A stretch of 62,430 bases of DNA, counting the filler, from Barthelona sp. PAP020 (Eukaryota), in assembly GCA_040182905.1 (NCBI GenBank). It is 7 parts of 7 records of this genome, joined end to end, with 100 filler letters (N's around TTAATTAATTAA, not from the genome) between each part and the next. Parts side by side here need not be neighbours in the genome. Positions count along the whole stretch, not along the records: positions 17,955 to 26,941 come from JARQWU010000442.1; 6 more parts are not named here. The stretch is one strand, 5' to 3'. The position numbers and the translations under genes were made by a program. Position 1 is the first letter of the stretch; every line of letters starts with the position of its first letter. The notes beneath the pieces are model-generated. The model was not told the DNA's origin. It was given only the letters and a program-made list of their open reading frames with translations, and ran no database searches. Positions 1 through 62,430 of this stretch are shown here, one piece after another.

Positions 1-1
1 A

Positions 2-187
2 ATAAAGCCAACTGAAGAAGAATATGTACCCAGTGATTTGGAGGATGACAGTGACTTTTATGCCTATGAAAGTGACAATGGAATGGATGATGATGAAGTA
101 TATGAGGAATCAGAAGACGAAGGTTTAACTTGGGATGAACAAGAAGCTAAGGCTCGTGAATATGATCAAAGAAGTGGATTTCAATAA
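2..187 (+). CDS. SPT16: 3' end of FACT complex subunit SPT16-like gene (5'-truncated)
   Basis: Manual translation IKPTEEEYVPSDLEDDSDF...ESEDEGLTWDEQEAKAREYDQRSGFQ*: an acidic tail plus the G-x-x-W-D-E-x-E motif typical of the SPT16 C-terminus. Confidence 0.65.
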   Translation: MKPTEEEYVPSDLEDDSDFYAYESDNGMDDDEVYEESEDEGLTWDEQEAKAREYDQRSGFQ

Positions 188-459
188 AACATAAAATGAA
201 TTAAAATTTATTTTTAAATACTATATTTTTGTTCATTTGGAAAGAATGGAGAAGGTTAACCAAACATAAAGGAAAAAAAAAAGAATATTGATAAAATTGA
301 TAATCAGGCAAATTATTGAAATTGCATTGAAAAGAAAAATGGGGAAATGCAATAATGAGGATAGAAAATGTGTATATAATACCTTTTTATGGTGAAAAGA
401 GATTCAAAGAGACAAAAAAAGAAAGGAAAAATATATTGTTTTTAATTGATTTTTTAACA

Positions 460-3400
460 ATGTTGGACATTGTTAAACAATTATATGCTGAAGGAAAACA
501 ATTATTAGAAAAAAAACCTGAAAAAGCATTAGAAAAATTCGAAGAATGTGAAAAACTTAATACAAATGAACATTATCGAAGTTATATTTCATTAGCCATT
601 GCAAAAGCAAATGAATTAATAGTCAATACAAATCCAAATGTGAAATATTTTAATTTATCGATAAATATATTGAAAACAAATTCGAACATTAACAATTTAG
701 ATGTAGGAGTATTACATCTTTTATCACGTATTACAGAAACAAATGAACATATGGAAGAAATATATATCACTCTTACTTCGAGTATAAAGCAAGATTTAAG
801 CTATTTAATAGAATTTGGGCTCAGTAATTTACCGGAACAAACAAGAAATTTACGAAATTTTATTTTGGATAATGAGAATGATGTAGTCAAGTATAAGTAT
901 CATTTATTGACGCAAATTTTTATAGCATATTATGAGAGTCTTTTTATTTCGAAAGAAAACAAAGAAAAGAAAAGATGTATATTTTATTCTGAATTAGCAG
1001 ATAATTGTATTTCTTCTGAGAAGTTTATTGGGTATGATTTAAAACAAATAACACAAATCTATCATATTTTTGAAAATATGCTGAATTCATGTTTGCTTAT
1101 TCCTGTTGAATATGATTCTAACATTATAAAGATGTTTAATTCGAATAATTGTTTTATTAAACTAGCAGATACGTTTAGATATGCTGATATTGAGTTTTTT
1201 AAAGGAAATTATGAAGAAAGTGAAAAAAAAATATTATATTGTTTGAATTTTTTAAAAGATAATTCAATTTGTATACCTTTTTTGATTGATAAAAGTTTAT
1301 TGATATATTTGACTAAAAGTTTAACATTTCGATTATTTTTGATTCAAATATTGAATGGAAAATATTTTGAAAGCAAATATTACAAAGAAATTTTAAATAA
1401 TATTAATATTAATAGTTCTAGCATTAATAATGATAGTGCTAACATTAATAATGAAAATAAATATTTGATTTTTATTCAAGAGTTGACTGAAATTATTTTT
1501 AATTTTTCAATGGTCACTTTGGCACCTATTTCTTCTTCTTTTTGTTCCTCTTCTTCTTCTTCTTCTTATTCTTTTCTAATTAATACATATATTGAAATAT
1601 CTATGTTATTATTAAAGACCAATTCTACTGAAGAAAAAGAAAAACTCAATGAATTATTTGAAATGTTAAAATCACAATATCCATTTAGTAAGAATATTAC
1701 AGCATTATTTGTTTTTTTAGCAGCAATACACAATTTTGATAACAATATAAAACCTGCCTTTCGTCTATTAGTAAATCAAAGAGATTCTACTTTACATTTA
1801 TTAATTAATCAATCAATATGTATCAGAAATTTATGGGAGATCAATATTTATTCAAAAAGATCTTCATTAATGCAAGTTAACAATAAAAATGAACAAATTT
1901 TCATTCGAAAGAAAGAAGAAGCTTTTAATTTCTTAATTAATACAATATTCAATTATCCAATAAACAATCTATTGAAGAAACACATATTTTCAGCATTAAT
2001 TCATGTTTTTCCTCAAAACATTGATAACTATGTTGATGTTGATGAGAAGAACAATAACAATATTCTGAAATGTGGTTTTTTTAATGAAACAATGATGAAT
2101 TCAAAGAATAAAGACAAAATCATTTCTTTTGATGAATTCATTTTCGATTATGAATCATTAATACAAAATATAAGAACTAAGACAGATCATTCATTGAGGA
2201 TTATCTTTATGAATGAATTTTTAAACAATCTATCCTTATGTATCATCAACAACAAAAATATTGTTGTATTTAATGAAGAAATAGTGGAAAAACAAGAAAT
2301 GGAAATGGGTAAACATTTGATTGAATTAAAAAGAAAGATGAATGAATATGGGTTTTCAGGGGGAGAATTTTTTAAAAAAAATTCAAATGTTTTAACAAGG
2401 AAGAGTCATTTAAATAATTTAAATGAAAATTTTGATGAAATGTTTGAAAAATTTCTTAAAATTTTGGATTTTTTCAAATGTTTTTTGGTTGGACAAAGAA
2501 AGAATAAAGATGATATAACAATGATCAGATTGATTCTCAAGAATGTTCAAAATGAGTTTTCATCATGTAATAACTTGAATGAAACGTTGTTAGAATATTT
2601 CATCGATTGTTTCAATGATCTTTGTCTAGCTTCACAGTTGAGGTTTGCTGAATTCATTTTTACATTTTCCTCTAAAGACAATTTCCAGTCAATAAAACAA
2701 TCTGCTAAACAATTAGTTGATTTTTTGCTAACATTAAAGTATCAATTTATAAGCAATGAAAGACATCCTCTTTTTTTAATTGTCGATGAGAAATTTCAAC
2801 AGTTACCATGGGAAGCAGTCAACACAACTGAAAACAATATTTATCGCATTTTTAATTTAAACCATCTAAATCAGCTTCTATCAAAATCAAATGAGATTAA
2901 TCATAAATTATTCTATTTGATCAACCCTCAGGGAGATTTATTACGAACTGAACAAAGATTTCAACCTATTTTATCTGCTATTGATGAATGGACTGGATTT
3001 TTAGGAAATGTAACAGATTCAAACATTGTTTCCCTATATGAGAACATCAAATTTGTTGATTCTTTCTTTTACATTGGACATGGCAATGGTTGGGATAAAA
3101 TTGATTTCAAAAAGTTTTTAGGCTGTAAATTCATGATGTTCTTTGGTTGTGGTTCCCTAAAAATTACGAAAAATGGGATTTTTCAGAGTCATGGTTTACA
3201 AATGGAATTGTTCAAAAAAAATTCAATAGTTTCTTTGATTGGAAATATTTGGGAAATAATTGACAATGTTTCGGACGAAATAAGCTTGAAACTTTTGGAA
3301 AATATTTTTACCAACACTTTGAAAACTTCTTATCAAAAGAGAAATTTTTCATCAATTTCTTTGGTTCGTTGGGGAATACCTATACAATTAAAAGCTACTG

Positions 3401-3603
3401 CTTTGAATAAAATTCATTTTGTCAGTGATTGTGACAATTTCAAAGAAGATATTTTCAAAAAAACCATTTTGGAAACAACTTTTGATTCTTTTGATCTTAA
3501 AACTCCACAAAGTAGAACAAAGATAAAACGTAAAATAAGACCAATGACTCCAAGAAAGATGAAATTTAGAAAAACGGAAAAAAATGATGAGGATCTCTTT
3601 TAA
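460..3603 (+). CDS. ESP1: Separase (peptidase C50)
   Basis: C-terminal motifs LIVDEKFQQLPWE, FYLINPQGDLLRTEQRF, FFYIGHGNG (catalytic His), MFFGCGS (catalytic Cys), LIGNIWEIID; likely start is the ATG at 460 (ORF open from 355). Confidence 0.9.
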   Translation: MLDIVKQLYAEGKQLLEKKPEKALEKFEECEKLNTNEHYRSYISLAIAKANELIVNTNPNVKYFNLSINILKTNSNINNLDVGVLHLLSRITETNEHMEEIYITLTSSIKQDLSYLIEFGLSNLPEQTRNLRNFILDNENDVVKYKYHLLTQIFIAYYESLFISKENKEKKRCIFYSELADNCISSEKFIGYDLKQITQIYHIFENMLNSCLLIPVEYDSNIIKMFNSNNCFIKLADTFRYADIEFFKGNYEESEKKILYCLNFLKDNSICIPFLIDKSLLIYLTKSLTFRLFLIQILNGKYFESKYYKEILNNININSSSINNDSANINNENKYLIFIQELTEIIFNFSMVTLAPISSSFCSSSSSSSYSFLINTYIEISMLLLKTNSTEEKEKLNELFEMLKSQYPFSKNITALFVFLAAIHNFDNNIKPAFRLLVNQRDSTLHLLINQSICIRNLWEINIYSKRSSLMQVNNKNEQIFIRKKEEAFNFLINTIFNYPINNLLKKHIFSALIHVFPQNIDNYVDVDEKNNNNILKCGFFNETMMNSKNKDKIISFDEFIFDYESLIQNIRTKTDHSLRIIFMNEFLNNLSLCIINNKNIVVFNEEIVEKQEMEMGKHLIELKRKMNEYGFSGGEFFKKNSNVLTRKSHLNNLNENFDEMFEKFLKILDFFKCFLVGQRKNKDDITMIRLILKNVQNEFSSCNNLNETLLEYFIDCFNDLCLASQLRFAEFIFTFSSKDNFQSIKQSAKQLVDFLLTLKYQFISNERHPLFLIVDEKFQQLPWEAVNTTENNIYRIFNLNHLNQLLSKSNEINHKLFYLINPQGDLLRTEQRFQPILSAIDEWTGFLGNVTDSNIVSLYENIKFVDSFFYIGHGNGWDKIDFKKFLGCKFMMFFGCGSLKITKNGIFQSHGLQMELFKKNSIVSLIGNIWEIIDNVSDEISLKLLENIFTNTLKTSYQKRNFSSISLVRWGIPIQLKATALNKIHFVSDCDNFKEDIFKKTILETTFDSFDLKTPQSRTKIKRKIRPMTPRKMKFRKTEKNDEDLF

Positions 3604-3745
3604 GATTGAAATAAACATTTTTCAAATATATTTTCTTATTGTTTGTTGTTTTTATACTGATAAAGCAGTTTTTTTTTTTTTTAATTGTTGTTTTGAAATT
3701 GATTGAAAAACCCAAAATGAATTCTCACTTTTTTTTCCATAGAAA

Positions 3746-6700
3746 ATGCAAAATATTCTTTTAGATTATCTTCAAAACGATAACAAAAAATTAGTTAAGG
3801 CAAAATTAATTTCAGCAAATCAAATTAATTGGAAAGGAGATGAAAAATTAAATAAGATTGTATCTTTTGAAGGAAAATTTTTAATCAGCACAAATAAAGG
3901 TATAATATATTTGATTAATAAGAATTTTTCAATTAAAAAGGAATTAAATGATCACAACAATCAAAATATTTCTTTTTTAAATGTTGTAAACAATGATTTA
4001 ATAATTACAGCTTCGAATAATTTGATAGTCTATGACAATAAATTAAATATTGTCTTTACACTTGATCTTCAAAAATATTCTCCTATCAGAAGCATAATTA
4101 AATTGCCAACATCAAATAATGATTATTTTTTTATTGATAAAAGCGGAATAATGATGGAATATAATGGTGAACTTGATACCTTTAAAGAAACAACAGTTTT
4201 TCCAAATGACATTTGTTGGGACATAAAACTAAGTTCAAATAACAAGTATATATGTACATCTACTGATGGTTATGGATTAAAAATTGTAGATTCAACTCAA
4301 TTTGAAGAAGTATTTGCCTATAAGTTAAATAATCAAATGGTATGTTTTTTTATGTTTGATAAGGATACACAGCATCTTATATTAAGTACATCTGATGAGA
4401 AAATTATTATTATTGATTTGGAAAATAAAGAAGAAAAAATTGTTGATTCTTTTGATAGTTGTATCGTTGATATTATTGAATATCAAGAATATGAAGGAAA
4501 TTATTTGTTAGGTCTTTCAATTTATGGTTATCTTTATGTGATAGAGAAGGATAAAGGTATCATTGTTGAAACTATCAAACATGATGAGTTGTTGCTCATT
4601 GGTGGTTGTTATTCAAAACCTTTACACATGGTATTAACCTTAGGACGCAGTAAACAATTTTCTGTTGAAGCATATGATGTGGTTTTTCTTAAAGATAAGC
4701 TTATTGAGTATTTGAATGAGAATTTTGAAGAATTAGTTTATGAATTGGTCAAATTGTCTAATGGAGGAAAAGTTCATGTTTTATCCAGATTGTTAGAACT
4801 TGGTTTGATACATTTGATTGATGACAAGAAAATGGTGATAGTTTTATTGAGTAAAGGTCTTCATATTGATGATAAGGAGATGAAAATGCTTGAAGAGTAT
4901 GCAGTTGAATATTTTTCTGTAAATTATTTGGATAACGTATATTTCAACAGGATACTTGAGAAAAGAGGAAAAGACAACAAATTGCAACTCCAAAAACTGG
5001 AATGCAAATTGACAAATGAACTTTCAATTAAAGGACAAAATGAATTAGTATCTTTGCAACTGGAAATGCTTAATAAAGTAGATGAATTGAATGAACAAGT
5101 TTCAAAAGTTGAAGAAGAAAATCGAAGACTGCAACAACGAATTCTTGATATTGAAAACGAAAAAATTGAAGAGATGAAAAAGGCACAACAACAAATCTCA
5201 GACATTGAAAACGAAAAAACTGAAGAGATAAAGAAGATACAACAACAAATATCAGATATTGAAAATGAAAATAAGAAGTTGCAAAGTGAATCAGAGAATG
5301 AAGAAAAACTATCCATTGAACTAAAAGAAAGACTTGAACCAATACTGTTTAATATTGCACACAACGAAAAATACAATTTTTTTGAAAATTTTGGACAGTT
5401 TTTATTGGCAAATTTGAATGATTATGATAAAACCAATGATTTATTAAAGAAAACCACTCTGATTACCTTTGCAAGAAATTCTTTATATTACCTAATCAAA
5501 TTTAATTATTTAAAGCAATTCATCTTCAAGTTGTCAAATCCAATCACTTATAAAAAGAGTTTATTAATGGATTTCAAACTAGATCTGGAAAATCCTTTAT
5601 TTTTAAGAAATTTTCAACAAGGAACTATTAAAAATTTAGAATTTTCTTTAGATGAAAAATACTTTGTTAGTATTATGTTGAATGGTTCTTGTATCTTGTG
5701 GGATTTCATTGGATTCAAACCATTAAAAGTTTATGAAGATTTTGAGTCTGGATGCTTTTTTAAAGCTAAATTGATTTTGTTTAATTCTAACAAGATTCAA
5801 GTTGTAAAATATCCTTTTGAAGAAAAAGATAGCAAAAGTTTTGTTTTTGCTGAAAAAATTGATCCCAATATTTTTACCATGGATGATCAACATTTAATTC
5901 TCTCAATTTTGGTTGAAGATATGAAAGAATGTATGAAATATGACTTTTTAAAATATGATGTTGATTCAAATACTGTTAGCAAATTTGAAGTCACTGCTGA
6001 TTTTAGAAATGGAAAAAATTTGGAAAGAATCATTAAACTGAAGAATTCCAAAACATTTAATAAATTGATTGTATATACTGAAATGCGAGTTTTACTTGTT
6101 GATCTATCCAATTTGAATAAAATAAATACAATTATTCCTGAATTAAATAAGGATCGTTTACCAATTTTGTATGATATCAAAAAAAAATATCATTTGATGT
6201 GTTCAAATGTTGGTGAAGTTTTTGAAAAAAAAATTATTTGTCAAAAGATTTCTGATTCTTCTTTTGATTTCAAAACAACTTTTAGCTGCATTGATTGTCC
6301 CAAAAATATTCAAGAACTAAAGATTATTGATTCTGATTCAAAATATGATTTAATTTTATATTGTATTGTTACAACAGATAAATTATTGATTTATTTGAAT
6401 AATTCAATCATTCATGTGCAAGAGTATAATTTTTTCGATAACAACAGTCCTCGACAGAATAGAGTCTTATTTTCCCCAAAATTGTCTTATATGTTTATTC
6501 TTTTGCATAATTATAATTGTATGGCTCCTCCTTTTGACAGGAGATTTAATTTGAATGTATTTGAGATCGTATCTTCAGTAAAAGAACTGTTGGTTGATAG
6601 CAATGGTTCTGACTATTGGGAGCTGTTAAAGCCTTTGATTATTAAAGAGTTTAATCACTTAAAGGAGAAGAATCATAATGGTTTAATTGAAACTTTCAAG

Positions 6701-7921
6701 AGCAACTTGAAACCTTTATTATGTCATAAATTACAGTTGGAATTGGTTGACATTTTTCCAGAAGCTCAATTGAAAAATAATTTATATGATGCCATCATCA
6801 ATCAGAATATTGAAGGGGTTTCTGAACTTTTAGAAATGATTGATAATATTCACGAGGTCAATAATTGTTGTTTGAATGAAGTTATTGTCAAAAAAGAAGA
6901 TATTGTTGATGAAGAGTCTCTTATTACTGTTGATTTGATGATAAATACTTTGGAAAAAATGGATCTTTTGAAAAAATATAAAGATTCAGGGGAAATGGAC
7001 CAAATTCTCAAAATGTTCAACAAAATTGCCAAAAAGTATGGTAGTTTAAAACTAATGAGATTGATTACTGGAGACCTTTGTTTAAATATTAACGAATTTA
7101 AGAAAGCAATGAATATTCCAACACCAGCCATTCAAGCACACAAACACAATTTTGTCCTTTCTCCTTCCAAAAAGCGGTTATTCTATGTTGCATGTGAAAT
7201 GGGAAATTTGGAAATTATTGAGTTACTTCTTTCCAAAGGATTACATGCAGATGAATTCACAAATAATGGGTCTTCACCATTAAGCGTCTTGATTCAAAAC
7301 GGAAATTTTGAAACTGCAAAAATTTTAATCGAAAAACAGGCAAATCTTCAAGACACTTTTATTTTTGAATCCATGTATAGCTTGAATTATGAGAATATCA
7401 AGAATTGTATTCTGAAGCTAAATGTTGATAATTTTTTGGTTAAACATTATCAAAACTTTCCAATTAGTTTGTTTTTAATCGCTTTTGATCATTTAACCGC
7501 AACTAAAGCCATGTTTGAAACAAACTTCTTTGATCCTCTTGAATCTTTCCCCTGTCCTAGATCAACTGAAAGACAGACTTATATTGAAAGAGTCAATGAA
7601 TTTGGTACAGAAGAAATGGTTCAACTCTTTTTAAAACATGTCACCTTTGAAAAAATTGATTGTGATAGAGTTGATTGGCGCAATTGGCTCTTATCAAAAG
7701 ACGAACATGAAAAGTATGACGTTGATTCTGATTTTGCGCTCACCAGCGATTCAGATCTTGATTTATCTGATCTGGAAAGTGGGGATTCCAGTTCTGGATT
7801 TTCTGACGATATTGCAAAAGAGGATGATTTCGACATTATGCAATATTGTTGTGAAGAAGATTTTGGTGATGAGATCAATGAACAAATTGACCGTTTTTTC
7901 AAAGAAAAAAGAGCCCATTAA
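3746..7921 (+). CDS. WD40-like repeats / coiled-coil / second beta-propeller / ankyrin-repeat protein
   Basis: N-terminal WD-like beta repeats, QQQISDIENEK coiled-coil repeats, second WD-like region (LEFSLDEKYFVS...LWDF), ankyrin repeats (LFYVACEMGNLEIIELLLSKG, SPLSVLIQNGNFETAKILIEK). Confidence 0.7.
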   Translation: MQNILLDYLQNDNKKLVKAKLISANQINWKGDEKLNKIVSFEGKFLISTNKGIIYLINKNFSIKKELNDHNNQNISFLNVVNNDLIITASNNLIVYDNKLNIVFTLDLQKYSPIRSIIKLPTSNNDYFFIDKSGIMMEYNGELDTFKETTVFPNDICWDIKLSSNNKYICTSTDGYGLKIVDSTQFEEVFAYKLNNQMVCFFMFDKDTQHLILSTSDEKIIIIDLENKEEKIVDSFDSCIVDIIEYQEYEGNYLLGLSIYGYLYVIEKDKGIIVETIKHDELLLIGGCYSKPLHMVLTLGRSKQFSVEAYDVVFLKDKLIEYLNENFEELVYELVKLSNGGKVHVLSRLLELGLIHLIDDKKMVIVLLSKGLHIDDKEMKMLEEYAVEYFSVNYLDNVYFNRILEKRGKDNKLQLQKLECKLTNELSIKGQNELVSLQLEMLNKVDELNEQVSKVEEENRRLQQRILDIENEKIEEMKKAQQQISDIENEKTEEIKKIQQQISDIENENKKLQSESENEEKLSIELKERLEPILFNIAHNEKYNFFENFGQFLLANLNDYDKTNDLLKKTTLITFARNSLYYLIKFNYLKQFIFKLSNPITYKKSLLMDFKLDLENPLFLRNFQQGTIKNLEFSLDEKYFVSIMLNGSCILWDFIGFKPLKVYEDFESGCFFKAKLILFNSNKIQVVKYPFEEKDSKSFVFAEKIDPNIFTMDDQHLILSILVEDMKECMKYDFLKYDVDSNTVSKFEVTADFRNGKNLERIIKLKNSKTFNKLIVYTEMRVLLVDLSNLNKINTIIPELNKDRLPILYDIKKKYHLMCSNVGEVFEKKIICQKISDSSFDFKTTFSCIDCPKNIQELKIIDSDSKYDLILYCIVTTDKLLIYLNNSIIHVQEYNFFDNNSPRQNRVLFSPKLSYMFILLHNYNCMAPPFDRRFNLNVFEIVSSVKELLVDSNGSDYWELLKPLIIKEFNHLKEKNHNGLIETFKSNLKPLLCHKLQLELVDIFPEAQLKNNLYDAIINQNIEGVSELLEMIDNIHEVNNCCLNEVIVKKEDIVDEESLITVDLMINTLEKMDLLKKYKDSGEMDQILKMFNKIAKKYGSLKLMRLITGDLCLNINEFKKAMNIPTPAIQAHKHNFVLSPSKKRLFYVACEMGNLEIIELLLSKGLHADEFTNNGSSPLSVLIQNGNFETAKILIEKQANLQDTFIFESMYSLNYENIKNCILKLNVDNFLVKHYQNFPISLFLIAFDHLTATKAMFETNFFDPLESFPCPRSTERQTYIERVNEFGTEEMVQLFLKHVTFEKIDCDRVDWRNWLLSKDEHEKYDVDSDFALTSDSDLDLSDLESGDSSSGFSDDIAKEDDFDIMQYCCEEDFGDEINEQIDRFFKEKRAH
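5130..5275 (+). repeat. 54-bp coding tandem repeat (about 2.6 units)
   Basis: QQRILDIENEKIEEMKKA / QQQISDIENEKTEEIKKI / QQQISDIENE. Confidence 0.8.
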
Positions 7922-7936
7922 TTCTTACATAAATTA

Positions 7937-8386
7937 AGTGTTTGTAGTAAAGTGAACGGATTTCACACTAAAGACAATATAAATGTATTTAAGGTTTCTT
8001 CTTGCAATTTCTGATGTTAATGGATGTAGGTTAGCAGTGCATACCACGATTTTATCAAGGACACCCACAGAAGAATAATCAAAAAAGATTTTGGATGAAG
8101 GAAAAATTATAAAAGATCACCCTGCTCACATCTCAACCACAATAACCTCCCATATCTAAGAGTTGGATATAAACTGTTCAGAAATTAGTTTGGCAACAAC
8201 AAAAATTTCACTGAAAGACGAAGCAAAGGAAGAACAAACCTGAAATACTCCTGCATATATAAAGCTAATAATCTCAAAAGAATTAAAATTTTTAAACTGG
8301 AAAAGAGGAGATCAAAACAATAAGAATTTTATTTCTAAAGGACCACACCTCTTCAAAATATGATTTTTTTTTCCAGATTCAAAGAA
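7937..8386 (+). mobile_element. Non-autonomous element sharing termini with the YR retrotransposon (degenerate copy)
   Basis: Starts AGTGTTTGTAGTAAAGTGAACGGATTTCAC..AAAGACAATATAAATG, homologous to the element 5' end; internal block similar to 17440-17530; ends T-run-CCAGATTC like the next copy. Confidence 0.7.
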
Positions 8387-8798
8387 ATGTTCGCAGCAAA
8401 GCGGACGGATTTCACGTAAAAAACAACATTAATGCGTTTAAGGTTTCTTCTTACAATTTCTGAAATTAATGGGTATCAAAATTGAAAAGCTCAAGTAAAA
8501 ATAAACGTAATCGTAAGAATTCAAAGATTAAGGATACAAGTAAACAGGTTAGGACAACAGGGAATATCAAACTCCCAGAAAGAGAACAGAAGCGGATATA
8601 TTTAAAGTGAATCAAGGGGCTAAAGGAAAGTATTACACTTTTCTTTAAATACCCACCCTATCTAGACCGGAAGCATTTCTTTTCTTTTTTAAGAGTGTTC
8701 TGAACCATCCACGCAAAACTACTCAGTTGCAAATACCCCCAAACTCTAACCGAGAACAATTATGAGTCTTTTTTTTTTTTTTTCCAGACTCTTGTGAA
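8387..8798 (+). mobile_element. Non-autonomous element (full ~410 bp copy)
   Basis: 5' ATGTTCGCAGCAAAGCGGACGGATTTCAC; 3' GAGTGTTCTGAACCATCCACGC...CCCCAAACTCTAACC...GTGAA; both ends match the autonomous element ends. Confidence 0.85.
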
Positions 8799-8889
8799 GC
8801 GCAGCGGGCATTTCATAAGAGAGCAACAACAAGAAAATGTTTGGATGCGTTTGTGTGAGTCAAGCAAAACCCACAATATGCTAGCCTGT
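8799..8889 (+). repeat. Start of a second related repeat subfamily, cut by gap
   Basis: GCGCAGCGGGCATTTCATAAG...GAGTCAAGCAAAA matches 35730-35802 (ACGTAGCGGGCATTTCACAAG...GAATCAAGCAAAA). Confidence 0.6.
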
Positions 8890-8989
8890 NNNNNNNNNNN
8901 NNNNNNNNNNNNNNNNNNNNNNNNNNNNNNNNNTTAATTAATTAANNNNNNNNNNNNNNNNNNNNNNNNNNNNNNNNNNNNNNNNNNNN
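8890..8989. other. Artificial contig spacer (N44-TTAATTAATTAA-N44); same at 17855-17954, 26942-27041, 35839-35938, 44711-44810, 53581-53680; plain N gap at 28855-29077
   Basis: Identical 100-nt spacer with six-frame stop linker at each site. Confidence 0.98.
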
Positions 8990-9184
8990 TCCAAGAGAGA
9001 ATAATAATGGTGATAAAACACTACCTTGAGCAACGCCACTTGTCATGTTCAATGATAAGTTATCACATTGAGCTGAGATTCCACCATTGTAGAGAAATTT
9101 GAAATACTTGGAGTATTGGTGAAAAACAGGATCATTTGTGATACACTTGTAGAGATATTTTATGAGCAATTGCCGAACATCCAT
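8990..9184 (-). pseudogene. Non-LTR (LINE-type) reverse transcriptase fragment
   Basis: SGVAQGSVLSPLLFSL matches the non-LTR RT motif GVPQGSxLSPxLF; in-frame stop just upstream of 9184; runs into gap. Confidence 0.7.
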
Positions 9185-9887
9185 TTCTACAATTGGATGA
9201 TAGACCCATTGTTAATTTCAAATTCAAAACACACATGAATATCAATAGATCCCAGAACTACGATAATTCCAAAAATAATTGAGGTTATCCAGCCTTATTG
9301 CGACTAACTTCATGTATTTTCTGTTTTACAAATCTTAAACCCATTACATTCACGATTTACCACATAAAAACAACAAAGATAGTTTCAAAATATCTTGACT
9401 TGATTTCTTTTTTGCACCCATCCACATTCGTTTTGGTGTGATATCTACAATAAATTACGACCATATGACTATAATTACTTGTGTCAAATCATTTCACACT
9501 TGAAGTAACAGGGTGAATGAATAAATCACCACATATTCTTTTGCCTTGTTGCTTTACAATCCCATTGATCAGATGCAACCGATAAAACCAATAAAACTAT
9601 GAATTATGATTTATTGAGGAGGTTTAATTGTAGTAACTGATTTTTCTTTTCTAAAATTTGATCAAATTGATTATGTGATTAAATAATTACGTTTATTTTA
9701 AAGAAAAAGAGAAGAACTTTCATTCTGTTGACTTTAATTCACTTTCACTAATTTTGTGAGCATTACACAAAAAACTGGATTCCAGATTATCGAGAACTGA
9801 ACATGTTTGTTGCAAAATGATGCTAAAGCTTCCTATATGCAAAAAAAATACAAATAAATACAAAATTTTACAAAACTTCAAAAAGCT

Positions 9888-12344
9888 TTAGAAAAAATTT
9901 TTCTTTTCAATAAATACTTCGAGATCTTTCTTTGCATTGTTGTAATTGACAATTGAATAATTGTTTTTTTGCCATTCAGAACAAAAATGATTGACACATG
10001 CTGCAAAAGCGGTGTTTAAAAAGTCCAAAACTGTTTCAGTTTCTTTTACATTATTATTCAGTAAACGGTTAAAATCTCCACTTCTTAATCCATCCAAGAG
10101 TAACATCGTGATGTTAAAACATGTTATCGCCAGTGGAAAATGGCCTTGAGGTGCAATTGATACATTATAACAGTATCTGGCTACTGAAGACTTTTCAATG
10201 ACTAAGAACAATAGTTGAATCAATCCTAACAACCCAGTGCCTCTAAAATCGGTCAATGGATTGGACGATTGAAAACCTATATTTTCCCAATGACTTCCGG
10301 AAATCAAAGGAGTGATGTTTGTATTGGTTAAGGCCATATAAACGGTTTGAAGACAGGTTCTATGCTCTAATTCTGTTGGGTCAAAAGGTACAAGAGCTAA
10401 AGCAGAAACAAAATCTCGCTGACTTTTCAAAGAATCATTGAGAGACGCTCGGAAGAAACCTGATTTTTCCGAATAACGACTACGAGAATCAGCAATAAAT
10501 GACGATAGATCCTGTGAAAACAGATAATCCATAAAAGACCTGTAATTTACAGTCTCAAAAGTTTGCTTGATTTGTGACGCAACAATGTGATTTTTTGTGA
10601 CACTTTCCCATTCATCATCATCATCCAAAAAGCTAGAATTCATAGATATTGATGCTGAAATAGCGGCTCGTCTTTTCTCGGCTTCTCTTTCCATTTCATT
10701 TTTCTTCTTTTCCAAATCTTTCTTCTCTGCATCTTTAGTGGCAATTTCAATATCATCAACGCTTGTCGAAGCATTAGCATCTTGGTACAATTGATCGTAA
10801 AATTGACCTTCTTGTTTTTCAATGCTAGAATTGTCTTTGAATTTATCAACTTTCTTTTGTTCTTCAAGTTGTTCTTCAGTAAACTTCCATGTTACGTGAT
10901 TGCCACTTTCATCAATCTGTCCAACCAATAAAATGCCAGCAACATCAAAATCACGCGTGACTTCAAGAATAGCAGCCTCAATGTCATCCTCACTAATGTC
11001 AGAAGGAATCTGACATTCCAATTCCTCATCTGTAATCTCATCATCCTCTTCATCCAACAAAGATAACATGTTCAGGAAATTCTGTTCTGCATCCTGTTCA
11101 TTTTCACTTTCCGTATAATCTGACAACGAAGCCACCATCAAATTCGGCAGCTCAACATCAGAATGAAACTCAATAAACTCAGCTTGTGACGCTGTTTCTG
11201 CACTGTCTGAATTCAGAGCAACAGAACTACTGCTTGTAGAAGAATCTGAGTCACTATCTTCTCCTTTCGAAGGAAGTTTCAAAGGTTTTACACCAGTGCC
11301 TGTACCAGCACCAGTTGGGGACCCTCCTATCGCTGATCCTGTTTCAACAATGGTAGAAGTGGGCAACAACACAGGAGAATTGAAATCAACACCCCAACTC
11401 TTCTTTTTACTGAGTTTCATTATTGCAGAAATTTCAGCATCACTTTCATCTGTCGAATCATCATCATCCTCTTCAAGCATCAATAAAGAGCCTTTTACTT
11501 TAGGATTTAGTTCAAAAAGTTGAATAGGTTCAACAGCATCATCTTCAATAACTCCCAAACCAGGGCCCAAAAATGTTTTCGCCTTCAATGACAATGGAGA
11601 GCTATTTGGAGCTGATTCATCCCCAGATTCATTTTGAAACGAAGGCAAAATGGGATTTTTGAACATCCCAAATTCTGTATCAGATTCAACAGCTAGAGCA
11701 GATCCAATAGAACCAGTACCAACTATTTTGCTATTTTCATCGCTATGTATTTCGCTTGTCTCCGACTTTACATTGTTCAAATTTTCAGATTCATTGATCA
11801 ATATCGGAGTTGTTGACGGTGTATTATCAGCACTTGAATCCTTTGTGGCAGAAAACATTACAGAACCAAAAGATTCCGAAAACAGAGAAGACAATTCTGA
11901 TACTGGACTACTCTCATTTGAATAGCTCTTTTGATCCTTTTCCATACGCGCAGTAACAATTACAGGTTCTAAAACATGTTTAGTGGATTCTACGATTGAT
12001 TTATTTGAATGAGGTGACAAATCAGAATTTTGAAATTCTTTTGGTAATTTATCAAAAGCGCCTTTCATTTTAAACGTATTGTAGGATGCTAATACTTCAT
12101 TTGCAACATCAATAGCTTCAACATCAAATGATGGGGAATAATTCAAATTTGAAGAATCCTTAAAAGTTTGAATACAACTTTTAAGATCGTTATATTTTGT
12201 ATAAAGACCGAGTAAAGCCTTTCTTCGTTGAAGTAAAGTACTTTGTAAAGATCTTTGTCTTCGATTTGATTTCATCTCACAAAATTTTTCCAATTTCGAA
12301 AGCTTTGCCGCTAAAGCTTGTGTATTGAATGGATCAACTGTCAT
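9888..12344 (-). CDS. ELMO/CED-12 domain protein (ELMOD-like Arf/Arl GAP) with long acidic N-terminus
   Basis: C-terminal HWENIGFQSSNPLTDFRGTGLLGL and FPLAITCFNIT are ELMO-domain signatures. Confidence 0.85.
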   Translation of the reverse strand: MTVDPFNTQALAAKLSKLEKFCEMKSNRRQRSLQSTLLQRRKALLGLYTKYNDLKSCIQTFKDSSNLNYSPSFDVEAIDVANEVLASYNTFKMKGAFDKLPKEFQNSDLSPHSNKSIVESTKHVLEPVIVTARMEKDQKSYSNESSPVSELSSLFSESFGSVMFSATKDSSADNTPSTTPILINESENLNNVKSETSEIHSDENSKIVGTGSIGSALAVESDTEFGMFKNPILPSFQNESGDESAPNSSPLSLKAKTFLGPGLGVIEDDAVEPIQLFELNPKVKGSLLMLEEDDDDSTDESDAEISAIMKLSKKKSWGVDFNSPVLLPTSTIVETGSAIGGSPTGAGTGTGVKPLKLPSKGEDSDSDSSTSSSSVALNSDSAETASQAEFIEFHSDVELPNLMVASLSDYTESENEQDAEQNFLNMLSLLDEEDDEITDEELECQIPSDISEDDIEAAILEVTRDFDVAGILLVGQIDESGNHVTWKFTEEQLEEQKKVDKFKDNSSIEKQEGQFYDQLYQDANASTSVDDIEIATKDAEKKDLEKKKNEMEREAEKRRAAISASISMNSSFLDDDDEWESVTKNHIVASQIKQTFETVNYRSFMDYLFSQDLSSFIADSRSRYSEKSGFFRASLNDSLKSQRDFVSALALVPFDPTELEHRTCLQTVYMALTNTNITPLISGSHWENIGFQSSNPLTDFRGTGLLGLIQLLFLVIEKSSVARYCYNVSIAPQGHFPLAITCFNITMLLLDGLRSGDFNRLLNNNVKETETVLDFLNTAFAACVNHFCSEWQKNNYSIVNYNNAKKDLEVFIEKKNFF

Positions 12345-12553
12345 AAATCCAATCTAACAATACCAATTATTGAATTATAAAATTCAAGAGAAAATAAATA
12401 ATGAAATTTATTTTTTTTATCAGGATACAATTGTCTTTTATTTTTTATTTTCAGAGTACATATTGAATATTTTAAAAGTCAAAAGGTGGGGGTAAAATTG
12501 AAGAATCGAAATTCACCCCCCAATCAATCCATCTTATTTTTTTCTATTTCATT

Positions 12554-12928
12554 ATGGATTCATCAAAAAATATTATTGTTTTAGGGGCTAGTCCAAGCGA
12601 AGATAGATTTTCTAATCAAGCTGTTTCACTTTTAGCTCAATATAATTATAATCCTGTTCCTGTTCATCCAAAAGCAGAAACAATCCATGGTTTCAAAGTT
12701 TATCCTTCTCTCTCTGAAGTTGATGTTGAATGTGAGCAGATTTCTGTTTATTTAAATCCAAACAGATTTACACCTTTGTTGGATGTTGTTCTAAATCAAA
12801 TCAAACCCAAAAGAGTTATTTTAAATCCTGGAACTGAAGATGAGAATATTAAAAGAACATTAGAAGAGAATAATATTGTTGTGGAAGAATTTTGCACTTT
12901 GGTTGCTCTCAGAAATGGATTATTCTAA
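12554..12928 (+). CDS. CoA-binding domain protein (YccU-like, bacterial type)
   Basis: IIVLGASPSEDRFS, VPVHP, YPSLSEV, PKRVILNPGTE, CTLVAL: CoA_binding_2 Rossmann family, 124 aa stand-alone. Confidence 0.85.
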   Translation: MDSSKNIIVLGASPSEDRFSNQAVSLLAQYNYNPVPVHPKAETIHGFKVYPSLSEVDVECEQISVYLNPNRFTPLLDVVLNQIKPKRVILNPGTEDENIKRTLEENNIVVEEFCTLVALRNGLF

Positions 12929-13184
12929 TAAATTGGATTGATTTTACAAATAATTGTGATAAACATAAACATACAATGAATTTTAACATTTGTTTATTTT
13001 TAATCCTCAAAAAAAAAGTAGTGTGAAGAGTTGTGATTTTAAAAAAAATATTAAATGGTCACATAACATACATATATGCATATTTTCACAATTTCAATAA
13101 TGGCCGCAGTGGGTTTAATCAAGTTTTAAAGATGCGAACAGTTTTAAAAAATCCTTGCATTTTTCTTTTTCAAACAAAAAATAA

Positions 13185-16178
13185 TTACAAACAACTTTTT
13201 TTACCAAGATAAGCCTCAAAAATCTTTCTAGAGGTATTGCGATAATGAATAGTTGATTCATCAGCAAATTTAAACCCATAATTTGAGGTAAAAATGTCTG
13301 TTGAAACTCCAAAATTTTTGAAAAAATTTGTGAATCTCAATTTATCTTTTGCATCTACTTTAAAAGATGATCCAACATGATAAGCTCTTAATAATACGAG
13401 AATTTTTTTGTAAAAGAACAACAATTCCTCTGCAACAAAAATACCATTTGAATCTGAAAGAAAGAGCAATTGTAAACAGTCATTCCAGCCATTTGAATGA
13501 AATAGGGCTGCAATATTTGTATTGAAAAACACAGAAAGTTGAATTTTTGAAACACAATTAATTGAGGCAAATTTAATTCCTGAATCGTATTTTTCTTTCA
13601 AATTGTCTCTCAAAAGGAACTGAAATTTCAAGACTTCATAAATTTGAAAGAAGGGAATCAATTCATTCAGGCGAGGATTCTTATAGGTGGCAATAAATTC
13701 CCCATCCACAAAATTTTCAAAAATAGAACAAAAGAACCAAGTGTTGCCATGATTTCCAAAACAAATGATTGATTTATACCTGGAAACTTCATTGTCAATC
13801 ATGCTTTGAACGTTAAAATCGATGGTTTCAACACTTTCTAAAGATCCTTGTGATTGCGAATCTTGAACAATCTTAAGATGTACAACAAACAATATAGCAT
13901 TGTTGAAACACTTGTTATATTTTGGCTTATACTGGATCAAGGGTTGAAAAAGACAATTAAGGAACAGACTCTTTGGGATGTAAGAATAAATTTTTTTTTC
14001 AATTGCCTGCATGTGTGTTTGTTGTTCTTTTAGCTTGGTAAAATGGTCTTGAACATTTAAAGATAGATCTACAATTGCGTAAAAAAAACAACAGAACGAT
14101 GGAACGGAATATAGCATGTGTATTTTGAGAGGATAATAAAAGACAATGAAAACAAACACCAATAATATAGATATTATAGTGAATACTAGCAAATAGAAAA
14201 TATTTGAAATACTAAGTTTGTTTTCGTGTATCACTGAAAAGACAGCTTGCTTGTACGTGATGATAAAACTTCCAATAACAGCAGCAGCATACGAAACTTC
14301 CAATTGATCCATATTCATTCCTTTCAACAATATCATCAGAGGGACGAAAAAAGCCACCAACATTTGGAGAGTATTATCAACAATTTTTGAAAATTTTCTG
14401 AACACTTTGGATGTGATAAACACATGTAAAATGGAGATAACAAAACAAAAACTGTAAAAATAGACTATTTCGACAATAATTTTGTCATTCAAGACGAAAA
14501 ATACAATGTTAACAATTAAACCAGCTGTTTGCAAAAAATTCAATTGCGTACAGGCAATTTCGTTATATTTATGAGTTTTGTAGGCGCTGGTACCCTTCAA
14601 ATATTGAGTCAAAGGGTCTTTTTCAACTTTACTTGATTGCGTAAATTGTTCAATTACTGTGGATGATAAACTGAAAAACTCATCAACCCCCTTTAAATCT
14701 TGAATGTTTTGATATTCATCAAACCAATTTGAAACCATATCCATTTCAACAACAATCATTTTAGAAGTTTGCAAATCAATCAAATGATCCTTCATGATCT
14801 CTTGATACAAACTGATATCACTCATATAATACACATAATGTGCATGTTTCATTTTGTTTTGAACTAATTCCAACTGATATCCTTCAAACCATGAAACACA
14901 TTCATTAATAGTTGAAGGAAATATAATTTGACCAAAGTCACAAAACGATAGCATTGAAATGGCTTCATCAATCACTTTTCCAGTAACACTGAAGCTACTT
15001 TTGGTATTCCCATAAAAAGTAAATGCAAAGTCTCCACAATGAATGGAGACTTTAAACAGAATAGTTTTAGGTGTTATTGGAATGATTGCAGCAATTAGAC
15101 CCAACATTACTTCAAGAATCTCATGGTCAAACTCACAACCCTTTCCACTACCAACTGCATTTTTCTCTAACCAAATAGACTGATGTACATTAGAACAATT
15201 CTTTTCAATGTCTTCACAATTATATTCATTAATTGAAATGTAATCTTCAAAAGATTGAGATTGCTGCTCATTATAGTCACAATAAGGATTTTTAACGATT
15301 ATTATTTGAGAACCAGCAAAAAATGTGGACAAAAACCCATTTTGTTCAACCAAATTTGAGATCAGATGAAAGCATTTATTTTGATCATTTTCAAGACAAA
15401 ATCTGTCATTATCAACAGTACCAAAATGAATAACTGCTAGAATACCGTTTTTTACGGTACAAACAAACTTTCTACCCAATAAATCCAAAGTTTTTTCCAT
15501 TGAAGGATCTATATCAACATCATTTTCTTTATTTTCCTTATTTACTTTAGTACAAGACTTGTAATTCTCATTTTGTCCAGCAAAAAGTGTCAAAATTGCT
15601 TTGTCATATGAAGACATCAACTTTAAAAGAATTTCAAAGAAAAACTCTAATAATCGTTGATTTTCCTCAATTACCCTTCTATCAGTCACCATTCTTGATT
15701 GCCAGTGATTTTGGAAATACCGCAAAGCAACACCAAAATAAACAAAGATACAAGCATGATCATATCGAAATACAAAGCGTAGACCAAACAATTTATAAAA
15801 AATTGGATTGAATAGAAACTGTAAGCCAACAAGACCAGAATATGATAAATTCATTTGAAACAATAACACTGATAAAATGTATGTGGTGGTCATAAAACTG
15901 TCCACAAAATGCCAATATAAATCCTCAAAAACAAAATCATAAACAGGTGAAGACGATATAAAGTAAAAAAACACAAATGTCATGTTTTGAACAATTATGT
16001 TGAAAAATAGATTTTTATTGAAGAAAAAAAAGGCAAATACATATGTTATAGTCAATAATAACGAAATTCTAAAAGAAAAAAAAACGGTCAACAAGATGAA
16101 TATTTGATTGGCCAAATTGAAACACAATATTGAACGAACAATGGAATCATCGTGTTTTTTAACAAATCGTTGAAACAT
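13185..16178 (-). CDS. Multi-pass membrane protein with two degenerate class III nucleotide-cyclase-like domains
   Basis: Two hydrophobic TM clusters each followed by a soluble domain; KVSIHCGDFAFTFYGNTKSSFSVTGKVIDEAISM resembles the cyclase RIGIHxGxVxxGxxG...Y/FDVWGDTVNxASRM motif. Confidence 0.55.
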   Translation of the reverse strand: MFQRFVKKHDDSIVRSILCFNLANQIFILLTVFFSFRISLLLTITYVFAFFFFNKNLFFNIIVQNMTFVFFYFISSSPVYDFVFEDLYWHFVDSFMTTTYILSVLLFQMNLSYSGLVGLQFLFNPIFYKLFGLRFVFRYDHACIFVYFGVALRYFQNHWQSRMVTDRRVIEENQRLLEFFFEILLKLMSSYDKAILTLFAGQNENYKSCTKVNKENKENDVDIDPSMEKTLDLLGRKFVCTVKNGILAVIHFGTVDNDRFCLENDQNKCFHLISNLVEQNGFLSTFFAGSQIIIVKNPYCDYNEQQSQSFEDYISINEYNCEDIEKNCSNVHQSIWLEKNAVGSGKGCEFDHEILEVMLGLIAAIIPITPKTILFKVSIHCGDFAFTFYGNTKSSFSVTGKVIDEAISMLSFCDFGQIIFPSTINECVSWFEGYQLELVQNKMKHAHYVYYMSDISLYQEIMKDHLIDLQTSKMIVVEMDMVSNWFDEYQNIQDLKGVDEFFSLSSTVIEQFTQSSKVEKDPLTQYLKGTSAYKTHKYNEIACTQLNFLQTAGLIVNIVFFVLNDKIIVEIVYFYSFCFVISILHVFITSKVFRKFSKIVDNTLQMLVAFFVPLMILLKGMNMDQLEVSYAAAVIGSFIITYKQAVFSVIHENKLSISNIFYLLVFTIISILLVFVFIVFYYPLKIHMLYSVPSFCCFFYAIVDLSLNVQDHFTKLKEQQTHMQAIEKKIYSYIPKSLFLNCLFQPLIQYKPKYNKCFNNAILFVVHLKIVQDSQSQGSLESVETIDFNVQSMIDNEVSRYKSIICFGNHGNTWFFCSIFENFVDGEFIATYKNPRLNELIPFFQIYEVLKFQFLLRDNLKEKYDSGIKFASINCVSKIQLSVFFNTNIAALFHSNGWNDCLQLLFLSDSNGIFVAEELLFFYKKILVLLRAYHVGSSFKVDAKDKLRFTNFFKNFGVSTDIFTSNYGFKFADESTIHYRNTSRKIFEAYLGKKSCL

Positions 16179-17284
16179 TCACCATTAGATTAAAAAATAA
16201 TGTGTTAATAGTACATTAGTATATTCGTATTTGAGGTTTTCAAATAATAAATAATTTCATTTGCATAAGCAATCGCGTTGTTTAAAGGAATTGTTACTCA
16301 TCCAATCTTTCATTGCTTATTTAAAACGAATCAGAAGTAAAAATGTTTTTTTTTGTTGTTTTTTTGTTTTCAAGTAATTTTAAGTGTTTATCATTTGCAA
16401 ATTAGAGGTTCCTTACTTTTTAGCTGAATATCTGCAGTGATTTTCTGTGCTCTTATTCACTCAAAAGACTTCACCGGTCTTTCCCCCTAAACTTCTTGAA
16501 AAAGGAATAAAACTCCTGATGATAGTTTGAAGCGATAAAATGATTGTAATAAATTGAAATAACATTTTGTTTTGTCCTTTTTGAACCCCATGCGGAATTT
16601 TGTTTGCTTTATTCATTTCATCCTAATTAAATAGGATTATTCCACAAAGGTTAAAATTGTGAGGCACTGTGAGCATTTCAAAAGAGAAAGCAAAGTTGGG
16701 AAAATACATGAATAGTTTTTGAAAGTCAAATAATATCCACATTGCGCAAACTATCTATATTTTTATATTCCAAAGAAAATAGGATTTAAGAGTAGTTGTG
16801 CAAAGTTTCAGCGTAACAAGTACTTCACAGAAAAAGCAGTGGAAGAGATGGATTTCATGACAAAGACAAACTGAACGTTGTTTGCATTTTATTGTTGCAT
16901 GTTTGATTGACAAATAAAACCAAAAATGAATTGAAAAACTTTATGATTGAAACAACTATTCTTATTTTGGTTCTAGATTGTCAACTATGATCAAAAACTT
17001 TGAAATACTCTCTGTTAAATAATAGTTACCCAAACTTAAGTATGAAAAGAACAGTTTTTAATCTAAGTTACTCAGATTTCAACAAAGAAAAATGGTAGAC
17101 CATTTGATTGCCAAGTGGATCAAAGTAATCATCATCACAAACGTATTCAATATTGAACAAACTGGTGACAAGCAACCCAACTTAACAATGAATAAGCAAA
17201 GGTTTTGGTGTGATGTACTATTGTGTCTTGTAAAACAAGCCAAATTCTCATTCTGTAATCTATGTAAGAGCTTTTGTATCATTT

Positions 17285-17692
17285 GAGTTCACAGCAAAGC
17301 GGAAGGATTTCACGTAAAAGACAATATAAATGTGTTTAAGGTTTCTTCTTGCAATTTCTGATATTAATGGATATCAAAATTGAAAGTGAAATAACAACAT
17401 AGAATCAAATGATTCAGGGTAATAAGGACGCAAATGTGCATAGTAGATTAGCAAGGAATACAAGATTTGATCAAGGAAACCCAAAGAAGAACAATCAAAA
17501 TTTATTAGCAAGAAGGAAAAAAATTATTAAACTTTTATTTAGATAATCACCACATCCACACCTAAGGTATTTCTTTATTTTTAAGAGTGTTCTTAACCAT
17601 CCACGCAAAACGACTCAGTTGCAAGTACCCCCAAACTCTAACCGAGAACAATAAAGATCTTTATAAAAATTTATTATTATATTTCGTGTGAA
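17285..17692 (+). mobile_element. Non-autonomous element (full ~408 bp copy)
   Basis: 5' GAGTTCACAGCAAAGCGGAAGGATTTCAC; 3' CCCCAAACTCTAACCGAGAACAATAAAG...TTTATTATTATATTTCGTGTGAA, homologous to the autonomous 3' end. Confidence 0.9.
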
Positions 17693-17700
17693 TAGCAAAG

Positions 17701-17854
17701 AGTGTTCGTAGCAAAGCGGACGGATTTCACGTAAAAGACAATATAAATGTGTTTAAGGTTTCTTCTTGCAATTTCTGATATTAATGGATATCAAAATTGA
17801 AAGTGAAATAACAACAAAGAATCAAATGATTCAGGGTAATAAGGATGCAAGTGT
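17701..17854 (+). mobile_element. Non-autonomous element, tandem next copy, cut by gap
   Basis: AGTGTTCGTAGCAAAGCGGACGGATTTCAC is identical to the first 30 nt of the autonomous element; near-identical to 17285-17438. Confidence 0.9.
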
Positions 17855-17954
17855 NNNNNNNNNNNNNNNNNNNNNNNNNNNNNNNNNNNNNNNNNNNNTT
17901 AATTAATTAANNNNNNNNNNNNNNNNNNNNNNNNNNNNNNNNNNNNNNNNNNNN

Positions 17955-18740
17955 GTACGGCCAGTTGAGGCCATGCAACATTTCCAGTCTTATTGTTTGA
18001 CTCGTTGGTGTTGAGTCCCACGGTGCACCCTCTACGAACTTCTTCGCGGTCTTCTTCATTAAATCAATCTGCGGAGACAGATCCACCCCCGCATGGCTTA
18101 AAGTTTTCAAAATATCACCGAGCAGCATGGCTGCTGGGATCATAAGTTTTGCTTTTTTAAAGGAGAACGCCCTTTTGCTTCCAGGGCGCTCTTCATAAAA
18201 TTTAATTCCACTGAATATCTCCTCCATCCATTGATGGTGGCGATACACAGATTCCAGTAAATTATTTTCTAACTTTTCCTCCTTATTCTTCTCCTTTTCT
18301 CTTTCTTTAGTCCAATTTTCATTTTGGCTTTTTAACAAATTCATGACTTCCTCTATTTGGTCTGAAAGGAGCGACGTTTGCTCCTCTAATGTCTGGAAAT
18401 TTTGGTTAATTTCGGCGTTAGGTTCTTCAGTCATAGGAAGGTTCTTTCCCAGGGCGAAACTTAAACAAAATAGTGATATAGAGCTGTTTAGAATATTGTT
18501 TACTTGACCTCATTTATCAATCAGATAAATTCACGTTCTTTCATTGTGTTCCGAATTAAAATAATTCTGATTGGAAACTAATTTTTACTTTACTTACAGC
18601 TTATGTAACGTTCTTATTCTTATTATAAATCATTGTATATGTATTGGATCATATTTAACAATCAGAAGTGCAAGAATAGAACCTAGAACAATGTTTATTT
18701 TGTCTTTTGGGTGAAATCCGTCCGCTTTGCTACGAACACT
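17955..18740 (-). mobile_element. YR retrotransposon copy A (5' part only; ORF start at 18434)
   Basis: 5' UTR plus first ~160 codons; protein identical to copy C over this stretch. Confidence 0.9.
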
Positions 18741-18849
18741 TTCACTCGACAAAATAATAAACATTTGATAAATTCACTCGACAAAATAATAAACATTTGA
18801 TAAAAGCTTTTTCACTCGACAAAATAATAAACATTTGATAAAAGCTTTT
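18741..18849 (-). repeat. Triple reiteration of the element 3' terminus
   Basis: TTCACTCGACAAAATAATAAACATTTGATAAA starts at 18741 (32 nt), 18773 (38 nt) and 18811 (continues into copy B). Confidence 0.95.
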
Positions 18850-21800
18850 ACTGTTCAAGGTTAGAGTTTGGGTTACTTGTCACTGGTCTGTTGTGCGTAG
18901 ATTGGTTCAGAACTCTCCTGTCCAGAATCCTTCTGAATCGAATCTGCGTACACAGAACGAGCACAGTACAATTCAACCATTGAGGTAGACTTCCATCCGC
19001 CCATCTGCTTCAGGACGTCCAAATCCCCTGGTGAATTCCCATTCTCCAATGCCTTGAACATAGACCTTGCCCTTCCTCTTCTAAACGAGTGCAGGGTCAA
19101 GGGATAATTTAAATTCATTTCTTTATTGAACCTATTCAATTCTTTGTTTAAATTCTTATTAATCTCTTTAATCTTATTTCCATCGTTTGTTAAACTTTTT
19201 ACTTTTCCATTCTTTACTCTCCATTCATAATTACCAAATATCTTCTTTTCTGTGTCTGTCTTTCCTTTTAACTCTTTCCAAAATATTGACACCTCTTTAA
19301 CATTGCTCACCTTTGGGCAATACATAAATATTAACGCTGTTGTGGGTCCAATTTTTACTTCAATTGAACCTCCCTCAATATCACTTCTTCTCGAACATGT
19401 AAAATACATTGTACATGCCGCATCTATCATATCGTACTTCATTTCTTCTGGTTGGCTGCTATTCGTAATTATGAATCTGCATAATTGTGCTAAATGTCTT
19501 CTACGAATAGCTGACTTCGGTCTGTGATCTTCAGCTGTTGGTGGTCTTAACCTCCTTTGCTTTGCCATCATTAATTTCTTCATGTTCTGGAATCCTGGTC
19601 CAGCACTCCAGCCAATAGCTTTCCAAAAGTACATCACTCCTGCGTATACTCTTCCTAACGTTTCAGTTTTCATCCTAAAATTTCCGTTGGTATCCTTTCT
19701 TTCACCTTCTGAATCGATAAATTCATGAAGCAGTGACTCCAATGTGTGATCAACTTTATCCATATCCTTACTTCTTCCCCTCTTCTTACAATAGCTTAAG
19801 AATCGGGTATAGTATCCTTCGTACTGATCCCATGTAGCTTTTGCTACTCCTAACTTCATAGTCTCCCACACTAAGGAATCACTCCATGAGTACTTCTCGA
19901 ATTCCTTCTTTACCTCGTCATAATACCCTATATCACCTTCAAATAGTCCTTGGAATATCTTCGATCTGATTTCTATACTTCTATTTCCATCAACATAATT
20001 CACTAACGGTCTCCATGCAGGGTAATCTCCATAACAAATTCCTTCAACTTCAACATCAACCCCAAATCGGGCTGCTCTTAATATTAAATCTAAAACTACA
20101 TTTTCAATGGTTTCCTTATAATACATCTTATTTCCAATTTTGCGAACTGCAGTGTAAAATAGGATTGAATCGTATCCGATTGCTGCCCAATCCTCACCTA
20201 GCTCTTCTTCTTCCTTATCTTCTAATTCTCTTTTCTCTTCATTAACTTCTTCTTCTTCTTTCCATAAATCATCTCTTAATTCTACCGGAAACTCTCCGGT
20301 CTTTATCCTAACTTTGTCTGCTATTCTCCTTATCGATTTTGACTTCCCTTGCAAATCTCTTCCTGTCCTATTCTTTAATATTGGACAACGTCTTAATGCT
20401 GTATACGACGGATACATATAACTTGGTACTTTGAATGACTCAGGACAAAATGATATATCCGAAAATACAACTCCTTTTGTTACCTCCACATTCTTGCCTC
20501 TTGACAACATATCTGCCACACTATTCCTTTCAGTAGGAATCCAGTACGGAAGTATTTGGCAGTTTAACTCTACTACCAACTCCCAAATTTTCTTTGACAG
20601 TGAACTCAATTTCATATTTGAACTCTTTTGTTTCCTAAATGCAGCCAAGGCGTTTTGATTATCAATCAACCATATCCAACACGCGTCCTTGGCTTGCTTC
20701 TTCATTTTCATTAATGCTTTCCATAAAGCTTCTAATTCAATAACAGCAATATTCTTTTCTTCGTCTTTAACTACTTCCTTATGCATATTAATCTTACTTT
20801 GATCTTTCTGTTCTAGTACCCACCCGATACCCTTTAATGAGGCATCAGTGGCAATCACTCCTGTAACTACCCTCGGGCATAACTCTCCTTTAATCTCTTC
20901 TTTCAAAACTTCTTCTAACTTTTCTTTTAAACAACTAACAATCTCTAATCTTCTCTTTCCATGCTTACTTATCAATTCTTTTAAATCTTTTGATCTATAA
21001 TAATGTTTCTTGTGATGTATCACATTTCCTAATTCCAGTGCAATTCCTCTATATCTCTGAGAAACGATACTCGCAGCTTGTAACTTCCCTTCCAATGAGA
21101 TTGCACTTTCAATCGTTAAATCGTCTAACATCTTTAACATCTTCTTTCTTTTCAATTCTGGCAAACTAATTATCCTGTTCTTTGTGTCTATCTTAAATCC
21201 TAAATACTCAACTTCTGTTGTTGGTTTTTGTACCTTTGATTCTTTAACCTTAAATCCTACTTGCTTCAGTAATTTCATCATCGTTTCAACGTTCTTCTTG
21301 CATTCCTCTAAAGTATTCCCTCCAATCAGTAAATCGTCCACATATTGCAAAACAAATATTCCTTTTGCTCTTGCAGCATCCACTGGCACTTGCAATGCCA
21401 GTGAAAAAATCTGAGCTGATACTGATGATCCGAACGGTAACCTTTGAGCTGCATATTTTTCTCCATCAACTTCCACTACTGTCTGAGACAACCATTCATC
21501 ACTAAGTGGTATATGTGTATACCCTTCCTTTATGTCTAAGACCGCGGCATATTTAGGTATTAATGGGAAATATCTATAACAATTAATTTCATGTGGCCAC
21601 ATCATACTTACCGAATTTAATGGTGTACAGTCCAATATTGGTCTAATTGTTCCATCTTGTTTTGGAACTGCACCCAAAGCTGCTTCACGTTCTACAGGAC
21701 CTTTATACTTTGTTAAAACATTTTCTTCACCTTCAGTCCATTTTGATAACACTTCTTTTAACCTATCACCAGCCCAGTGATCTACCTTATTTTCTCCTTT

Positions 21801-23012
21801 TAATTCATCGTCAATAAAAGTTGGGGCTGCAGTAACAATTTCTTCAAGTAAGTTTCTTTGTTCTTTGCTGTATCTCAACTCTTTTGCTAACTTCATGAAA
21901 GCATCAGGATTCCAAGCCCCTGTGCTTGTTTCTCCAATGGTAACAGCTACGTTCGACTTTTTTAGCACAAGTCGGCTGTTAGATTCAATCTTCAGATTTT
22001 GATCTGATTTCGACCTGTTTTTTATGTCTTCACTTTTGCCTTTAGTCAGTTTTTTTTTGATAAATTGCAGTTGTTGTTTTTCAACCTCTATTTTTTCTTT
22101 CGTTCTTAGCAATCCATCGAGCTTCTTATCAATAGTATCAAAAAAATAAATGTTGTTGCTTTTACCCTTTTCAAACTTGTTTGACCTCTGATAATCTTCC
22201 GGCTTTGAGAAGCCGTTTAGGTCAGGGTACGGCCAGTTGAGGCCATGCAACATTTCCAGTCTTATTGTTTGACTCGTTGGTGCTGAGTCCCACGGTGCAC
22301 CCTCTACGAACCTCTTTGCGGTCTTCTTCATTAAATCAATCTGCGGAGACAGATCCACCCCCGCATGGCTTAAAGTTTTCAAAATATCACCGAGCAGCAT
22401 GGCTGCTGGGATCATTAGCTTTGCTTTCTTAAAGGAGAACGCCCTTTTGCTTCCAGGGCGCTCTTCATAAAATTTAATTCCACTGAATATCTCCTCCATC
22501 CATTGATGGTGGCGATACACAGATTCCAGTAAATTATTTTCTAAATTTTCCTCCTTATTCTTCTCCTTTTCTCTTTCTTTAGTCCAATTGTCATTTTGGC
22601 TTTTTAACAAATTCATGATTTCCTCTATTTGGTCTGAAAGGAGCGACGTTTGCTCCTCTAATGTCTGGAAATTTTGGTTAATTTCGGCGTTAGGTTCTTC
22701 AGTCATAGGAAGGTTCTTTCCCAGGGCGAAACTTAAACAAAATAGTGATATAGAGCTGTTTAGAATATTGTTTACTTGACCCCATTTATCAATCAGATAA
22801 ATTCACGTTCTTTCATTGTGTTCCGAATTAAAATAATTCTGATTGGAAACTAATTTTTACTTTACTTACAGCTTATGTAACGTTCTTATTCTTATTATAA
22901 ATCATTGTATATGTATTGGATCATATTTAACAATCAGAAGTGCAAGAATAGAACCTAGAACAATGTTTATTTTGTCTTTTGGGTGAAATCCGTCCGCTTT
23001 GCTACGAACACT
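18811..23012 (-). mobile_element. Complete ~4.2 kb tyrosine-recombinase (DIRS-order) retrotransposon, copy B
   Basis: Unit defined by a 4201-bp period with copy C; ~305 nt 5' UTR, single ORF, ~62 nt 3' UTR. Confidence 0.92.
18873..22706 (-). CDS. Single polyprotein: Gag-like coiled-coil, RT, RNase H, linker, tyrosine recombinase (1277 aa)
   Basis: RT: LDIKEGYTHIPL, LPFGSSVSAQIF, YVDDLLI, YLGF; RNase H: IATDASLKGIG, IAVIELEAL, IDNQNAL, NSVADMLSR; YR: ATWDQYEGYYTRF, CSRRSD (R), HSFRRG (HxxR), GGWKS (W), VELY (Y). Confidence 0.95.
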   Translation of the reverse strand: MTEEPNAEINQNFQTLEEQTSLLSDQIEEIMNLLKSQNDNWTKEREKEKNKEENLENNLLESVYRHHQWMEEIFSGIKFYEERPGSKRAFSFKKAKLMIPAAMLLGDILKTLSHAGVDLSPQIDLMKKTAKRFVEGAPWDSAPTSQTIRLEMLHGLNWPYPDLNGFSKPEDYQRSNKFEKGKSNNIYFFDTIDKKLDGLLRTKEKIEVEKQQLQFIKKKLTKGKSEDIKNRSKSDQNLKIESNSRLVLKKSNVAVTIGETSTGAWNPDAFMKLAKELRYSKEQRNLLEEIVTAAPTFIDDELKGENKVDHWAGDRLKEVLSKWTEGEENVLTKYKGPVEREAALGAVPKQDGTIRPILDCTPLNSVSMMWPHEINCYRYFPLIPKYAAVLDIKEGYTHIPLSDEWLSQTVVEVDGEKYAAQRLPFGSSVSAQIFSLALQVPVDAARAKGIFVLQYVDDLLIGGNTLEECKKNVETMMKLLKQVGFKVKESKVQKPTTEVEYLGFKIDTKNRIISLPELKRKKMLKMLDDLTIESAISLEGKLQAASIVSQRYRGIALELGNVIHHKKHYYRSKDLKELISKHGKRRLEIVSCLKEKLEEVLKEEIKGELCPRVVTGVIATDASLKGIGWVLEQKDQSKINMHKEVVKDEEKNIAVIELEALWKALMKMKKQAKDACWIWLIDNQNALAAFRKQKSSNMKLSSLSKKIWELVVELNCQILPYWIPTERNSVADMLSRGKNVEVTKGVVFSDISFCPESFKVPSYMYPSYTALRRCPILKNRTGRDLQGKSKSIRRIADKVRIKTGEFPVELRDDLWKEEEEVNEEKRELEDKEEEELGEDWAAIGYDSILFYTAVRKIGNKMYYKETIENVVLDLILRAARFGVDVEVEGICYGDYPAWRPLVNYVDGNRSIEIRSKIFQGLFEGDIGYYDEVKKEFEKYSWSDSLVWETMKLGVAKATWDQYEGYYTRFLSYCKKRGRSKDMDKVDHTLESLLHEFIDSEGERKDTNGNFRMKTETLGRVYAGVMYFWKAIGWSAGPGFQNMKKLMMAKQRRLRPPTAEDHRPKSAIRRRHLAQLCRFIITNSSQPEEMKYDMIDAACTMYFTCSRRSDIEGGSIEVKIGPTTALIFMYCPKVSNVKEVSIFWKELKGKTDTEKKIFGNYEWRVKNGKVKSLTNDGNKIKEINKNLNKELNRFNKEMNLNYPLTLHSFRRGRARSMFKALENGNSPGDLDVLKQMGGWKSTSMVELYCARSVYADSIQKDSGQESSEPIYAQQTSDK

Positions 23013-26000
23013 TCACTCGACAAAATAATAAACATTTGATAAAAGCTTTTACTGTTCAAGGTTAGAGTTTGGGTTACTTGTCACTGGTCTGTTGTGCGTA
23101 GATTGGTTCAGAACTCTCCTGTCCAGAATCCTTCTGAATCGAATCTGCGTACACAGAACGAGCACAGTACAATTCAACCATTGAGGTAGACTTCCATCCG
23201 CCCATCTGCTTCAGGACGTCCAAATCCCCTGGTGAATTCCCATTCTCCAATGCCTTGAACATAGACCTTGCCCTTCCTCTTCTAAACGAGTGCAGGGTCA
23301 AGGGATAATTTAAATTCATTTCTTTATTGAACCTATTCAATTCTTTGTTTAAATTCTTATTAATCTCTTTAATCTTATTTCCATCGTTTGTTAAACTTTT
23401 TACTTTTCCATTCTTTACTCTCCATTCATAATTACCAAATATCTTCTTTTCTGTGTCTGTCTTTCCTTTTAACTCTTTCCAAAATATTGACACCTCTTTA
23501 ACATTGCTCACCTTTGGGCAATACATAAATATTAACGCTGTTGTGGGTCCAATTTTTACTTCAATTGAACCTCCCTCAATATCACTTCTTCTCGAACATG
23601 TAAAATACATTGTACATGCCGCATCTATCATATCGTACTTCATTTCTTCTGGTTGGCTGCTATTCGTAATTATGAATCTGCATAATTGTGCTAAATGTCT
23701 TCTACGAATAGCTGACTTCGGTCTGTGATCTTCAGCTGTTGGTGGTCTTAACCTCCTTTGCTTTGCCATCATTAATTTCTTCATGTTCTGGAATCCTGGT
23801 CCAGCACTCCAGCCAATAGCTTTCCAAAAGTACATCACTCCTGCGTATACTCTTCCTAACGTTTCAGTTTTCATCCTAAAATTTCCGTTGGTATCCTTTC
23901 TTTCACCTTCTGAATCGATAAATTCATGAAGCAGTGACTCCAATGTGTGATCAACTTTATCCATATCCTTACTTCTTCCCCTCTTCTTACAATAGCTTAA
24001 GAATCGGGTATAGTATCCTTCGTACTGATCCCATGTAGCTTTTGCTACTCCTAACTTCATAGTCTCCCACACTAAGGAATCACTCCATGAGTACTTCTCG
24101 AATTCCTTCTTTACCTCGTCATAATACCCTATATCACCTTCAAATAGTCCTTGGAATATCTTCGATCTGATTTCTATACTTCTATTTCCATCAACATAAT
24201 TCACTAACGGTCTCCATGCAGGGTAATCTCCATAACAAATTCCTTCAACTTCAACATCAACCCCAAATCGGGCTGCTCTTAATATTAAATCTAAAACTAC
24301 ATTTTCAATGGTTTCCTTATAATACATCTTATTTCCAATTTTGCGAACTGCAGTGTAAAATAGGATTGAATCGTATCCGATTGCTGCCCAATCCTCACCT
24401 AGCTCTTCTTCTTCCTTATCTTCTAATTCTCTTTTCTCTTCATTAACTTCTTCTTCTTCTTTCCATAAATCATCTCTTAATTCTACCGGAAACTCTCCGG
24501 TCTTTATCCTAACTTTGTCTGCTATTCTCCTTATCGATTTTGACTTCCCTTGCAAATCTCTTCCTGTCCTATTCTTTAATATTGGACAACGTCTTAATGC
24601 TGTATACGACGGATACATATAACTTGGTACTTTGAATGACTCAGGACAAAATGATATATCCGAAAATACAACTCCTTTTGTTACCTCCACATTCTTGCCT
24701 CTTGACAACATATCTGCCACACTATTCCTTTCAGTAGGAATCCAGTACGGAAGTATTTGGCAGTTTAACTCTACTACCAACTCCCAAATTTTCTTTGACA
24801 GTGAACTCAATTTCATATTTGAACTCTTTTGTTTCCTAAATGCAGCCAAGGCGTTTTGATTATCAATCAACCATATCCAACACGCGTCCTTGGCTTGCTT
24901 CTTCATTTTCATTAATGCTTTCCATAAAGCTTCTAATTCAATAACAGCAATATTCTTTTCTTCGTCTTTAACTACTTCCTTATGCATATTAATCTTACTT
25001 TGATCTTTCTGTTCTAGTACCCACCCGATACCCTTTAATGAGGCATCAGTGGCAATCACTCCTGTAACTACCCTCGGGCATAACTCTCCTTTAATCTCTT
25101 CTTTCAAAACTTCTTCTAACTTTTCTTTTAAACAACTAACAATCTCTAATCTTCTCTTTCCATGCTTACTTATCAATTCTTTTAAATCTTTTGATCTATA
25201 ATAATGTTTCTTGTGATGTATCACATTTCCTAATTCCAGTGCAATTCCTCTATATCTCTGAGAAACGATACTCGCAGCTTGTAACTTCCCTTCCAATGAG
25301 ATTGCACTTTCAATCGTTAAATCGTCTAACATCTTTAACATCTTCTTTCTTTTCAATTCTGGCAAACTAATTATCCTGTTCTTTGTGTCTATCTTAAATC
25401 CTAAATACTCAACTTCTGTTGTTGGTTTTTGTACCTTTGATTCTTTAACCTTAAATCCTACTTGCTTCAGTAATTTCATCATCGTTTCAACGTTCTTCTT
25501 GCATTCCTCTAAAGTATTCCCTCCAATCAGTAAATCGTCCACATATTGCAAAACAAATATTCCTTTTGCTCTTGCAGCATCCACTGGCACTTGCAATGCC
25601 AGTGAAAAAATCTGAGCTGATACTGATGATCCGAACGGTAACCTTTGAGCTGCATATTTTTCTCCATCAACTTCCACTACTGTCTGAGACAACCATTCAT
25701 CACTAAGTGGTATATGTGTATACCCTTCCTTTATGTCTAAGACCGCGGCATATTTAGGTATTAATGGGAAATATCTATAACAATTAATTTCATGTGGCCA
25801 CATCATACTTACCGAATTTAATGGTGTACAATCCAATATTGGTCTGATTGTTCCATCTTGTTTTGGAACTGCACCCAAAGCTGCTTCACGTTCTACAGGA
25901 CCTTTATACTTTGTTAAAACATTTTCTTCACCTTCAGTCCATTTTGATAACACTTCTTTTAACCTATCACCAGCCCAGTGATCTACTTTATTTTCTCCTT

Positions 26001-26941
26001 TTAATTCATCGTCAATAAAAGTTGGGGCTGCAGTAACAATTTCTTCAAGTAAGTTTCTTTGTTCCTTGCTGTATCTCAATTCTTTTGCTAACTTCATGAA
26101 AGCATCAGGATTCCAAGCTCCTGTGCTTGTTTCTCCAATGGTGACGGCTACGTTTGACCTTTTTAACACAAGTCGGCTGTCCGATTCAATCTTCAGATTT
26201 TGATCTGATTTCGACCTGTTTTTTATGTCTTCACTTTTGCCTTTAGTCAGTTTTTTTTTGATAAATTGCAGTTGTTGTTTTTCAACCTCTATCTTTTCTT
26301 TCGTTCTTAGCAATCCATCGAGCTTCTTATCAATAGTATCAAAAAAATAAATGTTGTTGCTTTTACCCTTTTCAAACTTGTTTGACCTCTGATGATCTTC
26401 CGGCTTTGAGAAGCCGTTTAGGTCAGGGTACGGCCAGTTGAGGCCATGCAACATTTCCAGTCTTATTGTTTGACTCGTTGGTGTTGAGTCCCACGGTGCA
26501 CCCTCTACGAACTTCTTCGCGGTCTTCTTCATTAAATCAATCTGCGGAGACAGATCCACCCCCGCATGGCTTAAAGTTTTCAAAATATCACCGAGCAGCA
26601 TGGCTGCTGGGATCATAAGTTTTGCTTTTTTAAAGGAGAACGCCCTTTTGCTTCCAGGGCGCTCTTCATAAAATTTAATTCCACTGAATATCTCCTCCAT
26701 CCATTGATGGTGGCGATACACAGATTCCAGTAAATTATTTTCTAACTTTTCCTCCTTATTCTTCTCCTTTTCTCTTTCTTTAGTCCAATTTTCATTTTGG
26801 CTTTTTAACAAATTCATGACTTCCTCTATTTGGTCTGAAAGGAGCGACGTTTGCTCCTCTAATGTCTGGAAATTTTGGTTAATTTCGGCGTTAGGTTCTT
26901 CAGTCATAGGAAGGTTCTTTCCCAGGGCGAAACTTAAACAA
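23012..26941 (-). mobile_element. YR retrotransposon copy C (5' UTR cut by gap)
   Basis: Direct head-to-tail repeat of copy B. Confidence 0.92.
23074..26907 (-). CDS. Gag-RT-RNase H-YR polyprotein (1277 aa), second intact copy
   Basis: Same motifs as copy B; 8 amino-acid differences, all in the first ~250 residues. Confidence 0.95.
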   Translation of the reverse strand: MTEEPNAEINQNFQTLEEQTSLLSDQIEEVMNLLKSQNENWTKEREKEKNKEEKLENNLLESVYRHHQWMEEIFSGIKFYEERPGSKRAFSFKKAKLMIPAAMLLGDILKTLSHAGVDLSPQIDLMKKTAKKFVEGAPWDSTPTSQTIRLEMLHGLNWPYPDLNGFSKPEDHQRSNKFEKGKSNNIYFFDTIDKKLDGLLRTKEKIEVEKQQLQFIKKKLTKGKSEDIKNRSKSDQNLKIESDSRLVLKRSNVAVTIGETSTGAWNPDAFMKLAKELRYSKEQRNLLEEIVTAAPTFIDDELKGENKVDHWAGDRLKEVLSKWTEGEENVLTKYKGPVEREAALGAVPKQDGTIRPILDCTPLNSVSMMWPHEINCYRYFPLIPKYAAVLDIKEGYTHIPLSDEWLSQTVVEVDGEKYAAQRLPFGSSVSAQIFSLALQVPVDAARAKGIFVLQYVDDLLIGGNTLEECKKNVETMMKLLKQVGFKVKESKVQKPTTEVEYLGFKIDTKNRIISLPELKRKKMLKMLDDLTIESAISLEGKLQAASIVSQRYRGIALELGNVIHHKKHYYRSKDLKELISKHGKRRLEIVSCLKEKLEEVLKEEIKGELCPRVVTGVIATDASLKGIGWVLEQKDQSKINMHKEVVKDEEKNIAVIELEALWKALMKMKKQAKDACWIWLIDNQNALAAFRKQKSSNMKLSSLSKKIWELVVELNCQILPYWIPTERNSVADMLSRGKNVEVTKGVVFSDISFCPESFKVPSYMYPSYTALRRCPILKNRTGRDLQGKSKSIRRIADKVRIKTGEFPVELRDDLWKEEEEVNEEKRELEDKEEEELGEDWAAIGYDSILFYTAVRKIGNKMYYKETIENVVLDLILRAARFGVDVEVEGICYGDYPAWRPLVNYVDGNRSIEIRSKIFQGLFEGDIGYYDEVKKEFEKYSWSDSLVWETMKLGVAKATWDQYEGYYTRFLSYCKKRGRSKDMDKVDHTLESLLHEFIDSEGERKDTNGNFRMKTETLGRVYAGVMYFWKAIGWSAGPGFQNMKKLMMAKQRRLRPPTAEDHRPKSAIRRRHLAQLCRFIITNSSQPEEMKYDMIDAACTMYFTCSRRSDIEGGSIEVKIGPTTALIFMYCPKVSNVKEVSIFWKELKGKTDTEKKIFGNYEWRVKNGKVKSLTNDGNKIKEINKNLNKELNRFNKEMNLNYPLTLHSFRRGRARSMFKALENGNSPGDLDVLKQMGGWKSTSMVELYCARSVYADSIQKDSGQESSEPIYAQQTSDK

Positions 26942-27041
26942 NNNNNNNNNNNNNNNNNNNNNNNNNNNNNNNNNNNNNNNNNNNNTTAATTAATTAANNN
27001 NNNNNNNNNNNNNNNNNNNNNNNNNNNNNNNNNNNNNNNNN

Positions 27042-27188
27042 GAACATTTGAATGAAGACAAGGATATGTATGATGATAAGAAGAAAGAACTTGAAGGAAT
27101 ATTCAATCCTATTATCACCAAGATTTATGGTTCTCAAGAGATGCCTCAACAAGATCAAGGTTCTTATGAAGGATATGATGAATTATAA
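27042..27188 (+). CDS. BiP: 3' end of ER Hsp70 (BiP), 5'-truncated by gap
   Basis: Manual translation EHLNEDKDMYDDKKKELEGIFNPIITKIYGSQ...EGYDEL*: Hsp70 lid end (KKKELExxxNPIIxKxY) plus xDEL ER-retention-like tail. Confidence 0.8.
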   Translation, partial: EHLNEDKDMYDDKKKELEGIFNPIITKIYGSQEMPQQDQGSYEGYDEL

Positions 27189-27444
27189 AACTTTTGTAAA
27201 TGTTACCATTTCTTTTTTTTTTGTTATTCTTCTTTTACTTTTCTTTAACATAGGAAGAAAAGCTTACAAGTAATCGTACAAAAAGGTAAATCAATAAAAT
27301 CATTTAAATAAAAAGAGAAATTATTTATATAGTTGTTTGGAGTAAACAAAAGAAGAAAACGAATAAAGGATTATATATGTGGAAACAATTGCAAAGTGAA
27401 ACAGTGATTAAACAAATCCACTTACAAAACATCCAAATTCTCAC

Positions 27445-28662
27445 TTATAAAGTCAAAAATTGGGCATAATTGTTCATTGGATTCGTCTCCTCCTTCATAT
27501 TCGATACATCAGGGTTATAAGAAGAAAAGCTAAAATCAACATTGTTGCTATACGGTAATTGATAAGCTCCTAAATTCATTAAAGGTGTATTAGTCATCGT
27601 TTGATTTGGCAACATGCCATTTGAATTCAACAAATTCATTGTTTGATTTGTAAAAACAGTTTGTTCAGGAGTAGTGATAAAGGGCGACATCATCACCATA
27701 TTTTGCAATGGATAATTCATCATATCAGATTTGTATGGTAAATAGTTCTGCATGTAGGGTGTACCATTAACTGGAACAGTTAAATTATTTTCTGGTTGAA
27801 TCAATGACGGTGGTGGTGTAGACATTGGTCTCTTTGAAGATCTTCTTCCAATGTTAGAATCTTCAGGAGGTGAATGATGATGTTCATGCTCGTAAGTAAT
27901 AATCAACGAACTATCTGGACTATTATTATTCTTTTGAACTAATTTTTTCGCACAACAATCCTTATGAGCACATTTGAAATAGGATTTGGAAGTATTTGAC
28001 CCTTTAACAGTTTTTTGTCCATATTTCTTCCAAGAAAACCCATCCACTACAAAATCAACATTATTTGAAGCTTCAACAATTAGCCGACGTTCAGCATATG
28101 ATCCGGATGGTTTAGGTAGAGCACTAACATCAACAGTAACATCTCCCATTGTATATTTAAGAACCAAATCCCTAAATTCTTCCTGACTATTTGCATATTC
28201 TTTCCTCACGGTTGGTCTGGAGTGATTATGCTCACCTTTATAGACTGAAGTAATTTCAGCGTCTTCAAATCGTTTGGATATTTGTCTCTTACATGGACAA
28301 CCTGGGAATGCACATTTGTAATAACAGGTGGGAAACGGATTATTTTTAGAAAATTTTTGCCCATACTTTCTCCAATGAAACCCATCATCGATAACATCTG
28401 AAGAATAATAAGAATGTTGTCTCCTCTTTCGGTTGGTGTTTTCGGTTTGATCCGAAACCATCAAATTAAAATCTTTAAAAGGATTATTAATAGGAGAGTA
28501 TTGATTCTGTTGGTTCATTTCAGTTAAATTATTGAAAGTTTGAGACATATTAGGAGAAACAAATTGAGGAAATGGTGTTTCATGACTAAAACCATTTGGA
28601 GCATAATAATAACCACTGTTTGAATTCATTTGACCACTTGGGGGATAAATTATGTGATTCAT
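27445..28662 (-). CDS. WRKY transcription factor with two WRKY domains
   Basis: DDGFHWRKYGQK...YYKCAFPGCPCKRQI...HNH and DGFSWKKYGQK...YFKCAHKDCCAKK...HHH (C2H2 zinc ligands). Confidence 0.93.
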   Translation of the reverse strand: MNHIIYPPSGQMNSNSGYYYAPNGFSHETPFPQFVSPNMSQTFNNLTEMNQQNQYSPINNPFKDFNLMVSDQTENTNRKRRQHSYYSSDVIDDGFHWRKYGQKFSKNNPFPTCYYKCAFPGCPCKRQISKRFEDAEITSVYKGEHNHSRPTVRKEYANSQEEFRDLVLKYTMGDVTVDVSALPKPSGSYAERRLIVEASNNVDFVVDGFSWKKYGQKTVKGSNTSKSYFKCAHKDCCAKKLVQKNNNSPDSSLIITYEHEHHHSPPEDSNIGRRSSKRPMSTPPPSLIQPENNLTVPVNGTPYMQNYLPYKSDMMNYPLQNMVMMSPFITTPEQTVFTNQTMNLLNSNGMLPNQTMTNTPLMNLGAYQLPYSNNVDFSFSSYNPDVSNMKEETNPMNNYAQFLTL

Positions 28663-29103
28663 CTCTGATAAATGAAAGGAAAAATCAAATAAAAAAAAGT
28701 GATGTGTTCTGGATTTTCTTTGAATAAATCAACCGTTCTTTAATTGGATTATTTTTCTATTAAAATTTAAAAACTAAATCTTTATTCAATAAATTTCAAT
28801 TTTGAGAAATAAAACGAAGAACGAGAAAATGTGTGAATGTTGTTGATTCTTTCTNNNNNNNNNNNNNNNNNNNNNNNNNNNNNNNNNNNNNNNNNNNNNN
28901 NNNNNNNNNNNNNNNNNNNNNNNNNNNNNNNNNNNNNNNNNNNNNNNNNNNNNNNNNNNNNNNNNNNNNNNNNNNNNNNNNNNNNNNNNNNNNNNNNNNN
29001 NNNNNNNNNNNNNNNNNNNNNNNNNNNNNNNNNNNNNNNNNNNNNNNNNNNNNNNNNNNNNNNNNNNNNNNNNNNNNTGCGTACCTCAAGCAAAATTATG
29101 CAT

Positions 29104-29538
29104 TCAAGCGTTTAAAATTTCTTGACACTCAACAACAGATGAATTGATGATATTTTCATAGTTTTTAAACATCATATTGTCATTGCAAATGGTATTGCAG
29201 ACTGTAAACAAAATAAATGGTGCATCATTTGATGATCTCAATTCAAAAATGCTTAAAATGGAATTATCATTAAATATGTGGGAACTTTTAGGTGTGTCAT
29301 TCAAATTGTTTGCAAGATCACAATTAGCTTGATGAAATGAATGAACAATAGGTTTTATTTTTGCAGATAATTCGGGACTAATACAAGTCGAAATAATTTC
29401 TTCTCCTTGAACAGTGTATAAAGAAACACAAACACATTTTGGTAAATTAACATAAATTTGATCAAATTTTTGTTCTAATTGAGAATAAACTTCGTTAGAT
29501 AATATTGAATTCCTTTGACAACAGCACAAAAAGAACAT
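29104..29538 (-). CDS. Hypothetical small protein, N-terminal CCC, possibly roadblock/profilin-like fold
   Basis: Open frame from ATG 29538 (MFFLCCCQR); helix-beta-beta-helix-beta pattern is only suggestive. Confidence 0.4.
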   Translation of the reverse strand: MFFLCCCQRNSILSNEVYSQLEQKFDQIYVNLPKCVCVSLYTVQGEEIISTCISPELSAKIKPIVHSFHQANCDLANNLNDTPKSSHIFNDNSILSIFELRSSNDAPFILFTVCNTICNDNMMFKNYENIINSSVVECQEILNA

Positions 29539-29865
29539 TACATGATATAATAAAACAAAAGGAAAAAATACCAAATCAAATTTGGAATGGAATTTTGAAA
29601 ACAATGTATTTATTCAAACATAATTTTTTGTTTCAATATAAAAATAACAAAGAATCAACATCAAAAAATAATACAGCTTAACTAAAAAAAATGTCTCATT
29701 TGTTTCTTTATTTAATTATCAAGAATCACAAAACATATTCACCATTATAGAGAAGTTACTAATTGTAATTTTAACGGTAAAATGGAAGATTAAATCAAGG
29801 AAATCAAAAAATGCACAAAAAAATATTTATAAATTAAAAAAAAAGAACTTTAAACATCATATAAA

Positions 29866-30510
29866 TCAACAAGAACAACCACTTTCATTTTGTGAATTGT
29901 CAAAATCATCATCCACATATTGTAATTTGAAAGTTTTACGAGATGATTGAATGTTAGTGTGACGGCTTTTAGCTCCTTTAAATGCCCCAATTCCAGCCTC
30001 TTGAAAAACTTCAAGTACATTGTATCCCGTACGAGCAGAAGCTTCAATAAAAACAGCATCAACATCACTGGCATACTTTTTAGCTTCCTCTATATTTACT
30101 ACTCGCTGTCTGTTAAGATCGTATTTGTTTCCAACTAAAATAATGTGAATGTTTGGTACAAATTTTCTCAATTCCTTTACCCAAGTACTAACTCTTTGAA
30201 AAGAACGTATATCTGTCATATCATAAACAATAATACCACCATCGGCATCTCTGTAATATAACGGTTGCATAGCTTGATATTGCTCTTGTCCAGCCGTATC
30301 CCAAATTTTAATATTGACTAATGTATCTTCGATATTTACCTTTGTTTCACGATACCAAGCTTGTGAAGTAGAAGGTTGATCAGATTCAAATTGCCCTTCC
30401 AAATATTTAAGCAATAAACTTGTCTTCCCTTTAAATTAGAATAATCAATATAATAAAAAAATACCTACACGGCCTTCACCCAATAATACAAGTTTAAGGT
30501 CAGTTGACAT
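29866..30510 (-). CDS. RAB21: Rab GTPase, Rab21-like; one intron (30429-30464)
   Basis: Spliced N-terminus MSTDLKLVLLGEGRVGKTS; WDTAGQE, GNKYDL, EASA; C-terminal GCSC prenylation motif. Confidence 0.85.
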
Positions 30511-30697
30511 TGTAAAAAAAATTGGATAAATTTATTACGTAGCATTAAAGGAAGTAAATTATTTAATAAATTAATAGAAATTAATAAATTATTCAAATCA
30601 ATAATAATTTACAAAAAAGAAAAAAAAAAAAGATGAAATGACCGTTTTTTATAACTAGTTATTGGAAATAGGTGAAAAAACACAAAGTTTTAACTGC

Positions 30698-30947
30698 TTA
30701 ATTCAACTAAAATTTGTTAGATAAAGAAAATTTCAATAATTCATCATACCTTTTGGAAACCAATTTGTTCACAGTTTTCACGGAAGCATTGACGGCAAAG
30801 ATTAAGACCATACTTACGAATGAGAGCGTTCTTATGTCCACAACGACGGCTAATTCAGTTAGTTAAAAATATCATCAATTTCAATAAATACCATGAGCGA
30901 GAGCCTTTTCCATATCTGCGGGGATGAGTTCTTAAAGTGACAGCCAT
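30698..30947 (-). CDS. RPS29: 40S ribosomal protein S29 (uS14); exons 30947-30892, 30849-30750, 30706-30698
   Basis: Spliced translation [54 protein letters not shown]; two GT-AG introns of 42 and 43 nt; absent from the ORF track. Confidence 0.95.
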
Positions 30948-31060
30948 TTTTTAATTAAAATATCTTGATAAAAAAGAAGGAGAAAGATGAATTTTTCAAT
31001 ATTTTTTACCTTGTTAAATATCTTTGTGTTGTTTGAGTTGATGTGAAAGAACTTGTTATA

Positions 31061-32197
31061 ATGACTAAAAATAATTACTTTAAACAAAATTTATCACATT
31101 TTATTCAACTTTATGATGAAAATTTGAATTTTCCTAAATTATCATATGAAACAAAAGGAAAGGAATTAAAATTAATTTTGGATGGTTTTCCTGAATATTA
31201 TGAATGTAATTATGCATTTCCTGTTGATACAAACATTCATTTTTTTTATTCAAAGATTTTTCGAAACAAATTGAAATTATTTTTGGAAGGAGAATCACAT
31301 TTTATTAGTTTACAAAGTAGCACTTCAGAAATTTTAAGTGAATTTGTTCTTAAATATGAGAATTCGTTACTATATGAAATTTTCGTTCAAATTAGATCCT
31401 TTTGTTTAAAAAATATTGATAATAAATTAGTTACGTTTTCAGCAAGTGTATTTCAAGAGAATAGTTTTGTAGATTTGTTTACTTTTCAACCTTTCAAGAT
31501 AATGATGAATGGTGAAGCTCAAAATTTGACCAGCATTGATATTTCCACAATAGGTAATCTTTCTTCTTTCTTATTACCATTATATCGAGTGTGTAAAAAT
31601 AAAAATTTCAGAGATCAAGATCATTTGATCATGTTACGTTTTAAGTGTGAGGAACGTTTTTTTGACATTACGTTAAATCGAAGTGGTAGTCGAACAAAAG
31701 CTGCTTTATTATCTTTTTTTCATTCGTTGCTACCTGATTCTAGCATCACTTTGAAACACTCTAAATTGGCTCTGTTTTACTCACATGTAAATAAGTGCAG
31801 TATGACGATCATTTCTTTGTTGTCTACACGAATGGACCGATTGAAAATAAACCGTGAGGAATTAGCCACTGTAAACAGGTTTATAATTCAGGCCAAACGT
31901 GACAACAATCCAAAAGAAACACTCACATTAGAAAATAGCACCTCAATTGATTCTGATGAGGCTCTAAGTTTAGGAAAGACATTCACAGAAAATAAAACAC
32001 AACTATCCTTTTATAACTCATATTCTGGTGAATTGATGAATATCAACACTCTCAAGACGCTAAAAAAATCAAAATCTTTCAATAGAGCCAAAACTACGAC
32101 AAAAATTTTCAAAAACCCGCCAACAAAAGCAAATAATACGCCAAATATAATGAAGTCCTCTTTGTTACCAATAACAACACAACTTCTTCAATTGTAG
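31061..32197 (+). CDS. Highly degenerate kinesin-motor-like protein
   Basis: Weak echoes of kinesin segments (KLFLEGESHFI, VTFSASVFQENSFVDLF, HSKLALF, MTIISLLS..NREELATVNRF) but no P-loop or switch motifs. Confidence 0.4.
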   Translation: MTKNNYFKQNLSHFIQLYDENLNFPKLSYETKGKELKLILDGFPEYYECNYAFPVDTNIHFFYSKIFRNKLKLFLEGESHFISLQSSTSEILSEFVLKYENSLLYEIFVQIRSFCLKNIDNKLVTFSASVFQENSFVDLFTFQPFKIMMNGEAQNLTSIDISTIGNLSSFLLPLYRVCKNKNFRDQDHLIMLRFKCEERFFDITLNRSGSRTKAALLSFFHSLLPDSSITLKHSKLALFYSHVNKCSMTIISLLSTRMDRLKINREELATVNRFIIQAKRDNNPKETLTLENSTSIDSDEALSLGKTFTENKTQLSFYNSYSGELMNINTLKTLKKSKSFNRAKTTTKIFKNPPTKANNTPNIMKSSLLPITTQLLQL

Positions 32198-32213
32198 GGT
32201 AAAAATTTACAGT

Positions 32214-33065
32214 TTATTCATCAGTGTCTGTGATTTCATCAATAGATAAATCATGAATTCTTTGGTCTTCGTCTGATAAATATTCAGTCTCTTGTACATT
32301 TTTCTTTTTTTGACTGTCAGGAATGATGATCTCCTTGTTGATTATTTGAGATATTTCATTGACCCCTACTCGTCCACGTTGACTAATTGCAACAGAAATT
32401 TTTTCAAATTCTTCGTTTGTAACATGTAAGAAACTTCCACGACCATCAAAAACACCGTTCAAATCGCAATTTTTATCCTCGATCAGATGTTTGATTCTAC
32501 GCACACAATCTTCAACACTAATCTTGAAGTTTGACGAAAGTTCTTGTAAATTACACAGCTTCTTTTCTTTAATTTCATTGATGAATTGAGCAAGAAGATC
32601 TTGATCCTCCAATGCAACATCAAACATTAGATCTCCTTCTGCTTCCATTTCAAAAAGATCTTTCCATTGATTTAGTTCATCTTCAGCCTGTTCTTCTTGT
32701 TGTTTAGCTAATTCTTTAGCTTTCAATTCTGCCAATTCATTATTCTTCTTTTGTTCTTCACGTTCTTGTTGTCTTTTCTCAGATTCTTTTTGAAACTTCT
32801 TTTTAGCATCTTCAATCTCTTTCATTTGTTGTCTATAACGTTCTTGTTGTTGTTCCTTTTTTAATTTCTTTCTATAATCATGTACAGTCAACCCTTCTGC
32901 AGCTGCAAGATCTTCTTCCATCATACGAGTGGGATCTCTTCCTCTTCTATCACGTTGTCTCTGTTTACGTAATTTTTCTTCTTTTTTGTAATTTCTCATT
33001 CGAATAACAATGAATGTTATTAATGCAGTCATCACAACAATAACAAATATTATTTCAAATATCAT
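32214..33065 (-). CDS. DDRGK1: DDRGK domain-containing protein 1 (UFBP1)
   Basis: N-terminal TM, charged coiled coil, WKDLFEMEAEG, FINEIKEKK, LNGVFDGRGSFLHVT, ISQRGRV. Confidence 0.88.
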   Translation of the reverse strand: MIFEIIFVIVVMTALITFIVIRMRNYKKEEKLRKQRQRDRRGRDPTRMMEEDLAAAEGLTVHDYRKKLKKEQQQERYRQQMKEIEDAKKKFQKESEKRQQEREEQKKNNELAELKAKELAKQQEEQAEDELNQWKDLFEMEAEGDLMFDVALEDQDLLAQFINEIKEKKLCNLQELSSNFKISVEDCVRRIKHLIEDKNCDLNGVFDGRGSFLHVTNEEFEKISVAISQRGRVGVNEISQIINKEIIIPDSQKKKNVQETEYLSDEDQRIHDLSIDEITDTDE

Positions 33066-33120
33066 TGATTATATTGTTGCAAAATAAAAAATTTACATTT
33101 TTTTTTATTCTTTTTGTTCG

Positions 33121-33987
33121 ATGTCCAAATATTATTTATCACATTTTAAGGTGGATACTTTTTCAAAAGATCAACAGGATTTAATATGTTCTCAAATAAT
33201 TGATTATCTTAAAGATGTTTCGGATTTTTCAGAGAATAAGTGTGAATTAGTTACATCTTTTTTAATGAATTGTTTAAAACTGCGAAGAAACTTAACATTT
33301 ATGGTTTCTGTAACAAAAGGAATTGTTCCTGATGCAAAAGATTTTTGCAATTGGTTATGGAAATTGCTGAATGGTTATGATACTCCTTATGTTTTTCCAC
33401 CAAAGAAACAAACACCTCAACAATCACAAAAATCACAAAAATCTCCTCCTCTTTTCCAATCTCATACTCATGTTCCTCCTCAAAAAGACAAAGAATTTGA
33501 CATGAAAAGAGACCCTGAAGCATCTATATCAATATCTATGGAAGATACAGAGGAAAAATCTTTTTCCAATGCTCAATTTGATGAAGAAAACAAAGAAGAG
33601 GAAAATCCTACATTTGAATCTCAGTTATTAGCACAAATAGATGAACAAGATATAGAAATAGATGAAGATGATAAATTTGTTCCTGACCTTACTGGATTAT
33701 GCATTCATCAAACCAAATGTAAGAATCCCAACTGTACGTTCAAACACTATCCTGTTCAGTGCAAATTTGATGGTAAGTGCACAAAAGTTGATTGTCCATT
33801 CTATCATGTCATACAGAATGAGGAGAAACCCTTCAATTTCGGAACAAAGCCGGTTTCTAACTTTTATGTGAAGAAAGAGGCTTGTCTTAAGACTCAACAT
33901 AGACGTTGTAGAGATGATGAAAAGGGTTGTCACAATAAATCCTGTGCTTTCATTCACATCCAAGATTGTGCTCCTTTACTTCCTTAA
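33121..33987 (+). CDS. Nab2/ZC3H14-like CCCH zinc-finger RNA-binding protein
   Basis: N-terminal PWI-like segment (AKDFCNWLW); three C-x5/6-C-x4-C-x3-H fingers. Confidence 0.65.
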   Translation: MSKYYLSHFKVDTFSKDQQDLICSQIIDYLKDVSDFSENKCELVTSFLMNCLKLRRNLTFMVSVTKGIVPDAKDFCNWLWKLLNGYDTPYVFPPKKQTPQQSQKSQKSPPLFQSHTHVPPQKDKEFDMKRDPEASISISMEDTEEKSFSNAQFDEENKEEENPTFESQLLAQIDEQDIEIDEDDKFVPDLTGLCIHQTKCKNPNCTFKHYPVQCKFDGKCTKVDCPFYHVIQNEEKPFNFGTKPVSNFYVKKEACLKTQHRRCRDDEKGCHNKSCAFIHIQDCAPLLP

Positions 33988-34361
33988 TTTTTAGGTTGAT
34001 TTGGAGGAGGTGTTCTATATACGACACAGCATACGTAATGATTTCTTTAGTTTCTATAAATCTGTATCCACTTCAATCTAGTGTTTTTTTTTTCCTTTTT
34101 TATTTCTATGTGTTTACAGAAAGTAAAAAGAAATAAAAGAGTAAAATATTGTTTTTGAAAATGGGGCTTGACTGCCTTTTTCAACATCTTTTTTACAATA
34201 TGAAGCTTGAGTTTAGATGTGTACAAGAAAAAGAACTGTAAATGAACCTCTGCTAAACTAGAAAGTTACATAAACCCAACCATAAGAAGAAGAAATAAGA
34301 AAAAATAACATCACATCAGTTAAAATATTTATACATGGACAATAATAAAAAAAGGAAATTT

Positions 34362-35084
34362 TTAATACACTGGAAAACGAGGAGGCAATACAGCAGGTTT
34401 ATTAGTGATAGAAAATGACTCGTTAAGAGTTTCTGCAGATAAAGGTCGCATAATCACCCCTATCTTATCCCGATTTTCCTTCTCTTGCAAATTAACCATG
34501 TTCCATTCACTTTCTAAACGATCCAAAAATGTTTTCAACTCTCTGTTTGTTGGTAAAACACTAGTTTCATCAGATGACATAGTTGACTTCTCCATCTCTA
34601 AGATCATTTCATTCAACCATTGCTTTTCAAATCTCAAACCAACACGAATCTCCTCTGTACATCGTTCTAAATCAGTTATTGATAATTTTTGTCGACTAGA
34701 TAAAGATGATTCTGGACGTTCCGGTGCAGAATAAGGTCTTTCCTTCAAATATTGGATACTTTTTTTATCACTGGAAAATCTAGCTGGAATTTCCTTCTCT
34801 TTTGATTGAAAAAGCTCAACAAAAGTTTCAATTTTGGTTAATAAAGATTCTCGTATCATTTCTTCATCAAAAGAAGACATTATTTCTTGTTTTTGTGCAT
34901 AATTTGAGTCTAATAATAGTAAACCATCAACCATTTCTTTCCATGTTAAAGCTTGAGTGTGTAATTCTTCAACTTGGGAAATTATTTCTGATCCAATGAT
35001 TAATCGAGCAGCTTCTCGTTCAGCAGCCGTTAATTTCACAGATATCTCTTGCCATAAACTTGGTGGTACATACCATTTGCTCAT
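34362..35084 (-). CDS. CCDC24-like coiled-coil protein
   Basis: PPSLWQEI...EREAARLIIG...VEEL and LPTNRELKTF resemble CCDC24-family motifs. Confidence 0.5.
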   Translation of the reverse strand: MSKWYVPPSLWQEISVKLTAAEREAARLIIGSEIISQVEELHTQALTWKEMVDGLLLLDSNYAQKQEIMSSFDEEMIRESLLTKIETFVELFQSKEKEIPARFSSDKKSIQYLKERPYSAPERPESSLSSRQKLSITDLERCTEEIRVGLRFEKQWLNEMILEMEKSTMSSDETSVLPTNRELKTFLDRLESEWNMVNLQEKENRDKIGVIMRPLSAETLNESFSITNKPAVLPPRFPVY

Positions 35085-35412
35085 TATTGCATCTAAACAT
35101 CAAAAAGAAAGAATTGGAAAAAATTTTGAAAATGAATCATACAAAGATTTTGGAAACAAATAAAGATTTATATTTTAATAATTGCAAAAAAAGAAGAAAA
35201 AAAAGACTTTGATAAAAAATTTTGAAAAGAGGAATTTTAACTCACTTAATTTTTAGAGAATAATCGTTTACAGTTCTCTTTTTTAATCAAATACAAATTG
35301 TTTCTTAAAAGTTTTTTTACACCAACACTTTGAAAATTTCAATTGTGATTTCTTGATCAAAATATTTTAATAACTAGATATTTAAATACTTACAAATAAA
35401 TGGAAACAATTG

Positions 35413-35729
35413 CATCAGTAGCAAAATGGACGGATTTGACTCAAAGACAATATAAGTGAGTTTAGGATTTCTTTTTTGTAATTACTTGTATTAATGAGAA
35501 TCAAAATTGAAAAACTCAAGCAATAAAACGGAATCTTAGGTATTCTAAGTAAATAGGAACAAAGAAAAAAGAACATCAAAGTGTTACAAAGAGAACATAA
35601 GTGGAGACATTTAAAGTGAAGCCATGGGCTAAAGGAAAGTATTACACTTTACTTTAAATACACGCCCCATCTAAACCGGAAGCATTTTTTTTTCAAGACT
35701 GTTCTGAACCACCCAAAATGAATTGTGAA
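35413..35729 (+). mobile_element. Degenerate non-autonomous element copy
   Basis: GTAGCAAAATGGACGGATTTGACTCAAAGACAATATAA 5' end; internal GGGCTAAAGGAAAGTATTACACTTT shared with the 8387 copy; GTTCTGAACCA...GTGAA 3' end. Confidence 0.8.
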
Positions 35730-35838
35730 ACGTAGCGGGCATTTCACAAGGAGGGAAAAAGAAAAGCGTGAAGAAATGCGCCAGAATTTGAATCAAGCAA
35801 AATTTCTCGTATTTCAAAATTTATCAAATAATAAAACA
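35730..35838 (+). repeat. Second related subfamily start, cut by gap
   Basis: Matches 8799-8889. Confidence 0.6.
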
Positions 35839-36069
35839 NNNNNNNNNNNNNNNNNNNNNNNNNNNNNNNNNNNNNNNNNNNNTTAATTAATTAANNNNNN
35901 NNNNNNNNNNNNNNNNNNNNNNNNNNNNNNNNNNNNNNTTGGGCATCTGAATCCACGTGAGTTTTCCCCAAACCTTAAGCTAACTCGTTTCGTTGTTCAC
36001 TGAACAACTCATACCTCATAAATATCTAATAAAAAATGAGCGGCTGCAATTGAATCTTGGTTATCAAGT

Positions 36070-36560
36070 ATTAAAATTTTGGAAAAATTTTCCATTCCTA
36101 TTTTTTTGAATTTTTGCAAAAGCAAAATTTTAAAGTTTAAAGTTTTTCAACAGATCAATCGGGCCTTGAAAGCCTTTAACCAAATAAACACTATTCTTTT
36201 TTATTCACTCATACGCACAATGATTCTTGGCTTGGAAATAAATGAAGCAATCATGTGTATTTAATAGGAAATTGTACCCAAAAAACTTATTAAAAAAAAT
36301 TTTTAATAAAAAAATAAAAAATAAGTGGCTGAAAGCTAATTTTAATGATCAAGTTTGAAAATTTTAGAAAGATATTCCTATTCCAGTTCTTTGTACAGAT
36401 ACAAGAGCAAAATTTTAAGTGTAGTTCTTTCTTTAGAGAAAATTGATTTTGAAAGATAAATTGGATTTTGAAAGCCTTCAGCCAAAATGAACACATTTCT
36501 TTCTTATTCCTCATATGCACAATGCTGATTGGCTCAGAAATACACATGAATAGAAATGAA
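36070..36560 (+). repeat. Interspersed repeat, two diverged tandem units
   Basis: 36146-36241 nearly identical to 53681-53776; diverged second unit around 36468-36545 (TTGAAAGCCTT..CCAAA..AACAC..TTATTC.CTCATA.GCACAATG). Confidence 0.75.
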
Positions 36561-36905
36561 ATATTCCCCATAAAGAATCCTTTTATTGAATTTCAGTCAA
36601 TGAACTGAGCGAACAAAAATTGCAGTTTTTGACCCAGTTTGAATCGCTTTCCGTTCAATGGCAAACTTCCTATTTCCACAAAAAAATGAAAGAAGAGCTC
36701 TTTATCATTTAGATAAAGAAAAAATTAAATACAAATTTATACATGTGAACAAAAGTGCATAAAGGTTATTCATCCCGCAAATCATTAAGAATGAATCAAA
36801 AACAAAATTTGAAAACGATCCCAATGTGAAGTTAAACAAATTATCTTGAAATACAACAATAAAATTTAAAAAAAAACAGAAAATGGAGAATATAACTTTT
36901 TTCAA

Positions 36906-38879
36906 TTAGTTTTTCACCTTTTTGCGTAATTCTGATAACTTATAAGTTCGTTGAGGAGATTTAAATTTGTAAGGTGTTGATCCTTTTGAATATTTTTCCA
37001 AAAGCTTATCAACTTCTCCTTCTTCAAAACTAATTAAACCGGTACTGTTGTTTTTTTTGTGAATAACACCATTTTTGCCTTTTTGTTGTTGAATTCTTGA
37101 ATCCATTGAAGAATATGGTCTTGTTTTCCGTGATGAAGACGAAGGTCTAACTCTTGCAGTTTGAACTTGTTGATATGTTGGAGTCAAAGGAGGTTTAGGA
37201 TAATTGAACAAATCTTTATTTTCATTGCCAAAAGTTTCAAAAGTTTCATTTAATTTTTCCATGTTGAGAGGTGCAATTTTGATTTTAGCTGATTTTTCAA
37301 TATCATTAGCCTCAGGGCTTGTGGGAATATTTGAAACAGAAGTTAAATTCATTTTTTTGCTGACATTTTTGGCATTAGCTGGATCATTTTGATTTTTTAT
37401 GGGGGTAACCAAATCATTTATGTCTTTTGACTCTTTTGAAATACTATCTCTGGGACTTGAGATTCTGTTCACCTTCAAAACATGTTTTTGCAACTCCTCT
37501 TTCAATTCACCATATTCTTTTGCAATTTCGATCAGTTCTTGCTGTTCTTTTCTGTATTTTCTTTCCTGTTCTTCCATCATTAAAACTTTATGTTTCATTT
37601 GAGCCAATTCAACTTCCATATCAGATAATTTTGAGCGGTTAGCAACAATATCTGTTTCTTTTCTATTAGCTCTAGTAACCAATATAAGCAATCTTTCATA
37701 ATCATGATATATCTTTTTAAGATCTTCTTTAGACATCAAATCATTGCAATGTTCCACCAAATTATTGTACTCTTCAAAAGGTTGTTCTTTTACTTCCGAA
37801 ACTTGATTGTTCAAATCTTTTAAAGAATTTTCAAAATCTTCCTGAGTTTTTTTTAATTTTGATTTCAACATATCATCAATAAAATCGAATCTGGAGTCCA
37901 ATTCCTTTAAAACTGCATGAATATCACTAAAACCAATCGAAACTTTACTTACCAAATCATTCAATTGACTTGTATTTTTAGTTGATTTATCTAAAGATAC
38001 TGAACTCTGTGAAACACTTTTATTCATTTTTTCTTCAAAAAGATTCTTTGTTTGAACTAACTTAGAAGTTAAATCTTCGAATACTAAATGATATTTATTT
38101 GAAAATTCACTAAAGTCACGTTTCCATGCATCATTATGTATTTCATCAAATTTTTTCATGTCATTATTTAAAATTTTTGATAATAATTCTTGTTCTTTTA
38201 ATCTACGATCAATATTGGAAGATAAAGCAGAATTTCTTAACAATTCTCGAGTAGTATTTTCATGTTTACTATCATAACCTTGAATTTTCTTTTCAATTTC
38301 AGCAACTTTATGATAAGTAGCTGAAGTTTGTGATAATAGAGGTGTAATTTTGGTAATTTCACTTAAAACTTCTGTTTTTGTTTTTGTCAAATAATAAGTT
38401 AGATTTTCTGTGGTTTCTTGTCTTAAATTATTGATTTCATTTGAAGCACTTTTTCGAACATCTTCAATGGTATCAGAAAATTCTTTTTTTGTTTCAAAAA
38501 TAGAATTTTCAAGTTCTTTAAACTTTGTTTCATAATTATCAATCAATTCAGTTCGTAAATTTTGTAAATTTTGCTCAAAATTCATTTGCATTGCTGTGAA
38601 CCTAGAAATCATTTCAACCTTTAAATTTTCAACTTTGCTTTTGGAATCATCATCAGCAAACATTTGGGTTGCAGATAATTCATGTTTTGTGGCTAAAGTC
38701 TCCAAAACTTTAGACACTTCAGATGTGTTCGCCTTCTTTTTCAAATTTAATTCAAAGACTTTTAATATTCTATTTTGTTCATTTAATGAATTACTCATCA
38801 TTTGTAATTTTTCAATTAGTGAAGAAGGCATTCCTACTTCTAAATCATTATTTGTAAATGAGATAATTTGAGTTTTCAT
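36906..38879 (-). CDS. Hypothetical coiled-coil protein
   Basis: 657-aa ORF, heptad-rich, low-complexity C-terminus. Confidence 0.6.
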   Translation of the reverse strand: MKTQIISFTNNDLEVGMPSSLIEKLQMMSNSLNEQNRILKVFELNLKKKANTSEVSKVLETLATKHELSATQMFADDDSKSKVENLKVEMISRFTAMQMNFEQNLQNLRTELIDNYETKFKELENSIFETKKEFSDTIEDVRKSASNEINNLRQETTENLTYYLTKTKTEVLSEITKITPLLSQTSATYHKVAEIEKKIQGYDSKHENTTRELLRNSALSSNIDRRLKEQELLSKILNNDMKKFDEIHNDAWKRDFSEFSNKYHLVFEDLTSKLVQTKNLFEEKMNKSVSQSSVSLDKSTKNTSQLNDLVSKVSIGFSDIHAVLKELDSRFDFIDDMLKSKLKKTQEDFENSLKDLNNQVSEVKEQPFEEYNNLVEHCNDLMSKEDLKKIYHDYERLLILVTRANRKETDIVANRSKLSDMEVELAQMKHKVLMMEEQERKYRKEQQELIEIAKEYGELKEELQKHVLKVNRISSPRDSISKESKDINDLVTPIKNQNDPANAKNVSKKMNLTSVSNIPTSPEANDIEKSAKIKIAPLNMEKLNETFETFGNENKDLFNYPKPPLTPTYQQVQTARVRPSSSSRKTRPYSSMDSRIQQQKGKNGVIHKKNNSTGLISFEEGEVDKLLEKYSKGSTPYKFKSPQRTYKLSELRKKVKN

Positions 38880-38991
38880 TTCTATCTAATCAAATTATCG
38901 GCACATTAAAAATATGGAGATGATTTAGTTTAAAGAAAAAAAAAATTGAAATCAATGTGTCAAAATCAAAATTCTTTTTATATCAAATTGA

Positions 38992-49186: not shown

Positions 49187-50371
49187 TTATTCTTCATCTA
49201 AATGAGAAAGCAATTCTCTTTCCGTCATAAATTCCTTCAATATCTCATCAGAAACTTCTTTTCTTCTATCTTGATGTCTTTGGGTTAAATTAATCAATAT
49301 TTCAACCAATTTATCAATAATTGAGTCATCATCTTGCTGGACAAGTTCCACAAGTTCATCATCATTCTCTAAAAAGAAGGACAGATTCATTATGGCGTTT
49401 TCTCTGGAAACAGGTTTATGGTCATATATTGGCAAATTTCCCATATATCTTTCTCCTAAAATAACTCTTTTTACTTCTTCTTCTGAATCCGTAACATAAA
49501 TACAAGTGCTTTTAGCAGAAGCAGACATTTTTCCTTTTCCTGCTTCAGTAAACAAAGCAGGCAAAAATTTAGAATGAATTAACGCAGGTTTATACTGTTT
49601 TGGCTTGACTTTAACAGCAACTTTACGAATTTGTCGGAAATAGTTATCTTGATCGATAGCACATGGAACGAGACAAGGAACGATTGGCTTTTTAGTTTTT
49701 TCTTTAGCTGCATCGATGCACCTCTCTAAAACAATAGGGAAACATTGTGAAAAACATGGTGCTTCTTGAACTGAAGGCCAAGCAATTTTTCCAAGAGAAT
49801 TGTTAAAATTAATGCCAAAAACACAGTCGTTATAGTGTACTGACACTTCTTTTCTAATAGCTCTGATTGAAGGATATAAACGATCAATATATTGAGTATC
49901 AAGGAAAATAAAAGTTCTTTTTGGGTCAAAACCGCATGCAATAATGTCTTTTGCATTTTCATAACCAAAATTTGTGCATTCATCAAGTGTTAAATTTTCC
50001 TTGAAAATGAATTTTTCATCATCAGTCATTTGAATAACAACAGGAACTTTGAATGCTTGTTGTAACCATTGAGTGAATTGGAAAGGTATTAAATGTCCTA
50101 AATGAAGAGCTGTTGAAGATGGTCCCCTTCCTGTGTAAATATAGAAGGGAATATCATTTTCATAAGCGTCTAAAATCATTTCTAATTCACGATGAGAAAA
50201 GAACAACCCACGTCTTAACCAAGGGTGACACGGTTGTTTGGTAACCCTTTCAATACGTTCAATTAACTCGTTATCAATTAAAGTTGTCCCAAATTCTTTA
50301 ACTAATCTATCATAATCTATTTCACCGCCATCAGCTTGAACTTCCCAAGGCGTAACAACTTGATTTGACAT
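49187..50371 (-). CDS. WARS: Cytosolic-type tryptophanyl-tRNA synthetase with altered C-terminal domain
   Basis: VVTPWEV, YTGRGPSS, HLGH, QMTDDEKF, AIDQD, KMSAS. Confidence 0.93.
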   Translation of the reverse strand: MSNQVVTPWEVQADGGEIDYDRLVKEFGTTLIDNELIERIERVTKQPCHPWLRRGLFFSHRELEMILDAYENDIPFYIYTGRGPSSTALHLGHLIPFQFTQWLQQAFKVPVVIQMTDDEKFIFKENLTLDECTNFGYENAKDIIACGFDPKRTFIFLDTQYIDRLYPSIRAIRKEVSVHYNDCVFGINFNNSLGKIAWPSVQEAPCFSQCFPIVLERCIDAAKEKTKKPIVPCLVPCAIDQDNYFRQIRKVAVKVKPKQYKPALIHSKFLPALFTEAGKGKMSASAKSTCIYVTDSEEEVKRVILGERYMGNLPIYDHKPVSRENAIMNLSFFLENDDELVELVQQDDDSIIDKLVEILINLTQRHQDRRKEVSDEILKEFMTERELLSHLDEE

Positions 50372-50520
50372 ATTCTAATAAAAAAATTTAAATTCCCAAT
50401 TTTATATTGCTTGAAATTTTGTCAATTTTTTGTTAAATGTCATGATTATACATCAATTAGAAAATAAAAAGAAACCAGAAACACAATTGTTTTTTATGCA
50501 CATAAAATTGAAATGGGAAA

Positions 50521-51177
50521 TTATTCTTCTTTAACTTCTTCAACATTTTCTTCCAGAGCTTCTTCAATCTCTTCATCTTCTTCAATATTTTCTACATTTG
50601 AAGATTGAGAACGATAAGCAAGCATTTGTTCATTCAATTCATTGGGGTCGATTGCAGCAAGTTCAGCATCACTTCTTTCTTTTTCAGCTTTTCTTTTTTC
50701 ATCTCTCTTTTTCTTTTTATCAGCTTTCTTTTTGATCTCAAGATCTTTTTTTTTCTTTTTTTCAGCTTCTTCCTTAGCTTTCTTTTCAGCAACAGAAGCA
50801 GAACGAGTGTGGATATCCAAACCCATTGATCTAACAACAATTCTTTCATTGTTAATAGAAACACCATCATAGTTTGAAACAGCAGCTTCTGCAGCTTGTT
50901 GAGTAACGTATATGATTTCACAGGTTGAGAACTTTTTTCCTTCATAAATGACAAGACTTTTAATACGTCCAGCATTTCCAAAAACTTCTCTCAACTCATC
51001 TTCAGTGACATGTTTTAATTTGGAAACTTTGATACGATAACCTGTTGAACTGATGGAAGAAGGGGCTTTCTTCGAAGAACGAGGTTTGGGAGGATATTCT
51101 TCAGAACGATTTGAACGACGAGGAGGACGGCGATCTCTATTTGGAGATTTTCTTTCGTCATAACCAATCTTGATCAT
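50521..51177 (-). CDS. RRM RNA-binding protein (ALY/REF-like)
   Basis: RRM IKVSKLKHVTEDELREVF...CEIIY..QQAAEAAVSNYDGVSIN; C-terminal ELNEQMLAY resembles the REF-C motif. Confidence 0.65.
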   Translation of the reverse strand: MIKIGYDERKSPNRDRRPPRRSNRSEEYPPKPRSSKKAPSSISSTGYRIKVSKLKHVTEDELREVFGNAGRIKSLVIYEGKKFSTCEIIYVTQQAAEAAVSNYDGVSINNERIVVRSMGLDIHTRSASVAEKKAKEEAEKKKKKDLEIKKKADKKKKRDEKRKAEKERSDAELAAIDPNELNEQMLAYRSQSSNVENIEEDEEIEEALEENVEEVKEE

Positions 51178-51441
51178 TTTTTTTAAAAAAAAAGTTTGTT
51201 CATTTTTGCAATAGAATTTTTAAATTGTTTTTTATTTTGATTCATATTTTTAATTATTTGACTTCAATGTTTGAATTAAAATAAAAATACCAAGAAATTA
51301 CTTTTTTACTGCAAAAGAAGCAGAATTGACTTCTTTCAATTTTTAAATCTTCTCATCACTGAAGTTCTCACGAGTTTTTCAACAGAATCAGATGTAAAAA
51401 ATAAATGATTATCGGATGACGCAGAAAATTTATTTTAAAGA

Positions 51442-51876
51442 TTAATTTTTCTTTTTAAGAACAACACGTTTTCTGTTTTGTTGGAAGTGTTCATAACTGA
51501 AAACCTTTTCTTGAGGAACAACATCTTGATTATTTTCAGCTTGAGACTTTCTTTCAAATCCAGCTTTGTCTTCATCTCTGTTTTGGTTGTCACGATAAAA
51601 AGTTCCTTTTCTGTTATCATTTCTTCCTTGACCAGATTTACGATCAAAGGCTCTCTTACGAGTATGTTGCTTTTCCTTGTGGGATCTGTTGTCACGAGCA
51701 CCCTTGGCTACAACATTTTTGGCATCTTCAAAATCTAATATTAGTGTGATAAATCAAAAAACAATTGAAAATTAAAAAGTATGAACAAAAACAATACCTT
51801 TAGAGACAGTAACTTGGGGTTTGGGTTGAGGTTCCTCATCAGCAGCCAAATTGGCGAAAACGTTTGCATTGAACAT
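51442..51876 (-). CDS. Stm1/SERBP1 (HABP4)-like ribosome-binding protein; intron 51735-51797
   Basis: Spliced translation MFNANVFANLAADEE...HTRKRAFDRKSGQGRNDNRKG...KVFSYEHF..*; KRxFDRxSG motif; 63-nt GT-AG intron; not called correctly in the ORF track. Confidence 0.75.
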
Positions 51877-51940
51877 GTTTTAATGAAACAAAGAAAGAAG
51901 AACTTTTGTAAATTTTTTTTCAACAAAAATTGAATTTCTT

Positions 51941-52040
51941 AAACACTTTTTTTGTTAGTGATGAATCTTGATCAATGCTTTTTACCTCGATCAACCCCGT
52001 CACTACGAATTATACGTGGTATTTTAATTTTTTGTACTTT
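51941..52040 (+). ncRNA. U5: Candidate U5 spliceosomal snRNA
   Basis: Stem TAGTGA/TCACTA; stem TTGATCAA/TCGATCAA closing an 11-nt loop TGCTTTTTACC (canonical UGCCUUUUACY); CCG in the 3' internal loop at 51997-51999; Sm-like site AATTTTTTG at 52026-52034. Confidence 0.65.
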
Positions 52041-52155
52041 TTTTCAATCATAATAATTTTTTTAAAAATGCAAATTGTTTTTTTTTTCAAACTTCAAAAT
52101 TAGACTCTTTCTTTGTTTTACATCCATGATAATTTGGATTTTTTTTTGTTTTTTG

Positions 52156-52848
52156 ATGGTTCAAGCAAAAAATGTGAAAATTAGATCTTCTTCAAGGAAA
52201 TTGAGTCGAAAATTCCCAATTAAAGATGTTACGAAGAAAAAAGAATTTGTACAAAGCGATATTTTTTCAATTGTTGAAGGAAATGTTGAAAATTTAAGAC
52301 AATGCCACATCATTGAAAATATTAAGCCTGTTTTATCTGAATCTTTACCATTGGTTCGAGTTATTGATGGAAAAGTTTTGAAAATAGAAAATGAATTTGT
52401 TTATAAGGAATTGGTTTTTAATAACAGTTCCTTTCAAAAGGTTTATGAATATTTGTATGCCAAATTAAATGAATCTCAGCTTGAAAATTTGAATGATGAA
52501 AAAGAAAAAAAGATATTTGTTGCAGTGTTACAAGATACCAATGAATTAGTTGCAGCAGTATTAGTTGAGAATATTAATGAAGCATATAACGTAAAATACA
52601 ATTCAAATGTGATTCGAAAAATGGAAATAGAAAGAGATGTGGAATTGGGTGTTTCACACCTATTTACGGAAGTTCCGTTTCGAAGAAAAGGGTTAGCGAC
52701 TAATTGTTTGAATTTGGCGTTGGTTCATTTTTTCAAACATAAAAACATCATGAAATCTCAAGTGGCCATGTCATCACCTACAAGACTTGGGAATAGTTTT
52801 AGCAAAGGTTTTTGGGGAGTCGATTTTAAAGCATATGACCCATTTTAA
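52156..52848 (+). CDS. ECO1: Eco1/ESCO cohesin acetyltransferase
   Basis: LGVSHLFTEVPFRRKGLATNCL and VAMSSPTRLGNSF match ESCO GNAT motifs. Confidence 0.8.
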   Translation: MVQAKNVKIRSSSRKLSRKFPIKDVTKKKEFVQSDIFSIVEGNVENLRQCHIIENIKPVLSESLPLVRVIDGKVLKIENEFVYKELVFNNSSFQKVYEYLYAKLNESQLENLNDEKEKKIFVAVLQDTNELVAAVLVENINEAYNVKYNSNVIRKMEIERDVELGVSHLFTEVPFRRKGLATNCLNLALVHFFKHKNIMKSQVAMSSPTRLGNSFSKGFWGVDFKAYDPF

Positions 52849-53474
52849 TTGTTGATCATTTGTATTTTTTTGAATTGACGAATTTTTTGTTCATAACGGA
52901 CGATTTTCTGTATCAACAATGAAATTATTGGAGCAAAGTTGAGTTTCAAAATATTGTTCAAATTTTAATTGCATGTATGGATGTTCAATTACAAAATTGA
53001 CATGGTAAATTTAATTTCTTCAAATTTTTTTTTAGAGATGTGAAAACATTGATTTCACAAGATGCCAAAAACACCAAAGAAATTGGAAATTTTTCACAAA
53101 AATTGCTTTTTCTTCAAGGATTTAGATATGAATAAATGATTTTCGAATTTTTATTTGTCTTTTTGGGGTTTTTTTTCCTTATTTTCTCAATTTCATTATT
53201 GAAAATTTAACATTTTTTTCTTCTCACATACTATAGATATTGGGTAAGAAAAGCATTTAATTCAACCAAAACTTTATAAAACATTCCAAAAAACAAATGT
53301 TGAAAATAAACATTTTAAATGCTTAAAAAATTAAAAAAAGGTCGTTTAAGAGATTGAAACTTAAGACAAACACAACAAATGTAGAATCAATAGTCTAAAA
53401 TTTGGAAGAAAAAAATTGAAAAAGTTGACAAAAAAATTTTCTTTTTTCTCAACAACAAAACTTTATTTGCACAA

Positions 53475-53580
53475 ATGGTTGGTTGATATGATTCAATATT
53501 TCACATTATTGTGATCTTTATTCCTTTATTATACATGTAATATCACTAATATTTAGGTTAGCAGACTTTCAAAGAACAGA
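53475..53580 (+). CDS. Possible 5' end of ribosomal protein L27a (uL15); intron 53478-53556 directly after ATG
   Basis: ATG|GT...CACTAATATTTAG|GTTAGCAGACTTTCAAAGAACAGA gives MVSRLSKNR, similar to the uL15 N-terminus; cut by gap. Confidence 0.4.
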
Positions 53581-53680
53581 NNNNNNNNNNNNNNNNNNNN
53601 NNNNNNNNNNNNNNNNNNNNNNNNTTAATTAATTAANNNNNNNNNNNNNNNNNNNNNNNNNNNNNNNNNNNNNNNNNNNN

Positions 53681-53786
53681 TTCAACAGATCAATCGGGCC
53701 TCGAAAGCCTTTAACCAAATAAACACCATTCTTTTTTATTCACTCATACGCACAGTGCTCTTTGGCTTGGAAATAATCTATTTTCC

Positions 53787-53817
<31 letters not shown>
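53681..53817 (+). repeat. Copy of the 36146 repeat followed by A26
   Basis: About 95 nt near-identity with 36146-36241. Confidence 0.75.
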
Positions 53818-53849
53818 TCATTTATTTTATTCCATTTTCTGGAATCTGA

Positions 53850-55343
53850 TTATTGAATTTTAAGATTATGACTACTGGGCAACACTTGAAGATGCTTTGT
53901 GTGATGATCGTTTTCATTCTTGGAAACAAATTCAAATTCTTCAATACTTTCAATATCAAGCAAAGTAAGATAATCTTCATGCCCCAAAACATTGCTGGAT
54001 AATTTAGATGGAAAGACAAATTCCAACAGATAACCATTGACGGCCCAAAAAATAAATTCCCAAAAAATAGTTCGCAAATATTCATACTTCCAAACATTAG
54101 CGTAAGAAGCATTGTCCAAAATGACTTCTATAATCTTAAATACAATAGATATCATAACAATAAATCCCAAATATACAAAAAACGTTTTAACATTAACAAG
54201 ACGCTTGGCCAAACTTAAGGGTGCTAACTTACCAATGATTTGACGAAATTTATTTATTGTGGTCAGTAATCCCCCAAAAATAATGACCAACCAAATGGAT
54301 TCAATTAAAAATGACGAAACGTTCAGAGCATTAACAAGCAAATAGTTTACATTCTGATAAGAAGCAATTTCTTGAAAGTATGATCTCAAACAAGTGATAA
54401 AAAAATTGACACCACTGAAAATCACAATTCTTTGCCACATCACTTTTCCAACTTGAATTTGCAAAATAGAACCCAAACTTAAATATGCTAAAATCAAATG
54501 AGCAAACACATTCCTACAACTCTGACAACTTAAAAAAAGTATGAATATCAAATTATTGGCAGAACCTCGTGAATTTATTTCTTTATAATTCAACCAACCA
54601 AACAGATTTTGACAAAAATTTATTACTAACAATATGTTGTACATGCTGACAATAACAGATGTTTTATTCATATTTTTTCTTTTGAAAGAAGAAACAAAAT
54701 AAAACAGAAAAAATAAAAGACTAAAAATACTCAAAATACCCATCAAAACATATGTATGGATAACGCTTCCAGATAATTGCCCATAACTGTTGATAAATTT
54801 AACCTTCCCATGTAATCTCAATTTACCTCCACATTCAATTGACTCAGGATCAGGATTTGGTGGTAATTCATCACAACTAATAATTCCAAAATAATAACAG
54901 TCAGTTCGATTCACCCGAAGTTTAGTGTGAAGTTTCATTGTGGGTAACTCATAAGTGAAATCATTTGTTATCAGATGGTAAGCTCCAAAAGGTAATATAT
55001 TTTCCAATAACGTTGAATTATGAGGGCAATACTCATCTATCGAAGCATGAATTTGAAGAAATTCATCATTATTCAATAAAACAACAAAAAATCGTTGTGA
55101 TGAGGTTATATGATAATCATCATCAAATATAAGAGAAACATAACCTTCCGCTTCAACATATGGATGCACATCTTGTGATATTGGAGAATCTTCCTTTGAA
55201 AATACTGCCCTACGATAAAAAATCGAATTAGGCGACTTCTTAAACATTATATCAATATCAGACGAAGGCAATAATGATCTACCTGAACAAATTTTCAACA
55301 ATTCAATTGAAACAACACAAATAACAAAAAGACTTTTTAACAT
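53850..55343 (-). CDS. GPR107/108-TMEM87 (GOST, lung 7TM) family protein
   Basis: Signal peptide, luminal domain ending GKVKFINSYGQLS, seven TM helices, WKYEYLRTIFWEFIF. Confidence 0.75.
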   Translation of the reverse strand: MLKSLFVICVVSIELLKICSGRSLLPSSDIDIMFKKSPNSIFYRRAVFSKEDSPISQDVHPYVEAEGYVSLIFDDDYHITSSQRFFVVLLNNDEFLQIHASIDEYCPHNSTLLENILPFGAYHLITNDFTYELPTMKLHTKLRVNRTDCYYFGIISCDELPPNPDPESIECGGKLRLHGKVKFINSYGQLSGSVIHTYVLMGILSIFSLLFFLFYFVSSFKRKNMNKTSVIVSMYNILLVINFCQNLFGWLNYKEINSRGSANNLIFILFLSCQSCRNVFAHLILAYLSLGSILQIQVGKVMWQRIVIFSGVNFFITCLRSYFQEIASYQNVNYLLVNALNVSSFLIESIWLVIIFGGLLTTINKFRQIIGKLAPLSLAKRLVNVKTFFVYLGFIVMISIVFKIIEVILDNASYANVWKYEYLRTIFWEFIFWAVNGYLLEFVFPSKLSSNVLGHEDYLTLLDIESIEEFEFVSKNENDHHTKHLQVLPSSHNLKIQ

Positions 55344-55422
55344 CGATTCAATAAATTATATACTGATACAAATAATAAAAACCATTTGCTTATCAATAAC
55401 AAAGGTGGGTTCAATTAAAAAA

Positions 55423-55791
55423 ATGGTAAATGATCAACTTTCAAATTTTTTTAATCGTTTTATTCTTGCTATACAACTTCAGAATTATCCTGATTACACA
55501 GCTTTTGATATAAATGAAGAAAATGCTTTCAAAGGAAAGGGAATATACAATAAACCTGATTGTTCACTTTTAACAAATCTCAAATTCAATTATAGCTTCA
55601 ATTCTTTTAATATTAATAATAATATACAAAAATTTACGGAAAAATCCCAAAAAATAGCTTGTATTAGAAAGATAGAAGGATTTGAGTTGGGAAACAATTT
55701 AATCATACAAATTGTTTTTTCAAATATTTATATGAGTTATAGTTTAAAACAAAGGCGAAAATCAAGAAATTCCTTCAAAAAACCACATTGA
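55423..55791 (+). CDS. Hypothetical short ORF
   Basis: Open frame only. Confidence 0.25.
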   Translation: MVNDQLSNFFNRFILAIQLQNYPDYTAFDINEENAFKGKGIYNKPDCSLLTNLKFNYSFNSFNINNNIQKFTEKSQKIACIRKIEGFELGNNLIIQIVFSNIYMSYSLKQRRKSRNSFKKPH

Positions 55792-55928
55792 ATTCAAATC
55801 AAACTAAAATTCTTGATCTTTCCTTAAAACAAATTATTTTTGTAACATTGTTGGCAAATCCTACAAATAAAATAATGCTGAAGCTCAAAAAAATCACCCT
55901 TTTTTGGCATTTGTGTTTTTTTTTCGTC

Positions 55929-56990
55929 ATGTCAACCCAAAATTCGACTTCAATTGAAAATGTGGAATTTTTTGAATCTTTAGAATGTCTCAAATCAATG
56001 AAAAACGAAAATGAAACATCAACTTCGGCAATATTTTCCACAATAATTAATGAAGCGGTTGATATCGAAACCGTCGATGAAATATTCGTTATAAGTGATG
56101 ATTTTTCGAGGGGTAATTTAGATTCTGAATTTGACTTTGTGGATGAAATTACGATTCAAAATACCGATGATTCCGAACAACTAATAGATATCAATTCTAA
56201 TATTTCAAAGATTTCAGATTTTTTGTTTATTGCTGGGAAAAAAGAAGCTTTGGACTTCTCATTATTGCAGAAAATTGGTATAACTCACATTATTAGCTTA
56301 ATACCAATGTCACATTTTGATAAGTATGACAAATATTTTAATCATTTTGTGAGGACCATTGACAATGGTCATGATGCCTATATTTTGGATGTTGCTTGTG
56401 ATTGCGTTTCCTTTTATGATTTGATGCTTTTAAATTGCGGTAAAATGCTAATTCATTGTCAATATGCCGTTTCAAGATCTGCTTCAATAGTTTTGAGTAT
56501 ATTAATGTTGAGGGAAGGGTTATCCTTTGTCAATGCATTCAACACTCTGGTTGATTTGCATAAGCTAACAAATCCTAGTCCTTCCTTTATTTTTCAATTG
56601 AAGGTTCTTGAATCATTTCTTATTAAACATATGTCCGTTAACGTTTCTGTTGGTTTTGATGTTGATCAAATGAAGAGTTCCCTGAAGCAATATTATACTG
56701 AATGCTTAAAGAAAGAAGAAAAAAGCCACGTGAAACTGGAGTCAAGTGACAACGTTTTCATCAACGACAGTAACTTATCTTCTTTTTCCACTTTCGAAGA
56801 CACTTCTTCAAACAGTACAGGTATCCCTTTGAACAATAACAAATATCTAATTGACAATGAAATTGATTTTCCGACAACAGATAATGACGAAAATAATTTC
56901 AATTTTGTTGATCTTTGCCTGTCTTCATTCAATTCTGACACCTACTCCTCTCAACACAGCAACAATGTTTCCTTGGAAATTTTGAATTGA
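55929..56990 (+). CDS. Dual-specificity protein phosphatase
   Basis: ISKISDFLFIAG, LQKIGITHIISL, LIHCQYAVSRSASIV, NPSPSFIFQL. Confidence 0.88.
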   Translation: MSTQNSTSIENVEFFESLECLKSMKNENETSTSAIFSTIINEAVDIETVDEIFVISDDFSRGNLDSEFDFVDEITIQNTDDSEQLIDINSNISKISDFLFIAGKKEALDFSLLQKIGITHIISLIPMSHFDKYDKYFNHFVRTIDNGHDAYILDVACDCVSFYDLMLLNCGKMLIHCQYAVSRSASIVLSILMLREGLSFVNAFNTLVDLHKLTNPSPSFIFQLKVLESFLIKHMSVNVSVGFDVDQMKSSLKQYYTECLKKEEKSHVKLESSDNVFINDSNLSSFSTFEDTSSNSTGIPLNNNKYLIDNEIDFPTTDNDENNFNFVDLCLSSFNSDTYSSQHSNNVSLEILN

Positions 56991-57185
56991 TCTTTTTGTT
57001 GGTGGCATCAGACATCTTGCACAGTTCTTTCAGCTATATGTTTCTCATAATGCATCACTGCATTCAATTTATTTCCGTGATTGAGTGAGTGGTTTCTCTT
57101 TTGAGGTTTTATGGCTTCCACAGCAAAATGATTTCTTTTTCTTTTTAACAGAAAGATTTATCTTTACCATTCAGCAACAGTCGTC

Positions 57186-57188
<3 letters not shown>

Positions 57189-57250
<62 letters not shown>
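57189..57250. repeat. (GA)31 microsatellite
   Basis: Direct read. Confidence 0.98.
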
Positions 57251-57256
<6 letters not shown>

Positions 57257-57507
57257 TTGGGGTGATTAAAGAAACCTTGAAATTTCAACAAAAAAAAAAA
57301 CCAAATTTCTTTCATTTTTGTAAACAATAATACATTGCATCGTCTTTTTTTTATACATTGTGTGGCAAATCATTTTGAACCTTGACTGAATCTTGTGACA
57401 ATCAAGCAAAAATAACATATCTTGAATATTTAGGCTAATTTTTAAACAAAAAGAATTAATATTTACAAAAAACCACCATAAAAACCATTCAAAACAATTC
57501 AAAAAAT

Positions 57508-58566
57508 TCAAATGTGAACACCAGAAACTAAAGGAATGTCATCATAAACCAAAACAAAATAAAACGGTCTATCAACAATAAAATTCATCTTCTTTGGTCT
57601 TGGTTTGAATGAAGCTGATTTCGTCATCACAACAACAGTTGCAGCAGCTGCAATAGTGCCTTTCTCATCAACCTTAATTTTACACCTGTGTAAAGCCTTA
57701 TCAATATAATAACTAACGCCACCAGAACTCAATTTTAAAAAATTTGCATCACCTGTGAACATTTGACCCAGACCATGATTTGTCCAAACAGCCTCAAGAT
57801 CAACATCTGTTTCAAAATTAAATTTAGGAAATTTCAAAGTTCCCACTTCTCTTTCAACAAAAAATCGGGAATCAGTTGTTGAAAATCTTTCAAAGTCATG
57901 CAATATTGAAAAAATAGATTCCGGCTCACCATTCTTTGGTATAAATATTCTTAAAGCATGACTTTTTTCATTGTATGGAATTGCAATACCATGACAATCA
58001 TCAAACTCAAAATACTTCAATTTTCGATTTTGATCTTTTAAATACTGTTTAGAAACTGTTTTATTATTTAATCCTGTGTATAAATCATCTACTACAGGAG
58101 GAAATGCGTTTTTCCAACTCTTTTTAAAAAAGAATGCATTAAAAATAGCTAGATCTAGCCTATCATTTGAAGCTTCGATCAACTTGGGAATTAGACCAGA
58201 AGTTTTTTTTGAAATCCAATCATTTATCAAGTGGTAAGAAATTGGAGAAAAATGGTCAGCTTCAAATGCTTCACATACAGTCAAAAACTCCCTGGAAAAA
58301 GAATCATCGTTTATTCCTATTCCGGTGTGAATCAATTGTCTATTTCCTCCAATCAATTTAAATGAATTACCCAATTCAATCAACTCATTTTGTTCAATGC
58401 CCAAATACTCCTCTAAAATACGTTTTGTATCCCCATTTGATCCACCTAATAACAACATCATTACTCCTACAATGGAAATAGGAGAAAACACAATGGATTC
58501 TCCAAAAGCATGTTCATAGAATCTCCTTTGGAATTGAGAACATATAAATGATAATTCGCTCACCAT
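57508..58566 (-). CDS. Serpin (inhibitory-type hinge, no signal peptide)
   Basis: VFSPISI, INDWISKKTSGLI, NAFFFKKSW, FPKFNFE, VDEKGTIAAAAT hinge, FIVDRPFYF. Confidence 0.93.
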   Translation of the reverse strand: MVSELSFICSQFQRRFYEHAFGESIVFSPISIVGVMMLLLGGSNGDTKRILEEYLGIEQNELIELGNSFKLIGGNRQLIHTGIGINDDSFSREFLTVCEAFEADHFSPISYHLINDWISKKTSGLIPKLIEASNDRLDLAIFNAFFFKKSWKNAFPPVVDDLYTGLNNKTVSKQYLKDQNRKLKYFEFDDCHGIAIPYNEKSHALRIFIPKNGEPESIFSILHDFERFSTTDSRFFVEREVGTLKFPKFNFETDVDLEAVWTNHGLGQMFTGDANFLKLSSGGVSYYIDKALHRCKIKVDEKGTIAAAATVVVMTKSASFKPRPKKMNFIVDRPFYFVLVYDDIPLVSGVHI

Positions 58567-58983
58567 TTCTTTTTAATTCTCGAATAAAAGATAATATTGT
58601 TGAAGAATTGGGGGAAAATTGAATTGAATTATCTTCACTCTTTTGCTTGCCTTTCCCCCATTTCTTGACCGGCTGTTCTAGCTATTGTTTTTGGAATTCA
58701 ACGTCCATCAAAACATTTTAAACCCCAAATTTCACAAAATTTTTGCTCGTTTTCTTCAAAACAAAAAGATATACTGTTTACAAAAAACATCATTACGTTT
58801 TTGAATGGATCAATAGAAATTTCTTTCACCCATTGGTTTGTGGAATCAAAACAGAAACAAGCAATCAAAATCTAATTCTAAATACTTCTTTTTAAAATAA
58901 GTGATGTTTATTAATTTTGAAAAAATAAAAAGTCTTGTTATTTATCACATTGCTAATTTTAAACAAAAAAATTTGTCATTTGT

Positions 58984-61900
58984 CTACATGTCAAGATCAG
59001 GGAATGCGCCATCATCATCTTCATCATCATCTTTGGCAGCTTTTCGTCTGCGTCTGCGTTTCTTTTTGGATTTACCAGAAGCAGTTGTGTCAGTATTCAA
59101 AGCAGAAAGGAATGAATTTGCTGCCACATTTTGTTTTCTTGAACGACGATTTCTTGGTGTGTCTTCTTCTTCAACTTCTTGCAATTGACCACTTTGATGA
59201 ATTTCAATGTTTACATCCAATTCCATAGCTTCAACATCTTTTCTTTGTTCTTTCAACATTTTCTTAGCGTTAGCTTCAAGTAAAGTACCATCATCATCCT
59301 CAACAACAGCACTTTCAACAACTTCGGGCATATCATTTTCTTCATTCACCACTTCGTCAATGTTTTCTTCAAGAGTTTGAGAAGGTTGAATAAAAGCAGC
59401 GTTCAAATCAGTGATTTCTTCTTCATCCAATGTTTGACCAATATATTCAAGATAAGTGATCAACATTGAATGCAAAGCAACAGCTTCTTCTTCATTCAAT
59501 TCCATAACATTTTGTGAATCACAAATTTGTCTGACTTTGGCAATAACGTTGAAGTCAAAGTTAGAAATGATGACAGGAACCCATTCTCTGAATACGTTAT
59601 CAACTCTCTTGTATTTAATCAAAGACAAAGTAACAGTTGTGGCATTCTCTTTAGCAAATTGAAGTTCTGCAATAATTGATTTCAAGATTGCATCCAATTC
59701 TCTTTCAAACTCAGGTTTTTTAACAATACCAGTTTCAACTGAAGGAGGATATGTAAAATCTTCATCTAATAAAGTTGTCAACAATGTAATCAATGAATCC
59801 AACTTCAATTGAGGAATTGCGTAAGGTCTATCAGCATCCACTGATCCAGTAATTTCTTGATAAATAGTCAAATTCAATTCAGACCAAGATTTCTTCATCA
59901 ATGAAGCTAAGAAATGTTCAATAGCTTCAATACGATTTACAGGAATAATTTCAGGCAATCCAATTTCAATTTTAGTTGTATAATGGTCAATAAAATTAAC
60001 AATTGGTTCAGGAATCTTTGAAGTAATCATTTCCAGATACTTCTGTTGTTTTCCAGTCAATTGTAATTCTTCATTGTTTGTTAAAGCATCCTTAAATAAT
60101 TTAATCAAGTCTTTCTCAACACTAACTAATTCAACATTTCTTAAAACTTTGAATATCTTATTCAAATGACGAATACGTTCTTTATCGATAATGAACTTTT
60201 CTTCTTCCAAATAGGGATCTTCAGTTAATCTTGAAGGTTTAGAAGCTTCAGTAACTAACTTAACAAATGTGGAAGCTAAAATTGTGTTATCCTTCAAATC
60301 ATCCAATTTTTCAAGACATTTCTTTTCTTTAGCAGAAACATTATCCAAACAAGAAGTGTTAATAACATTAACTATGTTTTCTAATGTTTCCCTTTCAACA
60401 TCATGACCACTAATCAAATCATTGCAGACATTAGAAATTACATTACAATTTCTGCTGACTAAAGACTTGATCAATTCCTCATCTTGAGCATTGATATTGT
60501 ACTCTTCCATGCTTTCAAGAGCAAATTCATCATAACCATCTCTTAATTCATCAATGACTTGTCTTTCGTTCTTGAAAAGATCAAATCTGTTGATAATACT
60601 TAACAATTTAATCAAAAAGTCAAGTTTCTTAGGTCCAAGAGTCAAAGGTAAGACAAAATTCTTGTCTACATCATCCAAAGACAATATTTCTAACAAAATA
60701 ACAGCATCACTTTGACTTAACAACACAGGATTTTGAGTTTTGATTGAATTCTTCAACTTATCAATGACTTCTTGTTCTGCAGCTGAAGGAATCTCAAGTT
60801 CAATCTGTTCATAACATAATTGAGCTTCATCTGACACCAAAGAAGCAGGAATACTTAAATCAACAGCTTGCTTCAATTTACGAATGGTCTCTTCAAAATT
60901 AACTGCAAACTTGGATTTATGCTCTTCAATAACAGCTTGGGTACTATCAAAATTGAAAGATGCAACTAAGTCAGTTGCATTATTCACTTCTCTTGTATAA
61001 CGTGTGTGATTATAAAGATCGAGTAATAATTCATTATGTTTGTTTAACATGTTAGATACATACAAACATTCTAAAGGAGGTAATACAAGATCATCTCCAG
61101 TATTCGAATTAATCATGATTTCAGCAGCACACATTGCTTCTTCAGGTGTCATTTCCGATATTGGAACATTACATAATGCTTCAATACATTTATCTGTCTC
61201 TTTTTCATTCAATGTCTGAGTTTTATCTTCTAAATGAGATTTATGTAATTTTTCAGCTAATGCTTTGATATCCACATCAACTTCTTTCAAATCAGGAATA
61301 GAAGCTCTTTGAATCATTTCAACAGTATATTCAGCTTGTTGAATTGTAAATATTGCATTAAAGTCAATAGCAGAAGAAACTAAACTCAAAACTTCGGCAT
61401 GCTCAGGAGTAAATATATATGAAGGCAATTTCTGCAGATGCTTGTGCAAATCAGGAGCAGTGTTTTTATGTAAACCAACATCAACACCACAACGTATGGC
61501 AATTGTAAAACCAACCGCTATACAAGACATTTGAGGATCAACGATAGATGACAAAGTACCTTCATCAATATCCACATGTAAATATTTCAAAATTGGCATC
61601 AATTGAGTTCCCTCCATCTTCAACGAGGTTTCAACCATAGGTAAATCAGCGTTCTTGTGACGATTGACAATACCAACAATATCACCCCAAACCTTTTCCT
61701 CTTCACTGTCTAACACAGCACCATATTCCATAATGTTGGTATAAAGAGCAGTTAAGAGTTCTAATTCTTTGTATTGAAGTTCTAAAGACTTTTTGCTTTG
61801 AACAGCGTTTTTGACGTTGGACAGTAACTCATAACATTCAACAACAGTCATAACAGAACTGAGATCAACGTCTTCGTCAACAATATCTTCATCTGAATCC

Positions 61901-62430
61901 TCAACCGTAAATTTGGCATCTTTTCCTATTTCAACATCCATAGGCGTCATTAAAGATTGTAACAAATCAGTAGTACTAGCTTTAACAGTTTGTTTCGGTG
62001 TTTTAAGAACATCGCTCTCCATTTCATTTTCTAAATCACTGTTTTCTGATCCATTTAATTCATATTCATCGTCTGAAATGACTTCATTTTCTTCCAAAAT
62101 AGCATTGAATGTTTCTTTAATTTTTTTATCACTTTCTTCATCACTGTGAACTGTAACACTATCAGTTGCAGTATCATCAATATCTTCATCATCTCCAATC
62201 AATTTACTGAAGAAATCTTGTAAATTGGTGCCATCTTCATCAGCCATATTTCCTTCACCGGTAGCAGCAACTTCTTGCAATCCAGCCTTGGAAGCAGTCT
62301 TAATGAGAGTAGAAAGAGTTCTGACAGCATGTAACATGGGAGGTTCAGCTTGACCTTCTTTGGGTTGAGGTAGATTAGCAAGAGATGCAAGTAATTGAGA
62401 ATTACCAAGAAGATCAAAAGTCTTCTTTTT
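58984..62430 (-). CDS. Large acidic helical protein, 5' end beyond the window
   Basis: Frame stays open from 62430 to the stop at 58984; C-terminal KKKRRRRRK NLS-like patch. Confidence 0.65.
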   Translation of the reverse strand, partial: KKKTFDLLGNSQLLASLANLPQPKEGQAEPPMLHAVRTLSTLIKTASKAGLQEVAATGEGNMADEDGTNLQDFFSKLIGDDEDIDDTATDSVTVHSDEESDKKIKETFNAILEENEVISDDEYELNGSENSDLENEMESDVLKTPKQTVKASTTDLLQSLMTPMDVEIGKDAKFTVEDSDEDIVDEDVDLSSVMTVVECYELLSNVKNAVQSKKSLELQYKELELLTALYTNIMEYGAVLDSEEEKVWGDIVGIVNRHKNADLPMVETSLKMEGTQLMPILKYLHVDIDEGTLSSIVDPQMSCIAVGFTIAIRCGVDVGLHKNTAPDLHKHLQKLPSYIFTPEHAEVLSLVSSAIDFNAIFTIQQAEYTVEMIQRASIPDLKEVDVDIKALAEKLHKSHLEDKTQTLNEKETDKCIEALCNVPISEMTPEEAMCAAEIMINSNTGDDLVLPPLECLYVSNMLNKHNELLLDLYNHTRYTREVNNATDLVASFNFDSTQAVIEEHKSKFAVNFEETIRKLKQAVDLSIPASLVSDEAQLCYEQIELEIPSAAEQEVIDKLKNSIKTQNPVLLSQSDAVILLEILSLDDVDKNFVLPLTLGPKKLDFLIKLLSIINRFDLFKNERQVIDELRDGYDEFALESMEEYNINAQDEELIKSLVSRNCNVISNVCNDLISGHDVERETLENIVNVINTSCLDNVSAKEKKCLEKLDDLKDNTILASTFVKLVTEASKPSRLTEDPYLEEEKFIIDKERIRHLNKIFKVLRNVELVSVEKDLIKLFKDALTNNEELQLTGKQQKYLEMITSKIPEPIVNFIDHYTTKIEIGLPEIIPVNRIEAIEHFLASLMKKSWSELNLTIYQEITGSVDADRPYAIPQLKLDSLITLLTTLLDEDFTYPPSVETGIVKKPEFERELDAILKSIIAELQFAKENATTVTLSLIKYKRVDNVFREWVPVIISNFDFNVIAKVRQICDSQNVMELNEEEAVALHSMLITYLEYIGQTLDEEEITDLNAAFIQPSQTLEENIDEVVNEENDMPEVVESAVVEDDDGTLLEANAKKMLKEQRKDVEAMELDVNIEIHQSGQLQEVEEEDTPRNRRSRKQNVAANSFLSALNTDTTASGKSKKKRRRRRKAAKDDDEDDDGAFPDLDM

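Follow-up and report, generated by a model that had tools for sequence, protein, structure and literature searches.

The non-autonomous PAT-type element TOC1 of Chlamydomonas, which is several kilobases long, combines a full split-repeat layout with proven mobility. Retrotransposons with a gene for a tyrosine recombinase (YR) that carry split direct repeats are described as having the layout A1-ORFs-B1-A2-B2 (PMC9210276), and the ends of DIRS elements as sharing a di- or trinucleotide core at the junction (PMC7192593, PMC9210276). The SIRE repeat of Trypanosoma cruzi has been redefined as A2 plus B2 of VIPER, in which A and B measure 173 and 219 bp in this species, and its authors leave undecided whether SIRE is mobile or a remnant (PMC6681497). 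Isolated AB repeats of Ngaro elements, scattered in the genome of Cafeteria burkhardae, have been likened to solo LTRs (PMC8547959). The units described here are of this already known kind (SIRE, solo AB repeats, TOC1-type partners); what is new is the family, which occurs in a little-studied lineage. For YR retrotransposons in general, no primer is known and the specificity of the recombinase is reported as unexamined, while priming, circularisation and target choice are still largely untested (PMC7192593).

The analysed window comprises 62,430 nt of Barthelona sp. PAP020, namely seven contigs of ~8.8 kb each separated by N linkers, from an AT-rich and gene-dense eukaryotic genome. Of eight host proteins looked up, five occur in EukProt; the TrpRS, whose best hits reach 51% or less, gave no placement of the host. 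All comparisons of units were confined to this window, and z scores are given relative to shuffled sequences. Short gene-less units reside on contigs 1, 2, and 4, and an autonomous element occupies contig 3. The units are head-plus-tail pieces of a DIRS-order retrotransposon, with its 5′ and 3′ ends joined without the ORF. Three of the six contigs other than contig 3 bear such units, which is a high density, and all three unit clusters extend up to contig ends.

Five related units, hereafter type I, were identified on the plus strand; they share 75–95% identity and fall into subfamilies Ia (8386 and 35410) and Ib (17285 and 7936). The preliminary description had listed five ~400-bp copies on three contigs, and the contigs stand (1, 2, and 4), but only the units at 8386–8798 and 17285–17692 are complete, and a sixth, older unit had been missed. 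The complete Ia unit (8386–8798) is 413 nt long (307 + 106), with its tail starting at 8693 and ending in TTGTGAA. The complete Ib unit of ~410 bp consists of a head (17285–17375), an interior (17376–17584), and a tail, or B part (approximately 17585–17692), that ends in GTGAA. It is separated from a second head by 8 nt (17693–17700, TAGCAAAG) identical to nucleotides 9–16 of that head. The second head, with 64 nt of interior (17701–17854), runs for 154 nt before the contig breaks off and matches the 17285 unit at 146 of 153 positions, the closest pair; it could continue into a tail, forming a gene-less dimer, or into the ORF of a full-length sister element. The stretch 17285–17854, previously given as the span of the family, thus comprises one full unit, 8 nt, and the opening part of another. 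The Ib unit at 7936–8114 (z 12.2), located 15 nt past a host stop codon, has an internal deletion of ~75 nt and no tail, and the Ia unit at 35410–35729 has a 14-nt interior deletion and a mostly deleted tail (33 nt kept), which nonetheless ends in TTGTGAA. A profile search of the window recovered the five known copies and a weak sixth head at 16847. The 270 nt between two units (8115–8385) weakly resemble the interior end or the tail (z up to 2.7) and are possibly a further decayed unit.

Contig 3 (17955–26941) is made up of a 4.2-kb element repeated head to tail on the minus strand; each copy has a single ORF of 1277 amino acids that encodes, in this order, the RT, RNase H, a linker of ~200 aa, and the tyrosine recombinase. 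The complete autonomous unit (18812–23013, 4202 nt) contains a 307-nt 5′ UTR, the ORF (22706–18873), and a 61-nt 3′ UTR; its protein landmarks are the RT motif YVDD at residue 455, RNase H at 619–736, and the recombinase residues R1106..HSFR1206..W1238..Y1247. The second copy (23014–26941) has an intact ORF (26907–23074) and differs from the first by 24 substitutions, all confined to the initial 1.1 kb (synonymous in 16 codons, non-synonymous in 8), whereas the last 2.8 kb of the two copies are identical. The third copy (17955–18741) is truncated by the contig end. The contig also closes on itself, positions 17955–18468 being identical to 26428–26941 (514 nt), and in view of this self-closure and of the identical 2.8 kb, contig 3 may merely trace a cycle in the assembly; even so, its local junctions may be real. 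Before the next head lie two additional copies of the 3′ tail, also on the minus strand (18742–18811; 38 and 32 nt), each ending at the same GAGTGAA, and this common last base marks the 3′ end of the element. These additional tails would fit repeated re-priming or RT template jumps at a fixed RNA 3′ end, as well as slippage. The start of the contig (26941) lies 34 nt upstream of the ATG, near the expected end of an A repeat covering the 5′ UTR, which could reflect a branch in the assembly graph or chance. Inside the contig-3 unit no internal copy of the head or tail was found. Comparison of the head with the reverse-complemented tail (z 1.5) revealed no inverted terminal repeats, no long inverted repeat was detected, and comparison of the junction with the antisense of the interior (z 0.0) revealed no internal complementary region.

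The contig-3 element belongs to the DIRS order, since it combines RT and RNase H with a tyrosine recombinase in place of an integrase. Pfam recognizes RVT_1 in the 1277-aa protein (E 2e-21), with RNase H and Phage_integrase scoring under their cut-offs; Phage_integrase exceeds its cut-off in the relatives P0003 and P0004. The predicted fold of the recombinase matches Cre (E 2e-7) in a model with a mean pLDDT of 52 (70–90 in the recombinase part), the R, HxxR, W, and Y residues are kept, and the catalytic motifs are conserved across three families. The RT-RNase H part is closest to DIRS-order proteins, and in a quick tree (44 of 152 rows passed the motif filter; the element protein, P0002, was filtered out and is represented by P0017, P0003, and P0004) the element forms a long branch without assignment to a DIRS subgroup. 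Only three close relatives were found, all of them transcriptome proteins sourced as Barthelona sp. PAP020: P0003 and P0004 are full-length (39%), and P0017 is partial (74–76% amino-acid identity). The same three were the only matches of a profile search against 1.84 billion representatives at E ≤ 1e-30, and they represent sister autonomous families. No further protein relatives were present among 156 candidate stretches from metagenome contigs or 77 from viral contigs, and a 27-nt head pattern had 0 matches in the metagenome contigs. The linker between RNase H and the recombinase (P0002 residues 737–930) is conserved in all four proteins, P0017 spanning its first part only. It occupies the place of the DIRS methyltransferase, and its model pLDDT is under 50; neither a Dam match nor any match in the atlas was obtained, and it resembles the MT-like region of P0018 only faintly (in one of the four proteins, 7 of 1000 shuffles; in the profile comparison, 9 of 500). 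An endonuclease is absent among the Pfam matches of the element protein. RT and recombinase on single predicted proteins also occur in other eukaryotes, and single-ORF copies are known for TATE, so the ORF fusion by itself is not new.

Like TOC1, the units are gene-less partners of a YR retrotransposon, but they show neither its split-repeat layout nor its mobility. The likeness to SIRE proposed in the preliminary description holds, as does the link to a YR retrotransposon: SIRE is likewise dispersed, combines the 5′ end of a YR element, an exclusive middle, and the 3′ end, and is of similar size (185 + ~30 + 220 bp; PMC6681497). The units of Barthelona differ from it in that their exclusive middle is ~210 nt long, their ends are 78–84% identical to those of the partner, and they are clustered head to tail. 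The contig-3 element itself falls outside VIPER/TATE, its order being RT-RNase H-YR in one ORF and its relatives coming from Barthelona, whereas VIPER and TATE are described as kinetoplastid-only, with the YR before RT/RH and mostly three ORFs (PMC6681497). TATE of Leishmania braziliensis also forms tandem clusters, and single-ORF copies are reported in Bodo saltans, but TATE inserts in telomeric hexamers and has the YR before the RT (PMC6681497), whereas the flanks observed here are intergenic rather than telomeric repeats. A closer parallel in layout is provided by Ngaro in Cafeteria, another protist genome, where isolated A+B units accompany RT-RNase H-YR elements of several divergent families; there, however, the full A1-ORFs-B1A2B2 parent is seen (PMC8547959), whereas here it is inferred, and the partner is a single-ORF element on a long RT-RNase H branch. 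With DIRS1-like elements the contig-3 element shares the recombinase after RNase H and a short AA core at the junction (PMC7192593, PMC9210276), but it is not DIRS1-like, having neither inverted terminal repeats nor an internal complementary region; it also has no recognisable methyltransferase.

The correspondence between the unit ends and the autonomous element was confirmed. Positions 17701–17730, noted previously as 30 nt identical to the autonomous 5′ end, match both copies exactly (from 23012 and 18740, minus strand), and the similarity indeed runs for ~90 nt (z 14.2, 0/100 shuffles). The tail alignment likewise covers the ~110 nt that had been claimed (z 19.8, 0/100 shuffles) and begins 45 nt inside the ORF, 106 nt before the element end. 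The conserved blocks of the unit are ~90 and ~70 nt long. The tail measures 106–108 nt in the units and in the contig-3 element alike; it starts at an offset of 300 and 307 nt in the complete units and of 287 nt plus the 14-nt deletion in the 35410 unit, the autonomous 5′ UTR being 307 nt.

The interiors align with one another (56–95% identity) but have no match in the contig-3 ORF or in its 5′ UTR (z between −1.5 and 1.1 in local alignments); against the 5′ UTR, summed z values were 0.5–1.75 in nine settings, and one pair reached a global z of 2.2, with controls up to 1.4. That the interior derives from a decayed autonomous ORF, the explanation against which the preliminary description was to be tested, is rejected at the DNA, profile, and protein levels, and within the window tblastn detected no ORF relics outside contig 3 and no ORF-bearing copy with a type-I interior was seen. 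The description of the interior as unrelated and non-coding is upheld for the lack of a coding signal and of an alignment to the ORF or 5′ UTR, but "unrelated" here means only unalignable, and common descent is possible. Several other candidates for the interior were rejected, including a small gene (stop depletion P 0.10–0.80, no codon-position bias) and a likeness to the recombinase GGW motif (z ≤ 0.5). A structured RNA was likewise rejected for the units (fold z 0.2–0.6; compensatory change in the 5′ hairpin in 0 of 12 pairs). Between subfamilies Ia and Ib, 146 of 160 positions of the ends are identical vs. 125 of 207 in the interiors (Fisher p 6e-12), i.e., the interior diverged about six times as much, a ratio taken from one pair. 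In one of three pairs (8387 vs. 35413), the ends are not conserved above the interior (87/118 vs. 154/193). Scaled to the contig-3 family, the ratio of six predicts an interior identity of 34–42%, and 98/231 is observed; at such divergence, homology between the interior and the 5′ UTR would be invisible. The conserved ends probably mark cis signals, whether the units are solo repeats or are mobilised in trans. The five heads form a cluster that excludes the contig-3 head (support 91/95; 21 diagnostic columns, not all independent of the alignment), which indicates that the parent of the type-I units is another, sister family.

An older ORF-less unit of the contig-3 family itself lies at about 16830–17234 (plus strand), upstream of the 17285 unit. 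It is made up of a head (z 9.1), a UTR-like interior (z 8.3), and a tail (z 6.2) that ends in GTAAA instead of GTGAA, and its interior aligns to the autonomous 5′ UTR as far as element nucleotide ~256 (local z 8.3, 0/2000).

We favour, with about an even chance of its being right, an origin of the ~410-bp units from sister autonomous families, whose A+B split direct repeats they would be, either solo or as tails, without being copied in their own right. The parent would have the layout A1-ORF-B1-A2-B2, in which A would be nearly the whole 5′ UTR (~300 nt) and B the final ~107 nt. According to the known model, a circle would be made from it via RNA, and the recombinase would insert this circle at the B|A junction (..GTG-AA-GTG..); the ORF would later be lost as A1 recombined with A2, so that a single A+B unit stayed behind. 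The seemingly unrelated interior would then be the fast-evolving 5′ UTR of a sister family, and repeated integration at existing B ends could build both the mixed clusters and the head-to-tail run of contig 3, unless the latter is an assembly cycle. Such a passive origin is favoured by the length of head plus interior, which equals that of the 5′ UTR (in two complete copies, a match spotted after the fact), together with the older unit consisting of UTR plus tail. That the clusters extend to contig ends would be expected with a longer multicopy element next to them, and the published solo AB repeats of Ngaro and SIRE as A2+B2 provide a precedent. Against a solo-repeat origin, no A1-ORF-B1-A2-B2 copy is present in the window, and the contig-3 unit is assembled as a tandem A-ORF-B; the window holds both B|A junctions and A-to-B joints, spread over different families or copies. 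The density of the units would also demand many insertions each of which then lost its ORF, and integration by a recombinase would not be expected to produce the 17-nt repeat flanking the 8386 unit.

Mobilisation of a gene-less monomer or an A-B-A-B dimer in trans, by the RT and recombinase of the single-ORF element, explains the data about as well and is a reading that we hold tentatively, at clearly less than even weight. It accommodates five copies with 75–95% identity on three contigs with unrelated left flanks, a non-coding interior that cannot be aligned to the partner, and ends that are far better conserved than the interior between the subfamilies, but each of these points is equally expected of solo AB repeats. 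The head-to-tail arrangement of 17285 and 17701 with a common interior sequence (146/153) might represent a dimer; the 17701 unit, however, stops after 154 nt, so that 17285–17854 reads A-B-A, and the 8386 and 35410 units are monomers without the internal B|A junction of split-repeat elements (PMC9210276). The RT of DIRS-1 is reported to act in trans (PMC7192593), and if the partner is a tandem A-ORF-B without internal repeats, a monomer could be a competent substrate, yet no pair of copies is closer than 95%. The proposal of a trans-mobilised parasite in the preliminary description keeps its link to a YR retrotransposon, but it is not implied by the copy number, and SIRE, its model, has itself been redefined as A2+B2 of VIPER. 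The more specific version, in which a repeat-less single-ORF element (neither inverted terminal repeats and internal complementary region nor split repeats) obtains the junction for its circle from the neighbouring unit in the array and mobilises the 410-bp parasite as monomers or dimers, is rather doubtful. The solo-repeat and trans-mobilised readings are not exclusive, since an A-B-A-B dimer would be both.

Two further explanations were considered, both of low probability. Internal-deletion relics of the contig-3 element, later spread by segmental or tandem duplication, would account for the older unit at 16830–17234 and for the subfamily and right flank shared by the 8386 and 35410 units, as in a duplicated block. 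As a general explanation they are improbable, because type-I interiors cannot be aligned to the contig-3 ORF or UTR in spite of the 78–84% identity of the ends, the heads share diagnostic differences, and no relation is seen between the left flanks, even directly beside the head. A tRNA-derived, SINE-like element, transcribed by Pol III and inserted by target-primed reverse transcription, is suggested by perfect matches to the Pol III A-box consensus TRGCNNAGYGG ~9 nt into the head (17709, 23004, and 18732; three in the window, all in heads, vs. 0.2 expected), and by the T15 tail and flanking 17-nt repeat of the 8386 copy. The B box, however, matches no head, T4–T9 runs within the units precede the tail, ARAGORN predicted 0 tRNAs, Rfam gave 0 families at the gathering score with tRNA absent even at E ≤ 10, and the folding is unremarkable (see the z values above). 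The same head also opens a protein-coding element without an endonuclease among its Pfam matches, and we consider a SINE very improbable.

The sequence GTGAA ends three full tails (those of two units and of the contig-3 element) as well as the shortened tail of the 35410 unit. At the junctions of the contig-3 element the tail and head share a single AA or AAA, whereas two of five unit left ends lack AA; by analogy with DIRS ends, and considering the AT-rich genome, the shared bases hint weakly at a short crossover core of the recombinase. The palindrome GTGAA..TTCAC at the element junctions (folding z −1.4 to 0.3) is no more than suggestive of a putative recombinase site. A direct repeat of 17 nt was found at one of the two complete copies: positions 8364–8380 (plus strand), just left of the 8386 unit, repeat 8775–8791 with one mismatch, and the sequence occurs only in these two places in the window. 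It may be either a target duplication or a leftover of a preceding tail. To the right of the 8386 unit lies a module (8799–8889, plus strand) that begins head-like, AGCGG..ATTTCA, and is homologous to the module following the 35410 unit (35730–35838, plus strand, truncated by the contig end; z 7.6, 0/1000). The likeness of the first module to the head reaches a z of only 0.9–2.2, and the modules are possibly either third-family heads or a target common to both units. A palindrome, TTGTGAA-N13-TTCA(C/T)AA, spans the tail end and the right-flank module at both loci (8786–8821 and 35725–35749; folding z −2.4 and −1.7), possibly a recombinase target or a third-family head. The left flanks were also examined as a common target, which was rejected (z −1.5 to 0.1), as was the start of contig 5 as a candidate tail (z −0.1 and −0.6).

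A block of the tail at the stop codon is invariant (18859–18875 and 23060–23076, minus strand; 8738–8751 and 17630–17643). It matches (CCCTAA)n, the telomere C-strand repeat, at 15 of 17 nt (0/30 element shuffles), in a post hoc comparison in which five repeat units were tried and with a repeat that may not be the host's. TTAGGG is the reported telomere repeat in a Skoliomonas relative, and a different repeat is reported in a Barthelona.

No description of this family was found in the literature on single-ORF or head-to-tail YR retrotransposons or on those of metamonads (including PMC4157794, PMC12278014, and PMC11316075), a search that covered passages of papers outside subscription journals and Repbase. 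In the main text of the barthelonid genome paper the strings "retrotranspos" and "recombinase" are absent from both versions and "DIRS" from the published version. If the units are solo repeats, they are ordinary transposon debris in a new lineage. If they are mobile parasites of a repeat-less tandem element, they would represent a YR retro-parasite of minimal, SIRE-like size that is nevertheless mobile, with a further route of restoring DIRS ends, and, within the literature searched, the first such system in metamonads. A compact single-ORF element with intact copies and a 410-bp unit also offers a convenient system for questions of priming, circularisation, and target choice and of the mobility of SIRE-type units.

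The window contains other features of note. A second, unrelated family of non-coding repeats (36028–36240, 36313–36542, and 53681–53776; 71–94% identity) is found at the left end of contig 5 and of contig 7 and has no Rfam match at the gathering score. A host gene on the minus strand (27445–28662) encodes two WRKY DNA-binding domains, a family that is best known in plants and patchy among protists.

Follow-up and report, generated by a model that had tools for sequence, protein, structure and literature searches.

A terminus-anchored reiteration at a head-to-tail junction of a tyrosine-recombinase retroelement from Barthelona sp. PAP020, and its possible origin in restarts of reverse transcription

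Introduction

The DIRS-1 model left a question that has stood ever since: how cDNA is primed in tyrosine-recombinase retroelements, and how they arrive at an intermediate that is circular or bears a junction. Even the DIRS-1 circle junction could not be amplified (PMC7192593). The question is raised again by a contig of Barthelona sp. PAP020 (JARQWU010000442.1, assembly GCA_040182905.1), in which units of an element of this class lie head to tail. At one of the two junctions the terminal sequence of the unit is started three times. If it is what it appears to be, a multimer junction with short, terminus-anchored restarts would mark the site at which cDNA begins, and would point to template switching as the means by which the ends are joined. 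Coming from a single junction on a single contig of an AT-rich eukaryote, the reiteration should for now be taken as a lead rather than a result.

The window and the element contig

The stretch of DNA analysed here (the window, 62,430 nt including filler) brings together seven draft-assembly pieces, separate from one another and each of about 8.8-9.0 kb; pieces side by side in it are not neighbours in the genome. They are joined by six identical 100-nt linkers (44 N, TTAATTAATTAA, 44 N) at 8890-8989, 17855-17954, 26942-27041, 35839-35938, 44711-44810, and 53581-53680, the second of which directly precedes the element contig. One of the seven pieces also has an internal gap of 223 N. GC content across the window is 24-38%. 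Apart from the element contig, the pieces carry ordinary eukaryotic genes (separase-like, ELMO, MutS-like, ankyrin) with long uninterrupted ORFs in the standard code; the best match to the MutS-like ORF has 26% identity. Dispersed repeat families, with 68-94% identity and no relation to the element ORF, are found near contig ends (36146-36241, 36448-36543, and 53681-53776; 8538-8683 and 35547-35692), a perfect (GA)31 microsatellite lies at 57189-57250, and a run of 26 A at 53792-53817.

The contig at 17955-26941 is element sequence throughout, with no flank inside it. Its first 514 nt (17955-18468) are exactly its last 514 nt (26428-26941), and it therefore closes to a cycle of 8473 nt, made up of two 4201-nt units and 71 nt; an end overlap was looked for in the other six contigs of the window and found in none (0/6). 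This cycle would represent either a dimer circle or a higher-order or collapsed tandem array in which two unit types alternate. Three stretches of unit can be distinguished along the contig, all on the minus strand: a partial unit A (17955-18739; unit positions 3417-4201), which includes the N-terminal part of the ORF and the 5' UTR and ends at the sense 5' terminus, GTGTTC; a full unit B (18811-23011; 4201 nt); and a unit C (23012-26941), of which the contig end leaves unit positions 1-3930.

For comparison with B, the second unit was taken as 23012-26941 plus 18469-18739. The two differ by 25 substitutions (21 transitions and 4 transversions) and no indels. All of the differences fall within sense positions 230-1382, in the 5' third; the other 3048 nt are identical, and with them the part from the RT to the recombinase. 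The ORF contains 24 of the 25, 8 of them replacements and the other 16 silent, and is intact in both units. They look like live variants that have recombined, rather than the products of sequencing error. The mosaic pattern would fit recombination between two variants, and copy choice would also give such a pattern.

The ORF and the class of the element

Each unit has one fused ORF on the minus strand. In unit B it spans 18873-22706 (ATG at 22706, stop at 18873-18875) and encodes 1277 aa, or 1309 aa from stop to stop. In the stop-to-stop numbering, the predicted domains are an RT at 380-538, an RNase H at 649-767, and a tyrosine recombinase at about 990-1290. The RT domain scores above the Pfam cut-off (RVT_1, E = 1.6e-21, 77 bits). 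Its distant matches, which are weak, are to pol proteins of the Ty3/gypsy type that have rve and RT_RNaseH domains, and it is predicted to be of the LTR-retrotransposon type and not of the R2 or retroplasmid clade. The RNase H families fall below their Pfam cut-offs (E = 1.8e-4 to 7.6e-3), in a region conserved in two of two homologues. The recombinase region likewise falls below the cut-off of 27.1 bits for Phage_integrase (E = 7.7e-5, 23 bits); the motifs SRRSD, HSFRRGRA, and GGW...Y (HxxR and W...Y) are kept in both homologues, which carry PF00589, and the best match to a structure model of residues 990-1215 is the Cre recombinase, a weak one (E = 5e-4, TM 0.2-0.3). These homologues, transcriptome relatives with the same architecture and 39-40% identity, were the only two among the candidates scored. 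Residues 770-990, the stretch in which elements of the PAT and DIRS-1 types would carry a methyltransferase-like domain, match no Pfam family and have a predicted model with pLDDT below 50; in a model of residues 770-1215, the first 217 residues are unreliable.

A Pfam search of the ORF found neither an rve (DDE integrase) nor a protease family, and no inverted repeat of at least 60 nt, of the kind that DIRS-1-type inverted terminal repeats would give, was found in the unit. Judged by these domains, the element is a DIRS-order tyrosine-recombinase retroelement with RT, RNase H, and recombinase in one fused ORF. Among metagenomes, a scan with an 18-nt conserved motif gave 37 loci, all of them chance matches (0/37 by tblastn; one 32-nt blastn match), and a search of viral contigs gave 51 pattern matches and no relatives.

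The two junctions

At the clean junction (23011|23012), the + strand reads GAACAC|TTCACTCG, with one start and no extra base, in agreement with an earlier note on this DNA. At the aberrant junction, it reads ...TGCTACGAACAC (GAACAC, ending at 18739), a T at 18740, a 32-nt start, a 38-nt start, and, from 18811 on, the unit in full. The first reiteration (18741-18772, + strand), TTCACTCG...GATAAA, is the unit's first 32 nt on that strand, which on the sense strand are its final 32 nt; the second (18773-18810, + strand) is its first 38 nt. The extra sequence thus comes to 71 nt (18740-18810). The 32-mer occurs four times in the window without mismatches (at 18741, 18773, 18811, and 23012), and not at all in 100 shuffles. 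The earlier note's account of a terminal sequence started three times at the tandem junction, for 32 nt, for 38 nt, and in full, is therefore confirmed. One detail has to be amended: it let copy A end with the T at 18740, but this base is absent at the clean junction and hence is one extra base, lying between ...GAACAC and the first TTCACTCG and turning TT into TTT. A change in homopolymer length, slippage, or an error of base calling could account for it.

The aberrant junction's three starts (3/3) and the lone start of the clean one fall on the same base; read on the sense strand, the 32- and the 38-nt segment both finish exactly at the element's 3' end (...GAGTGAA). The joints of the aberrant junction have 0-1 nt of microhomology, and clear non-templated bases are absent. 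The points at which the short segments leave off (+32 and +38) are internal in the unit. Compared with what end-to-end switching would give, the clean junction is an end-to-end join, while the aberrant one combines an end-to-end join with one added T and two joins that leave at +32 and +38. There are two junctions only, on one contig, so that the reiteration is one of two junction types in the closed cycle.

Related copies and the position of the terminus

Related non-coding sequence, with about 80% identity to the unit ends, is found in the opposite orientation at the ends of contigs 1 and 2 of the window. In contig 1 it forms a head-to-tail array of ORF-less units (7938-8889, + strand) with A starts at 7938, 8387, and about 8794, the nearby host gene ending at 7921. 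In contig 2 (17160-17854, + strand), a related 3' fragment is followed by an ORF-less A-x-B unit (17285-17701) and by the next A start (17702-17854), which runs to the contig end. The ORF-less units are about 407-449 nt long and are arranged head to tail, each having block A on its 5' side and block B on its 3' side, with a spacer between them; they resemble Ngaro solo AB repeats or non-autonomous derivatives. Those in contig 1 have 64-72% identity to the reference copy, and all neighbouring related units together 64-96%.

In four of four related A blocks, homology to the element stops at the sense GTGTTC base, and what lies beyond it is different in each of the four; one of the blocks starts 17 nt past the end of the host ORF, giving a host|A boundary. 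On this comparison of copies, the 5' boundary is supported independently of the reiteration. Since the stop is common to all four, the reiteration is anchored at the true end of the element, and the earlier statement that every restart begins at the exact terminus holds: all of the starts are at one base, which abuts the boundary common to the relatives. On the 3' side the related junctions are not uniform, 17284|17285 being without about 20 nt of the 3' end and others having different tails. Nine nt at 17693-17701, between ...GTGTGAA and GTGTTCG in contig 2, were considered as a second reiteration, repeating as they do 8 nt of the 5' block; this reading was dropped because a similar CAAAGAA precedes a contig 1 A start, and the nine nt may be an ancient portion of the 3' end.

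Pairing across the junction

The clean junction is flanked by a perfect 10-nt inverted repeat, with one arm on the 5' (A) side (22967-22976; sense +36 to +45) and its partner on the 3' (B) side (23019-23028; sense -17 to -8), 42 nt apart. At the other junction, both reiterated segments, of 32 and of 38 nt, include the partner arm. In the predicted sense-strand fold spanning this junction (22955-23045), positions +24 to +52 are taken up by pairing with the last ~25 nt. The tip, an apical loop with a 6-bp mini-hairpin, is made of sense nt 1-23 (GTGTTCGTAGCAAAGCGGACGGA; 22989-23011, minus strand), the stretch that the relatives have kept best. The fold has an energy of -23.0 kcal/mol, against -12.8 +/- 2.6 in shuffles, none of which was as good (0/200; z = -3.9); the antisense fold has z = -2.6, while the 150 nt at the sense 3' end, folded alone, have no special structure (z = -0.37).

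One relative has the same layout with a 7-nt arm (TTATATT/AATATAA, compared with TTATTTTGTC/GACAAAATAA here), and with one change on both sides. The relatives' junction folds are no better than those of shuffles, of which 86/200 and 104/200 fold as well. With four junctions, RNAalifold keeps the 6-bp apical hairpin alone, with no covariation or compensatory change, a third relative keeping just the tip, and duplex energies are no better than in shuffles at five of seven junctions. We regard the predicted junction pairing as real in this element, and its conservation among relatives as unproven. The hairpin, which forms only with sequence from both sides of the junction, may be a recombinase site or, in the RNA, a 5'-3' panhandle; in a linear RNA, end pairing would place the 3' end beside the 5' region. 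An Rfam search for ribozymes in 17000-27100 gave two sub-threshold snoRNA-like matches inside the ORF and none at the junction; a search for a tRNA or tRNA-like end gave no tRNAs with ARAGORN and no 3' CCA.

Possible origins of the reiteration

The best reading of the reiteration, although we put its probability at only about 40%, is that it reflects reverse transcription starting afresh from the RNA 3' end, with the multimer arising by a jump from the 5' to the 3' end. The RNA would run from GTGTTC... to ...GAGTGAA (3' end ...GUCGAGUGAA), and first-strand synthesis would begin at its 3' end. Synthesis would have broken off after 32 nt and then after 38 nt, each time restarting at a 3' end, before a full copy was made. 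On reaching the 5' end, the enzyme would move to a 3' end kept near by 5'-3' pairing, giving multimeric cDNA; the recombinase might then resolve this, or integrate it at the junction.

Several observations argue for restarts of this kind. The + strand is antisense to the ORF, which as the earlier note held gives it the polarity of first-strand cDNA, and the order of unit end, short starts, and full unit is that of a first strand growing 5' to 3'. The related ORF-less units are likewise head to tail. The predicted junction fold also speaks for restarts, as does the mosaic of the two units. By our own estimate, the chance that one random tandem duplication would fall within 1 nt of the terminus is about 1%, in ~367 noncoding nt; a second segment of different length but with the same start needs a further coincidence, so that a process tied to the terminus is to be preferred to random slippage. 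There is also a precedent in Neurospora, whose retroplasmid RTs are described as switching template to a 3' end and as making concatemers that are resolved by recombination (PMC8363836).

Against restarts, only one of the three events can be an end-to-end jump, the other two having internal ends at +32 and +38, and there is one aberrant junction on one contig. To our knowledge, end-to-end jumping is not established for an RT of the LTR-retrotransposon type. The joints show no clear non-templated bases, the searches above gave no ribozyme or tRNA-like end, and the junction fold stands out from shuffles in this element but not in its relatives. The 64-72% identity of the ORF-less neighbours in contig 1 would fit successive insertions at least as well as it would fit concatemeric cDNA. 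The earlier note's proposal of an RT jumping from 5' to 3' end with abortive starts therefore stands in part: terminus anchoring, polarity, complementary ends, and the retroplasmid precedent favour it, while the internal exits and the different RT clade do not. Its suggestion that such jumping replaces LTR-guided strand transfer is moot. Tyrosine-recombinase retroelements are a class without LTRs, so this would be no departure, and they have circle-junction and split-repeat models of their own in print.

The events could instead have taken place in DNA, in a chromosomal array whose units came to lie head to tail by unequal exchange or because the recombinase inserted one at a junction already present, a 38-nt segment beside the junction then slipping and one copy losing 6 nt. 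TRF, which reports the array at 18740-18849, does describe it as an ordinary 38-nt array with indels, and the junction inverted repeat could stall replication and make a hotspot, the hairpin perhaps promoting slippage. The divergence of the neighbouring related units (64-96% to the reference copy) is as expected from successive insertions, and TATE is described in tandem clusters (PMC6681497) and DIRS-1 as preferring to insert into DIRS-1 (PMC7192593). Such a history nevertheless takes no fewer than three events (a gain of 1 nt in addition to two duplications, or to one duplication and a 6-nt deletion), each of which must hold one boundary exactly at an independently defined terminus, and the 0-1 nt of microhomology at the joints also speaks against it; we consider it somewhat unlikely, if quite conceivable. 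An aborted or off-site reaction of the tyrosine recombinase, between the true site and +32 or +38 in a partner copy, or the repair of a break there, would account for the fixed end, which is the integration boundary seen beside a host gene, and for the inverted repeats flanking the site, as at recombinase sites; the related junction at 17284|17285, without about 20 nt of 3' end, would be a product of the reciprocal kind. The sequences at +32 and +38 are nonetheless unlike the junction core, the spacing of 42 nt between the arms is far beyond that of canonical sites, and two nested events are required. Tyrosine recombinases, moreover, are as a rule precise and depend on homology where the crossover takes place. 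A by-product of the recombinase therefore seems highly improbable.

An artefact of assembly or sequencing, with the assembler threading reads of a multi-copy repeat or with a chimeric clone or read, is suggested by a contig that consists of the repeat only, overlaps itself by 514 nt, and is among the unplaced ~9-kb pieces of a gapped draft assembly. The three starts are letter-perfect and in register, though, and the 25 substitutions between the units, with their bias to transitions and silent sites and their lack of indels, have the appearance of real variants. Consensus quality is good by the evidence of the long intact ORFs in the other contigs, and an insert of 71 nt fits inside single Sanger or long reads; with these points against it, we think an artefact improbable.

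Restarts of reverse transcription can also be placed in a more far-reaching scheme, in which the element replicates like a retroplasmid. Reverse transcription would start at a bare RNA 3' end, the paired ends would let concatemeric cDNA be made round a template or from RNA to RNA, and the recombinase would cut circles at the hairpin-flanked junction. The contig would then be an extrachromosomal dimer circle, left unresolved as one of its junctions was spoiled by the abortive restarts and the extra base. As a whole this scheme is speculative, and we give it little more than an outside chance.

Comparison with known systems

The enzymes and the direct-repeat logic would fit a place with elements of the Ngaro/PAT kind, which have split direct repeats (A1-[ORFs]-B1A2B2). 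Like them, the present element has RT, RNase H, and tyrosine recombinase with no DDE integrase or protease, as well as direct repeats and an internal copy of the B|A junction. As to the split-repeat layout, the relatives in the window give A-x-B units in direct order and one host|A boundary; the element contig is free of flanks. The ORF-less A-B units beside host genes are comparable to the "solo AB repeats" described for the Ngaros of Cafeteria (PMC8547959). Unlike Ngaro/PAT elements, this one has a single fused ORF of 1277 aa, 2.1 full units in a closed cycle rather than one unit with A2B2, element flanks that would lie outside the contig, and a terminus-anchored reiteration at one junction.

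TATE, from Leishmania braziliensis, is similar in that its copies are reported to be head to tail and assemblies to break in them (PMC6681497). It differs in its association with telomeric repeats and its three ORFs; this comparison is by description and not by sequence, and the published passages on TATE compared here do not mention a reiteration at junctions (PMC6681497). DIRS-1, from Dictyostelium discoideum, is of the same order, and the ends of the present element are complementary across the junction. In the DIRS-1 model, as outlined in PMC7192593, an internal complement of both ends rebuilds the circle junction, and the cDNA is single-stranded. In DIRS-1 the terminal repeats are inverted and a complementary region lies inside the element; here there is only a 10-nt inverted repeat at the junction.

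In Penelope-like elements, partial tandem copies ("pseudo-LTRs") are ascribed to the copying step. These elements have an RT of another clade, a GIY-YIG nuclease and not a recombinase, and hammerhead ribozymes in their repeats. The end-to-end concatemers of retroplasmid and R2 RTs have whole 5' ends joined to whole 3' ends, and a few bases are often added at the joins. As in the present element, the concatemers of the Mauriceville and Varkud retroplasmids and the R2 RT are head to tail, with junctions that start at the template 3' end, and those of the retroplasmids are described as being resolved by recombination (PMC8363836); unlike them, it has an RT of a different clade, no 3' CCA or tRNA-like end, and exits from inside the template in two of three events.

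For tyrosine-recombinase retroelements, circle-junction models, split-repeat models, and tandem clusters are all in print (PMC7192593, PMC8547959, PMC6681497), and the head-to-tail arrangement is not new in itself, tandem clusters being known for TATE (PMC6681497). In the literature searched, no description was found of junction reiterations of this kind in elements of the DIRS order. What does appear to be new is, first, the fusion of all domains in a single ORF, in a lineage with few representatives; second, the closing of two units to a dimer; and third, restarts anchored at the terminus.

What the first reader, a model, noticed from the sequence alone, without database searches (positions are those of the whole stretch)
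18811..23012. Minimal tyrosine-recombinase retrotransposon with one Gag-RT-RNase H-YR polyprotein and no LTR/ITR/split repeats
Seen: one uninterrupted 1277-aa ORF with intact RT (YVDD), RNase H (D-E-D-D) and YR (R, HxxR, W, Y) catalytic motifs, in two intact copies. No protease motif is evident, and there are only ~305 nt 5' and ~62 nt 3' of non-coding DNA with no long terminal repeats. Known: DIRS, Ngaro and PAT elements typically split Gag, RT/RH and YR into separate or overlapping ORFs and carry ITR+ICR or split direct repeats; VIPER/TATE place YR before RT. Inference: this may be a distinct, compact YR-retroelement lineage whose fused RT-recombinase replicates differently.
Basis: partly seen in the sequence, partly recalled or inferred. 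Interest (0 to 1): 0.9.

Follow-up and report, generated by a model that had tools for sequence, protein, structure and literature searches.

The report
Single-ORF tyrosine-recombinase retrotransposon in tandem
An intact jumping gene of the tyrosine-recombinase retrotransposon kind, with all its enzymes in one long gene, lies as head-to-tail copies on a contig made only of itself, so its seeming lack of terminal repeats is likely an effect of that layout; it is a very divergent relative of known Ngaro-type elements and probably not a new way of replicating.

Summary
The ORF is real. It has 1277 codons on the minus strand, in two intact copies, with RT (YVDD), RNase H and a Cre-like tyrosine recombinase (YR). 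There is no protease, DDE integrase or methyltransferase.

The "305 nt 5' / 62 nt 3'" is only the 367-nt spacer between head-to-tail units. The window is seven ~8.8-kb contigs joined by artificial N-linkers. The element contig (17955-26941) is 2.14 units of element and nothing else, so its true ends cannot be seen there.

Three other contigs end in ~380-450-nt head-to-tail mini-units. These pair diverged copies of the element's 5' start with its 3' end, like the "solo AB" repeats of Ngaro elements.

By sequence the lineage is isolated. Only 3 of 1.84 billion representative proteins reach E<=1e-30, all from one barthelonid (metamonad) transcriptome. The RT clade has 99% support and a long stem inside the YR-retroelement radiation.

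Lack of protease and in-frame RT-YR are normal for this order. Single-ORF forms are already reported (TATE in Bodo saltans).

Verdict: a new, divergent Ngaro-like variant. There is no evidence for a different replication mode. Interest is moderate to low.

The parts
17955..26941 (-). Repeat-only contig: 2.14 head-to-tail units (period 4201 nt) of the element
   Evidence: unit 18811-23011 matches 23012-26941 at 99.4% and 17955-18739 at 98.7%; N-linkers lie on both sides
18873..22706 (-). ORF copy A, 1277 aa, intact
23074..26907 (-). ORF copy B, 1277 aa, intact. It differs from A at 24 codons, all within codons 30-359
17955..18434 (-). Third copy, first 160 codons only, cut by the linker. Identical to copy B (0 of 480 nt differ; 9 of 480 differ from A)
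21717..22706 (-). Copy A aa 1-330: N-terminal K/E/L-rich helical region, 'Gag' by position only. No Cys, no family hit. Under purifying selection
   Evidence: dN/dS 0.12 over codons 1-360
21147..21686 (-). Copy A aa 341-520: reverse transcriptase (YVDD 455-458)
   Evidence: RVT_1 E 2.4e-21; HIV-2 RT 1.6e-13, Ty3 RT 3e-12
20496..20879 (-). Copy A aa 610-737: RNase H (D621, E657, D682, D732)
   Evidence: RT_RNaseH 1.7e-4, RVT_3 0.0073, both below cutoff; aligned with RH of other YR-element proteins
19833..20495 (-). Copy A aa 738-958: conserved region of unknown function between RH and YR; not a recognisable methyltransferase
   Evidence: conserved in P0002, P0003, P0038; hhalign vs Dam regions, prob 0.4%; (pLDDT<50)
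18939..19832 (-). Copy A aa 959-1256: two-domain tyrosine recombinase (R1106, H1206xxR1209, W1238, Y1247)
   Evidence: (Cre, XerA, XerH, lambda Int, IntI)
22707..23073 (-). 367-nt spacer between ORF B stop and ORF A start: 62 nt 3' part plus 305 nt 5' part
18435..18872 (-). 438-nt spacer between ORF A stop and the third copy. It has 3 copies instead of 1 of a 32-38-nt repeat (18740-18849)
22983..23011 (-). 29-mer GTGTTCGTAGCAAAGCGGACGGATTTCAC at the start of the 5' part. It is also at 18711-18739 (-), exact at 17702-17730 (+), and with 2 mismatches at 8387-8415 (+). It is flanked by GTGAA/TTCAC. Candidate recombination or cis site (inferred)
16847..17854 (+). Right end of another contig: about 2.4 head-to-tail mini-units of 417-440 nt. 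Each has an R block (like element 5' start nt 1-~125), an unrelated middle, and a B block (like the last ~45 nt of the ORF plus the 3' part)
7938..8889 (+). Right end of another contig: two mini-units of the same kind, starting 16 nt after the stop of ORF 3746..7921. A second R type follows (8776-8889)
35418..35838 (+). Right end of another contig: one mini-unit, then the second R type (from about 35706)
17855..17954 (.). Artificial linker N44-TTAATTAATTAA-N44. A second copy is at 26942-27041, and four more occur in the window

Best explanation
The region holds 2.14 head-to-tail units of an intact tyrosine-recombinase (DIRS-order) retrotransposon with one 1277-codon ORF, which likely propagates as Ngaro-type elements are thought to. 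That cycle, all of it inferred, would run as follows. An RNA longer than one unit would be made from a tandem or AB-flanked copy. It would be translated into one unprocessed polyprotein (N-terminal helical part, RT, RNase H, an unknown 220-aa region, YR). It would be reverse-transcribed, and the YR would recombine the end-to-end junction with the genome, often at a resident copy, giving head-to-tail arrays.

Shown directly: the ORF, its domains and catalytic residues, the tandem layout, the artificial linkers, and the conserved 5'-start and 3'-end blocks shared with short mini-units on other contigs.

Inferred: that the 3'-part/5'-part junction acts like the B-A junction of split-direct-repeat elements and supplies terminal redundancy; that the GTGAA-N24-TTCAC region around the conserved 29-mer is the recombination site; and that the mini-units are solo or non-autonomous AB units.
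For: Domains.

No MT: Pfam finds none at E<=1, and hhalign against the Dam regions of 7 hits gives prob 0.4%. No protease or rve.

Relatedness:
- The RT-RH tree has 61 rows. The YR-type RTs separate from the 8 gypsy RTs at 99%.
- The window groups with P0038, P0002 and P0003 at 99%.
- Of the 50 best or longest hits scanned out of the 150 listed, 0 carry rve, 8 carry Dam, and 4 carry integrase or SAM-like domains fused to RT.

Layout: the tandem and the linkers are shown.

Mini-units:
- The mini-units share the R block (73-87% identity; E 1.4e-16, 3.7e-11, 1.3e-10, 5.5e-9, 1.2e-4, 4.3e-4).
- They share the B block (78%; E 3.7e-11 and 2.9e-6).
- One 200-nt alignment crosses the junction contiguously at 76.5%.
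- The arrays start at the first base of the R block next to unrelated flanks.

Selection: dN/dS is 0.12 between copies in codons 1-360, p 5.6e-7.

Expression of relatives: three relatives are transcripts, and two of them are complete 1208-1209-aa ORFs.

Literature (passages read):
- Ngaro has the structure A1-[ORFs]-B1A2B2 and solo AB repeats (PMC8547959).
- YR elements lack PR and IN, and YR can be in frame with RT-RH (PMC3783388).
- Ngaro has no MT and carries its internal repeats downstream of YR (PMC4157794).
Against: - No end of an array of this very family is seen, so split direct repeats are not shown for it.
- The mini-units belong to diverged relatives. Their middle part is not alignable to the rest of the element's 5' part: 201, 78, 168 and 147 of 300 shuffles score as well. 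'A = whole 5' UTR' therefore rests only on similar length (298-306 vs 305 nt).
- The junction hairpin is significant in the element (z -2.4 and -3.0) but not in the diverged relative (z +0.9 and +1.5). The GTGAA/TTCAC arms are present in 4 of 6 junctions only.
- The position of the clade among YR-type RTs is unresolved (supports 82-84%, long branches). No named Ngaro, PAT, DIRS or VIPER reference could be included.
- The tandem could be an assembler's walk round a cycle: copies A and B are identical over codons 360-1277.
- No RNA or read data could be had.
Confidence: 0.7

Rival explanations
1. This is a repeat-less, minimal YR retroelement that needs no terminal, inverted or split repeats, because its fused RT-recombinase uses a different replication route. 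One such route would be an internal promoter with direct use of a unit-length cDNA.
For: - Within one unit there is no direct repeat longer than 27 nt and no inverted repeat longer than 21 nt.
- The clade sits on a long separate stem.
- A conserved 220-aa region of unknown function lies between RH and YR.
Against: - The unit borders are arbitrary cuts in a tandem on a repeat-only contig.
- In that tandem every 5' part is preceded by a 3' part, which is functionally the same redundancy as split repeats.
- Relatives form AB-like head-to-tail units.
- Fused RT-YR and lack of protease are ordinary for the order (PMC3783388, passages).
Confidence: 0.1
2. The tandem is an assembly product. The genome would hold canonical single Ngaro-type copies (A1-ORF-B1-A2-B2) of two variants, and the assembler walked the ORF-B-A cycle twice. 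The classification stays the same; only the array is unreal.
For: - The contig reads B'-A-B, and its two ends are identical over the compared 480 nt.
- Codons 360-1277 are identical between the copies.
- The contig is one of many ~8.8-kb pieces, three of which break off in related repeats.
Against: - Two copies of an identical stretch of more than 2.7 kb on one contig normally need long-range read support.
- The two spacers differ (367 vs 438 nt).
- The diverged mini-units are also head-to-tail, in unique flanks.
- Tandem arrays are reported for TATE, and self-insertion for DIRS-1 (PMC6681497 and PMC5006619, passages).
Confidence: 0.2
3. The contig represents an extrachromosomal circular multimer (a dimer of variants A and B), that is, a replication intermediate or episome rather than a chromosomal array.
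For: The contig is a closed path: an 8473-nt dimer plus a 514-nt overlap, of which the 480 nt compared show no mismatch. No flank is attached.
Against: - A heterodimer of two variants with 7.5% synonymous divergence in the 5' third is not expected from one cDNA.
- For DIRS-1 the extrachromosomal cDNA was found to be mostly linear and single-stranded (PMC7192593, abstract).
- A repeat-only contig is equally expected from inside a long array.
Confidence: 0.05

Closest known systems
Ngaro superfamily (order DIRS), e.g. the Cafeteria burkhardae Ngaros (PMC8547959) and fungal Ngaros (PMC3783388)
   Same: - The order is Gag-position, then RT, RH, YR.
- There is no methyltransferase, protease or DDE integrase.
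- YR can be in frame with RT-RH.
- Relatives in this genome form units that join a 5' block to a 3' block, like solo AB repeats.
   Different: - The Gag-position part is fused in frame too, giving one 1277-aa ORF.
- A1-[ORFs]-B1A2B2 is not shown for this family; only full-length head-to-tail units are seen.
- RT identity to any non-barthelonid protein is about 25-35%.
- A conserved unknown 220-aa region lies between RH and YR.
PAT-like elements (nematode Pat1 group). Nearest named hits are P0060 from Strongyloides papillosus and P0043/P0115 from Panagrolaimus
   Same: - The order is RT-RH-(middle)-YR.
- P0060 is a 1260-aa predicted protein with the same layout, alignable from RT to YR (hhalign prob 99.3%).
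   Different: - PAT elements are defined by an MT domain and a Gag zinc finger (PMC4157794, passages). Neither is present here.
- That P0060, P0043 and P0115 are PAT elements is my guess from their hosts, not a tool result.
TATE of Bodo saltans (PMC6681497, passages)
   Same: It has a single ORF holding Gag-like, YR and RT/RH (1464 aa), and copies lie in tandem, which hampers finding terminal repeats.
   Different: The domain order there is Gag-YR-RT/RH; here YR is last. The host is a kinetoplastid.
DIRS-1 of Dictyostelium (PMC5006619, PMC7192593)
   Same: It has a YR instead of an integrase and prefers to insert into its own copies.
   Different: - DIRS-1 has inverted terminal repeats plus an internal complementary region, overlapping ORFs and an MT domain.
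- None of these is found here, apart from a short imperfect palindrome across the junction.

Membership tests
Order DIRS (tyrosine-recombinase retrotransposons) | LTR-retroelement-type RT with RNase H | tested here: met
   - RVT_1 E 2.4e-21.
- PDB profile hits to HIV-2 RT (1.6e-13) and Ty3 RT (3e-12).
- RH residues D621/E657/D682/D732.
- The RT groups with YR-type RTs, apart from the 8 gypsy RTs, at 99%.
Order DIRS (tyrosine-recombinase retrotransposons) | Tyrosine recombinase in place of DDE integrase; no aspartic protease | tested here: met
   - The Cre-like fold matches at E 6.9e-8.
- R, HxxR, W and Y are present.
- The homologous domain passes Pfam's cutoff in P0002 (57.4 bits) and P0003 (28.9 bits); the window's own hit is 23.1 bits, below the 27.1 cutoff.
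- There is no rve or RVP hit at E<=1.
Ngaro superfamily | No methyltransferase domain | tested here: met
   There is no Dam/MT hit at E<=1 or E<=10. hhalign of aa 740-960 against the Dam regions of 7 hits gives prob 0.4%.
Ngaro superfamily | Order Gag - RT/RH - YR on one strand | tested here: met
   The 'Gag' part is identified by position only.
Ngaro superfamily | Split direct repeats A1-[ORFs]-B1A2B2, with the internal repeats downstream of YR | tested here: inconclusive
   - Only full-length head-to-tail units are seen, and no array end.
- Diverged relatives show AB-like units, but their middle part is not alignable to this element's 5' part.
Ngaro superfamily | RT/YR phylogeny with Ngaro reference elements | not testable with these tools
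   No named Ngaro, PAT, DIRS or VIPER reference sequences were available. The position among unnamed YR-type RTs is unresolved.
PAT-like elements | MT domain; zinc finger in Gag (Pat1) | tested here: not met
   no MT; no Cys in aa 1-340.
DIRS1-like elements | Inverted terminal repeats plus internal complementary region; MT domain | tested here: not met
   - No inverted repeat longer than 21 nt occurs in the unit.
- There is no MT.
- The only inverted feature is an imperfect ~110-nt palindrome across the junction.
VIPER/TATE | YR encoded upstream of RT/RH | tested here: not met
   RT lies at aa 341-520 and YR at aa 959-1256.

The most novel reading that the evidence does not exclude
A barthelonid-specific, deep-branching superfamily of YR retroelements that has given up split repeats altogether. 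It lives as head-to-tail arrays made by its recombinase acting on a palindromic end-to-end junction (GTGAA-N24-TTCAC around an invariant AGCNNAGCGG core). The neighbouring unit supplies the promoter and the terminal redundancy. The whole machine, including a new 220-aa domain, is made as one unprocessed polyprotein.
Probability: 0.2. Interest if true: 0.6.

Novelty: new variant of a known kind. Interest (0 to 1): 0.35.

Why it matters
- My two Barthelona searches found no paper on retrotransposons in barthelonids: 0 papers with Barthelona plus retrotransposon. YR retroelements in other metamonads were not searched for.
- This lineage is very isolated by sequence. It therefore adds a deep branch for reconstructing how RT, RNase H and tyrosine recombinases were combined.
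- It is compact, intact and under selection, and relatives are transcribed. That makes it a possible model for how these elements regenerate their ends.
- It also serves as a warning: tandem, repeat-only contigs in linker-joined assemblies can mimic "repeat-less" elements.

Tried and rejected
- Whole genome: none is held.
- Sequencing runs: none was listed and no RNA holder was listed.
- Word-index protein searches. Two gave only P0002 and P0003 plus gypsy RTs. The third, on aa 760-1277, returned nothing, not even P0002/P0003, so it was uninformative.
- Metagenome contigs: 0 relatives by protein and 0 exact matches to a 20-mer of the conserved site. Viral contigs: 0.
- Rfam at E<=1 on 16500-27100: 0 matches. 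tRNA scan of the window: 0, so there is no tRNA-like primer site or tRNA target.
- The bacterial promoter/terminator scan is not meaningful for a eukaryote.
- Middle region aa 738-958. It is not an MT and not a second RNase H (prob 0.3%). The Atlas best score is 0.79, and AF2 gives pLDDT<50.
- N-terminal fold: AF2 mean pLDDT is 44.5, all-helical and unusable, so no fold search was made.
- Idea that the mini-unit middle equals the rest of the 5' UTR: not supported by alignment.
- Early guess that the host was an amoebozoan (from WRKY and ELMO): dropped after the nearest proteins proved to be barthelonid.
- Pfam scan of the other 98 listed hits: the call exceeded the residue limit and was not repeated. 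Domain labels therefore cover 50 of the 150 hits.
- Earlier notes of this scan by place and by sequence: nothing.
- Literature: 0 papers with Ngaro plus 'single open reading frame'. Of the 24 papers with 'tyrosine recombinase', 'retrotransposon' and 'single ORF', 15 were listed. I checked three of them: only PMC6681497 concerned a YR element, while the mentions in PMC2685390 and PMC8547959 were irrelevant. Repbase and Dfam, and the reviews of Poulter and colleagues, were not available to me.

Full report
**What is there**

On the minus strand lie two uninterrupted 1277-codon ORFs, at 18873..22706 (copy A) and 23074..26907 (copy B). A third copy is cut after 160 codons, at 17955..18434.

Domain evidence for the protein:
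- Pfam gives RVT_1 at aa 348-506 (E 2.4e-21). It gives weak RNase H hits at aa 617-735 and a Phage_integrase hit at aa 1184-1249 that is below the curated cutoff (23.1 vs 27.1 bits).
- A profile of the protein and its two full-length relatives hits HIV-2 RT (1.6e-13) and Ty3 RT (3e-12) in the PDB.
- An AF2 model of aa 740-1277 is confident only for aa ~959-1256. That part matches Cre recombinase first (Foldseek E 6.9e-8, prob 1.0), then XerA, XerH, lambda Int and IntI.
- No protease, DDE integrase or methyltransferase family is hit at E<=1. The only D[ST]G is at aa 1260.

The coding part of the observation therefore holds.

**What the surroundings are**

The window is not one piece of chromosome.
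- Six identical linkers (N44-TTAATTAATTAA-N44) cut it into seven contigs of 8889, 8865, 8987, 8797, 8772, 8770 and 8750 bp. Sequences across a linker are not neighbours.
- The element contig (17955-26941) holds nothing but the element: 2.14 head-to-tail units with a period of 4201 nt.
- The other spacer is 438 nt, because a 32-38-nt repeat is present three times instead of once.
- The truncated third copy is identical to copy B (0 of 480 nt differ) and differs from A at 9 of 480. The contig therefore reads B'-A-B.

This contig cannot show the ends of the element. It also cannot distinguish a chromosomal array from an assembler's walk round a cycle or from a circular multimer. Within one unit there is no direct repeat longer than 27 nt and no inverted repeat longer than 21 nt. 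In the tandem, however, every 5' part is preceded by a 3' part.

**The two copies**
- They differ at 24 codons, all between codons 30 and 359: 16 synonymous and 8 non-synonymous.
- Codons 360-1277 are identical.
- Over codons 1-360, dN/dS is 0.12 (Fisher p 5.6e-7) and pS is 7.5%.
- The N-terminal part is therefore a selected coding region, and the copies are mosaics (recombination or conversion; not followed up).
- That N-terminal part has no family hit (KIP1 at E 0.0044, a coiled-coil-like match), no cysteine and no usable fold model (pLDDT 44.5). 'Gag' is a name by position only.

**Relatives of the ends**

Three other contigs break off, at their right ends, in sequence related to the element's spacer.
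- An R block matches the first ~80-125 nt of the 5' part. It lies at 17702-17779 (85%, E 1.4e-16), 17287-17362 (81%), 7938-8020 (79%), 8388-8432 (87%), 35418-35455 (85%) and 16847-16916 (73%).
- A B block matches the last ~45 nt of the ORF plus the 3' part. It lies at 17585-17678 (78%, E 3.7e-11) and 8693-8758 (78%).
- At 17585-17779 the B and R blocks are contiguous exactly as in the tandem spacer (200 nt, 76.5%).
- These blocks form head-to-tail mini-units of ~380-450 nt (R, an unrelated middle, then B). The array starts at the first base of R next to unrelated flanks, once 16 nt after a host gene's stop codon.
- The 29-mer GTGTTCGTAGCAAAGCGGACGGATTTCAC at the start of R is exact in a unit that is otherwise ~80% identical.
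- In the literature, Ngaro elements are A1-[ORFs]-B1A2B2 and leave isolated 'AB' repeats (PMC8547959, passages). The mini-units have that form.

Limits:
- The mini-units belong to diverged relatives, not to this family.
- Their middle part is no more similar to the rest of the element's 5' part than shuffled sequence: 201, 78, 168 and 147 of 300 shuffles score as well.
- Only its length (298-306 nt from R start to B start, against 305 nt) suggests equivalence.

**The junction**
- Across the spacer the element's 3' part and 5' start form an imperfect ~110-nt palindrome. DNA fold z-scores are -2.4 and -3.0 on the two strands.
- The same region of the diverged relative does not fold better than shuffles (z +0.9 and +1.5).
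- Short arms GTGAA/TTCAC flank an invariant AGCNNAGCGG core in 4 of 6 junctions aligned.

I take this as a candidate recombinase site, no more.

**Relatives of the protein**

HMMER with aa 78-1277 against 1.84 billion representatives gave 9693 hits at E<=0.001 but only three at E<=1e-30. These are P0038 (508 aa, 74% identical over aa 363-862), P0002 (1209 aa) and P0003 (1208 aa), the last two about 40% identical.
- All three come from the transcriptome of one barthelonid (Metamonada).
- P0002 and P0003 are complete ORFs with the same layout, and their YR domains pass Pfam's cutoff.
- The next hits (E 7.7e-27 and weaker) match RT-RH only.

I scanned 50 of the 150 listed hits: the best 33 plus 17 chosen mostly for length.
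- None has a DDE integrase.
- 8 have a Dam-type MT.
- 4 have integrase or SAM-like domains fused to RT. These include P0039 (1192 aa) and P0060 (1260 aa, a nematode), which have the same order and size.
- P0060 aligns from RT to YR (prob 99.3%).

In an RT-RH tree of 61 rows, the YR-type RTs separate from 8 gypsy RTs (99%). The window, P0038, P0002 and P0003 form a 99% clade on a stem of 1.51 substitutions per site. Their place among the others is unresolved (82-84%, long branches). Named reference elements were not available.

The region aa 738-958 is conserved in all four relatives. It is not a recognisable MT, not an RNase H duplicate, and not otherwise identifiable.

**Comparison with what is known**
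- By content and order (no MT; RT-RH-YR; YR last) the element is Ngaro-like.
- It fails the defining features of PAT (MT, zinc finger), of DIRS1-like elements (ITR plus ICR, MT) and of VIPER/TATE (YR first).
- Lack of protease and integrase, and YR in frame with RT-RH, are described as usual (PMC3783388, passages).
- A single ORF holding all three functions, and tandem copies that hide terminal repeats, are described for TATE (PMC6681497, passages).
- Another note of this scan reports a giant single-ORF YR element in a dinoflagellate (e1-7627974; not checked by me).
- The Atlas lists clusters of 1224-1268-aa proteins with RVT_1 and Phage_integrase in fungi, cnidarians and sponges (leads only).
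- What is unusual here is the in-frame fusion of the N-terminal part in this order, the unknown middle region, the sequence isolation, and the host group. For that host group my two searches found no report of retrotransposons (passages of PMC11316075 mention transposon homologues only in passing).

**How it most likely works (inferred)**
1. The 3' part plus the start of the next 5' part acts as the B-A junction of split-repeat elements. A transcript longer than one unit carries terminal redundancy.
2. One polyprotein is made.
3. cDNA is made, and its ends are completed on the internal junction.
4. The YR recombines the junction with the genome, often next to resident copies, which would give the observed head-to-tail order, including units of different sub-types side by side.

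For DIRS-1 the intermediate was found to be mostly linear single-stranded cDNA (PMC7192593, abstract). Whether that holds here is open.

**Verdict**

This is a real, intact and selected YR retrotransposon. It is a divergent Ngaro-like variant with a single ORF. The 'no repeats, new replication' reading rests on an arbitrary cut through a tandem and is not supported. Interest is moderate to low unless array ends show that the family truly lacks split repeats.

Noticed in passing
window 8890-8989, 17855-17954, 26942-27041, 35839-35938, 44711-44810, 53581-53680: The window is seven contigs of 8750-8987 bp joined by identical N44-TTAATTAATTAA-N44 linkers. Any 'neighbourhood' reading across these points is invalid.
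   Followed up: yes
window 18873-22706 vs 23074-26907: Mosaic divergence between the two copies. All 24 differing codons lie in codons 30-359 (pS 7.5%), and the remaining 918 codons are identical. This suggests recombination or conversion between sub-families, or assembly effects.
   Followed up: partly
window 8776-8889 and 35706-35838: A second type of element start is present: TTGTGAA-N13-TTCA(C/T)AA arms around (A/G)CG(C/T)AGCGGGCAT. It lies directly after type-I mini-units and runs into the contig ends, so it is probably another family of the same kind of element.
   Followed up: partly
window 18740-18849 vs 22997-23043: A 32-38-nt repeat just before the conserved 29-mer is present 3 times in one spacer and once in the other. 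Possibly slippage at the end-to-end junction.
   Followed up: partly
P0041 (967 aa) and P0099 (1518 aa): Barthelonids hold at least two further, very different RT(-YR) families. They are 25-26% identical to this one in RT-RH only. P0041 has RT fused to a YR.
   Followed up: partly
window 27445-28662 (-): A 405-aa ORF carries two WRKY DNA-binding domains (E 1.7e-39) in what is apparently a metamonad-like protist.
   Followed up: no
window 27042-27188 (+): This contig starts inside an ORF whose end reads like an Hsp70/BiP C-terminus finishing in YDEL. This is my reading of the sequence and was not tested.
   Followed up: no
window 28855-29077: A 223-N gap lies inside a contig. The repeat tool's 'family D1' is an artefact of N runs.
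   Followed up: no
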